Part shown: positions 1-64,000 of the stretch, in pieces
Position numbering within the stretch: the first letter of the stretch is position 1
How the letters are laid out: the number at the start of each line of letters is the position of its first letter
Assembly (NCBI GenBank): GCA_030770535.1
Contig: JASVEC010000014.1
Span: forward strand, 1,054,001 to 1,118,000
Direction of reading: 5' to 3'
Origin: Batkoa obscura
Lineage: Eukaryota
Length of the DNA stretch: 64,000 nt
Notes under the pieces: generated by a model
What the model saw: only the letters and a program-made list of their open reading frames with translations
Databases searched by the model: none
Told to the model about the DNA's origin: nothing
Translations under genes and position numbers: made by a program

Positions 1-749
1 TTAATAATATTATTTATTTCAACTCTTATTTTTTATATTATAATTGACACTATAATAATAGTAATAAATCTAAAAGCTATTTAAGTTCTATCATGTTCAA
101 CAATGAGTTTATAAACTGTAATAGTGATATAATATTAGCTTATAAATTATCTTATAATAAAACTGTATAATTTATTTTTTTAAATCACAACAAGTTTTCT
201 AATATTCATTAGAGAAAAAGATTAGACAAGAAAGAATATGGAGGTGAACACTGGAAAAAGGAGGGATCCTTAGATAACAAAAGGAAAGTCAAGATAATGG
301 AGAGAGATAAGTAAAAAGAAAATCCAGTAAACAATTTAATGGGAAGAGAAGATAGCTCTGTTTCATCATTATAAAAAATATTGTTATTTCAAAATTTTTA
401 ATAGACTTAATAACCATAAACTTTAATACTATAATAAAAAATTAAATTTAACAATAAAGTTTTATTTCAATAAGACTGTATGCTATATCATAGTAATTTT
501 TATTTTTATTATCATAACTTTAACGCATATTGAATTAATATTCTATCCATGCTCACTACTCTGACCTATCTTTTTCATCGTTGTTTCAATATGACTATCA
601 CCAAATTCAAGGTTCATCTACAATAAAATATACCACAATGATAATCCTACTTTTCACTTAATAGTCCTATTTCTAGCTGGGTTTGATCATATTGTTGTTA
701 ACAATTTTGTCGTTTGTCGTCAAAACTATTTACTTATTAACTATACTTC

Positions 750-1964
750 ATGTTAGATGGCTTAATCCTATTTATTTAACTTTACAACTAACAAAATAAA
801 AGATATTATTTTTAACATAATAAACATAATAAACATAATAAACATGAAGGTCCCAATTTAGAGGGATTAAATACATTTCCTGATATCAGCAATACACCCA
901 ATTCTTTTAATAAAGTATCACAAAAATTAGGAATAATAGTAATATCTTCAGTCATCTTCTGTTAAGAAATAGCAAGTAGATTTTCTAAATCGATTTTCAA
1001 CAATCTAATCTTACAATACCAAGCATTGGGCTAAACTCATTCAAAATATTCAAAATATTTAATTGAAAACTCTTCAATTACTTTAAATTTGTTTGATAAT
1101 TTTTTAAATTATGTTGTAAAATTAGATTATTATTTCTTAATCCTACTTTACAAAAAATTCAGATGGAACTGGGTTAGTAACTGCTATATAATTTTTACAT
1201 CATGCTAACGCTTCTAATAATTTTATATTTTGAGAAGCTATTCAACCAAGGGATAATCCTGGTAAGGTAAGCAATTTGGATAGTGCACTTGTTGATATAC
1301 AATTATGCCAAATTTGAGTGAAGGAAGATAATGGTAATTCACCCTTATATTATGAAAATCGATTGAGTTCATCTGCTAATAAAATATTATTAATGGTTGA
1401 ATTATATTAGTAGTTTCTTTTATCATTGTAAAGTAAGGGGAAATTTAGCTGAGTTGTATGATGTATCAACCAATACTGTTTTAACGTTTTCACTTAAATT
1501 TTATTCAATCTTTTTAAAACAAATATTTCATTTTCTTTCTTCATTAATAATAATAGGAATTTCAACCACCTCTACATCCTAAAGACCTAAGAAATTCATA
1601 ATGTGATCAATAACATAGTATTTATACTATTATCTTATTTCCTTTTCTAATAACCTATACACCTAGTTAAAATTGCTTGTTGAGCATCAGTATCTATTGA
1701 AGTATTTTGTTGATTGAAGTTGACTTTAGAATCTTGTCCACTATAAAGCGAGTTTACTATCAACTCACGTAGTTCTGGATCATTAAAACTATCAGTATAA
1801 CTTAAGTAAATAACTTCAGATCCTTCTATTAATTTATCTGAATCCTTGCTAAGTCCAATTAATACTCTGGTAATATAAGGCTATAGATCGGAATAACGTA
1901 ATAGGTATTTACTGGTACATTTATCTTTACATGACAACATTCATAATTCAAAGGGACGAAGCAT
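750..1964 (-). pseudogene. Degenerate PLP-dependent aminotransferase class I/II (bacterial-like, apparently intronless)
   Basis: Minus-strand reading from ATG 1964: MLRPFEL*...SKYLLRYSDL*P...YLSYTDSFNDPELRELIVNSLY; then ADELNRFS (DE.Y motif), SALSKLLTLPGLSLG*IA (SKxxxxPGLRxGW PLP-lysine motif) and ELGVLLISG. Multiple stops and frameshifts; the 3' boundary is approximate. Confidence 0.65.
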
Positions 1965-3099
1965 AATTACTTTTCAATTTTAAAAGAGGATAAATAATAT
2001 ATGGAATATCTATATTACTTTTTTACTACATCACCTACTTACATATCCATCGTCTCCTAAAAAATAGTTTTGTGAATTTTTATTATTACATTAAGGAAGA
2101 TTTTGCGGGTAGCTTTTGAAATTGTATCTAAGCCTAGTGACACAATAGTCTCCAGTTAGTGTAGTAAAAATGGCTAATATAATTTTAATAATCTTATTGA
2201 ACAACTTTAATATTACACTCCAAATAACAGTGGTTCGATTAAGTTAATTTTATTATAAATCGGTGAAAATCAATGTGTATATATCTGTGTGAAATATACA
2301 TAAATATTATAAACTAAAGATAAACTTAAAATATTGTTAAACGTATTTTATATTATCTTATATTATTTTATATTATTTTATATTACTTTATATTATTTTA
2401 TATTTAATGTTGAAAATTATAAATCCTAAACGTAATTGACATTATAATACAATAATGAAAAATCAACTTCTAAACTGGTAGCATTATAACAGGTATAAGA
2501 ATCCTACAAGCCCTATTATTGAACATTATCAAATGCCTTAGTTGGCTTTTGGATAGCATAAACTGATATAATTATATTAATTTAAAGGTAGTAAATATTT
2601 TTTATTGGATTTATGAAATTTACTATTATTTTTTTAAGTAGGGAATCTGTTATTTGAGTTGTGTAAGCATTTTATCTTATTATCATTTTATTAGAGAAAA
2701 TTAACACATACTTGTGTTCAAAGATGTTGAAAGCATTTAGTTGATTGTTTTGTCTACTTTAATATCTGTACTTTTAAATATATTAAGACTATATAATCTA
2801 ATATTAAAAACAATATAAATATGATGATATGATGATATGATTATTATTCTAATTGTTTTATTTCAAGATAGTAAAACGAATAAAAACAATCAGAATTAAT
2901 CTATTATAAGCTGATATCTCAGAGCTCATAAACTTTCTTAACTACTTAAAATAACTAAATAATTATAAAGGTCAAAGTTATCAAAAATCATTCTTCTGTT
3001 ACAAATTGTAATTCTATTATTGAATTTGATACCTCCTAGACCGCTAAGGTTTTCCTATACTATAAATTTTTTGGATCAAATCAGAATTTAAAGCATACG

Positions 3100-3240
3100 A
3101 ACCTAAAATCTAGTCTGATTTCAATACTTCACAAGTAATTGTTTTAGTTTTGTAATATTCACAAACCTATCCAACGTCTGTTTTTACGCATATTATCCTA
3201 TTGTATTAACTTAATGTCAACAGCCTATAATGAATCTATC
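3100..3240 (-). pseudogene. Possible relic of a Zn(II)2Cys6 transcription factor N-terminus
   Basis: Broken minus-strand reading RFIIGC*H*...RIICVKTDVG*VCEYYKTKTITCE resembles CxxC...C......CxxC......C spacing; heavily decayed. Confidence 0.25.
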
Positions 3241-4201
3241 TCCTGCTTTAATATAAAATACTACTTTATACGTTATTATTTTGAAATATTAGTTGAGATA
3301 TTTATAATTTTAAGTTATTTAATATTTTAATCTGAAATTGAAGCCAATTATATAATGGATATGATTTTTAGCCTACTAAAAAAGCTGATTTTGGTTTATT
3401 TTTGCTACTAATCTTTGCATTTCCTAATTATAAATCATTGGTTGATTATTTTTAAAACTATAAAATAAGCAAGTAACATCCAGAAAAAGTATTTTAAGTC
3501 ATTATTGACTCAATTTAAACCAATTAAAATCAAAAGTTTAGTTGACAAAATCATATTGCCAAAAAGTCAAGACTCAAAAAACTTAAATATAATATCTCTT
3601 ATATTCAATAAAAACTGAACAACATCATTAATACAATATTAATATAAAACAATTAACTCTCACAAGAAAATTCCTGGATTTCTGCTTTATCTTACTCTGA
3701 AAGTCGCTATAGAACCTTCAATTTTTTTTGTAGTTATCAATTCTACTAAACTTAAGTAGGTAAGAAGCAGGTAATAGCAAGTGAGTGAGATTGATTTAAT
3801 ATGATTTCAAAGTATTACTAATGAGTTTGTTTTAATTTTTAGTATCCAAGTAACAGTCAAGTGATAGAAAAAAGGGTCTAAGGTTCGGCATAGCATTTGT
3901 TGATTGTTCATTGCTGAGAAAGCCAGGTAAAACTTCTAATTATATTAAACAATCACTAAATATTTTGTTGTTTTTTTTCTTTTTTTTAAATATAAAAAAA
4001 CACTGTGACTTATAGTATTATGATTTGTAACATTATGATTATTTTTATTTTTTTTATTTTTTTTATTTGTTTAAACACTTTTAAAAACTATTTAGATATT
4101 GAATTTGCCTTTAATAAACTATTTATTGTTGCTTTACTCGAATTTAAATAATACGTTTATAGCTACTATAAAAAAGAAAGTGTACATATAATACTTCATA
4201 T

Positions 4202-4299
4202 GGGGATGTATTTTTGTGTTTAAGAATTTTACTACCACTTTTTCCGCTTAAATAGCGTTTAAAAATGGAAAAAATAATGAAGTCAAAAAAAACACTCCC
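4202..4299. mobile_element. ~98-bp MITE (Sola-like non-autonomous family)
   Basis: GGGGATGTATTTTTG...AAAAAAACACTCCC termini, TSD ATAT on both sides. Confidence 0.85.
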
Positions 4300-5363
4300 A
4301 TATACTAGAATTTAGTATGATAATCAAATACAAATGATTCTGAGATTAAGCACAATGTAGTCTTCGATTAACATGTAACAAGCTTTACCAATTTGATATT
4401 TGACCAAGTATATATTACTTTTCAACATTAAATAGAGTCATGTCACAACTAGCCTTTGATAAGATAGGTTTAGATATATCCATATTGTTAATTATGTTCT
4501 TACTTTATTTTACTTCATTTGTAAATGTTGCTTTCTAGTGATAACAAAATTTATAAACCAATAATAAACTCGTCAAAATCATTGTTTTTCTAAATATATA
4601 CATACTTATGTTGACTATTAATACTTTCGATTTTGCAATTAAAATTTATAAAAGCTATATTATGATGCTATTAAACGGAAACCCCATACTAACAAAAAAC
4701 AAAACTCAATATATATCGAGGTTACTTTAACTAAAATATAAATTTTAAAACCAAAAATAATACCATTATTCAATATACCTTAATGTCTTAGTTTTTGGAA
4801 AACCTTTATAAGTTTATTTAAAGCTGAAAGTGTAACTTCACTTATATATTTGATATCAAAAGCAATACCAAAAGACTAGTCATCTGTATAAAATACAAAG
4901 GTATATTTATATTTGGATATACTGTAATATGAACGACAAATCATATAACATATCATTCAGTTGATCCTATAAGTATATTAGAATTCTATTTTCATTAGGA
5001 ATTTGTGATTTAACTAAAGTTTAGATTTTAGAAACTTAAAACCTCATTTGATTTTACAAGTAAATCTTTCGCTCACTAGAAGAGAGGCTTATGTTAAATT
5101 TCAACACTCGTAACTAGAGAAGTGTTAATTTTTAGCCTATTCATATAGCATAATCCTTATTTAGTTATTAGATAATATATATATTTGTTCATTTCAAAAG
5201 TTATAATTTGATAAACTCATTTTAAGATATAAAATTTTGAGTAATTCGAAATTAAAAAATACCAATCACAATTCCTTTTCAATGTTAATTTTTTATTCAA
5301 ATAAAAGGAAAATTTCAAATTCAGAATTTAGTTTCACTTTTTAATTCTTAATTTAATAGAAAT

Positions 5364-6511
5364 ATGAAATCCAAACGTAAAGTGGCGGTAGTGCACCAAA
5401 AGATTCAAGATGTTATAAAATCAGTTAAAAAAAATCGTGCTAATTCCACTTCCACCTCTATCTCTACTTCTACCATTAAAAAACAAAAACCCCATCAAGT
5501 ACTTATCAATCAGATTCATAATTTAAATAATAATTTAGATAAAATTAATTCTGAATTAAAATCAAATAAAAAAGATTTACAATTGTTAGCTAAAAAAGAA
5601 GCGTTAGAACAAGAGATTAATAATTTAGGTGGTTTAGTCGTTTATCAAAAGTTTTCCAAATTAAGTGAAAATCAATTTAACTCTTCCAAATTTTTATTAG
5701 AAAATTACATTAGTTATTTTAAAAAGGTAGTGCAATTCAAGGTAATTTGTAAAAAAAAAACTCATTTATTAAATATTATATAATTAACCCTCTTTCTTTC
5801 TTTCTTTCTTTCCCCCTCCCAAAATAGTCTCAAAAATTAAACTTACTTGATATTGGTGCATTAAATCTAAATTATGATAAACACACTTCCATTATTGAAG
5901 CTAAATATATTGATTTACATCCCAATTTACCAGGCGTTATTAAACAAAATTTTTTAACTATGAAACTGGAAAAATTCGATATTATTTCTTTAGCTTTGGT
6001 TTTAAATTATAATGGGAATCCAAAAGAAAGAGGTAAAATTCATTATGATTTTATAATTAATGATTTTTTTAATATTGTTTTATATTATTCTTTAGGTGAT
6101 ATGTTAAAAAAAGCATATTTAATGTTAAATGATAAAATAACAATAAATAATAATAACGATAATAATAATAACAACAATAACAATGATGATAATAGCAATA
6201 ATGATAAGCCTATTGATGAAGAAGAAGAAAATGAAAATGAAAATGAATCAGGGGGAATATTATATATTGTATTACCTAAACAATGTTTATTTAATAGTAG
6301 AAAAATCAATGATCAATTATTTATAAAAAAAGTAACAAGTCTTGGTTTTATATTAAAAAATTATAAAAATAGTAATAAATTATCTTTTTTTATATTTAAA
6401 AAAATAAGAAAGAATACAAAAAATAAGAATAATGATAATAGTGAAAATAAGCAAATTCAAACTTTGGATTTAAAAAGAAAAAATTTAAATGATTTTGATA
6501 TTATTATTTAA
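5364..6511 (+). CDS. BMT2: 25S rRNA (adenine-N1)-methyltransferase Bmt2 (spliced, ~2 introns)
   Basis: GGLVVYQKFS...NSSKFL; KLLDIGALN; IDLHPNLPGVIKQNF; FDIISLALVLNY.GNPKERG/DML; LYIVLPKQCLFNSR; C-terminal NDFDIII. Introns near 5727-5828 and 6033-6096. Confidence 0.85.
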
Positions 6512-6689
6512 AATTATTTCTTATTTTAGTGTACTTATTGACTAGATTCAAAAATAAAATAGATATGTTAATATAGTTTTAACTTCTATCATTATGGTTT
6601 TTTATTCTATTTTCATACTTAAACTTAAAAATAGAATTTTGATTTTCTTATTATTCCATTACGTTGTTTTTCAAAATACGTTGATATAC

Positions 6690-9154
6690 GGGGTTGTCTG
6701 AATTAGTTTCATTATTTTATCCAATTTTTGAAAAATTTTGTATTTTAAAAACTTCGCTTAAAATTCTATAAAATCACATCTTTTATTAAAACAAAAGTAC
6801 CCAAACACAGTTCTAAATCATTCTATTATAGCTCATACTGTAAGTTAGTTGAATTTCTACTAGATCTTAAATACATGTTCTTATAAAGCTTAATTGAGAA
6901 ATATTTACTATCAACTGCTTTATAACCAACATTGTAGATTTATTATCAAATAAATAAACTATTTTAATGTTATAATTACATTATTAATATACTGCCAAGT
7001 TAATAAATAGCTGCATGGGAGGGAGTGGTTAGCCCCAAAACTATAATTAACCATCCCTATATAGTATAAGTAATAATAGTTTTTACATATTATTACAGTT
7101 ACTTGTTCTTTGACTATTTATTAACTTAGCTATTAATAACTTAAGTAATCCTAACATTTAACAATCTATTTCTATCATTCAACAAAGTACTTACTTGCTT
7201 AGTAAATATCGAAATTTTTAAATTCTCTGTTATCTTCGTAAGGTAAGCTGGGATCGATCTTTTAATTTTTCTGTTTTCTATAGACTCTATAACTTTAATT
7301 GGGACTATATCGCTTTTTTTTGATGTATCAGATACTGGATAACAATGTAGTTTATTGTTATGTTTAATAAAATGTAAATACTTCTTAATGCCCTGCATCT
7401 CTATTATTCTTTTTGTATTTTTGTTTCTTTTATACTTTTTAAAAATTATATCTGTTTTCCCATTATTAACAGTCGAGTTATTAATTTTATTATGCTCACA
7501 AATAAAAGCCTCAAATCTTGAAATTAATTGATCGATATCTTCTATTTTACCTAACGCTTCAAAACTACTTTTCCATTTTGAAAGGTTTCCAAAATGTCCA
7601 TCAACTATACTTTTTCCATGATGCTCAGCAAAAAAATTAAGATTGACATTCAAACTACTATTTATTTTATGAATTTCTTTAAACATATAGTGTAGAAACT
7701 CTTGGGATCTAAAATGATTTCCTGTATCTGCCCATATATTAATTTTTGTAAACTTTTTAAATAGAAGCTCTGTAGAGATTAAATCGATTAAACAATCTCC
7801 TGCATATGCTGAATCATGATTCAATATTTCAGATAAATAATCAAAGTAAACTTTGCCTATCGTTTTATCATCTTTTAAATATAATACACCAAAACCTAAT
7901 ACTGATATAGCTTGTTTATTATAATGATCTAGATTTATTGAATCTGGTCTTGTTCCTATTTCCATATTTTGTTTAAAATCTAAAACTATTATACAACTTT
8001 TGTTATTTAATTTTTTGATAGTTTCATTAAATGTGTTTTTTTGAGTATCAACACAGAATTTATGTAATTTGTATAATTTTTCTTCTTCGTTGAAAATTTC
8101 TTGTATCTCTGCTTTGTTTTTTGCTGTATTTATTTTATTTTCAAATAACTTTTTTCTAACTGTATACTGGGTACATATATTACATAGATCCGTTTTTCTT
8201 GCTGGATTTTTGAAATTAGTTGGTATATATTTAAAGAACGTTGACCTAGCTACTGCTTTATCTCTTAGATCATTCAAATATTTACTATATATCATTCTTC
8301 TACTTTTATTTAATATATATATATTATCTGATGAATATTTACTATCGTTATTTTTTTTATTAAATCTTGATGAAATAGTTGAATCATTTAGTAAATATTG
8401 TATGATAGTTTCAATTTGGTCATCTTTAATTTTTTTTGTATTTTTAATAATAGGTTTTAATGTTGATATTTTATTATTATTACTTGTTTTTGAATAATCA
8501 TATTGATTTCTATTTATATTAAACCCAAAACTCTTACATTCATCAAAAGAATATACTGAAGCTATAGTTGATAATAACGCTACTTGCTGACTTTTGTTTC
8601 CTGTTTCCCTTAAAGCACTAATTTTATACATTACTTGATTAAGTTTATTATTATCGATAGTAAACTTTGATAATATATCTTTTCTTTGTTTTGTTTTATT
8701 ATAAAATTCCATAAACCTTGGGTTGTTATAAGTAGCTCTTAAAATTGATGTAAATGAATTACAATGTTTATATTGTGTACTCCTCCCTATTGTATTGAAG
8801 TTTTCAAAAATTCCATTTCGAAGTTTAGTTATGAAAGTTTGCATTTTATTTTTATTTCAACAAAAAATAAAGTCAAATAAAGTCAAATAATTGTGTTTAT
8901 ATAATTATGTATTTATATAATTATATAATCATATAGTTATATATTATATATCTGTTAAATATCTAACAGAACTAACATAAAATACATAGTTAGGAAAATT
9001 AGCTATTTAAGAAAAGGAAACAATTAAAATAAGTTTTAAATAGAGACATTTAATTTTAGGCTTTTTAGATTTAACCGTTATATTGAACACAAACTTAAAA
9101 TTTTAAATTTGGATTAATTTCTAAGTAGATTCTGAAACCAATTAGGACAGCCCC
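6690..9154 (-). mobile_element. Intact autonomous Sola-like (Sola2-type) DNA transposon, 2465 bp
   Basis: Left TIR GGGGTTGTCTGAATTAGTTTCA; right TIR (revcomp) GGGGCTGTCCTAATTGGTTTCA, 18/22 match; 4-bp TSD ATAC at 6686-6689 and 9155-9158; single long ORF inside. Confidence 0.85.
7141..8844 (-). CDS. Transposase, 567 aa, DDD-type (Sola-like)
   Basis: Uninterrupted ORF with KTDLCNIC...H (Zn-binding-like), VLDFKQN, WADTGNHFRS and FFAEHHGKSIVDGHFG motifs; lies between TIRs. Confidence 0.85.
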   Translation of the reverse strand: MQTFITKLRNGIFENFNTIGRSTQYKHCNSFTSILRATYNNPRFMEFYNKTKQRKDILSKFTIDNNKLNQVMYKISALRETGNKSQQVALLSTIASVYSFDECKSFGFNINRNQYDYSKTSNNNKISTLKPIIKNTKKIKDDQIETIIQYLLNDSTISSRFNKKNNDSKYSSDNIYILNKSRRMIYSKYLNDLRDKAVARSTFFKYIPTNFKNPARKTDLCNICTQYTVRKKLFENKINTAKNKAEIQEIFNEEEKLYKLHKFCVDTQKNTFNETIKKLNNKSCIIVLDFKQNMEIGTRPDSINLDHYNKQAISVLGFGVLYLKDDKTIGKVYFDYLSEILNHDSAYAGDCLIDLISTELLFKKFTKINIWADTGNHFRSQEFLHYMFKEIHKINSSLNVNLNFFAEHHGKSIVDGHFGNLSKWKSSFEALGKIEDIDQLISRFEAFICEHNKINNSTVNNGKTDIIFKKYKRNKNTKRIIEMQGIKKYLHFIKHNNKLHCYPVSDTSKKSDIVPIKVIESIENRKIKRSIPAYLTKITENLKISIFTKQVSTLLNDRNRLLNVRIT

Positions 9155-9459
9155 ATACCTTTCTTTTATATTATTAAATAGCTTTTAATAAAGTAAAGGA
9201 AATAACAATAAACTTTAATTTAAGTTGATTATAGTAAGACAAATTATTATTTATAAATAGCAGTTTTAAATCAATAATAAATTTCATCTATCTGATTAAA
9301 AAAAACTACAAGTATTATCTAAATAAAAAAGATTATTAATATATTTAATTATCATGATCTAGTTTCATACATAAACTTATTTATTCCCCCAAATTATTAA
9401 TCAATTTTTAAACTTCATAACAACATTAAATAATATTACTATAATCCCAACTTAACTAT

Positions 9460-10791
9460 TTATTCTTTCTTTAAAAATCGAAATAAATCTGAAACTAAAT
9501 ATAATGATCCAGTAACAATAATAATACTATCTTCGTTATTCTTATGTTCTACTTTCTTCAATATATCTTTAAAACAATCTTCAATATCATTCATCTTTTT
9601 AATCTTATTTTTATCTTTCATTAACTTTAAACTTACTATTTCCATCTTCTCTAATTCTTCTGTTTGTATCCAAGGCATACCCATAGGTTGTGAAAATTTA
9701 GTTAAATAGATATCGCTCTTTTCTTTTAACTCTTTTGTCACCAAATACTCAAAATTGCTTTTAAAGTCTTTACCTTTCGTTGTACTTAATATCCAATATA
9801 TATTTTGAAACTTCCTATTGTTATCCATTTTAGTAATAAATTTATTTAATTCTATTGCTGCAGCTGGGTTATGAGCCCCATCACATAAAATGTTCATTTG
9901 ATTATATTTTCTAAATTCGATTCTACCTGGCCAAACAGTGTCTTTTATTCCGTTAATAATATTTTGTTTATTGATTTCATATCCTTGAATATTTTCAATT
10001 AACTCCATACATTCAATACTAATACCTAAATTCATCAGTTGAAATTCCCCATTTAAATTCAATATCAAATCATATTTGTTTCCTTTCTTCGAGATATATT
10101 CGACTCTTCTACCTTTTGGTGGAAGTTGACTAAATTGATAATCTTCAATTGCTTTTCCTTTAGTACTAATAACATATTTACATTCCATCCTATTACACTC
10201 TTCAGTTAACACCTTCATAACTTTTTCTTCTTGTTGACCAATTACTACCTTAACTCCTTTCTTTAATATACCTGCTTTTTGTAAAGCTATCTCTTGTACA
10301 GTATCACCTAATATTGCTTCATGATCCATTGAAATAGAACAAAACACACAAAGTAACGGATTACTAATAACATTGGTTGCATCTAGTAAACCACCAAGAC
10401 CTACTTCTATTATAGCTAAATCAACTTTTTGCTGGGAAAAATGTATGTACATGATACACGTGGTTACCTCAAAATTAGTCAATTTTAAGTTTAATAATAA
10501 TTCGACAGATTGTATTTTGGACTGTATTGAATTGTATTCCGATAATTCAATTATATTCCGATTAATTCGAATAGCATCATTTTCAGTTAATAGATGAGGA
10601 GAATTAAATTTACCAATTTTTAATTTAGGGTAAATGTTAGTTGAGTCATTTAACTTTAAGAATATTGATTCAATATAACTAGTTACACTACCTTTACCAT
10701 TAGTACCAGCAACATGAATACATTGATAATCATTTTGAGGGTTATTAAAATAATTCAATAAAGTTCGAATTCGAGTTAATGAAAAATCCAT
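9460..10791 (-). CDS. FOL3: Dihydrofolate synthase / folylpolyglutamate synthase (FolC family), intronless
   Basis: IHVAGTNGKGSV, FNSPHL, EVGLGGLLDATN, WPGR, DGAHNP and TGSLYLV motifs. Confidence 0.92.
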   Translation of the reverse strand: MDFSLTRIRTLLNYFNNPQNDYQCIHVAGTNGKGSVTSYIESIFLKLNDSTNIYPKLKIGKFNSPHLLTENDAIRINRNIIELSEYNSIQSKIQSVELLLNLKLTNFEVTTCIMYIHFSQQKVDLAIIEVGLGGLLDATNVISNPLLCVFCSISMDHEAILGDTVQEIALQKAGILKKGVKVVIGQQEEKVMKVLTEECNRMECKYVISTKGKAIEDYQFSQLPPKGRRVEYISKKGNKYDLILNLNGEFQLMNLGISIECMELIENIQGYEINKQNIINGIKDTVWPGRIEFRKYNQMNILCDGAHNPAAAIELNKFITKMDNNRKFQNIYWILSTTKGKDFKSNFEYLVTKELKEKSDIYLTKFSQPMGMPWIQTEELEKMEIVSLKLMKDKNKIKKMNDIEDCFKDILKKVEHKNNEDSIIIVTGSLYLVSDLFRFLKKE

Positions 10792-10954
10792 TGTTCTATT
10801 TTTTTAAAAATTTTAATAAAGTGATTAAAAATTTAATAAGTGACACTTTAATGTTTTAGTTTCAACCAATGAAATTTTGAAGTAATTTTAATAAAATAAA
10901 ATTAGTTGATTAAAAATTGAATTAGTTTTTTAAAATAAAGTTCATATCATCATT

Positions 10955-13900
10955 ATGAATGATAATAAACCCAACGATAACACCATTAGCAATACATTTG
11001 ATACGATTAAAGACATTAACAATGATAAAGATACTCTAATATCAGTAATATAATTATAAAACTTTTACTTTATAAATAATAAATTAAACAAAAATATTAA
11101 AAGTTAGATTCAGTTTATCAACGTTTGCAAATTGAAACAAAGATTAAATTAGGTGCTGAGAATATGTTACAAGTATTTGATACCTTTCAAAAAGGCGATA
11201 TTCATTCTAAAAGAGAAATTGAATTACAATTAAATGCTGCTAATAATAATATAGCTCAATTAACTAAAGAAGTAGAATATTATGAAAATTTGAAATTACC
11301 AAAAAATGGTGAGTTCTTTTTTATTATGAAAATATAACTAGAATTATTAGGAAGTTCATGTGTTAATACCGTTTTTTATTTAGAATCAAATACAAGTAAT
11401 AAATTAAATGAAAAAAATATTGATCTTAATAGTATTAACGCTAATAATAACAATAATAATAGTAATAATAATAACAAAATATATTCAAAAGATTTGAAAG
11501 AGTTTGAAGGTAAAGGTAATGATCAAGTTTAAAATTCAATAAGAAAATAGAATTAATATATACAAATATCAATAGATATCTCTGAAATTATTGAAACTGT
11601 GATTCAATCAATTAATAGTAATGAAAAAGATGGACAAATGAAAAGTTTATTATTAAAAAAATTTTGCTTATTTTTATATCATCAATCACCCTCTATTTCA
11701 GAATATGAATGTAGATTATTTTTGTTATTAAGGCATTCTTCTTTTTCAGAATATAGAGAATTAAGAGCATTATCAATAAGAACTTGTCGATATATTTTAA
11801 ATTTGACTAAAAATTTAAAGTTATTTTTCATGTTACATTGGGATTTCTTAATTGTTAGGTACTCTATTATATGATTCTTTATTCTTATATAAATATAATT
11901 AATTTTACATTAATTTTATTTTATTTTAGGGCTTTAACAATTGATACTAAATGGGATGGAGAAAGAGAACAAGCCATATTATTAATACATAGTATAATAG
12001 CCATTGAAGACGGTATTAATTTATTACCGGATGGTATAATAAGAAGTTTGGTAGCAATAGCTGAAGTTAATGGAGATAAACATCGATTAGTTTGTATTGA
12101 ATTATTATGTGAGTTGGGTAAGTAAAAGAAATAATAAAAACAATAAATATATAAACATATATAAGATAAATAATTAGTCAATAAAAAGAAAATACTAAAA
12201 TTTTACTTTTTATAACAGCTATATTAAAACCATCGACAATAGCTAAAATTGGAGCGTTTAAAATTATAATTAATGCTTTATTTGAAATTAATTATGAGAG
12301 TTGTAGTTGCATCATAAAACTACTACTGGCTTTAATTGATAAACCGGAAACTAGAAAATTTATTCGACCTGGTCAAGATTTTGAAGTAAATTTAATTGAG
12401 TATTTAACAAATAATACATTTAATAAAATATTAAATCAAATAATAGAATAAATAGAATGAATATAATAAACAATATATATAATATAGTTATTTATTTTTA
12501 TTTTTTATAGGTAATATTTTCAGTATTTAATGATTCCATAGATCGTAGTGGTATTCATCGGGAAAAAATTAAAGTTGGTTCTAAATTAGTATTGGAATTT
12601 TTAAGGTCTTGGAATGGTAACATTTTATTTTATTTCATTTTTAATTAATTAATTTTATTTAAATTTAGGCATTATGTATTTATGTATTGATAATAAAAGA
12701 GCAATGAAATCCATTATTAGTGCTTTAACTTCCAACTCAATTGATACCAGAGTAAGTTAATATTAATATTGTTATATTAGATTGTTAATAGAAATTAATA
12801 GAAAACAATGCTAGATATGTTTTATAATTTATTTGATATCAATTTGCCAATTTGGAATGCTAATTTGAACACTTTAGATTTAGATGGTAACTATTATTCT
12901 ATTCCAATATCATTCTATTAATATTATCAATTAATATTGACTTTTATTAATTTTTAAATGTTAGAATTTCATTCAAGACAATTAGATAAAAATTATGATA
13001 AAAATTTATCTTTAATTTATCAACATTATGCTATTCTATTACATGTTTTATTAGAAGCTAATATTATAGAAGTAAGTTAGTATTGATATACTAATACAAA
13101 TATCCCGATTACACACACATTAATAACAACATTATTTAGACATTAACTAAACTTATTGAAAGTAATAATCAACATGTAGTATTTTATTCCACTATTTTAT
13201 TAGCGGAAATTACTAAATTGGGTAACAAATTGATGAGTAAAGCTTCCAAATCAGTGGAGGTAAGTGGAGTTGTTATAATAAATTTAATTTATTAATATTC
13301 ATTTATCAGCCTTTACCCAAGCTATTTGAATTAGCAACTTTATTTAAATCGGAAGAATTACGATACACCGCTTTAATATCCTTAAATAAAGTGGATAACT
13401 CGAATTTAAATTATTTAAGGAATAGTAATTTAAAAATGAATGGAAACAAGTAAGCTAATTAGTTATTTAAAAACGGATTTATTAATTTATATATTATATA
13501 ATATTATATTAATAATTTATTAATAAATTCTAATTTTTATGTAGTTTAAATCAAGGACATAAACAAATCGAAAAAATTAAATTGAGAGTGGGTAGTCAAT
13601 TAGATGAAAATCAATTTCGAAATTTAATATTGGAAACTCAGGTAAATATTAATAAAAATTCGACTGTTATTAATATGTCATATATCATCCATTTGTACTT
13701 ATGAATAATACTAAATATTAATTATTAATTACTAATATACTAACTATTATAATTTATTAATAGGTATTAGCTGACAAAACATATACAAAATGGAATTGGG
13801 AAATTATATTGGAATTATTACAAGGTCCTTTATTAAATTCCAAAAAATTTGAAGAAGCAATTAAAAATTATAAATTAATTAAACGTTTAATTTCTTTTTA

Positions 13901-16642
13901 TTGTCCGAATTCCAATATGTTTTCAGAAGTCAAGCAAAATAAGGTGAGTTTTTATTAGTAATATATACGACATTATTAAATTAAAATATATATATGATAT
14001 TATATGATCTGATAATTTATTAATTTTTTTATTGATATAGAATGCATTCACTTATGTTCAAGTGGGATGTGAATTAATGAAAGTTTTAGTTAGTCATACA
14101 GATGGTATTAAAGCATTAATAGAATCAGATTTTTTATTGCAAATTAAAGAAGCCTTAGCGGTATTAGATCCAGTGGTAATTTTAATTTAAATAATAATAG
14201 TACAAATAATAATACCAATTTAGATTAACTCCAGTCATCAAAATGATTTATTTTTCTCTAAAGAAAAAATGAACTTTAGTTTAATACCTTACTATTTTAC
14301 TTTTATTGGGACATTATCAAGATATAAATTAGGAATCAAGTAAATTTTTTATATTAATATTGTTGAATTTATTAAATCTATTAACTGTATTTAGTTTACT
14401 TGAAAAGTATAATATTTTCGATTTATTTTATCGAGTTACAGAATTAAGATCAAGAGATGATTTAGTTAAATCGATTATTAATCATTTAGATTATTCAAAG
14501 TAAGTTAAGAATGTTATTATTATTGATAATAAATTAACTTATTATCAATAGAGAAGGTCATGCCAGACTTATATTATCTAAAGTATTAACTTCAGCTTAC
14601 AAAGTAGGTTAATAATAATAATAATAATTCAATTAATTTTTAATTATCATTATAGCATATCCGATTATTTGCTACTAATTTCCTACGTGTACTATTAAGA
14701 CAAAATATACCTAATTTTAGTTCATGGGGTATTTATTTGTTAATTACACAAGTAAGTAAAATTTATTTTTATTAAATAATAAAATTTATATTAGTAATAA
14801 AAATAATATTAACATTGATAATCAAGCTATATGATCCATCCATTGAAGTATGTGAAATGGCTGTCTCTGTATTAGATGAAGCTTGTATGGATAGTGAAAA
14901 TTTACAAACTTTAGTTCGATTAAAACCATCCATGTCGCATTTAGAATTTGCTGGTGATTCTTTATTATTAAGGTAATTTTTGTTGTTTTTAAAGTTGATA
15001 AAATATTATGGGATATTAATATTTATTGAATTGTTAGATATTTATCTTCTTTAGATGGTTTAAATTATTTATCAACTATGGATTATGTTGATTTACAAAT
15101 GGATCAATGGTTTAAAGTAAGACTATTTCAATTGTAATAATTTTGTTATTTTATTTTATTATTTTGTTTCTAAAACAGGAAAGAAATCGAAGATATGTAA
15201 CACGAATAGAATTATCATTATCTAGAGCCTTAGAAAATAAAACAAACAGTTCTAGAGGCTCTTATTGGTTTGATGAAAAACATGAATCTTTGATTGAAGA
15301 TCCAGAAAAATTGTAAGTATTAAATAATTTTATATCAATACAAAAAAGAATAATAAAGAAAAACAAAATGATACCAATTGTTAATAATATTATAAATTAT
15401 TATTAACATTATTAATTATTAATTTTTTATTACTTTTAGAGAAAAATTAGACGGTTTTATATTCCCTCATTTTTATGGGGAGTTAACTAAAACATTTAAA
15501 GGTTGTGAAATATTATTAGAAAAAGGACATTTAAAACATTTTTCAACTTATTTAAAACAACATAAAAAAGAAATAGTAGATGATAACATTATATTAAATT
15601 TAAAAGCTTGTTTATGGGCATTGGTAAATTAATTTTTATAAAATAATCAAAAAAAGATAAAAAAACAATTAATTTATTATTTATTAGGGTCATATTGGCT
15701 CTTCAGAGGTAGGAATTACTATATTAGCACAAGCGGATGCTATTGAAGATATTATTTGGATGGCAGAAAATTGTCAGGTATATTCACTGAAGGGGTAAGT
15801 TAATTTATCATAGATAATAAACATTTTATATTAATGTTTTTAATTTAGTACTGCAGTTTATGTACTAGGGTTAATTGGGTCATCTCAATTAGGTGATGAA
15901 GTATTACAAGAAGCTAATTGGGATTCTATATTTTCGAAATTTAATCCATCTACTCTATTGAATTTTAAAAATGAAAAAAAATGGGCAAAGGTAATCATTA
16001 AAAGATATATAAAAAACATCATATATAATATATTATTATTTATTTAGGTTGATTCTTGGGAATATACTTCATTGGTTAAAAGTTATACAATATTATATAA
16101 TGATAAAGATAGTATCGAAAAAGAAATTTTAACCACTATTGGTAATTTATCCAATCATATCTTAGTGGGTACAGCATCTTCAGCATTAATGAGGTGATCA
16201 TTTTTATATTAATAACTAGAATATAAATACTAATATCAACAATATTATTATTAATTATAGATTAAAAAACAAATACCCTCCTTATTTTCAACGAGGTGAT
16301 ATTTATTATGAAGTTTATGAAATTATACAGCATTATCATTTTCGATTAACAACAAGACAGTTCTTATTTAATTTATTTGATCTTCCATTTAATAACAATT
16401 TATTTGATACATTCACAATAATTAGGAAGAAATTACAAATTATTAATATTAATGGATTAAATAATAATAATAATAATGTAATAGAAGAGATGAAAGAGAA
16501 TTATGAATTTGAACAGGAAAGGGAGGGTAATGAAGAAGGAATAGGAAGTAGAGAAATAATATCGGAAAGTGGAAATAAAGATTGGGATTTACCAATGACT
16601 ATTACACCAACCCCAAATATTAAAATATTAGGTTTTTATTAA
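10955..16642 (+). CDS. RICTOR: TORC2 subunit RICTOR/Avo3, multi-exon, N-terminal HR1 domain
   Basis: LQIETKIKLGAENML (HR1); EREQA; KWNWEIILELLQGPLLNSK; LDYS/EGHARLILSKVLT; QLYDPSIEVCEMAV; PHFYGELTKT; LKACLWALGHIG; HFRLTTRQFLFNLFD; stop TAA 16640-16642. Exon boundaries only partly checked. Confidence 0.92.
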
Positions 16643-17280
16643 AAGATAGCTGTAATTAAAACTTATTTATTATTCTAACTTATTTTTTAAAGGGGAATAT
16701 ATTTATAATTGAATTATATCAGTATCTTTTTTTAACTAATCTTTTATATAAATAAAATGAATTTTTGTTGTTTTTTATTATTGAATTTTGAAAACTTTAA
16801 TAGTTGATAATTACTTTTTATATAAATCCAAATTTTATTATTAAAAAGTTAAATAAAGTTCTAAATAAAATTGAGATGATATTGTTATTTTCTTTTTAAT
16901 TTGGCTAAATCTAATTTTATTTATTTTTGTTTCAAGATGTTCTTTAAAATTATTGTTAATTAGTAAGGTTTCAGTTGAACTCATCATGAGCTCAATCCTT
17001 TAAAAATTTAGTGTAAATTTTGGGTTAAATCAACAGCCCAATTTTATCTAAAAGTGGCAATTTAGCTATCAATTTTCGTTTAAAAAAAGACAGTCACTTA
17101 ATTTCAAATGGAATAAATAAATTAAAAGTTCAAATGAATTTAAAATTAATTTCATTTTTTAACCAGTTTTATAATTTTATTCAATTTAGAATCTGCTTTT
17201 GTTTTTTTGTATAATTTCAATTAGAGACTTATTAAACAATCTATTGTCTTTGAAATCAATTCGTCAATTAAGATTTTTAC

Positions 17281-20074
17281 ATGTATACTTATCTTTACAA
17301 TAACGTTTATAAATTATTCGATTCCACTACCAATAATGAAAAAGAAATAGTATTAAAATCGGATTGTAAACCAAGGACTACATTAATTAGAAGTAATTTT
17401 ATTCCATTTAATATACAACAAAAAATCCAATTATTAAAAGAAGAAATGGGACAGGTAATAACTAATTTATATAGAAACTATATACAACTGTTTTATTTAT
17501 TTTCATTTTTAATTTAATTATAAACTAGGAAAAACAAGTTGATTAATAGTATTAAATTTTATTTAGTTAGTCCTTAAAGGTTTATTAAAACCTAATAATT
17601 TAATTGGTCATTATCAATCTATTATGGCTTCAGCTACTAATTTTGAACAATGGGCTTCTGCAGCTTCATTATTAGATCAATATGAAGGTATGTCTTAATT
17701 ATCTCTTTTATCCTCTCTTTACTTTCTATCAACTCCACTTATAGCAATTAAGACTCAACAACTTATTTATAATAATTAAAACCCATTAATCTCACTTATA
17801 GCAATATAATTTGTAATTTATTAACATTTTGTATTAATAATAGGTAAAAACGATTGGAAAAATGATCCAACAAGTGAATTTTATGATTATGAATTATTAC
17901 ATAGTCGATTAACTCAACTACGTAAAGCAAGGGCTGAGAATGATTATCATGCTTTAATTTATTTATTACGTACTTCATTATCTAGAAATTTTGCTGATAT
18001 GGGGAATCCAGCGGTAAGTTGAGAGTAGTTAAGTTATTGACAATTTATAATGATATTTTCATTTTAGTTGTATTCTCAAACCAATGTAGGCACCAAAGTA
18101 TTAATTGAAGTTTATATTAATGAAGTAGTAAGTATGCTAAATATGTTAGCTGATGCAAATGAAGAAATCTTATCTACTCAAGCAAAATATGAGTTATTTT
18201 TAAATATTCGACAAGCACTTGGTAGAACAGCATTATTATTGAGTGGTGGGGCTACATTAGGTAAGGAAGAAGAATTGAATAATATACAGTATAAAAATTA
18301 ATTAGAATAATTAATTTTTATTTATTATATTATTAGGTATCAATCATTTTGGTATTTGTAGAGCATTAAATGAAGTCAAGTTATTACCAAGGATCATATC
18401 TGGGGCTTCTTCAGGTTCCATTGTAGCTTCAGTATTATGTACTAGAGCCGATGCTGAATTAGATAAGATGTTATTAGATGGAGATATGAATATGGTAATT
18501 TAGAATATAAATTATATTGTTTACATACTTAATATTTTATTAGACTTGTTTTGAAGATATTACTGAAGAAGGAGTTATCATTGGTATGCTTTCTAGGTTA
18601 TTGAAAAGAGGTAATAATATAATACCATGATCATATACAATAAACGTTAAATTTTATTTTATGAAGGCATCTTATTTAATGTTGATGTGTTATTGGAATG
18701 TTTACAAGAATTAATTGGAGATTATACATTTCAAGAAGCATATAACAAAACTAGAAGGATACTAAATATACCAGTTAGTTCTTCTACAGTTTATGAAATG
18801 CCAAGATTATTAAATTATGTCACTGCTCCTAATGTAGTAAGTTTTTATTTTATTTCATTTCATATAATTTAATTGAATAATTAATTTTCTATTTTTTCCT
18901 TTTAGTTGATTTGGTCAGCAGTGTAAATATAATAAATTCTAACTATTTTTTTATAAGTTAATATTAATCATGTATTTTTAATATAAAAGTGCCGCCTCTT
19001 GCTCAGTTCCATTATTTTTTGATTCTACTACAATTTATGCAAAAGATCGACAAGGTAATAAAGTACCTTGGAATCCAACTGGCAAGTTTATTTAACTAAT
19101 ATTGATTGTTATAATTTCATAATATTAAATTTTATTTAGGATCTAGATGGATCGATGGATCCGTTGAAAAGTAATTTGTTATTAATATTTAAATTAATGT
19201 AAGCTTATTGATTATAAATTAATAGTGATTTGCCAATGAATAAACTATCGGAAATGTTTAACGTCAATCATTTTATTGTTTGTCAAGGTAAAATAACAAG
19301 AATATGATAGCATAAAACCATAATACAGTCATGTTTATTTATTTTATTAGTTAATCCCCATGTAATACCCTTTTTAAAAACAGCTCCCTCTACAACTAAA
19401 ATTGCCAAATTTGTTGATTGGATGATGTATTTTTCTAAAGCCGAATTATTGCATCGTGTTGGACAAGTAAGAAAATATTCTATATTAATTACTGATATAA
19501 AACTATTGATAATTAATATTATTTTATTAACGTTATTATTATTTAGCTTAGTGAAATTGGAATAATGAAAGAAACAATGTATAAAATACAATCCATAATT
19601 TCACAAAAATATGTTGGAGATATAACTATAGTACCAAGTATATCAGCTATGGATTTTTTAAAAATTTTTAGTAATCCAAGTCAAGATGAAGTTTATGAAT
19701 GTTTATCAAGAGGTGAAAAAGCAATTTGGCCAAGTAAGCTTAACAATAATAATAATAATAATATGCTAATAATAATATTTTATATTTAATTCCTTAATAT
19801 TATTATAGAAATCTCTATTATACGTAATCATTGTCATGTAGAATTATGTATTGATCAAATCATTTATCGATTAAGGTTAAAATTATTTGCTCAATCTTAT
19901 AATTCTAGTATTCCGTTATCAATTGATAACAATAACAATAACAATAATAATGGAATGAATTATCAAGAAGACAATGAAAATGAAAAATTAAAACCAATAC
20001 CAAGATCAGCTTCATCTTCTCAATTTTTGGATCAAAAAAAGAAAATGTTTAAACATTTATCAACGATTCATTAA
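17281..20074 (+). CDS. TGL4: Patatin-domain triacylglycerol lipase (Tgl4/Tgl5/SDP1-like), multi-exon
   Basis: GRTALLLSGGATLG, LLPRIISGASSGSI, TFQEAYNKTRRILNI, PRLLNYVTAPNV, RWIDGSVE, LSEMFNVNHFIVCQ, NPHVIPF; the start is uncertain. Confidence 0.88.
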
Positions 20075-21010
20075 GTGGATAATATGAGGTTAGTGGGGGA
20101 ACAGGGAGGATTATTTTGTAACTTTTTAGTAGTATGATGTAGATTATATACATGATTATGTAACTTTTTCTAATAAATGGAAAACCTTCTCATTATCTTT
20201 AAATTAATAGTTTTGAAATTATATAAAATTATTATTATTATTATTAAACTAAAGTTGATCATTATAATACCTTCAAATAATTTCTATCTATTGAAATATC
20301 TCATTGACTTCAAATTGATATCCCATTCTTAATTTTTTGTTTTAATGTATTTGAGCTATTATTTATAAATAACAAGTCAAATAAATAAAACAATTTAAAT
20401 AATATCAACTATATCTAAATCAATAATAAGATTAAAATAACAAAAACATTAAAAAAACAAAATGATACAAAACAAACTCTATTTATTCCAAATTATTTAG
20501 ATTTTTATTTAAATATTACAATAAATAGATTTCTAAACTAACATTGAGAAAGGGAGTTTTTTAACATTAATTTGACATGATAATATTGTAGCATGACAAA
20601 TCATTTTGGATTGGATTTTAAAAATCTACTATTAACATTAAGTATTATTAACAGCTCATACTAAAAATATAATAAACTTGAGCTACAAAGAGTATTTATA
20701 ACTATTACATAATGAAATCAATCCTCAACTAATCCTCAACTAATCCTCAATTAACACCTTTGTCATTTGAAGGTAAAACTTTAGTACCTATGAACATTTG
20801 AAATTTACACAACCCTTTTTCTAAAAGTGAATCTCCTCTAACATACTGTTAAATGCACTAATATACCTAATGGCATTGATTTTGAGAATAAAAATTGTGA
20901 AGAAGCGATGGCTTTTAAACTTAGCTTTATTTTTTCTACCTTTAAAATTAGTTACTAATGTGGCAATTTACATTTATTAGATAATTAAGAAAAATTAACC
21001 AAAAGCAATT

Positions 21011-21108
21011 GGGGATGTTTTTTTTAGTTTCATTACTTTTCCATTTTTTAAGCACTATTTGAGTAGAAAAATTATTAGTGAAATCCTTAAGCAAAAAAAT
21101 ACATCCCC
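21011..21108. mobile_element. ~98-bp MITE
   Basis: GGGGATG...CATCCCC, TSD AATT. Confidence 0.88.
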
Positions 21109-21252
21109 AATTAGTCAACATTAATACTGAGTGAAGTATTCAAACACTTCATTATAAAGACCAGTATTATTTTGATAGCTATCAATTAAAATATCATAAA
21201 CAAAATGTTTTATTTTAAAAAATAAGAACATATTTAGCTAAAAGTCACACAC

Positions 21253-21716
21253 TATGAAATCTGGTACTCAGTGTTTAGAGTCAAAAACAGCTATTGCTTG
21301 GTTGACTACACTACAAGTCGAAAGGTCTTAGTTTATGTGACTAAGATAGACTTGGATTATGAGGAATAGCACATAATAGGTTACAAGCTATATAAGACAA
21401 ACGTAATAGACAATACTAATGTAAAATCTACGTAAAATACTATTAAGAAAACCTAGTGACTTTATTAAATGTTCGAGATATCAGGGAATAATTCAGTTAA
21501 AAAGCCTCGAGCTATTATGTTTTAGAATCTCTTTTATACTCTGATAAGTATAAATATCAAAACGAGGGGAGAATATTCTTTGAGACGAAGATAGAAATTC
21601 TCATATCAAATCAAACTAAGAACGTGGGATTGATTTTCTCTGAACTTGAGAACACAACAGCTTAGGCGATTATTATGCTATAATTAACCATGGGACTGAC
21701 AAAGCGATATTTCACA
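21253..21716 (-). mobile_element. Solo-LTR-like repeat, 464 bp (copy 1)
   Basis: Termini TGTGAAAT...ATTTCA(T)A; near-identical reverse complement of 21946-22409; no TSD found. Confidence 0.7.
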
Positions 21717-21728
21717 CCTTTAAAATAT

Positions 21729-21828
21729 GGGAGTGTTTTTTTTGGATTTATTACTTTTTCCATTTTCTAAGCACTATTTGAGTGGAAAAATTTGTTAGTA
21801 AAATCCTTAAATACAAAAATATATCCCC
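21729..21828. mobile_element. ~98-bp MITE in the spacer of the inverted LTR-like pair
   Basis: GGGAGTG...TATCCCC, flanks ATAT/ATTT. Confidence 0.85.
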
Positions 21829-21945
21829 ATTTGTTCTTTCTAATTAGTGTTTTTTTAAGTGATCTCTCCCATCTTCTTTAATACAGTACTCACACTTTAG
21901 ACTCAATCTAACTTAAATAAGCTAAGATTTAAAACTATAACTATT

Positions 21946-22409
21946 TGTGAAATATCGCTTTGTCAGTCCCATGGTTAATTATAGCATAATAATCGCCTAA
22001 GCTGTTGTGTTCTCAAGTTCAGAGAAAATCAATCCCACGTTCTTAGTTTGATTTGATATGAGAATTTCTATCTTCGTCTCAAAGAATATTCTCCCCTCGT
22101 TTTGATATTTATACTTATCAGAGTATAAAAGAGATTCTAAAACATAATAGCTCGAGGCTTTTTAACTGAATTATTCCCTGATATCTCGAACATTTAATAA
22201 AGTCACTAGGTTTTCTTAATAGTATTTTACGTAGATTTTACATTAGTATTGTCTATTACGTTTGTCTTATATAGCTTGTAACCTATTATGTGCTATTCCT
22301 CATAATCCAAGTCTATCTTAGTCACATAAACTAAGACCTTTCGACTTGTAGTGTAGTCAACCAAGCAATAGCTGTTTTTGACTCTAAACGCTGAGTACCA
22401 GATTTCACA
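21946..22409 (+). mobile_element. Solo-LTR-like repeat, 464 bp (copy 2)
   Basis: TGTGAAAT...ATTTCACA 8-bp inverted termini (TG...CA); TATAAAA at 22124 followed by AATAAA at 22196, an LTR-like order. Confidence 0.72.
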
Positions 22410-22433
22410 TCCTTCTATTTTTATTTAATACAT

Positions 22434-22531
22434 GGGGATGTATTTTTGTATTTAAGAATTTTATTAGCAATTTTTCCACTCAATAGTGCTTAAAAAGTGG
22501 AAAAAGTAATGAACCCAAAAAAAACATCCCC
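22434..22531. mobile_element. ~98-bp MITE
   Basis: GGGGATG...CATCCCC, TSD ACAT. Confidence 0.88.
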
Positions 22532-22532
22532 A

Positions 22533-23854
22533 CATATTATCTTATGAATATTTACTATCATTATTTTTTTTATTAAATCTTGAAATAGTTCAATTATTTA
22601 GTAAATGTTGTATAATAATTTCAGCTCGCTCATCTTTAGTTTATTTGTATTTTTAATAATAGGGCTGTAGTGTTAATATTTTATTATTATTAATTGTTTT
22701 TGAACAATCATATTTATTTTTATTCATATTAAATCCAAAACTTTTGTATTTTTATGTTTAACTATTAACAATTTTTCCGCTCAAATAGTGCTTAAAAAAA
22801 TGGAAAAGTAATGAAACCGAAAAAATATCCCCCATATCAATTAGTTAATTTCAAGATTTGAGACTTTCGTTTGAGAACATAATAAAATTAATAACTCGAC
22901 TGTTAATAATGGGAAGACAGATGTGATTTTTTAAAAGTATGAAAAAAACAAAAACATAAAAATAATAATAGAAATACAAGGCCTTAAGCATTTACATTTT
23001 ATTAAACGTAACAATGAACTACATTGTTATCCAGTATCTGATAGATAAAAAAAGCGATATAGCTCCAACTAAAGTTATAGAGTCTAACAGAAAATATAAA
23101 AATTAAAAGACCAACTCCAGCTTATCTTATAAAAACAGCAGAAAATTTGAAATTTTCAATATTTACTAACCAAATAATTTGTTAAATTATAGAAATCACT
23201 TATTAAATGGAGATGTTTTTTTTGGCTTCATTACTTTTTCCATCCTTTAATAAGTGCTAATTGAGTGGAAAAATTATTATTAAAGCTCTTAAACACAAAA
23301 ATACATCCCCAAATGTTAATATTATTTAAGTTATTAATAGCTAAGTTAATAAATAGTCAAAGAACAAGTAATTACAATAATAAGTAAAAACTATTATTAT
23401 GTTAATTGTATTACATAAGGATAGTCAATTATAGTTTTAAGACTAACCACTCCCCCTCATGCAATTACTTATTAACTTAGTAATATATTAATAATGCTAA
23501 TTATAACATTAAAATAGTTTATTTATTTGATAGTAAATCTGCAATGTTAGTTATAAAGCAGTCAATAATAAATGTTTCTCAATAAAGTTTTATAAAAATA
23601 TGTACTCATTTACATACTGCAACTTTGACTAATATTAATATATATGTTATATTAGTAAAAGCCTTGTTAATCTGGAAATTTTTGTTGGATATAGTAAAAA
23701 TTCAACCAACTTACAGTACAAACTACAATAGAATAATTTAGAGCTGTGTTGGGGTACTTTTGCTTTTTAATAAAGAATTTGTTTTTGTAAAATTTTAAGT
23801 GTTGTTTGAGTGGAAAATTTGCTAATGAAATCCTTAAATATAAAAACATATCCC
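22533..23854. mobile_element. Rearranged degenerate copy of the Sola-like element with three MITEs or MITE parts
   Basis: 22533-22745 matches 8322-8535 in direct orientation; 22840-23795 matches ~6770-7530 inverted; MITEs at ~22745-22833, 23209-23310 (TSD AAAT) and a half-MITE at ~23795-23854. Confidence 0.8.
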
Positions 23855-24854
23855 AATATAACTAAAATATAAATAACATACATATATATTAAAACAGTAA
23901 TTGAAATAATCGAATATTTGATATTGTACAAATAAAATGTTGAAATGTTATTGAAATCTTAAATATATTATAATGAGGTATATTAATTTCATAAAATAAT
24001 AAAAATAATACAACTGAATCAATGATGAATTAAGAAAGTTATTTAGTTCTTTTTATATTTACAAACTAAAAGTTAAACAATGAAACACAAAGTAAGATTA
24101 TAGCAAACATTTAAAAAATGACAAATAAAATTCGAAGTAGAGGCTATAAAAATTGTTAAGAAAGACCCATTGTATTTATGAACACTTATCAATTTGAAAT
24201 TATTGCTTACGCTTTATTCACTCTCCTTGCTTTTAATTTTTGTCAACAAATTATGCAGGCTAGACAATTTTATATTACTTTGGTTTTATCTTCCATTATC
24301 ATTAGCGCTACTGCTTCTGTTCTAATTAATACTTTCAATATCAATGACAGTAATTAAATTAAGTTAAATTAAATTAAACACGCTAATTAGATGAATCTTA
24401 AGGTTAATAAACATTTGAGTGTTCAAAGTGAATATTAAATCAAATAGAAGAAGTGATGATGAGGAAGGGAAAAACAAAAGCAAAGACAAAGAAATGTGGG
24501 CGAAAAAGAGAATAAGAGTAACTAACTAGACAATATTTAGAACAAAAGGTTAAATACACAAGATAATAAAAGGGCTGGATAGAAAAATGAAGCTAAGAAA
24601 GGAGATAAAAAGAATGACAGTAAATTGAATACTGGAAGCAAAAATGGAGATAATAAAGAAATTGATAAAAGTTGATGTTTGGAATTTCTAGGAAATAAAA
24701 TAATAATTAAATATTAAATAGTTTAGAAAGCTATATCATTATCAAAAAAATTATAGCTAAAGGTTTATTAGTAGGGAGATAATGAACCATATTGCATAAA
24801 ATAGATGTTAGAGTCCAGACTCAATAAAACTAGCTATTATCTTACTTTGTTGAG

Positions 24855-26231
24855 CTATTTTATTAATGTAATCAATGGATCCTTGTTTAAAATATTCATA
24901 GTTTCTGTTTTGTTATATTCAAACCGAACTTCGATAAATTGAAATAATATAGGACTACTAAGGCTGTATACTATTTTTTCTTTATATTTTTTAAAAGTGA
25001 ATTTCTTGAATGTAACCGACTCAATGTTAGGAAATAAATATAAAGCATCAAAAATATCTTGTAATGATACAAAGCAATTAATAAACGTTAACTGCTTTAT
25101 AAAGCTACATTGGATGAAATGTTGCTTATTTAAAGGTCGCTTGTGGTAATAAGTATTGGTATGCTTAATTTTCCTTAAATCAAAATCTCTCAGCGAAACT
25201 AATTTGTGAGGTTTAATGGGTTGTTCAACGAAACATAGTTCAATAGTGTGGATTGTTGATACTGAAGAAATTGAGCCTATAATAATTGGTAGTTCATCTT
25301 TTTCCGTTATACTTACTTTCTTCAAATTCACTAATGATTTCAAATCAATAGTTTCAAGCATTTTGTGATTGATATAACCTAAAGCTCTAATTTTTTGTTT
25401 ATCTATTTTATTAAGTGTTCTAAAATCGAACTCTCCATTGACTGTATCTATGTAAATCTCATTAAACCTTGATAAGTTTTTATGTTGTTCCAAGTACCCA
25501 TTGAAATACTTCAAAGTTACGTCAAATTTGGTTGGAGATTCATAAAGTACTATATCATGAAAGACACGATTATATAACCGCTTATAACACGTTACTGATA
25601 ACAGTTTTAAACTTTTTAATTCATCTAGTTGTTTTAATGAGTCTAGATCTACAATGGAGCTGAAATCTGAACAAATTTTCAATATTTTAAGCTTGTTTGG
25701 ATTGAGATAACTAACAACTTCATCAAGCTTATTTGTATTGAGATAGCCAATAGTCTCATCAAGTCTATATCTAAAACGCTCTATATGAAGATTTTCAATA
25801 TTATACAATGTAGGCTTAATGGTTAGTAAAAAAGTTATAAATTCAGATTTTTCACATGATATTTTTAGTTTAAGAGTTCTTAATCTAGGGAAAGAATTTG
25901 AAGCTATTGCCAGACCCAATTCGTTCAAATTATTATAACAATGTATAGATAGACTAGAAATATTTGGACACAATTTAAGATATCGGATATTGTTATTGGA
26001 AACTACACTTAAATGATTCATATTGTTTCCGTTCCTAGTTATAAATTCATCTCGAAATTTATCATCAATATAGAATTCAGGAACTAAGTTACACTTTTTA
26101 TTAAATATCATCCTAGAAATAAATTTATTAAAAAATTTATTCAAAGTACTAAGCTTAATTAATCCATATGGGGGTATTAGATCAAATATCTCCTCTAAAA
26201 TAATATCTGGTAAATCCTCAAATTTAAGCAT
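24855..26231 (-). CDS. F-box / leucine-rich-repeat (RNI-like) protein, intronless
   Basis: N-terminal FEDLPDIILEEIFDLIP...LIKLSTLNKFF F-box, then CPNISSLSI, FPRLRTLKL, FPNIESVTF LRR-like repeats. First ATG at 26231. Confidence 0.75.
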   Translation of the reverse strand: MLKFEDLPDIILEEIFDLIPPYGLIKLSTLNKFFNKFISRMIFNKKCNLVPEFYIDDKFRDEFITRNGNNMNHLSVVSNNNIRYLKLCPNISSLSIHCYNNLNELGLAIASNSFPRLRTLKLKISCEKSEFITFLLTIKPTLYNIENLHIERFRYRLDETIGYLNTNKLDEVVSYLNPNKLKILKICSDFSSIVDLDSLKQLDELKSLKLLSVTCYKRLYNRVFHDIVLYESPTKFDVTLKYFNGYLEQHKNLSRFNEIYIDTVNGEFDFRTLNKIDKQKIRALGYINHKMLETIDLKSLVNLKKVSITEKDELPIIIGSISSVSTIHTIELCFVEQPIKPHKLVSLRDFDLRKIKHTNTYYHKRPLNKQHFIQCSFIKQLTFINCFVSLQDIFDALYLFPNIESVTFKKFTFKKYKEKIVYSLSSPILFQFIEVRFEYNKTETMNILNKDPLITLIK

Positions 26232-27147
26232 CGTATTCAACAGCAAAAGATGAATTTTTTAAAATAGTTTTTTTAAAAGGTTATTTTTTATGATGTTTTT
26301 AGAAAATCTAACCAATTATATTATAAGTAACTTTCAAACTGCTGAACAGATAAAGCTGATATTTACAAGAAACCTGAAATTATAGTCAAGTTATAGATTG
26401 CTATATTAGCAATGATATGATAATACAACAAACTAAAACAATTTGACATAGCCCTTAGAAATGTATATATTGTAATTCATTATTGATTCATAACAAAATG
26501 ATCCCAAGAACCGAAAGTAATTTGATAATTCGAATTTAGTATTGATAAGTGTAATATGTTGATTAAATGTTGATTAAAAACGAAATAAGAGCAGCTAGTG
26601 ATTCTTTATAACCAATATTGACGGTAATTTTCACAATCAAATTATAATGTTGATAAAAAAGCTAATAATTGATAAATACTTTATATTTATCAGTTAATAT
26701 TTTAAATAAAGTGTAACCATTTATATAACAAGTAAACCTCAATCTCAATGTTCTTTATAAAGAGTTTCTAAATATAAAGAGTCTCTGCTACCAGTAAACA
26801 ATTTTTTTAATAAACCTGCTACTTAAGAAATACTTTATATGCTTTATAGTATTATGTCTATGAAACGTTGCACTCAAATATCTTCGTGAGTAAAAGGATT
26901 ATAGCTAACATCACCTTGGAGCTTATCAATTATGTAATGTACTCTCATATCAAGTATTATAATGAGATAAAAATGGAACGTTATTAAAGTCCGAATATGA
27001 ATACAAGCAAGTCAGCTTTAATTGAATTTCAAACAAGTAATAATAATAACTATTATTGCATTGTAAAGACATTTTGCTATTAATAAAAAAATTACAAAAA
27101 AATTGGTTATAAATTCGTAGATAGCTAAACTTGGTATAATCAAAAAT

Positions 27148-27850
27148 GGGGATGTCAGAATCGGTTTCAGAATTTATTTAAAAACCAATGCAGCTTTGAA
27201 GTTTTTAAATTTATAAGTCCTTAACATGATTAGTCAAATTTAACTTAAAGAACTTATTTTAATTGATTTATTTTTAGTAAATAATTGATTTTTTTAATTA
27301 TATACTCTATATTATTTTTATTAAATGTTTAATGGATTTATAGTATATAACATCTAAATATATAGTTCTTTGACTTTGTTTTCTATTAAAATAAAAACAA
27401 AATCTAAGCTTTTATAACTAATAACTAAACTTCGAAATGGAACTTTTAAAAATTTTGATACAGTAGAGAGAAGCTCATTATATAAACGTTATAACTCATC
27501 TAGATCAATTTCAACAACCATTCATAATAACTCAGAGTTTATGGAACTTTATGATAAGATAGAAGAAAGAAAAGATAAATTATCAAAGTTTAATATTAAT
27601 AATAAAACTTAATCAAGTAATATATAAAATTAGTAGTTTAAGGGAAACAAGAAATAAAAACTAACAAGTAGGGTTATTATCAACTATAGCTTCAGTATGT
27701 TCTTTCGATAAATGTAAAAGTTTTGGATTTAGTATAAATAAAAATCAATATTGTGGCTATTCTTTTTGGTTTCATTACTTTTTCATTTTTTAAGCACTAT
27801 TTGAGTAGAAAAATTGTTAGTAAAATTATTAAGTAAAAGAATATATTCCC
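27148..27850 (+). mobile_element. 5' fragment of the Sola-like element fused to a MITE
   Basis: Starts GGGGATGTCAGAATCGGTTTCAG (TIR); carries a decayed transposase N-terminus (ITKLRNGTFKNFDTV...); ends in a MITE at ~27752-27850; AAAT on both outer flanks. Confidence 0.75.
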
Positions 27851-27894
27851 AAATACTAAAGAAAAATAAAGTAGTCAATTTTTTTATAGAATGT

Positions 27895-29511
27895 TTAACG
27901 ATCAGAAATTTCATCTTTGAAACCTTTACATTCTTCATAGTACTTCTTAGGACTCATCTCGTGTAAAAGCTTTACAAACGCATCCATTTTACAAAAAGTG
28001 CCGCCTAGCTCTGGATGATGGTTTCCTGATTTAGCGCAATGTGGTAGAGTCAACACTTGGTCGTTATACTTTACTCGTACATAATAGTTCTCTTGACTAT
28101 TGGCGATCTGCTTTTGATTCGATTTATGTTGCTTATCTTCAAACAATTCGACCATAGCCTATAAATTATTAAATATTTTGCTCAAATGACTATAAATTAA
28201 CTTACAATAGATCCATAAGCTGGCCATTTGTTATCAAATGCACCTAACCCGATGACAAATGGTCCGACAGTACTATTAAAAAATTAGCAATTAAAACTTT
28301 AATCAAAAAATAAAATTATATAAAATACTTACGTATCATGTCCAGAAAAGAATGACAACTTAGCCTCATTTTGTTCTTTATTCTCCACTGCTTGTTGAAG
28401 GTGATAATTTATATCTTGATAAAACCTACCAATACCAAGCTTAACATTTTCTTTAGATTCAAGGAAACCTTTAAACCATAATTTGACTTCTAATTCATCT
28501 AATTTGGCATGGTGTTGTTCGGTATAACCATCCGGTAATTTTATACCATGAGCATAAGCGGAACTAATAGTATCATAGACTTTATGGATGGCAGTAGGAT
28601 GATCAAATTCTTTAGATTTTAGATCATCAGCCAATGAAGTTTCATTAATTAATAATTCTCTAAATGTTTGCCATTCTTTCTTCAATTCTGGTCGATAACT
28701 TAAATCAAACTCTTTTTTCAACTGCACTAATCTGTTACAAGTGAAATCCATAAACATGGTTTCATCTTTATGGGTACGTGATCGAATGATAAGATCGGTG
28801 ATTGTGTTAGTATTTATATTAGGGTAAAAACCAAATAATAAATGATGTAAAGAGTCGATAGTACGTGGATAATCTGTTGAACGTAAATAAACTTGATTTT
28901 GTTTCAATTGGTCGAAATTTTGTGGGACGAATTTTAAATGATCTACATAAATCCTTTTTAGTGCTTCACCATGTTGATATAAAGTAGAACGTCCTATGTC
29001 TGTTAACTGTCCATAAGAGCTAAATAAAAGTTACCATTTAAAATTTTTATATGTTAAAAAACATCTTATCTTACCAAGTAGCAGTATTAAAATGACTAGT
29101 TGAGTTTCTTGGTTTTGGATTGTAAGTTTTTCCATGACCATCTACTCCTTCCATTACTTTATGATAAACAAGTGGGCTATTTTCCTGATCTGAACCTAAC
29201 AGACGAGAGTCTGGATTGGATGGTTTCAATAATAAAGAACTTCCTTTGTTACTAGAATTACATAAATTCCATTTTAAAGGGAACAAATTTGGCATACGTG
29301 GACTTAATGGAGTTCTATCACCTTAAAAACAAAATGTTATGTTTTTTAAAATGGAATTAAAAGCCCATTTACCATGTCTATGTACAATGAGTAAGTGCTT
29401 CAATTCCAAATTAGAAGGATATAATTTCTTTAAAGTTTCGAAATCACTCTTTGGAGAGTTGGCTCTAGGCAATACAAACTCTTTTTGTTTTATTTCGGTG
29501 GTACTCGTCAT
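27895..29511 (-). CDS. Histidine acid phosphatase (ACP6-like), multi-exon
   Basis: LIVHRHG/DRTP, GQLTDIG, YLRSTDYPRTIDS, FFSGHDT, WPAYGS and YYVRVKYN motifs. Confidence 0.9.
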
Positions 29512-30190
29512 GGTTATTGTTAAAAATTTTGAGTTTCTATTTAATTTATTTTTTATAAGATTAATGTGATGTAATCTTATCGAAAATTACAAATTAGTAG
29601 CCAATTAGAAAGCTGATTTATAATCCAAATTCAAACATTGAACTTTAACTATTCCAGAACAAGAAGGTAGATTCATATTATTAAGCAAGTTGTATTAACT
29701 TAAATTTAACCACATGCATTATAATAATATTTGTTGAGCTAAAACTTTATTGTTTTAGGCTAATATACTCCATTATACTGTTTGATAGTTTGACAAATAT
29801 AGCCTGTGTATGTTTATTATTGTTATTTTGTCCATTCATATAATATAAAATTAATTTTTTTTGATTAAATACCAATTAAAAAAGTGTTGTCATTTATTGA
29901 TATTTGAATGGCAGTTGCTACTAAGCTCTGTTGGAGTGGTTTTTATTAATCTTTCGAGCTTCGAAGGAGCAAATTTTGCAGGTTTTTTCTTTATGAAGGC
30001 TAGGAAATAAATATAAATGCGTAGGTAAGTGTGGGCTGAAGGGAAATAAAGAGCGAAAAGCAGGAGTTAGACCAATGATAGGCATTTAAGAGATAAACCT
30101 ACTTCTTTATAACAGAAAGTATAATTTGTATCCTTTATAATATTACTTAAAAAATGTGATAAAAAATAATTTTTTTAATATTTAACATAT

Positions 30191-30744
30191 GGGGATGATT
30201 TTTTTGATTTCATTACTTTTTCCACCTTTTAAGCGCTATCCAAGCGGAAAATTTGTTAGTAAAATTCTTAAACACAAAAATACATCCCCATATATATTTC
30301 AAATAAGTATAATATAAGATATGATCAACTTAACTGATGAAAAATAAAGTATTATAGAGTTCAACAATATCCTTAGGTTTAGCTATTAGAATTTTATTTC
30401 ACTAAAAAACCAACGTCATAAAATTCTTTGAAAGGTTTATAAGTAAATTGAAACTTTTATTGAATATTTCAAATAAAATAATAACTATAAGAGGATGTAT
30501 TTTTGTGATCAAGAATTTTACTAACAAATTTTCCACTTAAATAGCACTTAAAAATGGAAAAAGTAATGAAGTCAAGAAAAACACTTCCATAAAATAATTT
30601 TTAAGAAAACAAAAAACAAAAACCAATTTAACAAGTTTATAAATATATAAGTATTTCTTCTGGTTTTCCTACTTTGCCCATTTTTCAAGCGCTATCTGGG
30701 TGGAAAATTCATTAGAAAAATTCTTGGACAAAAAATATATCCCC
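30191..30744. mobile_element. Cluster of three ~98-bp MITEs
   Basis: 30191-30289 (TSD ATAT), 30491-30588 (TSD ATAA), ~30647-30744 (degenerate left end). Confidence 0.85.
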
Positions 30745-31227
30745 ATATATAAATATTCTAAATTATTTGTATTTCATTAGCTTTGATACTATTAATCTAA
30801 ATTAAAATTAAATCAAAAATAATTTCATAATCAAGTTTATGCACGATATATAATCATGTTTTCTTGTTTAATGATAATATTCATAATAAGTAATATTTAA
30901 TTCATGACTCAATGTCTAATATTAAATCAAAATATTCAATATTTTGAATATAAATTATTATTCATTATTAAACAAAGTACATGAACCAATGTTTTTGTAT
31001 GTAGCAAATTAAAATTATGCCTTTATATTTCGTAAAATAGATAGTAGATAGTTATAATATTTATGAAAGCAAGAAAGTATGAAAGTTACTTGAATTTCAT
31101 GTACAATCCATATTTCTTTATGCTTCTTCATATTTTACTATTGATACTATAAATTCTTAAATTTCATCTAAAAATAATCAAAGCTCAATCTAATTTTTCA
31201 ACTTTTTAGTTTTTACTTGATTTGAAA

Positions 31228-32340
31228 ATGGTTGATTTAAAATTTAAATATAAGATTACATAAAACTAACCTCGATTTTAGTCCAGAGTTGAACTATTGA
31301 GTATTGAAGGTACTATAATTAATGTCTCAAGTATAATACCAACTAAAATTTAGGTTTAAGAGTTGATGGCAGGCGACCAAATGAGCTAAGAAAACTAGTG
31401 TCTAAAGTAGGAGTATTAGGAGATGCTGATGGATCAAGTTATTTAGAATTGGGAAACACTAAAGTGTTAGCAACAGTTTATGGACCTAGAGAGGTAAAAT
31501 TGGACATGTTTAATCAATTAGAATTAGATTAAATTCAAATAAATTCTAAATAGCCAAGAAAAAGATCAGCCATTTTACATGATAGAGCATTTATTAATGT
31601 AGAAATTAATGTTTCTCCATTCAGTACCAGTGAACGTAAAAAGCGTAGTAAAAATGACAAGTATTTAACATCTTTTATTGTATTTGAAACATGAAATTAA
31701 TTCTTTTAGGCGCATTATGGAGATGGCCCAATCAGTTAAACAAACGTTTGAGCCCATCATCCTTACCCAATTATCATCCCGTTCACAGATTGACATTTTT
31801 TTACAGATTTTACAGGATGATGGCGGTAAATCTAAATGAATTCATTTTTTTATATTCAAATATTTATAAAAACAGGTATCCTCCAAGCCTCTATTAATGC
31901 AGCAACACTTGCTTTAATCCATGCTGGTGTACCAATGAGTGATTATGTATGCGCTACTTCTGCAGGTTTTATAGAAAATACTGCAGTGCTTGGTATGTAT
32001 TAAATAAGCTAATATTGAAAAATAATTAACCCATTTTAGATATTAATCAAATTGAAGAGAGATCCTCCCAGTCGCCAGAGGTAACGGTAGCTGTCTCACC
32101 ATTGAGTGGAAAAGTTATATTGTTACAGGTAAAGAATGGGCTAAATTCTAGTGTTAATATTGAATTTTTATATAGATTGAATCTAAACTGCGTAATGATA
32201 ACTTTCAAGAAGTAATGGAGCTTGCGATTCATGGTTGTCAACAAGTTAAAGAGATTTTGGATTCAACCGTGAGATCAAATACTACTTTACTTGCAGAAAA
32301 CAATAAGAAGAATTCAAATAAGCCAACCAAAACTTACTAA
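31228..32340 (+). CDS. RRP41: Exosome complex RNase PH-like subunit Rrp41/Ski6
   Basis: ATG-only first coding exon 31228-31230, then [78 protein letters not shown]; stop 32338-32340. Confidence 0.93.
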
Positions 32341-32469
32341 GTTATAGAGCTAAAAGTGTTGATTAAATAGAATAAGTATTACAATAGCAAGTTTCAGATA
32401 CTATGTAATTTTTTTAGTTCGCTTTATTAAAAAAGAATAATTGAATTTTTGAAATAATATTCCCAAGCT

Positions 32470-33476
32470 TTTTATTAAGCATGATTACTTAATGTATATG
32501 TTTTCTATTGATTTTTATAAAGCTAATGAAGCTTTAGCTAAGCTCTCTATTTCAAATGTATACTACAAAATGATAATCTTTCGTTCAGTAAATTATTTCT
32601 CTTACAATTGTTTTTTCTTTCAAAGAAATGCTACCAGAAAATGAGCCTTTTGAGTCAAAACGTTATGAGCTATTAAGTGTTTTATATGATTTTTTTATGT
32701 TGGCTTTGGTATAGCATTATTTACATTTTGCTGTAGAAAGTATTATAGAATAACTCAAACTATTTTAAAAAGGGCCTTTTTTATGTTCCACCTCTTTCAC
32801 ATCGCCAACATTTTTTAATTTAATTGTGTTTTCAGCTAAGTTTTTTTTGATCGATGCATTTTCCCATCACAATCCTTCTCTAAAAATTATTATGTTTTAC
32901 AGCTTATACATTAAGTATAATTCTCCTTATTTCTAAAAGGGGGAATATGTTTTAATCAACGCTAGCACATGGGATTTTTTTTTGGTTTCATCACTTCCAT
33001 TTCTCAAGCACTATTTGAGTGGAAAGGCTATTAGTAAAATTTTTCAACAAAAAAATATATCCTCATATTTTACAATACGCTGTTATTTGCCCTTCGATAC
33101 TCACTATTAGAGCATCAGGCGCCAAATAGTGTTCATTCTTGAAGTAGGTTGGCTTCAAGTATAATTATTCCATCTCTTCCTTTTTTAATATTTTATTAGC
33201 TTCTAACTTACCACCTATTTAACTACTAAGTCAGACAAACATGTTTTTTCTGGCAATTTATCTTCAACTCGCAAGCTTTCGTCTTTTTATGTACTATGCA
33301 GTTTATTATTTTTGTTCTTCTATCTTGCTTCAAAGCACATCTTAACTCCTGTTAAAAAGCTGATTTCAATATTGTAATTGACTTATTAAACAATTTGGAC
33401 ATGTCTATAAGACTATTAACATACCTGTAAGTAGTAATTTTAATACTGGATTGATTACTGTGTCTGTAGATGATAT
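32470..33476 (-). pseudogene. Full-length decayed duplicate of ZNRD2 (unit 1), with a MITE at 32971-33064
   Basis: Colinear nucleotide similarity to 38801-39752, e.g. ACAGCTTATACATTAAGTAT vs ACAGCTTACACATAAACTAT and AAAGCTAATGAAGCTTTAGCTAA vs AAAGCTAATAAAGCTTTGGCTAA; start ATG mutated to ATA; no long ORF. Confidence 0.85.
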
Positions 33477-33584
33477 AGTTTCAATCTCAAGTTTGAATAC
33501 GAGAAAGCTGAAGGTTGTGAAAGTTCATGTTCATGGTAATCTTTATAGGCAAAAATTTAAACCATTCTTTAATACTTGAAGACT

Positions 33585-33607
33585 AGCCAATTAAAAACCG
33601 ATTTTGA
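33585..33607 (+). promoter_or_regulatory. Conserved CCAAT-like promoter motif AGCCAAYYAAAA..ATTT(T)G upstream of ORF A
   Basis: The same motif occurs at 36847 and 39854, and partially at 41336. Confidence 0.55.
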
Positions 33608-33921
33608 TACTATTTTCCATGTTATTAGTAAAAGTGCTACGCGTTTAATCCCAAATTGCCGATTTGTTTGATATTTCTGCCAGGTTATTAAAAACTATAG
33701 TAGTACAATTAATGTAAATTTGATAATTTTAAGCAGATTAAAATGCATCTGTTTACAGTAACAAAACTCATAAAATATACATTTTGATTTGTAGAAAGTT
33801 AGTTAATTTGAAAAGTTTAATTGGCAAGGAGCTTTTAGAAGCCTTCCAAAATTGAATTGGAAATACTGTAGAGATGATTCCTCATTATCTTTATTTAAAC
33901 TTAAATAATATTCAATTTAAA

Positions 33922-34944
33922 ATGAAATCGAAGCCGAAACGTATAAGTAATGAAGACAGGGAAAGGATTGTTGACTCCTATATCAATGGATCGCGTCAAC
34001 AAGAAATTGCTAAAATAATGGGCTTTAGGCCTAGGACTGTTTATACTATTATAAAGAAATATATTGATGGAGAGGATTATACTATAAAAGCAAGCAGGGG
34101 AGAAGGAGGAGAAATGAAGAAGAAAATTATGCCAGAATCCCAAAGGAAAATGATTCAGTCTTGGGTTGATGAAGATTCCACTATGTCAATAAATGCAATA
34201 AAAAAGAAATTGATGAATGAAATAGAGATCAAAGTAAGCGCAGACATTATAAGCAGAAGCTTAAATGACTTTAATTATTCTTTCAAACGTATCAATTTAG
34301 CATCTCAAAACAATGACACCCTTACTTTAGAATTTAGAGCTTTTTATGCCAATAACTTCATAAATGACATATTGAAGCTTAATGACTCTAGAGTTATTTT
34401 TATAAATGATGCAACATTCAACATTACAATGCGTACAATTAATAGAATAACTAAGAAAAAAATAAAAGTTGATCCATTTAACAATATGCTCCGTAAAAAA
34501 AACGTATCGATATGTTGTGGTATGAATAAAACCGAAATTATTGAATGGCAAACTCAACCAAAGCGCTTCAGTACTGAATCATTTTATCAATTTATTAAAT
34601 CAATTCTTTTTAAACTTACTCAAAAGAATATTAAAGAAGCAGTGATAATTATGGATCATGAGTACATTGAAAAAGATCTAAAGATCAAAGAATCCATTGA
34701 AGCAAGCGATCACACGTTAATTTGCTTACCACCTTATTCTTTGTTTCTAAATCCTATTGAATATATGTATGCTAAATGGAAACAATTAGTCAGGGCAAAT
34801 GGTCCACAAAATGAAGATGAATTATATAATGTTTTCAACAGTGCTTTATCAGAAATAACTCACACTGATTGTAAAGATTTCTATGAGCGTATGCTCGATT
34901 TTTTGCCTAAATGTATAGGAAAAGAAGAAGTACTTTATGAATAA
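33922..34944 (+). CDS. IS630/Tc1-derived protein A (HTH + winged helix + DDE_3-like domain, ND34E), probable domesticated transposase
   Basis: EDRERIV..Y..G...EIAK..G...RTV..II HTH; YSFKR linker; VIFINDATF, IIMDH and LPPYSLFLNPIE with 34-aa D-E spacing; no TIR or TA TSD seen. Confidence 0.85.
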   Translation: MKSKPKRISNEDRERIVDSYINGSRQQEIAKIMGFRPRTVYTIIKKYIDGEDYTIKASRGEGGEMKKKIMPESQRKMIQSWVDEDSTMSINAIKKKLMNEIEIKVSADIISRSLNDFNYSFKRINLASQNNDTLTLEFRAFYANNFINDILKLNDSRVIFINDATFNITMRTINRITKKKIKVDPFNNMLRKKNVSICCGMNKTEIIEWQTQPKRFSTESFYQFIKSILFKLTQKNIKEAVIIMDHEYIEKDLKIKESIEASDHTLICLPPYSLFLNPIEYMYAKWKQLVRANGPQNEDELYNVFNSALSEITHTDCKDFYERMLDFLPKCIGKEEVLYE

Positions 34945-35214
34945 ATATGTATTTATGGTTTCATTGTCATTTAATTTTTAGTTATTTGAAAGTTCCATTT
35001 TTCAGATTTCGATCTATTATGTTGTATTTGTCTTTTGATGATAATTCTACAAAAACAGGTGATTTTAAAAGGATGATTTTAATATAAAATCGAATGTATA
35101 TGGATAGTAAATATAATGTTAGCACAATTCTTTGTAGTTATAGCACAATTCAATAACTTATCTATTTAAACTGAACCACCGCAAGTTGTTGACAGCTTAC
35201 TTTTTCTAGCTGTT

Positions 35215-35620
35215 TAGCACGGCTCAAGTAAACCAAAGAGGCCTCCACAATTTACAGCAGCAACAATAGCTATCACATATTCCCATTTAAAACTCATAAT
35301 TTCAAAAATAAAGACAGACTAATGCTTAGCACTATATGTGGACGTTTTTTTGGCTTCATCACCTTTTCCATCTTTTAAGCGCTATTTGAGTGAAAAATTT
35401 TTTGATAAAATTTTTAAACACAAAAAATACATCCCTATATTATCTTTTGGTCATAATTGAGATAGATAATGATAGCTTTTAGGAGGTCATAAAGCTTGAA
35501 ATCCGTTAATACCAACACTAGTTAAAAGTATATTGTGTCTCCGTGTGAAATTTGATATTAAGTTGATTGCAGTAAAAGTTAAGGAGTAGAAAAAGTCCAA
35601 ATAAATTCGTTAAGCCTCAG
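35215..35620 (+). pseudogene. Decayed duplicate of the RRP41 3' exons (unit 2), with a MITE at 35338-35436
   Basis: GATAATGATAGCTTTTAGGAGGTCATAAAGCTTG vs RRP41 CGTAATGATAACTTTCAAGAAGTAATGGAGCTTG; MITE TSD ATAT. Confidence 0.7.
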
Positions 35621-35734
35621 AGCTAATGGCATAGTTAAATAGATAAACTAAAGATAACAGATATAAATACAATTTTAAGCCTCGGTATTTTATTAAAGAA
35701 TAATGATATAATTTTAAAAGTCTGTTTAATCTAA

Positions 35735-36745
35735 ATAATTATTTAATACCGCTGTATTTTATATCGTTTTCTTTGTTATCTAATAGAGTTTACTTTAAAT
35801 GCTCTATCTCAGATACATTGCTATATAATAAAGAGTTATTGCTTAACAATTATATTTTTCTTCGTTTGTGGTTTTCCTGTCAAGGAAATGGTATTTGGAA
35901 AGGACCCTTTTAAGTAACATTCTTAGGTGGGCCTTTTTCTATTGGCTTTAGTATAGCATTAGAAATTTTAGTACACAAGATATGGGCATGTATTTGTGTT
36001 TAAGAATTCTACTAACAATTTTTCCGCTTAAATAGTGCTTAAAAAATGGAGAAATAAATGAAACAAAAAAAACACCCTTGTATATAAAAATATTTAGTCG
36101 ATATCTCCATAACACCTCCCTTTTATATACCAACTCTTTTTAGTCGCTTTTATTTTGTGTTTTATCTGGAATTTCAGGTAGGTTTATTCATGCGTATGGA
36201 CTGTTGTATTATGAGTCTTTTTTGAAACGTAGTTTGTTTCATAGCTCATATATAATCTATGCTTCTCTTTATTTCTAGCTAGTGGAGGATATGTTTAGTT
36301 AATTATCATTTTCAAATTAATGTACATTATTACCTCTTGATATTTGTTATTAGAGTATAAAGTGTGCAACATCGCTTGTGTTTAAAGTAATTTGGTTCGA
36401 CATATTTCATTCATGCCATTTCATTTCCTGTTAGGTCAACTTTCCTTTAACTTACCATCTCTTTAACTAGTAAGTGTAACAATTCTTTCTCTTTCTGGCT
36501 TTATCTTCAGCTTCCATAATTTTCTCCTTTTATGTCTATTCTTTTTTATCTCTGTCAGACAATGCAAAGCGCAATATTTTTGTTTTTCTACCTCATATCA
36601 AAGGACACTTTAATGTCACATAGTAGCCTGATTTGATTTGTTTGTTATGCTAACCAAATGACTTTGAAATATTCATTGGGTCATTGTTTTGTCTTTGATT
36701 AAACATTCAGATAAAAACTTTTTATTCTATCTGTTATTGAGCTAC
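35735..36745 (-). pseudogene. Decayed duplicate of ZNRD2 (unit 2), with a MITE at 35984-36079
   Basis: CTGTCAAGGAAATGGTATTTGGAAAGGACCCTTTTAAG vs CTGTCGAAGAAATGTTATGCGAAAATGATCCTTTTAAG; TTACCTCTTGATATTTGTTATTAGAGTATAAAG vs TTACCCCTTGACATTTGCTATTAGGACATAAAG. Confidence 0.8.
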
Positions 36746-36951
36746 TTTTAAGTATAGTTTTGTTTAGAAAAATTGAAAATATTAATCTTAAGGCAAAGTT
36801 AGCATAAAAGGGCAAAGTCATATAGCATTTTTCAAAATTCAAAACTAGCCAACCAAAAACAATTTGACCTTAGTTCTCTATGTATTTGAAAAATGATAGG
36901 CAATTATTTTTTGACATCATTAATAATTTAAACAATAGTTCAATATATAAA

Positions 36952-38034
36952 ATGAGATATAATCTTATTAGCAATGAAGACAGAGAAAGGATCGTCGATT
37001 CCTATATTAATGGATCTTGCCCAAGGCTAATTGCCAAAGTGATGGGTTTTAAGCGTAGGACTGTTCACAATATTATAAAAAAATATCTTGATGGAGGGGA
37101 TTATAGACGACAACAAAAACAGAAAAAAGCAGAGCTAGATCCTAGAAAACGAATTGTCGATTCTAAAAGTGAAATTATACAAGCTTGGGTTGATGAAGAC
37201 TGCACCATATCATTAAATACAATGACAAAAAAACTGAAGGATGAAAAGAATATAGACTTAGGCATAACAGGTATACATAGACGTATGAAAGATTTTAACT
37301 ACTCTTTTAAGCGTATAAGTTCTGCTGATCAAAATAGTGGGTCAAATCACCACAAAAAAAAAAGTACTGATGAAAGTAATGATCTGGTTGCCCAAAAAAG
37401 TGATTTCTCTACGCTAGAAATGAGGGCTTTTTATGTTGGTATTTTTGTTAGTGAAATAGCAAGACTTGATGATTCTAAAGTGTTTTTTATAAATGAAGCA
37501 ACTTTTTGTATTACAACACGTACAAAATATAAAAAAGAAGATATTATAAATAAAAAGTTTCCTGTTACTGGCCCTGGATTCAATACAAAAAACATTTTGT
37601 TATGTTGCGCTATGAATAAGCATGCAATAGTTGAGCATCAGACTCAGTTACATTCTTTTGATGAGGAATCATTTCATCAATTTATTCAAGTAGTCATCCT
37701 TAAGTTTACTCAAATCAATATAACAGAAGCGACAATAATTATGGATAGCGTATTTGTTGATAACAATCCAAGTATTAGAAGACTAATCGGAGCAAGCGGC
37801 CACAGGTTGATCTGTTTACCGCCAAACTCACTGTTTCTAAATCCTACTGAGTCCATCTATACCAAGTGGAAGCAGTTAATCAGAGAAAAAGATCCGCAAA
37901 ATGAGAGAGAATTGTTTGAGACTGTTAACAATGTTTGGTCAGAAATAACAAATGCCGACTGCAAGTCGTTTTATGAGCATATGTTAAGCTTTATACCAAA
38001 ATGTTTACAAAGAATGGAGATAATTGATGAATAA
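36952..38034 (+). CDS. IS630/Tc1-derived protein B (ND34E), probable domesticated transposase
   Basis: Paralog of A and C: VFFINEATF, IIMDS, LPPNSLFLNPTE; ~21-aa in-frame insertion after YSFKRI. Confidence 0.85.
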   Translation: MRYNLISNEDRERIVDSYINGSCPRLIAKVMGFKRRTVHNIIKKYLDGGDYRRQQKQKKAELDPRKRIVDSKSEIIQAWVDEDCTISLNTMTKKLKDEKNIDLGITGIHRRMKDFNYSFKRISSADQNSGSNHHKKKSTDESNDLVAQKSDFSTLEMRAFYVGIFVSEIARLDDSKVFFINEATFCITTRTKYKKEDIINKKFPVTGPGFNTKNILLCCAMNKHAIVEHQTQLHSFDEESFHQFIQVVILKFTQINITEATIIMDSVFVDNNPSIRRLIGASGHRLICLPPNSLFLNPTESIYTKWKQLIREKDPQNERELFETVNNVWSEITNADCKSFYEHMLSFIPKCLQRMEIIDE

Positions 38035-38394
38035 CATTTGATTAATACTTTTGTGTTGTTATCATGATTATTATTTTCTGTTTTGATACCTTTGTTTTAC
38101 AATGTGTCTTTAGGCTACACTTATTTTTTGTTAATAATAAGCTTTAATCAGCCTTGCGTAAATAGGATAGCTATGTTTAAAAGCATTGTTGCATAAATTT
38201 AAGAAATAAAAAGTAAATATAAAATGATATACAGCATCATTTTTGTATTTCATAACTTAAAACATAAAAGAACCATTAGTTAATACAGGAACTAAAAAGC
38301 ATAGCCAATGGTTTTAGCAAATGTTACACACTACGCCTTGTCATTTTAGCAATGAATTTATAATTAGTTGATAGCCTCTGTTCTACCTTTAGCA

Positions 38395-38690
38395 TTATTA
38401 AACTAAATTGAAGGTCCATTGCCCTTGTATCTAGAAATGACATAGCTATCTCACTACTCAGTGCAAGAGCGTATTATTTTAAATAAGTAATCTATTGTAC
38501 TTTAGTATTTGATAAAATTTATGTTTAGACTAGATGCAATCTGATAATGGTAGCTTTCAAGAAGTTATGGAGCTTGTGATCCATGACTATCAACAGGCTA
38601 AAGCTATTTTGGATTTAACTGTGAGATAAGATATTAATTTGCCTTCAGAAAATAATAAGGTCTCAAATAAGCCAACTAAAGTCCATTAAA
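38395..38690 (+). pseudogene. Decayed duplicate of the RRP41 3' exons (unit 3)
   Basis: GATAATGGTAGCTTTCAAGAAGTTATGGAGCTTGTGATCCATGACTATCAACAGGCTAAAGCTATTTTGGATTTAACTGTGAGATAA aligns to the last RRP41 exon (32190-32280) and contains a premature stop. Confidence 0.85.
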
Positions 38691-38800
38691 TTATAGAGTC
38701 GATAACTTAAACAAAAGAACTGCAAAGTGTTAAACTTGAGTCCAAAAGTCATGAATTTTATTTCATTTATTAAAGTATAATAACAAAACTCAAAATCTGT

Positions 38801-39752
38801 TTATCTTGTATCGCTATTTAATGTCATTGTATTTTCCACTAATTTTTGTAAAGCTAATAAAGCTTTGGCTAAATTTTCTATCTCAATTATATTATTACTT
38901 TGGGATAATCTGTCATTAAGTGAATTAATTTTTTCTATAGCTATCTTTTCTGTCGAAGAAATGTTATGCGAAAATGATCCTTTTAAGTTAGAATACTGTG
39001 GACTACTAAAACTATCTTTAGATGACTTTACTTCTATTGACTTTGATGTAGTATTTGGTAAGCTCAACTATATAAAATATCAAAAAACGCTTTTATTGAT
39101 ACGGAAATAAATACCTTTTTTTTATACTCCATCTTCCTCAAGTCACCAGCGTCTTTTGGTTTAGCTGTAGCTTCAGATAGGTTCCTTTTTGCTCCATGTA
39201 TTTTTTCGTCGTAATCCTTTTCCAAAATGTATTGCGTTCCACAGCTTACACATAAACTATGCTTTTCTTTATTTCTGACTAATGGAATCTATTTCAATTA
39301 ATACTAATTTAAAAACAACTATTGTAAACTTACCCCTTGACATTTGCTATTAGGACATAAAGTATCTAAAAGTGCCCATCCCTGAAGTAGTTTTGCTCCA
39401 ATTGTTTCACTTATTTCGTCTCTTCTTTTCTTATTATTTCCATTAGCTTCTAAATCATCTTCTCTATTAACCGTCTCAGGAGATAAAGTTTCCCCTTTTT
39501 CTGTTACTATATCTTCAATTTGTAAGTTTTCCTCTTCTTTCGTGCCTAATTTTTTTTCCTCTTCACATACTGGACAGTGCAACACCTTTGTTTTTCTGTC
39601 TCTCATCAAAGGGCACTTCAATACCAGTTAGTAAAATGGTTTTAATAATATAATAAATTTACTGGACAATCTGGGCATATTTGTGTAGTCATTATCATGC
39701 CTTTAAGTAAGCATTCGGATACTAAACTGGCCGCTCTGTCCGTTGATGACAT
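38801..39752 (-). CDS. ZNRD2: ZNRD2/SSSCA1 (autoantigen p27) double zinc-ribbon protein, 4 exons
   Basis: MSSTDRAASLVSECLLKGMIMTTQICPDCP/CPLMRDRK...HCPVC and ISETIGAKLLQGWALLDTLCP..KC/IPLVR...LCVSC repeats. Confidence 0.88.
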
Positions 39753-39952
39753 GTTTCTAGTTTAAAGTCAAATACGAGAGCTAATAATAGAGAGGAGATT
39801 ATCTTCAAATATTTTAGGAGAAAATAGCATAAACTTTTTAACCCTTTAAAACCAGCCAACCAAAACTATTTTGGTCAGAAAACCATGTCAAAATAAAGTG
39901 CAATAAGTGATTTTTTTTAAACTTTTGTTTCATTCGTCATTTACTTCTCAAA

Positions 39953-40978
39953 ATGAAATACCAAAAAATTAACGACGAAGACCGAAAAAGTGTCATCAAC
40001 TCTTATACTGATGGAACCAACGCTACAAACATTGCCAAACAAACAGGCCTTAAACGTACCACAGTTCAAGCAATTATAAACAAATATCTAAATAGCGAAG
40101 ATTGCCCTGAAAAATTGAAATTAAAAGTTCAAGAAAAAAAAGCAGTACCTCAAGATAAGACCATATCGGAATCCCAGAGAGAAATAATGCATTCTTGGAT
40201 TGATGAAAACTGCAACACCCCAATAAAAGCTATAAAAGAGAAAATGAAGGATGAAATGGGATTAAATGTAAGCGAATCTTTAATAAATGAACATCTGAAG
40301 GCCTTTCATTTTTCTTTTAAACGTATTAATTTAGCTCCTCAAAATAACGATTCGTCTACTCTGGAAAACAGAGCTATCTATGCCAATAATTTTGTGGATA
40401 ACATAGAAAAACTCGATGACTCTAAAGTTATTTTTATAAATGAAGCAACATTCAGTGTTTCAATGCGTCGGAATAGAAAAGCCATAATTAAAAAACCAAA
40501 GTCAAACAAGTTTATTCCTGCACTTCGTACAAAGAATATATCAATGTGTTGTGCTATGAGTAAATGCGGAATAGTTCAATTTGAGGCTCGATTAAAACTT
40601 TTTGATATTGAGTCATTTGATCAATTTATTAAATCAATTATCAAAGAATTAAAGAAAAAAGGCATATCAGAAGCGACAATTATTATGGACAGTGCTCATA
40701 TTGACAAAGATCCAGCAATGAAGAAATTTATTGAATCAAAAGGGTATAATTTAGTTTCTTTACCATCCTATTCTGAGTTTTTAAATCCTGTTGAGGCCAT
40801 GTATACCAAGTGGAAGCAGTTAGTCAGAGGAAAAGATCCACAAAGTGAGGAAGAATTATTTGAAGTTTTAGAACAAGTTTTACTAGAAATTTCAGAGGTT
40901 GATTGTAAAGGTTATTTTGAACACATGCTTAGTTTACTACCAAAATGTATCAGAAAAGAAGAGATCCTTAATGAATAA
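39953..40978 (+). CDS. IS630/Tc1-derived protein C (ND34E), probable domesticated transposase, head-to-head with ZNRD2
   Basis: VIFINEATF, IIMDS, LPSYSEFLNPVE; its ATG is 200 bp from the ZNRD2 ATG. Confidence 0.85.
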   Translation: MKYQKINDEDRKSVINSYTDGTNATNIAKQTGLKRTTVQAIINKYLNSEDCPEKLKLKVQEKKAVPQDKTISESQREIMHSWIDENCNTPIKAIKEKMKDEMGLNVSESLINEHLKAFHFSFKRINLAPQNNDSSTLENRAIYANNFVDNIEKLDDSKVIFINEATFSVSMRRNRKAIIKKPKSNKFIPALRTKNISMCCAMSKCGIVQFEARLKLFDIESFDQFIKSIIKELKKKGISEATIIMDSAHIDKDPAMKKFIESKGYNLVSLPSYSEFLNPVEAMYTKWKQLVRGKDPQSEEELFEVLEQVLLEISEVDCKGYFEHMLSLLPKCIRKEEILNE

Positions 40979-41492
40979 ATATTACATTTGTACTTTCATT
41001 TTTTGGTTTTTTTTATAACTTCTAGTTGTAAATTTAATATGTTCTTAATATACCTTTTTTCCAATAAATAAAATACTTTGCAGCAATTTGCTAGTAATAT
41101 AATTATATCTACAAAGTAGCGCAATATAGGACATAGATATATATAAAGTAAAAGTCAAACCAATAGCGGTAGTGATATTTCCTGCTCCAATATATTGCCC
41201 ATTTTTTGTGGAGCTCAATTTATCAAATTTTGATTTTTAAATTAGTAGCTGAAGTCTTGGTAGAAAATATCACTTGAAACTCAATACAATGTTTCCAACA
41301 GAAAATATAACACTATTTGATTTTACTTTTTTCACAGCCAATTATCCGGGAAATCAAGTTCTTAGCCTTCAAATGAAATCATCAAATTAATTTTAGGATA
41401 GATTTCTAGTTTTCAATAGTTAATGAATTGGATACTTTCTATTAAAAACAATCTAAAAAGTCCAACCGCTATATGCTTTTTTTTAAGTTCAA

Positions 41493-42614
41493 ATGACATC
41501 GATTACCCGAAAGAAAAGTTTAGTATGAATAATGAAGTGAGAAAAATGATTATTAAGTTTATATTAAGGAAAATAATATAAAAGATATTCTTAGAATAAC
41601 AGGCTACAAAAAAAACTACTGTTTATGACATAAGAAATTATACTGAGAGGAAAGGTCAGAGTAGAAAATCGAGAGCAGTACCAAGACTTAATTCGAGAGC
41701 CCTATCAGATAGTCAAGAGAAACCTATACGAAGTTGGGTTGATGAAGATTGCAAAAGTATGACGCCAGCAATAAAATAGAATCCGTTAAAGGAAATGAGG
41801 GTAAATGTAGGCCGATCAACTACATCAAGATGTACAAAGGCATTTGATTGCTTTTTGAAGTGTATTTATTTAGCCATTCAAGATGAAAATTCAGTCCCTC
41901 AGGATAATGGTTTAGATATGCTAGAAATGAGATCTCACTATACTAGCATTTTTCTAAATAAAAAATTAATTTTTGATGACTTTAGGATATTTTTTATAAA
42001 TAAAGCAACATTTTCCATTACAATGCGCACCAAGTATAAAAGGAGAAAATTAAAGTTGGAAAGCTTACTTCCCTCGGTCCTGGATTCAAAACAAAAGATA
42101 TATTACTGTGATGTTATGAATAAAAATGGGATAATCAAACATCAGACTCAACTAAACTTTTTTGATAGAGAATCTTTTTTTCAATTTATTGAATCAATTA
42201 TAGACAAGTTTGCTCAAATGAATACATCGGATGTAATAATAATCGTAGAAAATATGCTAATAAAGATCCAAATGTTAGAAAGCTCATTGAAGTAAGTGAA
42301 CACAAATTCTCTGTTTCTAAACCCTGCTGAGTCTATTTATACCAAGCGGAAGCGGTCAATCAAAGAGAAAGATCCGCAAAACGAAAGAGCATTGTTTGAA
42401 GCTGTTGGCAGTATTTGATCAGGATTATCAGAATCTAATTATAATGATTCTATAACATATGGAGATATATTCTTTTGTTTAAGAATTTTACTAACAACCT
42501 TTCCACTTAAATAGCGCTTAAAAAGTGGAAAAAGTAACGAAGCCAAAAAAAACACCCCTATATACTACATCTTTTATCAAGGTGTATAAAAAAAGAAGTA
42601 ATAAATGATAATAA
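41493..42614 (+). pseudogene. Fourth, pseudogenised IS630/Tc1-derived paralog D, with a MITE at 42461-42559
   Basis: Frameshifted fragments MNNEVRKMII / ITGYKKTTVYDI / RSWVDEDC / IFFINKATF / FLNPAESIYTKRK..EKDPQNER / SRCIKKEVIND; MITE TSD ATAT near the 3' end. Confidence 0.85.
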
Positions 42615-42994
42615 ACGAGAATTAATCTAATTTGTTTTCTTGTTTTTGTTAGTTTGATTTTTGAGTTCACCAGGTTTACATGCTCCTTTTCATATTTATC
42701 CTTTGATAAGCAAAACAGCTTAAACTAATTTATAAATTAAAGGAACTAAATTAAAAGTGTAATGATTTAAATTTGAACACATAAAAAAATTAAACACTAA
42801 AAACGAATATATATTTATTAAAGCTATAAGGTTGCTTTGTGAAACAGGATAAAACAATTTCACATCTATAATCAAAGTAATAATGATAGAATACAAAATA
42901 CTTACAATATTAATTTCGTATTATTAAACTAGAATCTGAACAAAATCATTGATAATTAACTTAAGAGTACAACAGATATGACTTATAAAAGATA

Positions 42995-43789
42995 TTAATT
43001 TTGTTCATCATCCTCACGGTTTCCCTTATATTTCCCCTCCTTAGTTGAAACAGGTGGAGTAGATAGAGGACGAGGAGGCAATAAATGTTCTGGTATAGAA
43101 AATTTCCTAACATCGGGCGGTAATAAAGGCTGATGATGGTTTGCAGTAATAGTTTCCTGATCGATCTCATTAATTACAACCCCATTCTGTAGCTTATCAT
43201 TCAACATAACAATATCATGATGTAGCTTAAAGTTCTCATTTTCTAACCGTTTCACTTTCTCTTCCAACTCAGATACATACATCTTTTTCTTTAAGCGTGA
43301 GTCTTGTGCTGCTATTCTATTTCTTATAAGGCGTCTTTGTCTCTTTTCAATGGCTGTCTCATTTGGTTTGCCTGATGACGAGTTGATTTCATCCCTTGAG
43401 TTTGTACCAGTTGATCTAGTATAGTATGGTGTTAGACTGCCATGAGAACGTATCATTCCACTTTGATTAGAGTTTGGTGAGTCGCAGCGACTAGACCCAG
43501 ATTGATAAGGAGAAATAGCTGGTGGATGGCGGTTTCTTGGGGAATTGATAGAAAGATGAGCTACTCTTCTGGCAACTTCATTTGGCTCTATAGGCATATT
43601 TTTATTTGGGATGGACTGTAAATTAGGGTCTACTTCATATTGATTTGGAACTGAGTTCAAGGGTTTTGATGATACATCATAGGATTGATTGTAAAGCATA
43701 TCTTCAGTATTGAGGATGGCGTGTATTCCAGATTTTCGTGGGTTTGAATCGGGTTGATATGAGTTGGGATTGTTGTTTGGGTTATCCAT
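42995..43789 (-). CDS. bZIP transcription factor (ATF/CREB-like), intronless
   Basis: KRQRRLIRNRIAAQDSRLKKKMYVSELEEKVKRLENENFKL basic region and zipper. Confidence 0.9.
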   Translation of the reverse strand: MDNPNNNPNSYQPDSNPRKSGIHAILNTEDMLYNQSYDVSSKPLNSVPNQYEVDPNLQSIPNKNMPIEPNEVARRVAHLSINSPRNRHPPAISPYQSGSSRCDSPNSNQSGMIRSHGSLTPYYTRSTGTNSRDEINSSSGKPNETAIEKRQRRLIRNRIAAQDSRLKKKMYVSELEEKVKRLENENFKLHHDIVMLNDKLQNGVVINEIDQETITANHHQPLLPPDVRKFSIPEHLLPPRPLSTPPVSTKEGKYKGNREDDEQN

Positions 43790-44104
43790 AAAATAGTGAA
43801 AATGAATTTAACAATTTTTTAGTTGTTATTTACATAACCATAAGCATAATTTAATGAGCAAATGAAAATTGTAATTTTATTTTAATAAACCATACAAATG
43901 AAGTATATATCGGAATGCTTATTCTTAATGGCTTCATTGCATTAAAATAAAAATATTTTTTGGGTTTATGAGTATAAGTGAACCAATAAAGCCCCTTTAT
44001 TTAAATTTATTTACCAATTAAGAATAACTCGTCATCATTTTTAACTTCGGAATAAATTCTTAAAAGTGTTGTTTTTATTTAACTATTCCAAAAAACAGAA
44101 TAAA

Positions 44105-44773
44105 ATGGGTGCAGTAGGACGCTTACATAGTATACCAAACTACGAAAGAGCAAATAAAATTTTGATTGCAGCTAAGCTTAGCAATGTTGAAATCGATTAC
44201 GATCCAAACTTTAAATTCGGTGTTGATAATAAGACTGAAGAATATATTGCTAAATTTCCATTAGGTCAAGCACCTGCTTTTGAATCTAAAGATGGTCTTT
44301 TATTGACAGAATCTGATGCCATTACTTTTTACATCGCTTCACAAAAAGAAAACAACCCTCTATTAGGCTCTAATAAAAATGATTATGCTAAGATCCTTCA
44401 ATATTCTTATTACGGTGCAACTCAAATCACTCCCCCAGCCCTTCAATTGTATATGCCATTATTTGGCTTTGCTGAGTATGATAAAAAAGTCGAAGAAGCA
44501 GCTTATACACGTATTGATAAAGCATTGAGTTATCTTGATAACGAAATCAAAGGAAAAGAGTATTTAGTTGGAAATCATATTACTTTGGCAGATGTATTTA
44601 TGTTTTGTGTTATGGATGGACTCTATCGTATGTTTTACACGAAAGAGCATCGTGATCAATATCCTAATTTTTCTAGTTACTTTGAGCGTATTTCTCAAAT
44701 ACCTGAGGTCAAGGAAGTCGTTGGAGAGTTTAAATACGCGCAAGAACGTAAAAAATATACTCCAAAGGCTTAG
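44105..44773 (+). CDS. Glutathione S-transferase of the eEF1B-gamma N-terminal type, stand-alone, intronless
   Basis: GVDNKTEEYIAKFPLGQAPAFE, LTESDAI, EYLVGNHITLADV; ends YTPKA* with no EF1G C-terminal domain. Confidence 0.85.
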   Translation: MGAVGRLHSIPNYERANKILIAAKLSNVEIDYDPNFKFGVDNKTEEYIAKFPLGQAPAFESKDGLLLTESDAITFYIASQKENNPLLGSNKNDYAKILQYSYYGATQITPPALQLYMPLFGFAEYDKKVEEAAYTRIDKALSYLDNEIKGKEYLVGNHITLADVFMFCVMDGLYRMFYTKEHRDQYPNFSSYFERISQIPEVKEVVGEFKYAQERKKYTPKA

Positions 44774-45336
44774 TTGTTTAAGAACTAACTTTGATTAGTA
44801 CTGTACACTCAGTCGCTTCAGTGATATTTTATTTGTGATACTAATAAACTATACAAAGTTATATTGATAGTTAGCAGTAGTAAATGATTTTAATATAGGA
44901 ATTTATAGTGAAAATATTAAATTATCATTTAAATAAATTATATATATATTAAACACTATACGAACTTAAACAACAAGACTTTAAGACGGGGCATTAAAAC
45001 AACTTACAAATACCAAAAACTAGATAGTATTCTGAATAAATAATATTGTTAAACTATAGAACTAAAAATTTCAAGCTCAATAACATGGCTGTATTTAATT
45101 AATGTGGCATCATTCTACACTATTATTCATTTAGCAGCTTTGATACAAAATAAATAGACTTCATTAACGCTAAATCTATTGACGAAGCTAAAAGTAGTAG
45201 ATGTAATCTTATGATTTAATTATCCCATTACTTTTTATAGTTCAATTTTAAATTACTTCATTCCTATTTTTATTATAGCCATTTTGATTAAAAATTAAGA
45301 ACCGTGACGTTACAAAATAAAATATTTTTTAATTAA

Positions 45337-47479
45337 ATGTTGCGGTTATCAAACCTATTCAAACAAAGACTCTTCATCTCAACGCACAGAATGTATTCAT
45401 CAAAACTAAACTTACCATTAATACCTATATTCACTAAGCCACTCAGAAACTTAAACAATGACCTAACCAAATCAAGCATCATCGAGGATAATAAAGCCTA
45501 TACTTATAGTCAGGTATTCCAAGGGGTTCATAGGATCAAAAACATGTTACTGAAGGATCAAAAAAAGAAGTAAGTACTTATTAGTCAATCCTTATAGTCG
45601 CATTTTTTATCTTTAAGGTTTTTACAAGCAGAAAGGGTAGCATACTTGATGCCAAACAGTTTAGAATACGCCTGTACGCAATGGGGAATATGGGCCTGTG
45701 GAGCAACAGCGGTACCGTTGGGTAAATTTGGCTATTCAAAACAATAATAGTACCTAATAGTACTAACCTTCTAGGCTTGTCACATCCTATTAAAGAATTA
45801 GAATATGTACTAGAAAATAGTCAATCAAAAGTGTTATTGTATCATCCACAGTATGAGGATAAGGTTAAACAACTAAAACAAAATATAAACATCGAATGTA
45901 TTCCACTAACTAAAGAAATCCTTTTAGCTGAGAATTCAAATCTTGATTTTGAGTTTTTTGAGTTTGATCTTGAAAAGGAAGCATTGTTTATCTATACATC
46001 TGGTACCACTGGTAAGTGAAATAATTTGTATGAGAACGAGTCGATTAAATATTATATAGGTAAACCCAAAGGGGTGGTATTGACATATAAAAATATATTG
46101 GCCATGATGGATGCTTTAACTACAGCTTGGGACTATCAAAAAAGTGACCATATCCTACATTGTTTGCCATTGCATCACGTTCATGTAAGGCAATACTAGC
46201 TAAATGATTTATCACTTAATATTAATAATTTAATTAAGGGAGTAATAAATGTAAGTTTTACTATTTAATCAATCAATCAATCAAATTTAAAAATAAAGGC
46301 TTTAAACTGTATACTATACAATGGAGGTACCGTACAGTTTATAAAATATAATCCAGATCAATTATGGAAACAATTTTTAACCAATAAGCAAATCAATATG
46401 TTTATGGCTGTTCCAACAATCTATGGTACTCGTTTACTTTAACCTTAAGACTAGTTTTTAAATTTTATTTAGCTACATTGATTCAATGTTATAGTAAGTT
46501 AACTGACGAAGAGAAAAAACAGGTAACTGAAAATTTCAAATCTTATCGTTTAATGGCCTCTGGCTCTTCCGCTTTACCAAGTACTGTATTCGACCAATGG
46601 CATCAGATTTCTGGCCATAAGCTATTAGAAAGATATGGTATGAGTGAGATTGGGATGGCTTTAACAAATCCTTATTCTCCAATTGAAGAAAGAACTAAGG
46701 TAGGTGTCGTTAAAAATATATAATAATAACTAATTTCAAATTAGGGTCACGTCGGACTTCCCTTTCCTACAGTAGAAATAAGATTGGTAGATGAAGATAA
46801 TAATGTCATTTATAATAACAATCAATCTGGGGAAATTCAAATCCGTGGACCTTCAGTATTTAAAGAGTAATAGTTTATTTGCATCATAATTGTATATTGT
46901 AATTTTAATTCAATCAGGTATTGGAAAAATGAAATAGCAACAAAAGAAGCGTTCACTAAAGATGGATGGTAACATTATACCAAGTTTAAACAAAATTGTT
47001 GACTTTGTTCAGGTTTAAAACAGGAGACATTGCGGAATTAACTTTGGATCATGGATACCGAATTTTAGGGCGAAACAGTGTCGATATTATTAAAGTAAGA
47101 ATAGTTCAATTTATAATTCGAAAGTACTAATCATAATTAAAGTATAAAGGATTTAAACTATCAGCATTAGAAATTGAAAAGGAAATTTTAGACTTTGAGG
47201 CTATTTCAGAGTGTACTGTATTGGGTCTTCCCCATCAAGAGTTTGGGGAAAGTATATTGGCTTTATTAGTTTTGAAGGTAAATAAGTCATTGATGTAAGT
47301 TGTAGATTAACATTTACTTATAGAGTGGTTACTCTTTTGATAAAGAGAAGCTATTGACTTTTTTATCTGATAAATTAGCTGACTATAAGCTACCTAATAG
47401 ATTTGAGGTATTAGATCAAATCCCTAAAAATGCTATGGGTAAAGTTAACAAGAAAGCTTTAAAAGCTGATTACATCTGA
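45337..47479 (+). CDS. ACSF3: ACSF3-like mitochondrial acyl-CoA (malonate-CoA) synthetase, multi-exon
   Basis: Mitochondrial presequence-like N-terminus; [67 protein letters not shown]. Confidence 0.87.
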
Positions 47480-47588
47480 TAAGAGCATTGTTCATCTCAT
47501 ATAAGTAAATTTTTATGACTTAATAAAATAACATAAAACAAAATGATTTAACTCCCCTTTATTAATAAAAAAACTATTTCATTCTACC

Positions 47589-49353
47589 TTACATGGTTTG
47601 TGAGATTTTGTGAACCATTTCTTCTTTAGAAATTAAATGAGTAGTTTGCTCGATCAAGTTTAATAAACTATTCACATCACTGGTCCAATCCCCTAATACT
47701 TCTACAGTATTACGTGGTTTAACAAAGGATACAATTCCTGCTGGGCGATCTATACGTGCATAAATCGTCTTTTTAACTACTAAATTAGAAAGGAATTCCT
47801 CGGTTTCCTAAAAAAAATTAAGTCACTACTATCTAATAAAATATTATTATTTACCTCAATGGTTTGATCTAAAAGCTGAGTAAGGCGTTCCAAAGTAACA
47901 CGAGTGTAATATTTAGATATAATACGGATGTTCTATAAAAATGTTTAAAAGTGGATTAAAAAAATAGTACGTATTTATTACATGTTCAATGACTCGAGCA
48001 TGGAAATCTTCCCAGCGCTTTAATCCATCCATAGTACCTGTTTTGAAAACTTCAAGTTTAACTAGGGTTGGTCCATAAGTTTCTTCAATGACTGGCCAAC
48101 GCATCAATTCATCAGCAGTAAAGATCTTGGCTAACTCACTAAAATATGATAAATAAAATTTAATAAATTTAAGTAAAACTTACGTAGCTAAAGATGCAAT
48201 TTCTTCGCATTGTTTATCAGTTAAAATACGGTGAAGGAGGTCTGATTGTTCATGATCATATGGTGAAAGAATACAGAATAATAAACTTCTACTGAGCGCA
48301 TCAGCCTTAGCTTCTTCATCTGAGTCTAAACTCTTAGTGTTATAAATTTCTCTATAATATTTGCAAATATTAAGATATTCGCCTTCATGCAAAGAGTATT
48401 CAATCATAAGTTTATAGAAGCGTAATTTTAAATCCTACGAATGAAAGTTAGCTATGAATTTTGAAAATAATTATATATTTACATCATTTTCTGAATTTTT
48501 AAAAAAAGAAGTATTAATCTTTTTACTTATTATCACAGTACGAATATAATCTTCAGTTAATAAACATAATCGCATCTGTTCTAATATAAAATCTGTTTTG
48601 TCTCTCTTTTCCATAGATCCAAAAGTTTCTACCTATTCAAATAATTAAAAGATATTTAAAAAAAGATCATTAAATCCTACTTGTAATTCTTGTAAAATAT
48701 TGGAAGCTTCTACAAGATTGCCTTCCTCTTCTTTGATTTTAGCTAACATTCTAGTAAGATTGGCGCGCTCAACCTCTACAAAAATCTTTTAAAGTTTAGT
48801 AAATCTCAAAATTTCTCACAAATAATTCAATACTTTGCCTTCAGTCACAGTTCTCAAAGTAGCTATTAAAGCTAATTTGGTTTCCATATCTGGAGTGTTA
48901 TCGAGATAAGTCATAGCACATTGAACCAATTTTGTGTTTGCCTAGTGCAAAGTTTAGCTTTTAAAACAAAACAGAAGGTTTTAATTACTTGTTTGAGTTG
49001 TCCATGCTTTTTAGATAAAGTAGTAATAGACTCATTAAGTCCTTTCCAGTCTCCAGCATGATGGTGCACTTTAACAATCTGCTCCAAAATTCGACCTGTA
49101 GAAATAGAGTCACCAGCCTAAACAATGAATTAACAATCAAAGAAAAGGATTCAAAATAAATTACATTTCTTGTCTTTTTTTCAAAACTAGTTAAACTTTC
49201 TAGTGTAGCTTCAATTTTGTTTTCCTAAAAGGTTAGTATTTATCTTATGATTAGTTGTATTGTTACTTTTAACAAATTTTCAACGCGCACCAATAGCTCA
49301 TCCACCTCCTTAGTGTAATCTTTTTCCATTTTTTCTATGTTTCCATACGCCAT
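47589..49353 (-). CDS. RPN5: 26S proteasome lid subunit Rpn5/PSMD12, multi-exon
   Basis: [73 protein letters not shown]. Confidence 0.95.
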
Positions 49354-50405
49354 TTTGTTTAAATTTCAATCAAAGTTAAAAATAAATCCAATTGAAGTTT
49401 ATTTAGTATGACGAATACAACTCAGCTTTAGCCGAAATTTGCATTGTAATTTTGCAAAATGATTTGTATTAAAAATTAATAAGAAAATATTTGAAGTTTT
49501 TAATTTTAGTCAAGCAAATAGTACTAGATGTTTTATAAGGACCACCTTAGTTTATGATAGTTTTACAAATATCTTTAGATCGCGCCTTATGATATTTGTT
49601 AAAAATGTCAGGAAATAAAAAGCCATTCAACTAACCTGTTATTGATAGTCGCTAAAGAAGTATAAAACGATTTTCAGTGTTAATATCAAATGGTCATGTT
49701 ACATTGATGTAAAAAGCTTGTTGAAAGAGTAGAGTTTAAAATGACAAACATCTTAATATAAGTTGAGAAATTACCAAGCGAGAATATGATAGAAATCCTT
49801 ATATGAAATAGGGCGAAATCGTATAAAAAATTCAATTTTACCTGTTATTAGATATTATTATCTGTTTTAATATTGCTTTTTATTAGTAGCTTTTATTTTT
49901 ATTTTTATTTTTATTTTGGATTCCTCAATTATTGAGTTAATGTAGTTTATATAGGATTATCATTATTGGTTTAATAGAAATAGAAATAGAAAAAGAAAAA
50001 GAAAAAGAAAAGCTTTAATCATAGATAAGCTGATAGTACATTTATCATAATATTCAATCATTAATATATATACGAATTAAACGTTTAGACATTAAAGAAT
50101 ACATTGTTCCTATTTCAATCTAAACATTTAACATTTTTCTAGAATATTAGTCAGAGTTATTATGACCTTTTAACACTTACAATGTTTCTTTTTAAAATAT
50201 AATAAAATAGTGCTATAGGTCTAATCTATTTTAGTTTAAAATTATAATATTTAGGCAAGTTATTTGATTAAAACGGATGGTTATAAAATACATCAGAATA
50301 AGATTTTTATTCTTTATAGCATAACAAAACTGATACCAAGCATAAAGTTTTCATGGCATGTGCTTGTTTCAGAATAGATATTAGAGAATGATTACTAGTA
50401 GCTTC

Positions 50406-53143
50406 CTAAGATGGTGAATTTACAACAGAAGACTTGGATTTCTTCCCCTAAAAATCAATTTTAAATAAAAAAATAAAAAAAATAATTATCTATAAAGTTT
50501 ACCTTTTGAAATAAATTAGCTGGAGTTCTAAACTCGCCTTGAGAGGCCATGGTCAAATCGTTAGGCATAGCAACAACGATAGTTCTATCCTGATTGAATC
50601 GGAAGTTATCGCCAACTATACTTTCTTCATATTGTTTTAAGGAATATGCAAAGGTTTTACCGATCTTAACTTGACGAAAGTTCCATAAAACCACATAGTT
50701 ACCGGTACTGGTAACTATATACTTCTCAAGAATATCTTGACCAGCATTAAATTTGGCTGGTGTAAAATTAATATCTTGAGAAATTTGAGCAACATGTTCT
50801 GGCTTTAATTGAAGTCTTTTTAGAGCAGGTTTCTCGTCTTTAGGGAAGGATTTTTGGAATCCGGTTCTCTTTTGAACATCCGAATAGATTCTACAATCAA
50901 CTAATAGAAGATAGGTTTTACAAGTTGCAATTATATATTGTCCATCGTTAGTGATATCCAACCCATAAATCTTATCCCCATTTGGTGGTAATGCGGTCTT
51001 TGCATTCTTGCCTATTTGATTATAAAGCAGGATTTCACCATTTTCCGAAGCAACTGCAATTTCACCAGTTGGAGTTGTAGCTGCACATATAAATTGAACT
51101 TTAGTAGCATACCTCTTTAATTCGGTTGGTACAATACTACTTTTACCGCCGATACGTGGATCTATACGATACATAGAATTTGGATTTAACCCATATAAAG
51201 TCTGTTCTGATGTCATTTGAGCATACTTTGAAGTTGAAAAAATATCATCACATTTGATTTTATCATGGACTTGGATTTTCTGTTTAATGGTCCCACTTTC
51301 AAGATCCAAATCATATAATGTAGATTTATCGTTAGGTAACATTAAAAGTAAAGAAGAATCTTGGTTATGGAGCATCATCTACAAACCTTAAGAAATTAAA
51401 AAAATATTATTATGAATTACAATACCTTAGATGGACTAGTCAGTTTTCCTTTAGAGTCTTTAATATCAGTAATAGTAGCACAATACTCAAGTTCGTTTCC
51501 GTTTCCATGTTTAAACACACCTATGTTAGATCCACGAGAGATAAACGATCTATCATGTTTGTATCCAATAGATAAATTTTTGTTATGATTATTTGAGTCT
51601 GATAAATTCTCTTTAATAGAATTTTTAATTTTTTGGCTTGGAATCCTTTCAGGTTCTTCTTGTTTAGCTTCTTCTTCTTCTTCCGAAAGTACGATTTCTT
51701 ATTAAAATATAAATATTAAATAAATAAATATGTAAATAAAATTACCATCGCTATCATAATCCAGATTGTAAGATCTATCAATGTAGACTCTTTCGTCTTC
51801 CTATAACTTATTTAAATAATGTATTTTATTATGCATTATATAGGACTTACTTTGACTTTAGCATAAGGCCTTTGGTTAGCAACTTCATAAAAGCATTTTG
51901 CAAAAACGGTCTTAAACTCTACATCGCTTTTTACGTCATTAAATTTTAACATCCAAGAATTAAATCTTCCGTCTAATAAGGTAAGATAACTTATCAATAA
52001 TAATTTATCCTACTAATTACCTCTTTTTTCTATAAACATAAATGATTTTAAAGTCTAATATATATACGGTTAGAAAATATCTAAAAACAAGTTAAAAATA
52101 TTACATTGGTAAACCTTGGATTTAAGTCAAGTCCTAATTTTAAGCATAAAATAGGTCCTGAGTTGCCTTTATCTACATCTTCTGCAGTTAACCAATCTAA
52201 AATAATTTGTCAGATTATTCGTATAGAAAAAACTACCAACTTACAAACATAATGTGGCCCAGATTCTTTCATTAACCTTACATCGACATTTGATTTAAAT
52301 ACATGAATGGATTTATCAGTATCATATAAATTTAACCCAGCTTTAATTTTAAGCGTTTCAACACAATTTGGTGGTAATGGGGAGAGTTTTGCTTTAATTG
52401 ATTGTGTTGGTGGTTCACTCTTTATTTCAACTTGAGCTCTAAAAAATAGTCAATATTTGTTACTTCATTTTTGAATATGCTTACAGTTGTTTTGTGAGCA
52501 TTTCAATGTCATCTATGGTAGCTTGATCACGAGAAGCATTGCATTTTCTTTCAAAAACACATCCAACAATAGCATCCAAGAAAGTTTTCGCATAGTTGTC
52601 AGTAGCATCTTCTTTCAGTACTCTAAACTCATAATTACGAGCATTTCCTTTAGACTTATAGAACGTTAATATTTAAAATTATAGATAAAAAAATAATTAC
52701 ATCTTGACCAATCCAGGAAAATACCTGATAAACATCGTTATCTTCTTTGATTTTTTGATGTTTGAATTTCATATTCTCGTCAATTAAAAATGTCATTTCA
52801 GTGTCAATTACATCTATATAATTAGTTATAAAGTAGATCAAATGCTTTCTATTTACCTGAGTTTTCTAATTCTCTTTCCTCTTCACCCTCATCAAAGACT
52901 CTGGAAACAATGAGTTGGTGTTGATACAAATAATCAGTCTTCTGGATTGACATCTCACATCGGTTATAGCTAAAAAAAAGATATTAGATAAAAATTAATT
53001 ATCAAAATGCAGTACATTGTAATAAACTTATTGAGATTTCTTAAATTATATAAACGCAAAGAACCATTGTCCAATTTTAGATCAGATCTTACTGAAGGGT
53101 CATCCCCAAAGATATAGTTTCCAACAGCTTTAAATATTGACAT
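50406..53143 (-). CDS. VID27: Vacuolar import and degradation protein Vid27, multi-exon
   Basis: IGYKHDRSFISRGSNIGVFK, MMLHNQDSSLL, YRIDPR, KNAKTALP, RLQLKPEH, FTPAKFN, DNFRF. Confidence 0.93.
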
Positions 53144-53392
53144 CTTAAGTTCAAAAAATAAAGGATAAATTTGTTTTAATTCAAATACTATCAAGATGAC
53201 GTCAAGGCTGCGAATTTGATGTTTTATCAAAAAGGCAAGTGATTGATAGTTTTTATAGGGCTTGGGTTATAAAGATTAAATTAGAATGATGTGGAAATTA
53301 ATTAAGCTTATTATTTAGGTTTGGATTTATAACTCATTTTAAAAACAAAATTTTCCTTTTACTTCTAGTTTCTAAGCTTGAAAAAATAAAAT

Positions 53393-53490
53393 GAAGATGT
53401 ATTTTTTTATTTAGGATTTCACTAACAACCTTTCTACTCAAATAACGCTTAAAAGATGGAAAAAGTGATGAAATCAAAGAAAACATCCTC
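53393..53490. mobile_element. ~98-bp MITE
   Basis: GAAGATGTATTTT...AAAACATCCTC with the family core sequence. Confidence 0.8.
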
Positions 53491-53512
53491 AGGTTTTTTT
53501 CAAAAATCAGTT

Positions 53513-54891
53513 TGAGATGTCTGAATTGGTTTCAGAATTGTTTAAAAATTAATTCAAGTTCTAAATTTACAAGTCTCTTAATGTGTGATTAATAATTGGA
53601 TTTAAGAAGCTTAAAATTAAATAAAATTTAACTTGAAAGACTTGTTTTAATTTATTTTTAATTTATTTTTTTAATCCTATGTTTTATACTATTTTTATTA
53701 AATATTTAATAGATATATAATATATAGTTATTTGACTCTATTTTTTATCGAAATGATAATAAAATCCAAGCTTTTACAATTAAACTTCAAAATAGAATTT
53801 TTAAGTTTTAATATAATAGAGAGAAACACATTATATAAGCACTATAATTCGCTTACATCAATTTTAATATCTATTTATAATGGCCCGAAGTTTGTAGAGT
53901 TTTATAATAAATAATACATATTGTTGAAACTTAATAACAACAATAATAAACACTTATTAAAAATATATTGTAACATTTTTTTTGGTTCACCATTTTCATC
54001 TTTTAAATACTATTTGAGCGAAAAAATTGCTAAAACTCTTAAATACAAGAATACATCCCTATATATAGGAGATTGTTTAATTAATTTATACCTAAAGAAC
54101 CTTTATTCAAAAGTATGAAATCTGGCGCTCAGTAGTTAGAGTCAAAAGCAGTTTTTACTTGATTGGCTTAGCCGCAAGTCGAAAGGTCTTGGTTTATATA
54201 ACTAAGATAGACCTGAATTATGAAGAATAGCACATAATATGCTATAGACTATGTAAGACAAGTAAAATAGACAATACTACTATAAAATATACTTAAAATA
54301 CTGTTAAGAGAATTTAGTGGCTTTATTAAATGTACGAAATATCAGAGAATAATTCAGTTAAAAAGCCTCGAGCTAATATGTTCTAAAATCCCTTTTATAC
54401 TCCGACAAGTACAAATATTAAAACGAGAAGATAGTATTCTTTGAAATGAAACTGGAAATTCTCATAGCAAATCAAACTAAGGGGGTTTGAATTGATTGTT
54501 CCCGAACTCGAGAACACAACAATTTAAGTGATTATGCTATAATCAACCATGGAGCTGACAAAGCGATATTTCATATAGTATTGTAATACTTTATTCGTTT
54601 GATAGCAAACCTGCAATGTTGACTACAAAGCAGTCAATAATAGATATTTCTTAATGAAATTTTATAGGAATATGTATTTATTTACATACTACAACTTTGA
54701 TCAATATTAATATATAGATTATATTAGTAAAAACTTTGCTAATCTGGGATTTTTCATTAAATTTAATAGAATTTTACTACTCATAATATAAACTATAATA
54801 AAATAATCAAAAATTGTATAAGTACTTTTATTTTTTAAAACATGGAATATTTAAAAACTCAATAAAAAACGAAATCAATTAGGACATCTTT
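53513..54891 (+). mobile_element. Internally deleted, decayed Sola-like element containing a MITE and a solo-LTR-like repeat
   Basis: Both TIR remnants present (TGAGATGTCTGAATTGGTTTCAG; GAAATCAATTAGGACATCTTT); transposase 5' remnant at ~53760-53910; MITE at ~53969-54060. Confidence 0.78.
54114..54575 (-). mobile_element. Solo-LTR-like repeat (copy 3, diverged)
   Basis: Colinear with 21253-21716 (TATGAAATCTGG...CTGACAAAGCGATATTTCATA) with many substitutions. Confidence 0.75.
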
Positions 54892-56831
54892 ATTTGCTTT
54901 TGAATAATCCTTTCAAAAATCTAAAGATTACTATAAATTCATGTAGATTTCTGAACAAAAAATAAATTCTTTTACAAATAAAGCTAAAAATCCATTGTAT
55001 CAAAACTATTAACCTTCTCAATTTTAAAAAAAAACATCAATTAATAAATGCCCAAGTGCTTTATGTATAGAAAAAATAAAGTAATCTATAGATTAGAGTT
55101 TATTATGGTAAGGAAGAACAAAAGAAATGAAATGAAAAGGATTAATAAACCGTACTATAATAAGAAAAATTACGAATTCTTTTGATTTTAATTCTGATTT
55201 AGATAGATTAAGTTAAACTAAGTATCATTCAGCTTTGTATAATCAAATTCAGCTATAGAGTGAATCAAAAGTTGATGTGTTAGCGACTAAGGAGTTTTTA
55301 GGCAATAGTTTAGTATAGAAAAGGTGAACTAATCATAAGCTTTTAGATTATATGAAGGCTTGTAGGAATTGTGGGAAGGATTAAAAACTTCAGATGACCA
55401 GGGAACCTTTTATTTTCTCTTATCAAATATATACAAGAAGTTATGTAAAATGCTAATTCTTTAAAGTAATAAGAATTTGTATAGTATGATGCATTGCTTT
55501 TTTATTTTTTTATAAAAAGTGTTATAACAATATAACTTAAAAACCGATGATGACTAAATCAGATTTTTAGTTGTTTCAAAATAGAGGTTAACGATTTTCA
55601 ATAAAACAACAACAATGATATAAGATGTTTATTGTATTTCTATTTTATTAAAACATTATTTAAAAATATTCACGCTCAACTAATTTTTAACATTTTAAAG
55701 TAGTAATGATTCCAATTAATATTAAAAAACGATTATAAGATATTCAATGTTTATTTTGATAATAGTATTATTACATTTTTATATAAAAATCACAATAAGA
55801 GTTATAAACGATATGATGGAACCACCTAATCATCGTTTAATTTCGACTTAATTGATATAAACTGATATAGCACAAATAAACATCCTAAATACGTTAAAAC
55901 CTAAATATGTCACTATACTTTTTAATTAAAGAATTTTAAAGTGCATGTTAGAACTTATATAAATACATTGTATCAGCATTAAAAGCGATAGTATCTCAAT
56001 GTTGTTCCCAACTAATGGTGAGCGATATTAACTTAATAGAAACAATAGAGGAAGAATTGTAATAAAATCAGCCCCAAAGAAATTACTCAATAATAAGTAC
56101 AATCAAACTAATGTTAGATTAAATATTTTAAATCAATTAAAGCACGTAGGCTCTAAAATAGAAAGTTTACAAATTATAATAACAAAATATCAGTTATTTG
56201 ATTTAGTAAACTTCAACCTGGGGTAATCAAAAAAATAAAAATATTATAAAGTTAGGAATTTTGAATTTGAATTTGAATCATTTAGTAGCTTAATTAGATT
56301 ATACAATTCAAAAATTACACCATTTAATTGTATTATTATTCATCACTCTTGCATAAATAGAATTTAATCACTAGTTTAGTATTAATATCAGTATTGATAT
56401 TAAATTTAATTAAATTTTTATTTCATTAGAATTAAGAGATTATCTTGAGTATAATAGATGATAAGAAATTAATATTAGAGTTAATGTTTAGTATCCGAAA
56501 TTTAAAGAACTAAGTGATATTAATTTAATTAATTACTTTTTAAAATTAGGCTAAAATTTCAAATTCGAAACTAAAATGGCATAATAAACCCAAGTTATAA
56601 AGTAGGTCACCCCATAGATGAAGGGCTGGGAAATAAAATTTAGCATAAAGAGGGGAAAGTGATTTTTAATTTTAAATGACTATTTAGCAATAGTCACAAA
56701 TTATTAGCATTCTCTAAAAATTGAAGTTTGACAGGTATAAAAGTGGAGAAGCAGTAATATTTAACTTTTTATTTTGTTCTTACTATTTTTAATTTTTAAA
56801 GTTTAGAACTGTTAATTTATTTCTTAATATA

Positions 56832-57407
56832 ATGTTAAAGGATATTTCATTTAGATCTGATAATCTTATCAAAGATGATACTAAAGGTTTAAAGAAATTG
56901 AACCACTCATTAGTACCAAAAGGAATTGATGCTAGTCAATTAGTCTTACGCGACATTGACACCAAATTTGAACAGATATTGGATGAGCTAACTTGTATTA
57001 CTGACGACTTTATCCATGAAGCAATAACTACTAGTTTCAATTGGTCTCAAGTTGCTGAAAATTTGAATTTAAACGAGACTGGTTCTTGGTATATTGTTGT
57101 TTTTCGATCCATTCGAAATAAAGATGCAAATAGTGAAGAGTTATACACCGCTGATGCTCTTGCCCACGAAGAAGCTAAAAATTCGGGTGGTTTATTGAAG
57201 TATTGGTATGCTTCACTAAATCAAAATAATGAATGTTTAGCCATGTGTGTATGGGCAAATCGTGAATGGGCAAAGTTAGCCCATTATAAACCTAGTCACA
57301 TTAAGGCCATGCAACTTGCCTCCAAAATGTATGAATCGTATGTATTGGAGAGATATCGCTTAATTAAGGAGGCTGGTAGTCTCAAATTAGTATTCGAGAA
57401 ACTTTAG
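56832..57407 (+). CDS. UPF0643-like protein (dimeric alpha-beta barrel), intronless
   Basis: WYIVVFRS, ADALAHEEA..SGGLLKYW, CVW.NRE.A and P.H..A...A..MYE.Y.LERY motifs. Confidence 0.75.
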   Translation: MLKDISFRSDNLIKDDTKGLKKLNHSLVPKGIDASQLVLRDIDTKFEQILDELTCITDDFIHEAITTSFNWSQVAENLNLNETGSWYIVVFRSIRNKDANSEELYTADALAHEEAKNSGGLLKYWYASLNQNNECLAMCVWANREWAKLAHYKPSHIKAMQLASKMYESYVLERYRLIKEAGSLKLVFEKL

Positions 57408-58335
57408 GAGCGCCAATGGGTAATTGTATTCGTGTAGTAATAAATTTTAATTTGGTAAAAAAACTTAGTTTATTTTTTAGTTTGACGCCTTTTCTACGAG
57501 TTTGTAGCAGTATCTGAAGTAATATATATTCAATAACATTTAAAAGTTAAACGAATATGAAATTAAATACTAAAGAAGGAAGGATTTATTAGTATAAAAA
57601 TGCCATTTTTATTGTTCTTATTTTGAATTAACATTTGATTAATCAATTTAGAGATGCATTGTTTCCCTTAAAAGTCTAGCTGTAAACCTCTTATCTTTAA
57701 CTGTTTAAAATGAACAAGATATTAATTAAAGACACCAAATTCCTAATGGGGCGAAATAATCTCTAAAAGTAATATAACACTGTGTTAATATACAATTTGG
57801 TCTTTTTTCTGGTAAAAACTATAATTTCAGTAATTCAAAAAAGACAAAAACTACTAGATGATATAAACTTGTAAAGTTGATGGGTTTTACTTCAAAAAAT
57901 AGGCTCCGTTTTATTTATTTCTTATGGCTTCTGTTTGAAACTATCTATGAGAATCCAATTTGATTTAACCTAATTTTTAAGCTAGTCTGAGTAACATAGT
58001 AGTAGGTTAAACCTTCGTAATCATTGGTATTAAAATATAGTAGCAGAATAAACGCTTTTCAGTTGATTTTGTAAGTACATACCACATATAAATTATTTTT
58101 TAATATTTAATACCAGGAACAGTTTAGACCCCATAATTTACTATTTTAAATTAATAGGAGCTCTCATTATTCAGCTCTGTCCCGGTTCACATTGATTTAT
58201 TTTTATAATTAATAGAGGCCATAATGTCATAAACATTAAGTGTAAAATAAAACTAATAGATTCAATCTTATAAGCTTGAGTCAAATGAATTATTTGAAAT
58301 ATGAATGATCTTTTATAACTTTATTTAAATTATAT

Positions 58336-59285
58336 GGGGATGTTTTTTTGTCTTCATTACTTTTTCCATTTTTAGCGCTATTTTAGTGGAAAGATTGTTA
58401 GCAAAATTCTTGAACGAAAAAATACATCCACATATATTATAAACATTTTATTTATTTTTTATTTTTGCCTAATAACATAATGTTTTGTTTATTAAAATAT
58501 TGAAAAACTGTAGTAATAAAATTTAGAAAAAAAAGTAACAGGAGACTGACAAATCCTAATACTGAGAATGAGTGACACAGTAAGTTGATTATCAGGCTGC
58601 AAAAATTAGATTGAAATTAATGATTTATACTTTAGGCTCAAAAAAGATCAAGTGGAGTTTTAACTCATTTTTAAATAATTTATAAATATTTATATAAGAT
58701 TTGACTGTGGTTTAGTTACCAAAGTTTAAACAGATTAATTTTCGTATAATGAATATTGTAATATTGGCTCAAATGATTGAATTGATTTAAATGATTAAAT
58801 TTGTTTAAATAACACCAAAAGCTATTAAATATTTTAAAAATATAAGTATCACTAGTAAGAAGGGAAAGTTTGGGAAATTAGTTAAAGTACTAATATTGTA
58901 TAGAAATATATTTTTAATTTCATCACTTTTTAAGCACTATTTGAGCAGAAAGATTGTTAATAAAATTCTTAAACAGAAAAATATATCCGCATATGCTATT
59001 TCTTCGCTTGTGAAAAGAATCTCTGTATTGATAATTTATCAAATTCTTATTGAAAATAATGCACGCATTTATTCTAGATCTGTGTTTAACTAATGTTGAG
59101 TTATATTATAACAATAATTTGGTTTTTTAATAACCTATCTTAACTAAATTTTATCAAATAAAAACTTTCAATATCAAACATACAATATAAAGGTGTCTTT
59201 CTAGTATCATCTTTTTTTTAGTTTTTTAAGTGCTATTGGATGGAAAAAGGGTTAGTAAATTTCTTAAACAAAAAAGAGTATTCAC
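58336..59285. mobile_element. Three ~98-bp MITE copies
   Basis: 58336-58431 (TSD ATAT), ~58902-58990 and ~59189-59285 (degenerate). Confidence 0.78.
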
Positions 59286-59529
59286 ATATGTATATTTTGA
59301 AAGGTAATGATAACCAATATATAAATAATTTTTTTGACAAAGTTAACACACAGTTCATTTTTATTTTAATAATATCAAAAATATTAATTTAAGTAACACA
59401 GCCATTTCTTGTATTAAATTCAGAGGTAATTGAAACTGGTGGATGTAACGTTTGATTTGATTTAAGCCAATAATAGGATCTTTGACATGGCGTTTATTGT
59501 TAAATTTAGACACTTCATTAAGTTCTTTG

Positions 59530-60950
59530 ATTAATAAGATACATTTTGTTTTGATTCACTATATATATTATCATGATGCAAAATTGACCCTTGACGTAGC
59601 AAATTAATGAGTGAAAAAGCAATAACATATTTGATAATAAAAAGGTACTTAATATTGGACTGAAATTTATGCTTGGGGTTGAATTGACGTGTCTTAGTAA
59701 AATTTCTGCGGTTCAATCTTTTATCTAACCTTCTGTTTAAACAATATATGATAACTTGACTACCATTGTTAAACACTAGTTTTAATTCTAGATTTGTAAG
59801 TCAAACAGGTTACAGATCAACCATAGCAGGTGAATAGTAAAGTGTAATAATAACATGACGAATCAATACTTTGAGGTGTCTTTTAGAATTAAATTCATAA
59901 TCATTTATTCTTTCTTCTAATTCCTTTCTACTATATTCAATTTCGCCTTTTACTAATTTTTTGGCCTTGAATTAAATTATTAATATACTCAAACAGTTCA
60001 TAAATTCCTTTTAAAGCAATAATAAATTAGTGATAGGTATATTATAGTAATCCTTATATACTTTATAAGCCTCCTTTACTTTTTGTATGTGAGTCAATAT
60101 TTTTATATTCACTTCAATAAAATGTTTAGCATACAAGTATGGGTACTTATTCATGGCCTTATGGCATCTTTCTTTGTTATTATTACATCTGCTCAAGTTT
60201 TCTATAAAACGACGCAAGAGATCCTCATTTAAAATTTGATGAAAAGTACATCTGATGGATAAAGTGGTATAATGAAATAGGTAAGTTGAATAATTTTCCA
60301 TGTTCTTCTACCTTGCAGCAGTTCATTTTGTCTTGTGTCCATACCATTTAAAGCATCAAATAAATCATTGTTTATATTATACTCTAAACATTGAGCCATT
60401 CTTATAGCATCTAAAAATATCGTCTAGAAAGATTATAACTGAATAAAATAAACTAACATAAGACAATAATCCCAAAGTTACCATATAGTTATAGTCAGGA
60501 TCAGAGTAGGATTGCGTCAAAGTCACTTTTATTGTCTGTAAAGTTTTCCTATAGATCTGACTATGAGTTATACTATCTCGTGGAAGAACAAAGCAAACGA
60601 AGAAAGCAATTAAGGTATAAGATAGAACATTTGGCACTTTCTTTGTTAAAACTACCCTTAAATTAAGTTCATCAGATTATACATTACATGGATCTACAAC
60701 ATTGATGAAAAAATTGAATTATATTCTAAAAATGACCACAAGCCTGGTTTGTTTTTATTCCATTAATGCTTCTCAATATTATGCTTCCTATCAAAAGTGA
60801 CGAAATGATATTAGTTTTGAAACTCTTCTACAATATAATCTCAAGCTAGAAATTTTTTTTCTAGATTTCATCATTGCTATGACTCTTTTATTAATTTACT
60901 ATTTAGAATTCCTTTCCAACCCATTTTAGATATTCCAAAAATTAAATATT
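59530..60950 (-). pseudogene. Frameshifted fungal transcription-factor (middle homology region-like) gene
   Basis: Shifting frames give ...MVTLGLLSYVSL.../FLDAIRMAQCLEY.../GRRTWKII, resembling AxRMAxxLG...ERRRxWW; split into several short ORFs. Confidence 0.5.
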
Positions 60951-61687
60951 ACCAAGTATTAAAACTATTGACATTTATTCTTTCTTTAAATTATAGGTTT
61001 GAATGAGAATCTAGCTGCTTAAACATATTATTTAATGTACGACTAATGCCATCTAATTTTAATTTTATTACATCTACTCTACTCCCTATTCTTACATTTA
61101 TTTTTGAATTTGACACCACATTTGAGTTTCCTTTTGTTATTATTTCGTTACATTATTTGTATTCCCATTGAAATTTATTTTGAACTCAAGAAACAATATG
61201 AAAATATTTTAAATCTGAAAATAAGGACTTTGGTAGAACTAATCATAATAAAAAAATTGTTAGCACTTTTTGTTTTTTGTATCTAATAGTATAATAAATG
61301 AAATAAAAATAAGATCATTTATAGTATCATTTCGTACTCATAAGTCTATTATTTGAAGAAATTATAAAACCATTATAAAATATTCTTATTTTAATAAAGA
61401 TATTGGCTTTTCAATGTGGATTATGTTTTTTGCTGCTGTTTATATTTTTAAAATTTATTAAGTATAGAAAATGAGCAAAAAAATAAAGTCAAAGACATCT
61501 CCCTAACACTCAAAATTTAAGGGAGGTAGCAAATGGTCAAGGTCCGCTGAATTGATTGGCTTTTAAAATTTTAGATTATACCTCATTCTAACCAAAATTA
61601 ACATCATTATCTAATCCAATCAAAAGCCTATTTAAAAGTAATGAAAAATGAAATGATTTTTCAAAATTCTTTACTTGATCTTTTATA

Positions 61688-62336
61688 ATGGTTAGTAGCC
61701 TAGTGATACTATTAGGAAGTATAAGTTTATGCTTATCTTTTTTATATATCACTTTAAAACAAGATATATGGCTTATCTTTAATTGGCATCCACTTTTAAT
61801 GACCTTATATTTCACTTTTCATACTTATGGTAAGTTAACAATTTATGATATTTTTTTATTGATCAGTTTAACTAACTTAATTAGCGATTTCTCGATTACA
61901 AAAACCAAAGAATAAAGCTAATAAAGAACGATCTGTTATTTTGCATCAATTATTTCATTTAATTTCGGTAGTATTACAATTACTTGGTTTTATTGCTGTT
62001 TATTATCACAAATTTCATCGAGGTGCTCAACATTTTACTTCATGGCATGGGTTTTTAGGTCTTGTTGTAATATTAAGCACCTTCCCAGTTATTGCATTTG
62101 GTTCCTTTTCAATTTATTTCCCAAATGTTTTAGATAAACCAATGATTAAAAAAGCAATTTATTTTCATCGAATGTTTGGTTATTTGTTATATTTATTATT
62201 ATGTATCACTTATATTACTGGATTACAAAGCAGTTGGCTAGAAAGGATTATTGGTCCACATGCTTGGATGTTTGTATTGTTGGCCCTCTCTATTCTATCC
62301 TTATTATACCGTGTTAATATTAAAAAATTAATTTAA
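61688..62336 (+). CDS. Cytochrome b561 domain membrane protein, one intron
   Basis: FNWHPLLM, LHQLFH, HK......HFTSWHGFLG and FHRMFG heme-ligand His motifs. Confidence 0.88.
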
Positions 62337-62444
62337 ATAAATAGGTTACAGTATCTTATCATAAGTTAGGTTTATTACTTATTACTAAGCTAGTTTATTT
62401 AAATGAAAAATAAACTCAACAGATAATCATATCTATTTAACAGA

Positions 62445-64000
62445 TTATACTACTTTTACTTTAAATTTAACATTGAAGCAACCCTCTTTAGGTGCAGTAA
62501 AAGAGAGTGTTTGAGGAGTCAAAGTATAATCTTTAGATAGCAATTCAAGTTCGAAATTAGTGAGTAAATGAATAATTATAAGTTCCATCATAGTTTGGGC
62601 GAGACTAAAAACCGACCAATTAATGAAAGCAATTAAAATAATAGTTCAATAAATACTCACTTTCTTCCAATACATGCTCGGTTGCCCACTGAAAATGGTA
62701 TAAATTTACTGTTGTTTGCTATCAATTGATTATGTTTGATCCATCTTTCTGGTTTAAATTCATTTGCATCTTGACCCCATAATGATTCACTAGTATGTAA
62801 AGTGTGTGCATTGGATCCTACTTCAGTTCCTTCAGGTAAATAATAACCTTCAATTACTTTACCATTCTTAGGTATAAGTCTCCATAAAACATCTGGAACC
62901 CCTGAAATTAAGCGCATACTTTCTTTAATACATGCTTTAAGATATTTCATTTCACTTCGATTAATTTTACTTATATCCTTTTCCTCATTCACTTTTTGAT
63001 TAATTTCATTTGATAAAACTTCCAACTTAGCTGGATTCTTCAATAAGAGATAGAAGAACCTTTAATAAAAGTTAGCAAGTTTCATTTTGTTTGTTTTATA
63101 ATTTAATATTACCAAGTCAAGGCATTAGCAGTGGAATCTGAACCAGCAACACTATTGAAATTAGATTAATAAGCTTTAGAATCTGATTAATTTGTATTAC
63201 ATTTGAGATAATGCTTCACTAGCAAGTTCGTAATCACTTAATTTTTCATTAGTTTCTGAGTTTATCGCTTCAATTAAAGAGTTTAAAACAGTATCTTCTT
63301 TCTTAATTTCCTTAGCTTCTTTAACACAATTTAAAGCAAAAGTCATTACTTTCCTATAATAAATATTGGGAAATAATTTAAGAAACAGAATTGCTTCAGC
63401 AATGAAAAAATAAATAAAGCCTTTGTTTAACCAATCTTGAATCTCTGCTTTACCAGTTTTAAGGGCATTAAAACTTTTTCCAAAACTAACAACACCGATA
63501 ATATCTAAAGTAGTTAATTTAAATAATCCTAATAAATCGATTGTAGAATCTGTTTCAAGTTTCTCATGGATTGTTTTAATCAATGGATTAATGCCACCAT
63601 CAATCACTTTATATTCAACTGTTTTAATAAAAGTGAGGGAAAATGAAGGCATCAATATCTTTTTTCTTTTTTTATGCTCTTGTTTATCCGTCATAGAAAA
63701 TAAATTTTTTAACAATTTTTGCACTTTTTTATAAAAGCTGCCTTTAATACAATTAGGATCTAAATATATTTTTTCAACACCTTCTTCAGTTGATATAATT
63801 ACTTTAGTCCATCCTATGTTTCATTTAATTTATTGATTTGATTAGCTATGAAATTCCTTACCAACTCTTACTATTGGACCATATTTCTTGTGGTATTTAT
63901 CATAACGTTGATAAGCCTTGAAATCTAAAGTTAACACGTCGTCCAGTTGTGGAAAGAGTAATAACAATAATGGCCCAGGTATATCTTTCAATGGACTGAT
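62445..64000 (-). CDS. Cytochrome P450, multi-exon, 5' end outside the window
   Basis: SPLKDIPGP, HKKYGPIVR, VAGSDSTA, KESMRL (ExxR), FKPERW, FIPFSVGNRACIGR (heme Cys). Confidence 0.93.

Follow-up and report, generated by a model that had tools for sequence, protein, structure and literature searches.

Three neighbouring ORFs of the fungus Batkoa obscura, here called A, B and C, are probably host-serving genes: intact, single-copy and selected descendants of a DD34E transposase that would act as non-cutting, sequence-specific DNA-binding proteins. The fungus is likely to have adopted them, because a residue key to cutting is missing and because the ORFs have stayed intact while the host-gene pieces duplicated in the same units fell into decay. 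A first-pass annotation had proposed a candidate domesticated transposase family at this locus, and selection, shared loss of motifs, lack of termini and retention in a relative all lend weight to that proposal. Our verdict is a lineage-restricted domesticated IS630-Tc1-mariner (ITm) family with birth-and-death evolution.

Organization of the locus

All coordinates are positions in the window analysed, a 64-kb stretch of contig JASVEC010000014.1 (1,054,001-1,118,000, forward strand). A unit of ~3 kb, made up of the 3′ end of RRP41, ZNRD2 and a transposase-like ORF, is present there three times, as first recognized from ORF starts at 33922, 36952 and 39953. The three ORFs lie on the forward strand and run uninterrupted from ATG to stop: ORF A (33922-34944) encodes 340 aa, ORF B (36952-38034) encodes 360 aa with an in-frame 21-aa insertion, and ORF C (39953-40978) encodes 341 aa. 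Their pairwise identity is 43-49 % (tblastn), in keeping with an earlier estimate that they share about half of their residues or fewer. A motif common to the upstream regions has three matches within the 64-kb window, one ahead of each ORF (33584-33596, and at 36846 and 39853, forward strand); having been picked out post hoc, it is no more than a suggestive candidate for a promoter element.

As the first-pass annotation had it, RRP41 is intact in unit 1 only and ZNRD2 in unit 3 only, the other copies being pseudogenes. The intact gene for the exosome subunit RRP41 (31228-32340, forward strand, ATG at 31228) has eight exons (31228-31230, 31282-31309, 31354-31493, 31554-31660, 31710-31825, 31876-31992, 32040-32128 and 32176-32340), assigned from translations, joints in RNA contigs (six of the seven introns) and domain and structure matches (RNase_PH, E 1e-10; Rrp41 structures). 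Intact ZNRD2/SSSCA1, the autoantigen p27 zinc ribbon (38801-39752, reverse strand), has four exons and 270 aa; its spliced product is identical to KAI9292863.1 and matches PF06677, and all three introns are spliced in RNA contigs.

Four decayed copies lie where they had first been placed. ZNRD2 pseudogenes occupy 32470-33476 (start lost, 8 frameshifts, 11 stops) and 35735-36745 (start lost, 9 frameshifts, 12 stops) on the reverse strand, and RRP41 pseudogenes, each of the last two exons, occupy 35215-35620 and 38395-38690 on the forward strand. Every alignment exceeds 100 shuffles of its own (z 80, 64, 11 and 48 in that order; 10.6 and 47.7 before rounding for RRP41). The copying of RRP41 covered the last two exons only, the 5′ part giving z 0.2 and 1.1. 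A high-copy MITE of ~107 bp sits in three of the four pseudogenes, as had also been noted, every time within a former intron: at 32965-33072 (no strand assigned) in intron 2 of the first ZNRD2 pseudogene, at 35977-36084 in intron 3 of the second, and at 35333-35443 in the first RRP41 pseudogene; the copy at 38395-38690 is without it. The MITE bin of the first ZNRD2 pseudogene has a DNA depth of about 9,000 versus 43. A joint at 36279-36333 in runs X9 and X4 marks the second ZNRD2 pseudogene as still transcribed and spliced. We considered the MITE as a derivative or target of the transposase family and found no support, since MITE ends are absent at the ORF flanks except for one insertion that truncates a further copy.

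That copy, D (about 41510-42450, forward strand), is a fourth transposase-like paralog missed at first pass. Its 3′ end is lost at the MITE at 42452-42564, it carries about six frameshifting deletions and two stops, and it still has Asn at the first catalytic position. D groups as sister to B (B+D bootstrap 99), and the stretch between C and D holds no RRP41 or ZNRD2 remnant. The earlier statement that the transposase-derived copies survived thus holds for A, B and C, but not for D.

Transposase ancestry and loss of the first catalytic Asp

The N-terminus matches HTH_SB, HTH_28, HTH_23 and the SB PAI domain (E 1e-6), and the predicted structure has two three-helix groups there (pLDDT 64.9), so that domain matches and model agree on a paired helix-turn-helix (PAI/RED) DNA-binding domain. 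An RNase H-like DDE_3 domain (PF13358) is matched in the three ORFs (E 2e-13, 1e-7 and 4e-14), the D34E spacing is present from D246 to E281, and the fold search placed Mos1 and Sleeping Beauty at the top, with SETMAR also matching (Foldseek E 1e-6). DDE_1 gave no match at E 0.1, and CENP-B_N reached only E 0.048 in A, below the cutoff. At the level of sequence and predicted fold, these comparisons show A, B and C to descend from an IS630-Tc1-mariner DD34E transposase.

No intact DDE triad is present. The triad reads N-D34-E in A and B and N163-D246-E281 in C, and Asn occupies the first position in A, B, C, D, P0001, P0003 and P0012; D163→N and G166→T are found in all six family proteins that cover the site. 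The clamp-loop residues G176/R177/S178, together with H251, P275 and F284, are retained in none of the four full-length members, whereas the same positions are 74-100 % conserved in 103 DDE relatives. D246 and E281 are retained in seven of the eight paralogs that cover both, which is not required of a fully dead site.

We think it unlikely that the proteins were domesticated instead as enzymes, whether nucleases or processors of DNA ends, that use a non-standard N-D-E site in repair or programmed rearrangement. Besides the retained D246 and E281, such a use would suit the presence of N278-P279 and W287 in all four full-length members, the invariance of N163 and a first beta strand with the lowest regional dN/dS (0.14). 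The D-D-N catalytic site of SETMAR is a precedent. Full triads in some fission-yeast Cbt proteins, and the activity of other domesticated transposases, point the same way as far as the source goes (10.1101/2022.12.06.519325). However, the first Asp is shared by 103 of 103 reference relatives, as follows from how they are defined, and belongs to the three catalytic residues of SB100X; moreover, the family has lost G166, H251, P275, F284 and the clamp-loop motif, and its clamp-loop region evolves neutrally (dN/dS 1.36). Retention of the Asp and Glu may be structural, because about a quarter of the columns (86 of 366) are invariant among four family members.

A dispersed family retained in a diverged relative

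Six further predicted paralogs on four other contigs carry the lesions of A, B and C, five of them predicted as partial proteins. Copies across the family are 43-51 % identical, lie on at least five contigs and form one clade (SH-aLRT 100 in a quick tree of 64 of 154 rows, which left out lower-ranked and most short matches). Judged from the sequences, domestication is older than the triplication, because the paralogs on the four other contigs share the lesions. The nearest relatives are DDE_3 proteins of 330-360 aa with 30-37 % identity and an intact DD34E, which carry no family name or simply ‘transposase’; in the Atlas, their neighbourhood consists of DDE_3 clusters from eukaryotes and giant viruses.

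Family members turned up only in records of Neoconidiobolus thromboides and in one close relative. Among 1,947 candidates, a protein search with C alone picked out 1 protein and failed to recover known paralogs; a family-alignment search gave 18 among 2,454, with only P0034 from the family beyond the query rows, and a metagenome scan gave four loci at 26-37 % identity. Full-length A, B and C are absent from the protein collection. Such genes were probably discarded as repeats, since the adjoining ZNRD2 is included. P0001 was considered as an ortholog from another species and rejected, as ZNRD2 matched the same species and P0001 lies on a different contig. The literature searched held no description of this transposase-derived family.

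All three ORFs lie within contigs of three runs showing spliced introns; none of the runs is recorded as RNA, so RNA status was judged from spliced joints, and the contigs carry neither strand nor level. Runs X9 and X4 do not single out the ORFs, because they cover non-coding DNA as well. A relative about 6-10 % diverged (run X10), whose introns are spliced, holds A, B and C. One X10 contig joins C to spliced ZNRD2, so the synteny check set at first pass succeeded for C; the orthologs of A and B sit on separate contigs, and only the position of C is comparable. In X10 RNA contigs, ORF A shows 59 differences and no gaps over 833 nt and ORF B 96 differences and no gaps over 1174 nt; A and B together have 0 gaps in 1,911 nt versus at least 4 in a 200-nt spacer (conditional p 8e-5), a count of indels that does not speak to premature stops. 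The C piece has six gaps, two of them unplaced, and the 5′ piece of A has one unplaced gap. Ortholog dN/dS varies with the yardstick (A 0.13-0.51, B 0.19-0.64, C piece 0.03-0.35), and all 18 of the RRP41 differences listed are synonymous. Over the pseudogenes, 5 of 30 X10 bins have depth 0, and such bins were kept out of the evidence.

The ORFs do not look mobile. Terminal inverted repeats were not found, the matches between 450-nt flanks being no better than in 300 shuffles (p 0.97, 0.82 and 0.09), and depth in DNA run X2 is 42-47 over the ORFs and up to 54,000 over the MITE. At 90 % identity the flat depth, read from contigs, makes A, B and C single-copy, a copy number based on that one DNA run and protein records. 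Near-identical copies flanked by terminal repeats, for which the first-pass annotation had asked us to look, were thus not seen, and its view that the ORFs were copied by segmental duplication rather than transposition fits the co-copied host-gene pieces and the flanks without such repeats.

There is a slim chance that a mobile element carries A, B and C as passengers or helpers, or moves them in trans as non-autonomous copies, with selection acting at the level of the element. Paralogs on several contigs would fit, and the Dici elements of yeast offer a parallel in CDS3, a triad-less transposase-derived ORF that has kept its DNA-binding domain under purifying selection (PMC13469147). According to that source, however, CDS3 is part of an element that is mobile, repeat-flanked and multicopy, unlike the fixed single-copy loci described here. 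The unit has neither terminal repeats nor a second transposase gene, its copies are well diverged, it contains RRP41 and ZNRD2 pieces, and the location next to ZNRD2 is common to the diverged relative.

Slighter still is the probability of a selfish host-resident family whose members, like meiotic drivers or addiction genes, persist intact by favouring their own transmission. Copies both in tandem and dispersed, rapid amino-acid change and births and deaths would fit, but A, B and C are present in X2, X4, X9 and X10, the four sequencing runs compared, and their domain matches include no toxin-like or antidote-like domain.

Selection on the three ORFs

A, B and C contain no frameshifts and no stops, whereas in the two ZNRD2 copies 17 of 21 indels are frameshifting and there are 23 stops. 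The neutral expectation is 24-26 lesions per ORF, with a chance of none of about 1e-11 each, and when neutral decay was simulated 4,000 times for each ORF and setting, 0 runs remained stop-free. Pairwise dN/dS (338 of 365 codon columns) is 0.20-0.23 (GY) or 0.33-0.38 (MG), and it is below 1 on every branch (p 0.00001-0.009), which bears out the purifying selection first claimed for each paralog. By region, dN/dS is 0.30 in PAI, 0.33 in RED, 0.33 in the core and 1.09 in the linker.

The pseudogenes had been called equally old. This is only roughly true, because synonymous distance is higher between the ORFs (1.0-1.2) than between pseudogene pairs (0.5-0.8, same model), the latter being too low because gapped and stop codons were left out. 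Total nucleotide distance is 0.47-0.49 for the ORFs and 0.54-0.57 for the pseudogene pairs (F81), and at ORF codon positions 1+2 it is 0.39-0.42, about 70 % of neutral. As a control, the pseudogenes speak strongly on frame and stops, yet amino-acid constraint is moderate only. That the ORFs are neutral relics, open by chance or younger than they appear, has a negligible probability and is refuted as far as the present data go: their total distance is near that of the pseudogene pairs, but the simulations and per-branch dN/dS contradict neutrality, and at synonymous sites the ORFs are, if anything, the more diverged. The first-pass annotation had named four results that would speak against it, namely dN/dS near 1, no expression, near-identical repeat-flanked copies elsewhere and failed pseudogene alignments; none of the four was obtained.

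A likely DNA-binding role

We favour the adoption of A, B and C as DNA-binding proteins. One ancestral element would have lost its ends and its catalysis and then been retained by the host, and the gene would have spread by duplicating both locally and to dispersed sites; A, B, C and P0001 would count as births, D and probably some of the partial paralogs as deaths. Through its PAI/RED helix-turn-helix pair each protein probably recognizes DNA sites, which may differ between paralogs, and the catalytically dead RNase H domain has probably been retained as a platform for contacts with other proteins. A regulatory role through DNA binding is likely, with host gene regulation somewhat favoured over transposon silencing as the output. 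Fast amino-acid change and the decay of D sit less easily with this explanation.

A bolder and rather improbable version would see lineage-specific transposase-derived repressors that multiply and diversify their DNA-binding helices to track resident mobile elements and help to keep the genome almost clear of those that swell entomophthoralean relatives, a fungal counterpart to the birth and death of KRAB-zinc-finger genes. According to the source, Ty3 makes up 0.01 % of this genome versus 38-57 % of entomophthoralean relatives (PMC10515909).

Comparison with known systems

Transposase domestication as such is already well known. The present locus provides an internally controlled, clean case of a host-kept transposase family in an early-diverging fungus, and a compact setting in which to study what role a cut-dead Tc1-like protein plays in its host and whether its paralogs come to differ in the DNA they target.

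The family resembles fission-yeast Cbp1/Abp1, Cbh1, Cbh2 and Cbt1-6, a fungal multi-paralog domesticated ITm family with a helix-turn-helix pair and DDE fold, whose S. pombe members are described as having degenerate triads and which gained and lost paralogs (10.1101/2022.12.06.519325). Unlike that pogo/Lemi-derived family, A, B and C combine DDE_3 and D34E spacing with a PAI domain of the SB type. Cbt orthologs are reported to be old and 79-96 % identical (10.1101/2022.12.06.519325), whereas the present family expands in tandem together with host-gene pieces.

By their nearest relatives, A, B and C probably belong near the IS630-like eukaryotic DD34E transposases (the Gambol, Hiker and Dici neighbourhood), the relatives compared being DDE_3 proteins and none a named Gambol, Hiker or Dici reference; unlike such transposases, they are without termini, intact triad and clamp motif. 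SETMAR/Metnase, with its Hsmar1 mariner domain, shares the fold and likewise has Asn replacing one acidic triad residue. SETMAR is a single fusion gene in which the third triad residue is changed; by contrast, A, B and C have the first residue changed and Glu as the third, have many paralogs and are without a fused domain, no SET match being found in the single-exon 340-360-aa ORFs. Several domesticated transposase genes per genome are also described for Xenopus Kolobok (PMC6004289) and insect PIF/Harbinger (PMC9710019); these belong to other superfamilies and, as far as the sources go, Kolobok represents independent domestications, whereas the present family is one clade with shared lesions.

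A triplicated locus carrying transposase-derived ORFs

Introns are short in this AT-rich window of eukaryotic DNA, and self-comparison bore out the tandem triplication proposed by the first-pass annotation. Each of three collinear units carries the last two RRP41 exons, a minus-strand ZNRD2 copy and one single-exon ORF: A (33922-34944, unit 1), B (36952-38034, unit 2) or C (39953-40978, unit 3). There is also a decayed fourth copy of the transposase-like ORF, D (about 41510-42450); its sister is B (bootstrap 99), and it ends at a MITE. As claimed earlier, unit 1 has the only whole RRP41 and unit 3 the only whole ZNRD2; RNA contigs show joints at six of the seven introns of RRP41 and at all three of ZNRD2. 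Once spliced, ZNRD2 yields a product identical to KAI9292863.1 of Neoconidiobolus thromboides FSU 785, which places the window in that species or one very near it. Alignments of the four proposed decayed RRP41 and ZNRD2 copies also hold, all scoring above shuffles (z 11-80), and shuffle-tested alignment found no copy of the RRP41 5′ part in the duplicated units. Transcription and splicing persist in ZNRD2 pseudogene 2 (36279-36333, minus strand; donor ancestral, acceptor shifted; longest stop-free stretch 63 aa), and the bidirectional promoter that it has in common with ORF B appears to be still alive. Host genes for a histidine phosphatase, a bZIP factor and a GST-fold protein flank the locus (28329-29030, 42995-43807 and 44045-44773).

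Protein domains and the catalytic site

A, B and C each have HTH matches and a DDE_3 domain, with an N-terminus matching the Sleeping Beauty (SB) PAI domain. The predicted model is modest (pLDDT 64.9), and its fold matches Mos1, SB and SETMAR. The triad here reads N163-D246-E281, with Tc1-type 34 spacing, and 103 of the 150 relatives listed have an intact DDE. Asp to Asn substitution at the first triad position would be expected to abolish catalysis. Compared with the 103 intact relatives, all four full-length family members lack D163, G166, the clamp-loop residues G176/R177/S178, H251, P275 and F284, and the family retains R140, N195, D246, N278-P279, E281 and W287. Regional dN/dS stands near 0.3 in the core and in each of the two DNA-binding subdomains, but rises to 1.1-1.4 in the linker and around the clamp loop. 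In SB100X, whose catalytic residues are D153/D244/E279, the clamp loop has a role in transpososome assembly and target binding (PMC4820933).

The HTH pair is retained, its recognition helices vary, and the core is retained but catalytically altered; these features suggest that A, B and C are probably non-cutting DNA-binding proteins. Domestication as a non-standard nuclease is unlikely; the two readings taken together make domestication in some form very probable.

Mobility

No inverted repeat beyond chance was found between the ORF flanks. Depth in the DNA contig set X2 is flat across the ORFs (42-47, versus 9,000-54,000 in MITE bins), so no near-identical ORF copies show at 90% identity, and the near-identical, TIR-flanked copies against which the first-pass annotation had set its proposal did not appear. 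A, B and C are not mobile elements now. Dici CDS3, in contrast, is described in PMC13469147 as a triad-less relic inside a mobile element; a comparable helper role at the element level is quite improbable for these ORFs, and a selfish resident gene marginally more so.

Selection on the ORFs and their pseudogene neighbours

Projection on the intact gene (813 nt) counted 8 frameshifts and 11 stops in one ZNRD2 copy and 9 and 12 in the other, both without starts. Aligned in the same way at the nucleotide level, the three ORFs have no stops and four distinct indels between them, all multiples of three. Had each ORF decayed at the pseudogene rate, 24-26 lesions would be expected in it (P0 about 1e-11), and no neutral simulation, out of 4,000 for each setting, was stop-free. 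Codon models (338 of 365 columns) gave dN/dS of 0.20-0.23 (GY) or 0.33-0.38 (MG), below 1 on every branch, against 1.2-1.3 for the ZNRD2 pseudogene pair, which upholds the earlier proposal of purifying selection on each paralog. That the ORFs are neutral relics can practically be dismissed.

The pseudogenes had been offered as an equally old control. The contrast in frame and stops stands, but the equal age is only approximate, given synonymous distances of 1.0-1.2 for the ORFs versus 0.5-0.8 for ZNRD2 pairs; the ORFs may predate the flanking copies somewhat, or else pseudogene divergence is underestimated. By simple distances, ORF codon positions 1+2 (0.39-0.42) changed at about 70% of the pseudogene level (0.54-0.57), and third positions have distances of 0.68-0.71. 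Frame and fold are thus firmly constrained, and amino acids only moderately.

Strains and a diverged relative

Spliced introns are visible in contig sets X9, X4 and X10, and none in X2. X9 and X4 take in non-coding DNA as well as the ORFs, so what they attest is the ORFs' presence; three of the four strain differences listed in A and B are synonymous. X10 comes from a diverged relative: its RRP41 differs at 21 of 358 nt across three exons, and all 18 differences listed are synonymous. ORF A differs at 59 of 833 nt and B at 96 of 1174 nt, both without gaps; a 5′ piece of A has 34 differences in 382 nt and one unplaced gap. C lies on one contig with spliced ZNRD2 (77 differences in 1319 nt), and the four of its six gaps that could be placed are all in spacer. 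Overall, 1,911 nt of ORF hold no gaps versus four in 200 nt of spacer (p 8e-5), a comparison of gaps alone that leaves room for premature stops. Loose dN/dS values are 0.03-0.23 with RRP41 synonymous sites as the neutral rate, and 0.35-0.64 with nearby non-coding DNA, whose divergence we estimated at about 11%. Coverage in X10 extends over about 500 nt of non-coding DNA past B, and caution is therefore needed.

Family, origin and novelty

Profile search and look-ups identified six further predicted N. thromboides family proteins: KAI9298879.1 and KAI9298884.1 (contig of 339,379), KAI9292018.1 and KAI9292012.1 (contig of 30,964), KAI9295494.1 (contig of 109,902) and KAI9294844.1 (contig of 91,780). 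The pairs, with near accessions and same-sized contigs, are probably local clusters. Just one of these proteins reaches full length, and the other five may be pseudogenes or partial models. In a quick tree of 64 of 154 rows, they form one clade with A, B and C (SH-aLRT 100, stem 0.84), and all have N163, T166 and Y284 wherever the sites are covered. The best relatives outside the family, among matches listed, are 30-37% identical. The protein collection contains none of A, B and C at full length, their sole trace there being an 87-aa piece identical to B. A depth-145 contig in X4 matches B briefly (36994-37013) before continuing as different family-like sequence, which points to a further paralog outside the proteins found.

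The most likely history is that a single DD34E element was stripped of its ends and first catalytic Asp, that the host retained the gene, and that duplication then multiplied it. Here, a 3-kb segment beginning within RRP41 was copied twice; the host-gene copies and D decayed, and three transposase-derived copies survived. Probably similar in their working are the fission-yeast Cbp1/Cbt family (10.1101/2022.12.06.519325) and vertebrate pogo-derived genes (PMC7386202), but membership of either fails on the DDE_3 domain, D34E spacing and lack of a pogo domain; nor is the family SETMAR. Our search, chiefly of open-access main texts, found no description of it, and 'domesticat' and 'transposase' do not occur in the main text of a genome paper that includes N. 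thromboides (PMC10515909). Domesticated transposases are a known kind; what is new is this lineage-restricted family, which we regard as an independent domestication with birth-and-death expansion.

Related proteins and other elements in the window

In four related Tc1-like proteins (P0009, P0016, P0049 and P0155), the triad is broken and there is extra N-terminal sequence. The record for P0009 names it as a ZAD-domain protein from Anopheles atroparvus, and P0155 corresponds to an A. gambiae locus, possibly reflecting independent mosquito co-option of the same lineage; a literature search found no paper on these candidates.

The MITE (~107 bp, short G-run/C-run inverted ends) has a very high genome copy number (X2 depth up to 54,000 versus 43) and occupies about 20 sites, including 4188-4334, 32965-33072, 35333-35443, 35977-36084, 42452-42564 and 58322-58450; all three copies in pseudogenes lie inside former introns. 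A 571-aa open frame (7141-8856, minus strand) without Pfam matches has Atlas neighbours in DUF7869 and unnamed Zoopagomycota/rotifer clusters (0.95-0.97). It lies inside a repeat, possibly another DNA transposon family, with fragments 70-87% identical elsewhere in the window (related stretches around 22534-23807, 27236-27751 and 53518-54838). Lastly, a 462-bp inverted repeat (21253-21716 and 21946-22407; 99.8% identity, 230-bp loop), with MITE copies on either side and related sequence at 54114-54573, is either a foldback structure that arose very recently or an artefact of assembly.

Follow-up and report, generated by a model that had tools for sequence, protein, structure and literature searches.

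Three copies (A, B, and C) of a transposase-derived gene array probably encode host-retained, likely non-cutting DNA-binding proteins, belonging to a family of at least ten members with a single origin in a DD34E transposase of the IS630/Tc1 type. With Asn in place of the first catalytic Asp (ND34E), A, B, and C are probably domesticated and likely non-catalytic, and purifying selection keeps their reading frames open at a fixed locus. The features of the array are listed below by position in the window, that is, the whole stretch of 64,000 nucleotides that was analyzed.

32440-33480 (ends approximate), minus strand: decayed SSSCA1 copy upstream of A, with 8 frameshifting indels and a MITE inserted at 32962-33077
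33922-34944, plus strand: copy A, intact ORF of 340 aa, PAI/RED-like HTH plus DDE_3, N162-D245-E280
35465-35608, plus strand: weaker remnant, in unit 2, of the same 3' exon as at 38388-38698 (blastn E 1e-6 to 38543-38683; score 81 versus a shuffled maximum of 73)
35720-36720 (ends approximate), minus strand: decayed SSSCA1 copy upstream of B, with 7 frameshifting indels and a MITE inserted at 35977-36084
36952-38034, plus strand: copy B, intact ORF of 360 aa, N181-D265-E300
38388-38698, plus strand: decayed copy of the 3'-most exons of the gene whose end is near 32349 (74% identity; score 220 versus a shuffled maximum of 63)
38801-39752, minus strand: intact SSSCA1/Auto_anti-p27-like host gene (Pfam), 270 aa, with three introns of 47, 45, and 47 nt
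39953-40978, plus strand: copy C, intact ORF of 341 aa, N163-D246-E281
41525-42430, plus strand: copy D, a pseudogene with FINKA retained
42453-42564, no strand assigned: MITE of ~100 bp at the 3' end of D, with a 4-bp TSD and GGGG..CCCC ends

Copies A, B, and C were single-exon genes of the IS630/Tc1 type (HTH plus DDE_3). Pfam DDE_3 scored above its cut-off in all three, the best NCBIfam match (IS630, NF033545) fell under its own cut-off, and the protein Atlas clusters matched by the family were DDE_3 only. Copy B carried a 21-aa insertion in the linker preceding the catalytic domain. The first-pass annotation had described four paralogs with an ND34E signature. The signature was present in A, B, and C, including the exact spacing of 34 residues between the second Asp and the Glu, and the Asn was present in D, but D was a pseudogene with five in-frame stops, a 2-bp deletion at 42167 that was polymorphic among strains, 8 codons gone after the second Asp, this Asp changed to Glu, and a spacer of 26; the family, moreover, exceeded the array.

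The first-Asp position read Asn, encoded by AAT, in all four copies: FINDA in A (N162, 34405-34407), FINEA in B (N181, 37492-37494) and C (N163, 40439-40441), and FINKA in D (41999-42001). The degenerate motifs annotated with it (MDHEYI/MDSVFV/MDSAHI and YSLF/NSLF/YSEF) were likewise found. The Asn column was indeed that of the first catalytic Asp, with D in 133 of the 157 aligned rows covering the site, and the structure that AlphaFold predicted for C (pLDDT 85) agreed, placing the Asn on the first core strand, D246 at the end of a later strand, and E281 at the start of a helix. Foldseek matched this model to the Mos1, Sleeping Beauty, and SETMAR folds (E 7e-10 to 7e-8). Two circumstances that would have weakened the case, namely Asn in the closest relatives and a newly gained neighboring acid acting as a substitute, were not borne out: P0002, P0025, and P0034, which lie nearest to the family, carry Asp there, and the residue after the Asn (Glu) was present in 97% of 107 DDE relatives and is therefore ancestral, which rules it out as a compensating gain. 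The clade had also lost residues that were at least 83% conserved in the 107 DDE relatives, with G166, G176, and R177 each kept in 0/6 members, G181 in 2/6, H251 in 0/8, P275 in 2/8, and T110 in 0/5; among the losses are the GR/G residues of the clamp loop, the His positioning the second Asp, and the YSP proline. The clamp loop of Sleeping Beauty is reported to serve in paired-end assembly and target capture, and its H249 to help position D244 (PMC4820933); by profile alignment, the H251 position of the clade corresponds to H249. Clamp-loop identity was 0.21 within the clade versus 0.49 among near DDE relatives. Codon differences there were 0.63 at the second position and 0.46 at the third, compared to 0.20-0.27 and 0.41-0.44 in PAI, RED, and the core.

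The array arose through tandem duplication of a ~3-kb unit carrying host genes. The remnant at 38388-38698, derived from a gene that we take from its translation to be an Rrp41-like exosome subunit, sets the left boundary of the unit that was duplicated, and the intact SSSCA1 gene stands head-to-head with C, 200 bp apart. No TIRs or TA target duplications were found at A-D: the best inverted repeat within 300 bp or less on either side of each of the four copies was no better than in 20 shuffles, and any old TIRs may have eroded. The locus was found in 4/4 DNA runs compared, at the depth of its flanks. A search for a cognate DDE element or target repeat in the genome (the window as DNA, other loci as proteins) identified none. 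The ~100-bp MITE, with 20 matches in the window, was considered as a TA-flanked target of the family and ruled out, as 9 of 14 scored copies had a 4-bp TSD and GGGG..CCCC ends; the MITE next to D is unrelated to the ND34E family.

Selection on A, B, and C was measured by pairwise codon maximum likelihood with kappa, which superseded NG86 values of 0.28-0.37. Omega was 0.18-0.23 among A, B, and C (omega=1 rejected, P<1e-12), in agreement with the earlier view that the RNase H-like fold is maintained, and 0.32-0.53 for pairs including D. The decay of the co-duplicated SSSCA1 copies provided an internal control for the neutral rate, at which 9-10 frameshifts were expected per 1-kb ORF, and in neutral simulations at d>=0.2 the stop-free outcome was seen in 0/2000. 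Among the strain SNPs listed, 3 in coding sequence were nonsynonymous, against the 13-15 that the rate in non-coding sequence predicts (Fisher P 0.002-0.005; P=0.12 if up to four further strain differences were all nonsynonymous), whereas 3 were synonymous versus 3.5-5.5 expected. That the host-gene copies decayed while three disabled transposase copies were kept indicates selection for the dosage or divergence of the proteins.

No run among the matches is on record as RNA, but runs X2, X8, X9, and X10 lacked the SSSCA1 introns and were therefore taken as RNA. Contigs of X2, X8, and X9 covered A, B, and C, and spliced-RNA contigs covered A and B in three studies and C in two; this support consists of contigs without strand or level, and pseudogene D was covered too. 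Run X10 represents a diverged lineage (5-11%) with contigs of SSSCA1 and a bZIP gene. Its gene-sized contig of A (33778-34962) had 88 differences in 1184 nt and one gap somewhere along its length, and its two contigs of B had 81 differences in 901 nt. SSSCA1 exons 1-3 differed at 60 in 560, so that A and B were no more diverged than this gene. Coverage of C in X10 was little or none and was not counted as evidence of absence.

Besides the four array copies, six more family members were found on four other contigs, giving at least ten members on at least five contigs, 36-72% identical to each other and 37-41% to their two nearest relatives. The ten-member clade had 100/100 support and a long stem (0.57-0.66); its nearest relatives are ordinary DD34E transposases and its sisters are all DDE. 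Asn was present in 7/7 copies covering the site. Since it is common to the clade, the change is older than the whole family and not merely than the array triplication, as the first-pass annotation had proposed for the array. Spread of the family after the Asn arose would need segmental duplication or mobilization, neither of which is shown. Inside the clade the tree was star-like, with D as sister to B; of 200 bootstrap trees, none (0%) united A-D, and a single clade was not rejected (AU p=0.15). P0092 was near-identical over its first ~85 residues to P0001 on another contig. Matches in Neoconidiobolus thromboides FSU 785 were considered as orthologs from another species and ruled out, because the neighboring GST is 100% identical to an FSU 785 protein and the matches are therefore paralogs of one species; the window thus belongs to N. 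thromboides, a fungus that kills insects. Among proteins assigned to N. thromboides, no DDE member of the lineage was found, and 7/7 clade proteins examined were Asn-type or without the site. An insensitive search saw no members in other named species, a viral scan found none, and a metagenome scan returned 4 loci only, all distant IS630 with Asp wherever the site aligned. Outside the clade, the first Asp was changed in 16 of 27 non-DDE rows, 5 of these to Asn. The recurrent loss in mosquito relatives means that the substitution by itself is not unique, and on the tree these losses appear to have arisen independently of the fungal clade.

Other explanations were weighed against host retention of non-cutting proteins. 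That the copies are neutral fossils awaiting decay is hardly credible: D has decayed, P0041, P0092, and P0066 are annotated short or degenerate, and the nucleotide divergence of A/B/C (0.35) is near that of the pseudogenes (0.39), but the three ORFs have zero stops or frameshifts versus 7-8 frameshifts per co-duplicated host copy, and omega near 0.2 with the SNP deficit largely refutes it. It is also very unlikely that the elements are still mobile, whether through activity with Asn or through mobilization in trans, and that omega<1 reflects selection for transposition. Presence on at least five contigs, the star-like tree, and the one recent inter-contig duplicate would fit mobility, whereas the array copies were made by tandem duplication with host genes, no TIRs were found, the locus is present in all four DNA runs and contigs of A and B occur in the diverged lineage, and a dead ORF would not come under selection through mobilization in trans.

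An enzymatic role after domestication, in which the N-D34-E pocket would hold one metal and serve repair or recombination by binding phosphate, processing ends, or nicking slowly, as has been proposed for SETMAR, is rather unlikely. It would account for the retention of N163, D246, E281, E/D164, N278, and P279 across paralogs 42-65% identical, and for a catalytic core identity of 0.54 in the clade versus 0.45 among near DDE relatives. The Asn, second Asp, and Glu are invariant though invariant core columns number just 38/180 (21% background, so that three given columns would be invariant by chance at ~1%); at ~50% paralog identity this would be compatible with some residual active-site function, and such invariance is more than a purely structural role, as in the favored reading, would obviously call for. 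However, in RNase H-fold enzymes the first Asp bridges both metals, D-to-N at a catalytic Asp normally kills catalysis, and the clade has lost H251 and the clamp loop. The D64N/D116N double mutant of integrase serves as an inactive control (PMC3526291); the literature searched held no usable report of a direct first-Asp-to-Asn transposase mutant. Degenerate relatives from mosquitoes in which N, G, or H stands first likewise keep the second Asp and Glu, which suggests structural retention. Dominant-negative subunits that poison or out-compete a cognate DD34E transpososome are quite unlikely. Such subunits would fit the full-length transposase architecture with no extra domain, the PAI recognition helix (KRTTVQAII versus KRTSVYSII in the nearest DDE relative), the expansion and fast divergence expected of an arms race, and the precedent of Dici CDS3, a retained triad-less transposase copy (PMC13469147), but the inter-subunit clamp loop is the least constrained part, no DDE member of the lineage was found among the proteins assigned to N. 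thromboides, and the TSD of the MITE that abounds locally is 4 bp long rather than TA.

For the host-retained, non-cutting proteins that we favor, we infer from sequence a loss of strand transfer and a capacity to bind DNA. DNA binding is predicted for the Paired-like HTH at the N-terminus, the RNase H fold would likely serve a structural or interaction role, and the paralogs appear to diverge in the second recognition helix. By analogy with Cbp1 of fission yeast, the family might tentatively be assigned the job of occupying repeat- or transposon-derived chromatin sites and repressing or organizing them. A bolder and unlikely version is a dedicated and expanded genome-defense arsenal, in which dead transposases whose recognition helices have diversified would grip ITm transposon ends through the conserved one-metal pocket with no cutting. 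If true, this would help explain the low repeat content reported for N. thromboides (13.5%) versus related Entomophthoraceae (71-92%, with Tc1/mariner at 12-14% in two; bioRxiv 10.1101/2023.09.13.557621). As an example of a transposase domesticated in an early-diverging fungus, the array is well controlled. The family and its mosquito relatives together suggest a lineage repeatedly tamed through first-Asp loss, which makes the role of a dead DDE fold testable, and small single-exon proteins of 340 aa suit tests of what such a fold does for its host.

The family resembles IS630-like eukaryotic DD34E transposases (P0002, P0034, P0025, and Anopheles gambiae LOC133393386, P0004) in its HTH-HTH-DDE_3 order, length of ~335 aa, and 34-residue spacing. 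It differs in the Asn for the first Asp and in degenerate DExG, clamp-loop GR..G, DNxxxH, and YSP motifs, and the array is without TIR or TA TSD, fixed in place, and duplicated along with host genes. The parent group may be 'Gambol', with which the spacing and the An. gambiae DD34E neighbor are consistent. Degenerate Anopheles relatives (P0005 NDE, P0023 NDD, P0056 NDE, P0006 HND, P0016 TEE) share the lineage, the lost first Asp, and annotation as host genes, but have N-terminal extensions or, in P0016, a zf-AD fusion. The literature searched contained no domesticated fungal family from this transposase lineage. Dici CDS3 of Diutina catenulata is likewise fungal, IS630-like, and triad-less, with the HTH kept and some purifying selection, but is described as lying inside an active TIR element beside an intact transposase (PMC13469147). 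SETMAR/Metnase and the vertebrate pogo-derived genes (TIGD2 DD34S, JRKL DD34D/N, POGK DN35D; PMC7386202; PMC8994322) also combine a domesticated domain, a changed triad residue, and purifying selection, and the model of C matched the SETMAR domain with a TM of 0.76 by target length. In published accounts, however, their second or third residue is changed, they are single-copy, some are fused to SET, KRAB, or ZNF, and their omega is 0.05-0.09 versus ~0.2 here. The closest functional parallel may be the fission yeast proteins Cbp1/Abp1, Cbh1, Cbh2, and Cbt1-6, reported as a multi-gene family made up of entire ITm transposases that were domesticated; they share 32-39% identity with active relatives, have degenerate triads in S. 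pombe, bind repeats, repress retrotransposons, and are conserved across species (bioRxiv 10.1101/2022.12.06.519325). The likeness would be one of working by analogy only: that family is of pogo/Lemi origin with DDE_1, a CENP-B-type HTH, and tested functions, whereas the ND34E family has DDE_3 and not DDE_1 (CENP-B_N reached only E 0.055 in A), is known here from sequence, and is defined by one common Asn.

The AT-rich eukaryotic DNA of the window carries four paralogous transposase-derived copies of the IS630/Tc1 type:

33922-34944, plus strand: copy A, intact single-exon ORF with N-terminal HTH matches and Pfam DDE_3 over cut-off
36952-38034, plus strand: copy B, intact single-exon ORF with N-terminal HTH matches and Pfam DDE_3 over cut-off
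39953-40978, plus strand: copy C, intact single-exon ORF with N-terminal HTH matches and Pfam DDE_3 over cut-off
41525-42430: copy D, with five in-frame stops, the second Asp changed to Glu, and a spacer of 26 residues

The first-pass annotation had claimed that Asn replaces the first catalytic Asp in all four copies, and the codon was indeed AAT within FIN[D/E/K]A of A, B, C, and D. The second Asp, the Glu, and the 34-residue spacing between them were retained in A, B, and C, as it had also stated. The active-site structure was predicted, as it had proposed, in an AlphaFold model of copy C (pLDDT 85, from a 12-row alignment), which placed N163 on the canonical strand, D246 at the strand end, and E281 on a helix; the top PDB matches of this model were Mos1, SETMAR, and Sleeping Beauty (SB).

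The GST gene adjoining the array was 100% identical to a Neoconidiobolus thromboides FSU 785 protein, which assigns the window to this species. Further proteins of the family with Asn at the first Asp (ND34E), named for N. thromboides, were found in the database:

339-kb contig: P0001 and P0019
31-kb contig: P0010 and P0066
two other contigs, one each: P0041 and P0092

The family thus has at least ten copies across five contigs (four window copies and six database proteins). Its apparent absence from other species is provisional, since members can hide inside 50% clusters and a word search missed P0010. Neighboring accession numbers suggest that the P0001/P0019 and P0010/P0066 pairs may be clustered. 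Other DNA- and RNA-run contigs matched 36950-37000 (B) and 34717-34842 (A) briefly and then diverged, revealing that paralogues exist at other genomic sites and that one or more of these is present in RNA.

We aligned 163 rows, comprising the four window copies and 159 database proteins, and the D-D-E triad was present in 107. The first-Asp site, covered by 157 rows, was D in 133, N in 12 (7 of them ND34E family), G in 6, H in 4, T in 1, and Y in 1. The ten copies formed a single clade in a 42-row quick tree (SH-aLRT 100) and a 15-row careful tree (100/100), and seven members did so with support of 1.0 in a FastTree of 136 of the 163 rows. The nearest rows (P0002, P0034, and P0025) were all DDE rather than Asn, indicating a single origin of Asn on a long stem that preceded the spread of the family; the earlier claim that the substitution predates the array duplication therefore held. 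Branching within the clade was star-like, with B and D as a sister pair (84/90), and the trees did not group the array copies as one clade, although an AU test did not reject such a grouping (p=0.15).

Compared with the 107 DDE rows, the clade had lost G166, G176, R177, H251, T110, most G181, and most P275 and had fixed F284Y, while R140, E/D164, D246, N278, P279, E281, and W287 were retained. Second codon positions differed as much as third only in the clamp loop (172-192), where values may be inflated by alignment error, and in the HTH linker; the two HTH subdomains (PAI and RED) and the core were constrained. The DNxxxH motif aligned with DNDPKH of SB in a profile alignment. Substitution of the first Asp by Asn normally abolishes strand transfer. 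Integrase D64N/D116N has been used as a control (PMC3526291). In SB, the clamp loop mediates contacts between subunits and with the target, and D244 is positioned with the help of H249 (PMC4820933). Given these roles, the loss of the accessory motifs indicates that the transposition machinery was dropped rather than a single residue.

Maintenance of the fold, previously proposed, was upheld as purifying selection by pairwise codon ML (omega 0.18-0.23 among A, B, and C; 2dL 52-66 versus omega=1), with omega of 0.32-0.53 in pairs involving D. At the indel rate of pseudogenes of SSSCA1, a host gene duplicated with the array, 9-10 frameshifts per ORF were expected, and in 2000 neutral simulations no ORF remained stop-free once d reached 0.2. 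Strain SNPs (44 distinct) were taken from the rows listed in two tables (40 out of 110 in one, 40 out of 400 in the other); among these, A, B, and C had 3 nonsynonymous SNPs versus 13-15 expected from the non-coding rate (P 0.002-0.005) and 3 synonymous versus 3.5-5.5 expected. Per-contig totals allow at most 4 further differences (worst case P 0.12). Since paralogues share only 45-51% amino-acid identity, the constraint is moderate. A polymorphic 2-bp deletion was present in D among strains.

The RNA status of sequencing runs was read from splicing, none being recorded as RNA: the three SSSCA1 introns appeared as joints in X8 and X10, and X2 and X9 lacked exactly the 139 nt that these introns comprise. 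Contigs of X2, X8, and X9, which carry no strand or level, covered A, B, C, and also D. The D region (41507-42574) had its own contig in these spliced-RNA runs; it may represent non-coding RNA or transcription running through from the bZIP gene. X10 is a relative, 5-11% diverged; its gene-sized contig of A differed by 7.4% with one gap at an unplaced position, and B was in two gap-free pieces differing by 9.0%. For comparison, SSSCA1 exons 1-3 differed by 10.7% and the bZIP gene by 5.3%.

The repeat unit of about 3.0-3.3 kb consisted of 3' exons of an upstream gene, presumably Rrp41-like, and an SSSCA1-like gene (minus strand) head-to-head with a transposase-derived gene. The sole intact SSSCA1 was beside C (270 aa, introns 47+45+47); the two others had 8 and 7 frameshifting indels, each with one MITE insertion. 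No inverted repeats beyond chance were found around A, B, C, and D. The array is a product of tandem segmental duplication rather than transposition.

Elsewhere in the window, 6690-9154 was an apparently intact DNA transposon (imperfect TIRs of about 24 bp beginning GGGG, 4-bp TSD ATAC) encoding a 567-aa ORF (7141-8844, minus strand) with no Pfam match, whose motifs resemble those of a Sola2-type DDD transposase; decayed relatives lay at 22534-23807, 27236-27751, and 53518-54838. A MITE of about 98 bp (ends GGGGATGT..ACATCCCC) had 20 matches in the window (such as 4197-4307, 32976-33072, 35345-35440, 35977-36084, and 42453-42567), a 4-bp TSD at 9 of 14 scored copies, and a great many copies in the DNA runs; it is possibly mobilized by the element at 6690-9154. 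MITE copies also flanked a 462-bp inverted duplication (21255-21716 and 21946-22407, 99.8% identity). A single-exon 443-aa ORF of Mur-ligase fold (Pfam Mur_ligase_M and _C) occurred in this fungus at 9460-10791 (minus strand).

The ND34E family has a single origin, loss of the triad and accessory motifs, a fixed locus, and selection on the protein. We consider its members probably domesticated, non-cutting DNA binders, which would not cut DNA and would bind it through the PAI helix-turn-helix. In profile comparisons the N-terminal region matched the PAI subdomain of SB and the paired domains of Pax proteins, and the PAI recognition helix was near that of active relatives, with the RED helix variable among paralogues. 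Residual one-metal chemistry, which the invariance of N, D, and E against a 21% background favors, is unlikely beside the loss of accessory motifs. A dominant-negative defence, in which the proteins would act against transposition, is rather improbable, and it is very improbable that copies in a fixed locus under selection are either still mobile or fossils.

The ND34E observation is real, and domesticated transposases with altered triads are already known. The first Asp was also missing in several Anopheles proteins of the same lineage, one of them fused to zf-AD, and the substitution is therefore not unique to this family. Seven database proteins (P0005, P0006, P0016, P0023, P0035, P0056, and P0125), five named from Anopheles species, were independently degenerate same-lineage transposases with N-terminal extensions, with zf-AD domains in P0016 and P0125 and weakly in P0023; the mosquito proteins are candidate host-transposase fusion genes. 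The literature searched, mainly open-access papers, held no description of the ND34E family; passages of PMC5751038, PMC3212995, and PMC8533490 gave general background only. In its likely mode of action the ND34E family most resembles the fission-yeast Cbp1 family, in which entire transposases have been domesticated and now bind LTRs to keep retrotransposons repressed (bioRxiv 10.1101/2022.12.06.519325). The Cbp1 family is pogo-derived, so the ND34E family is not a member. Its novelty lies in being a fungal family of independent origin that has expanded under selection and brings its own neutral control.
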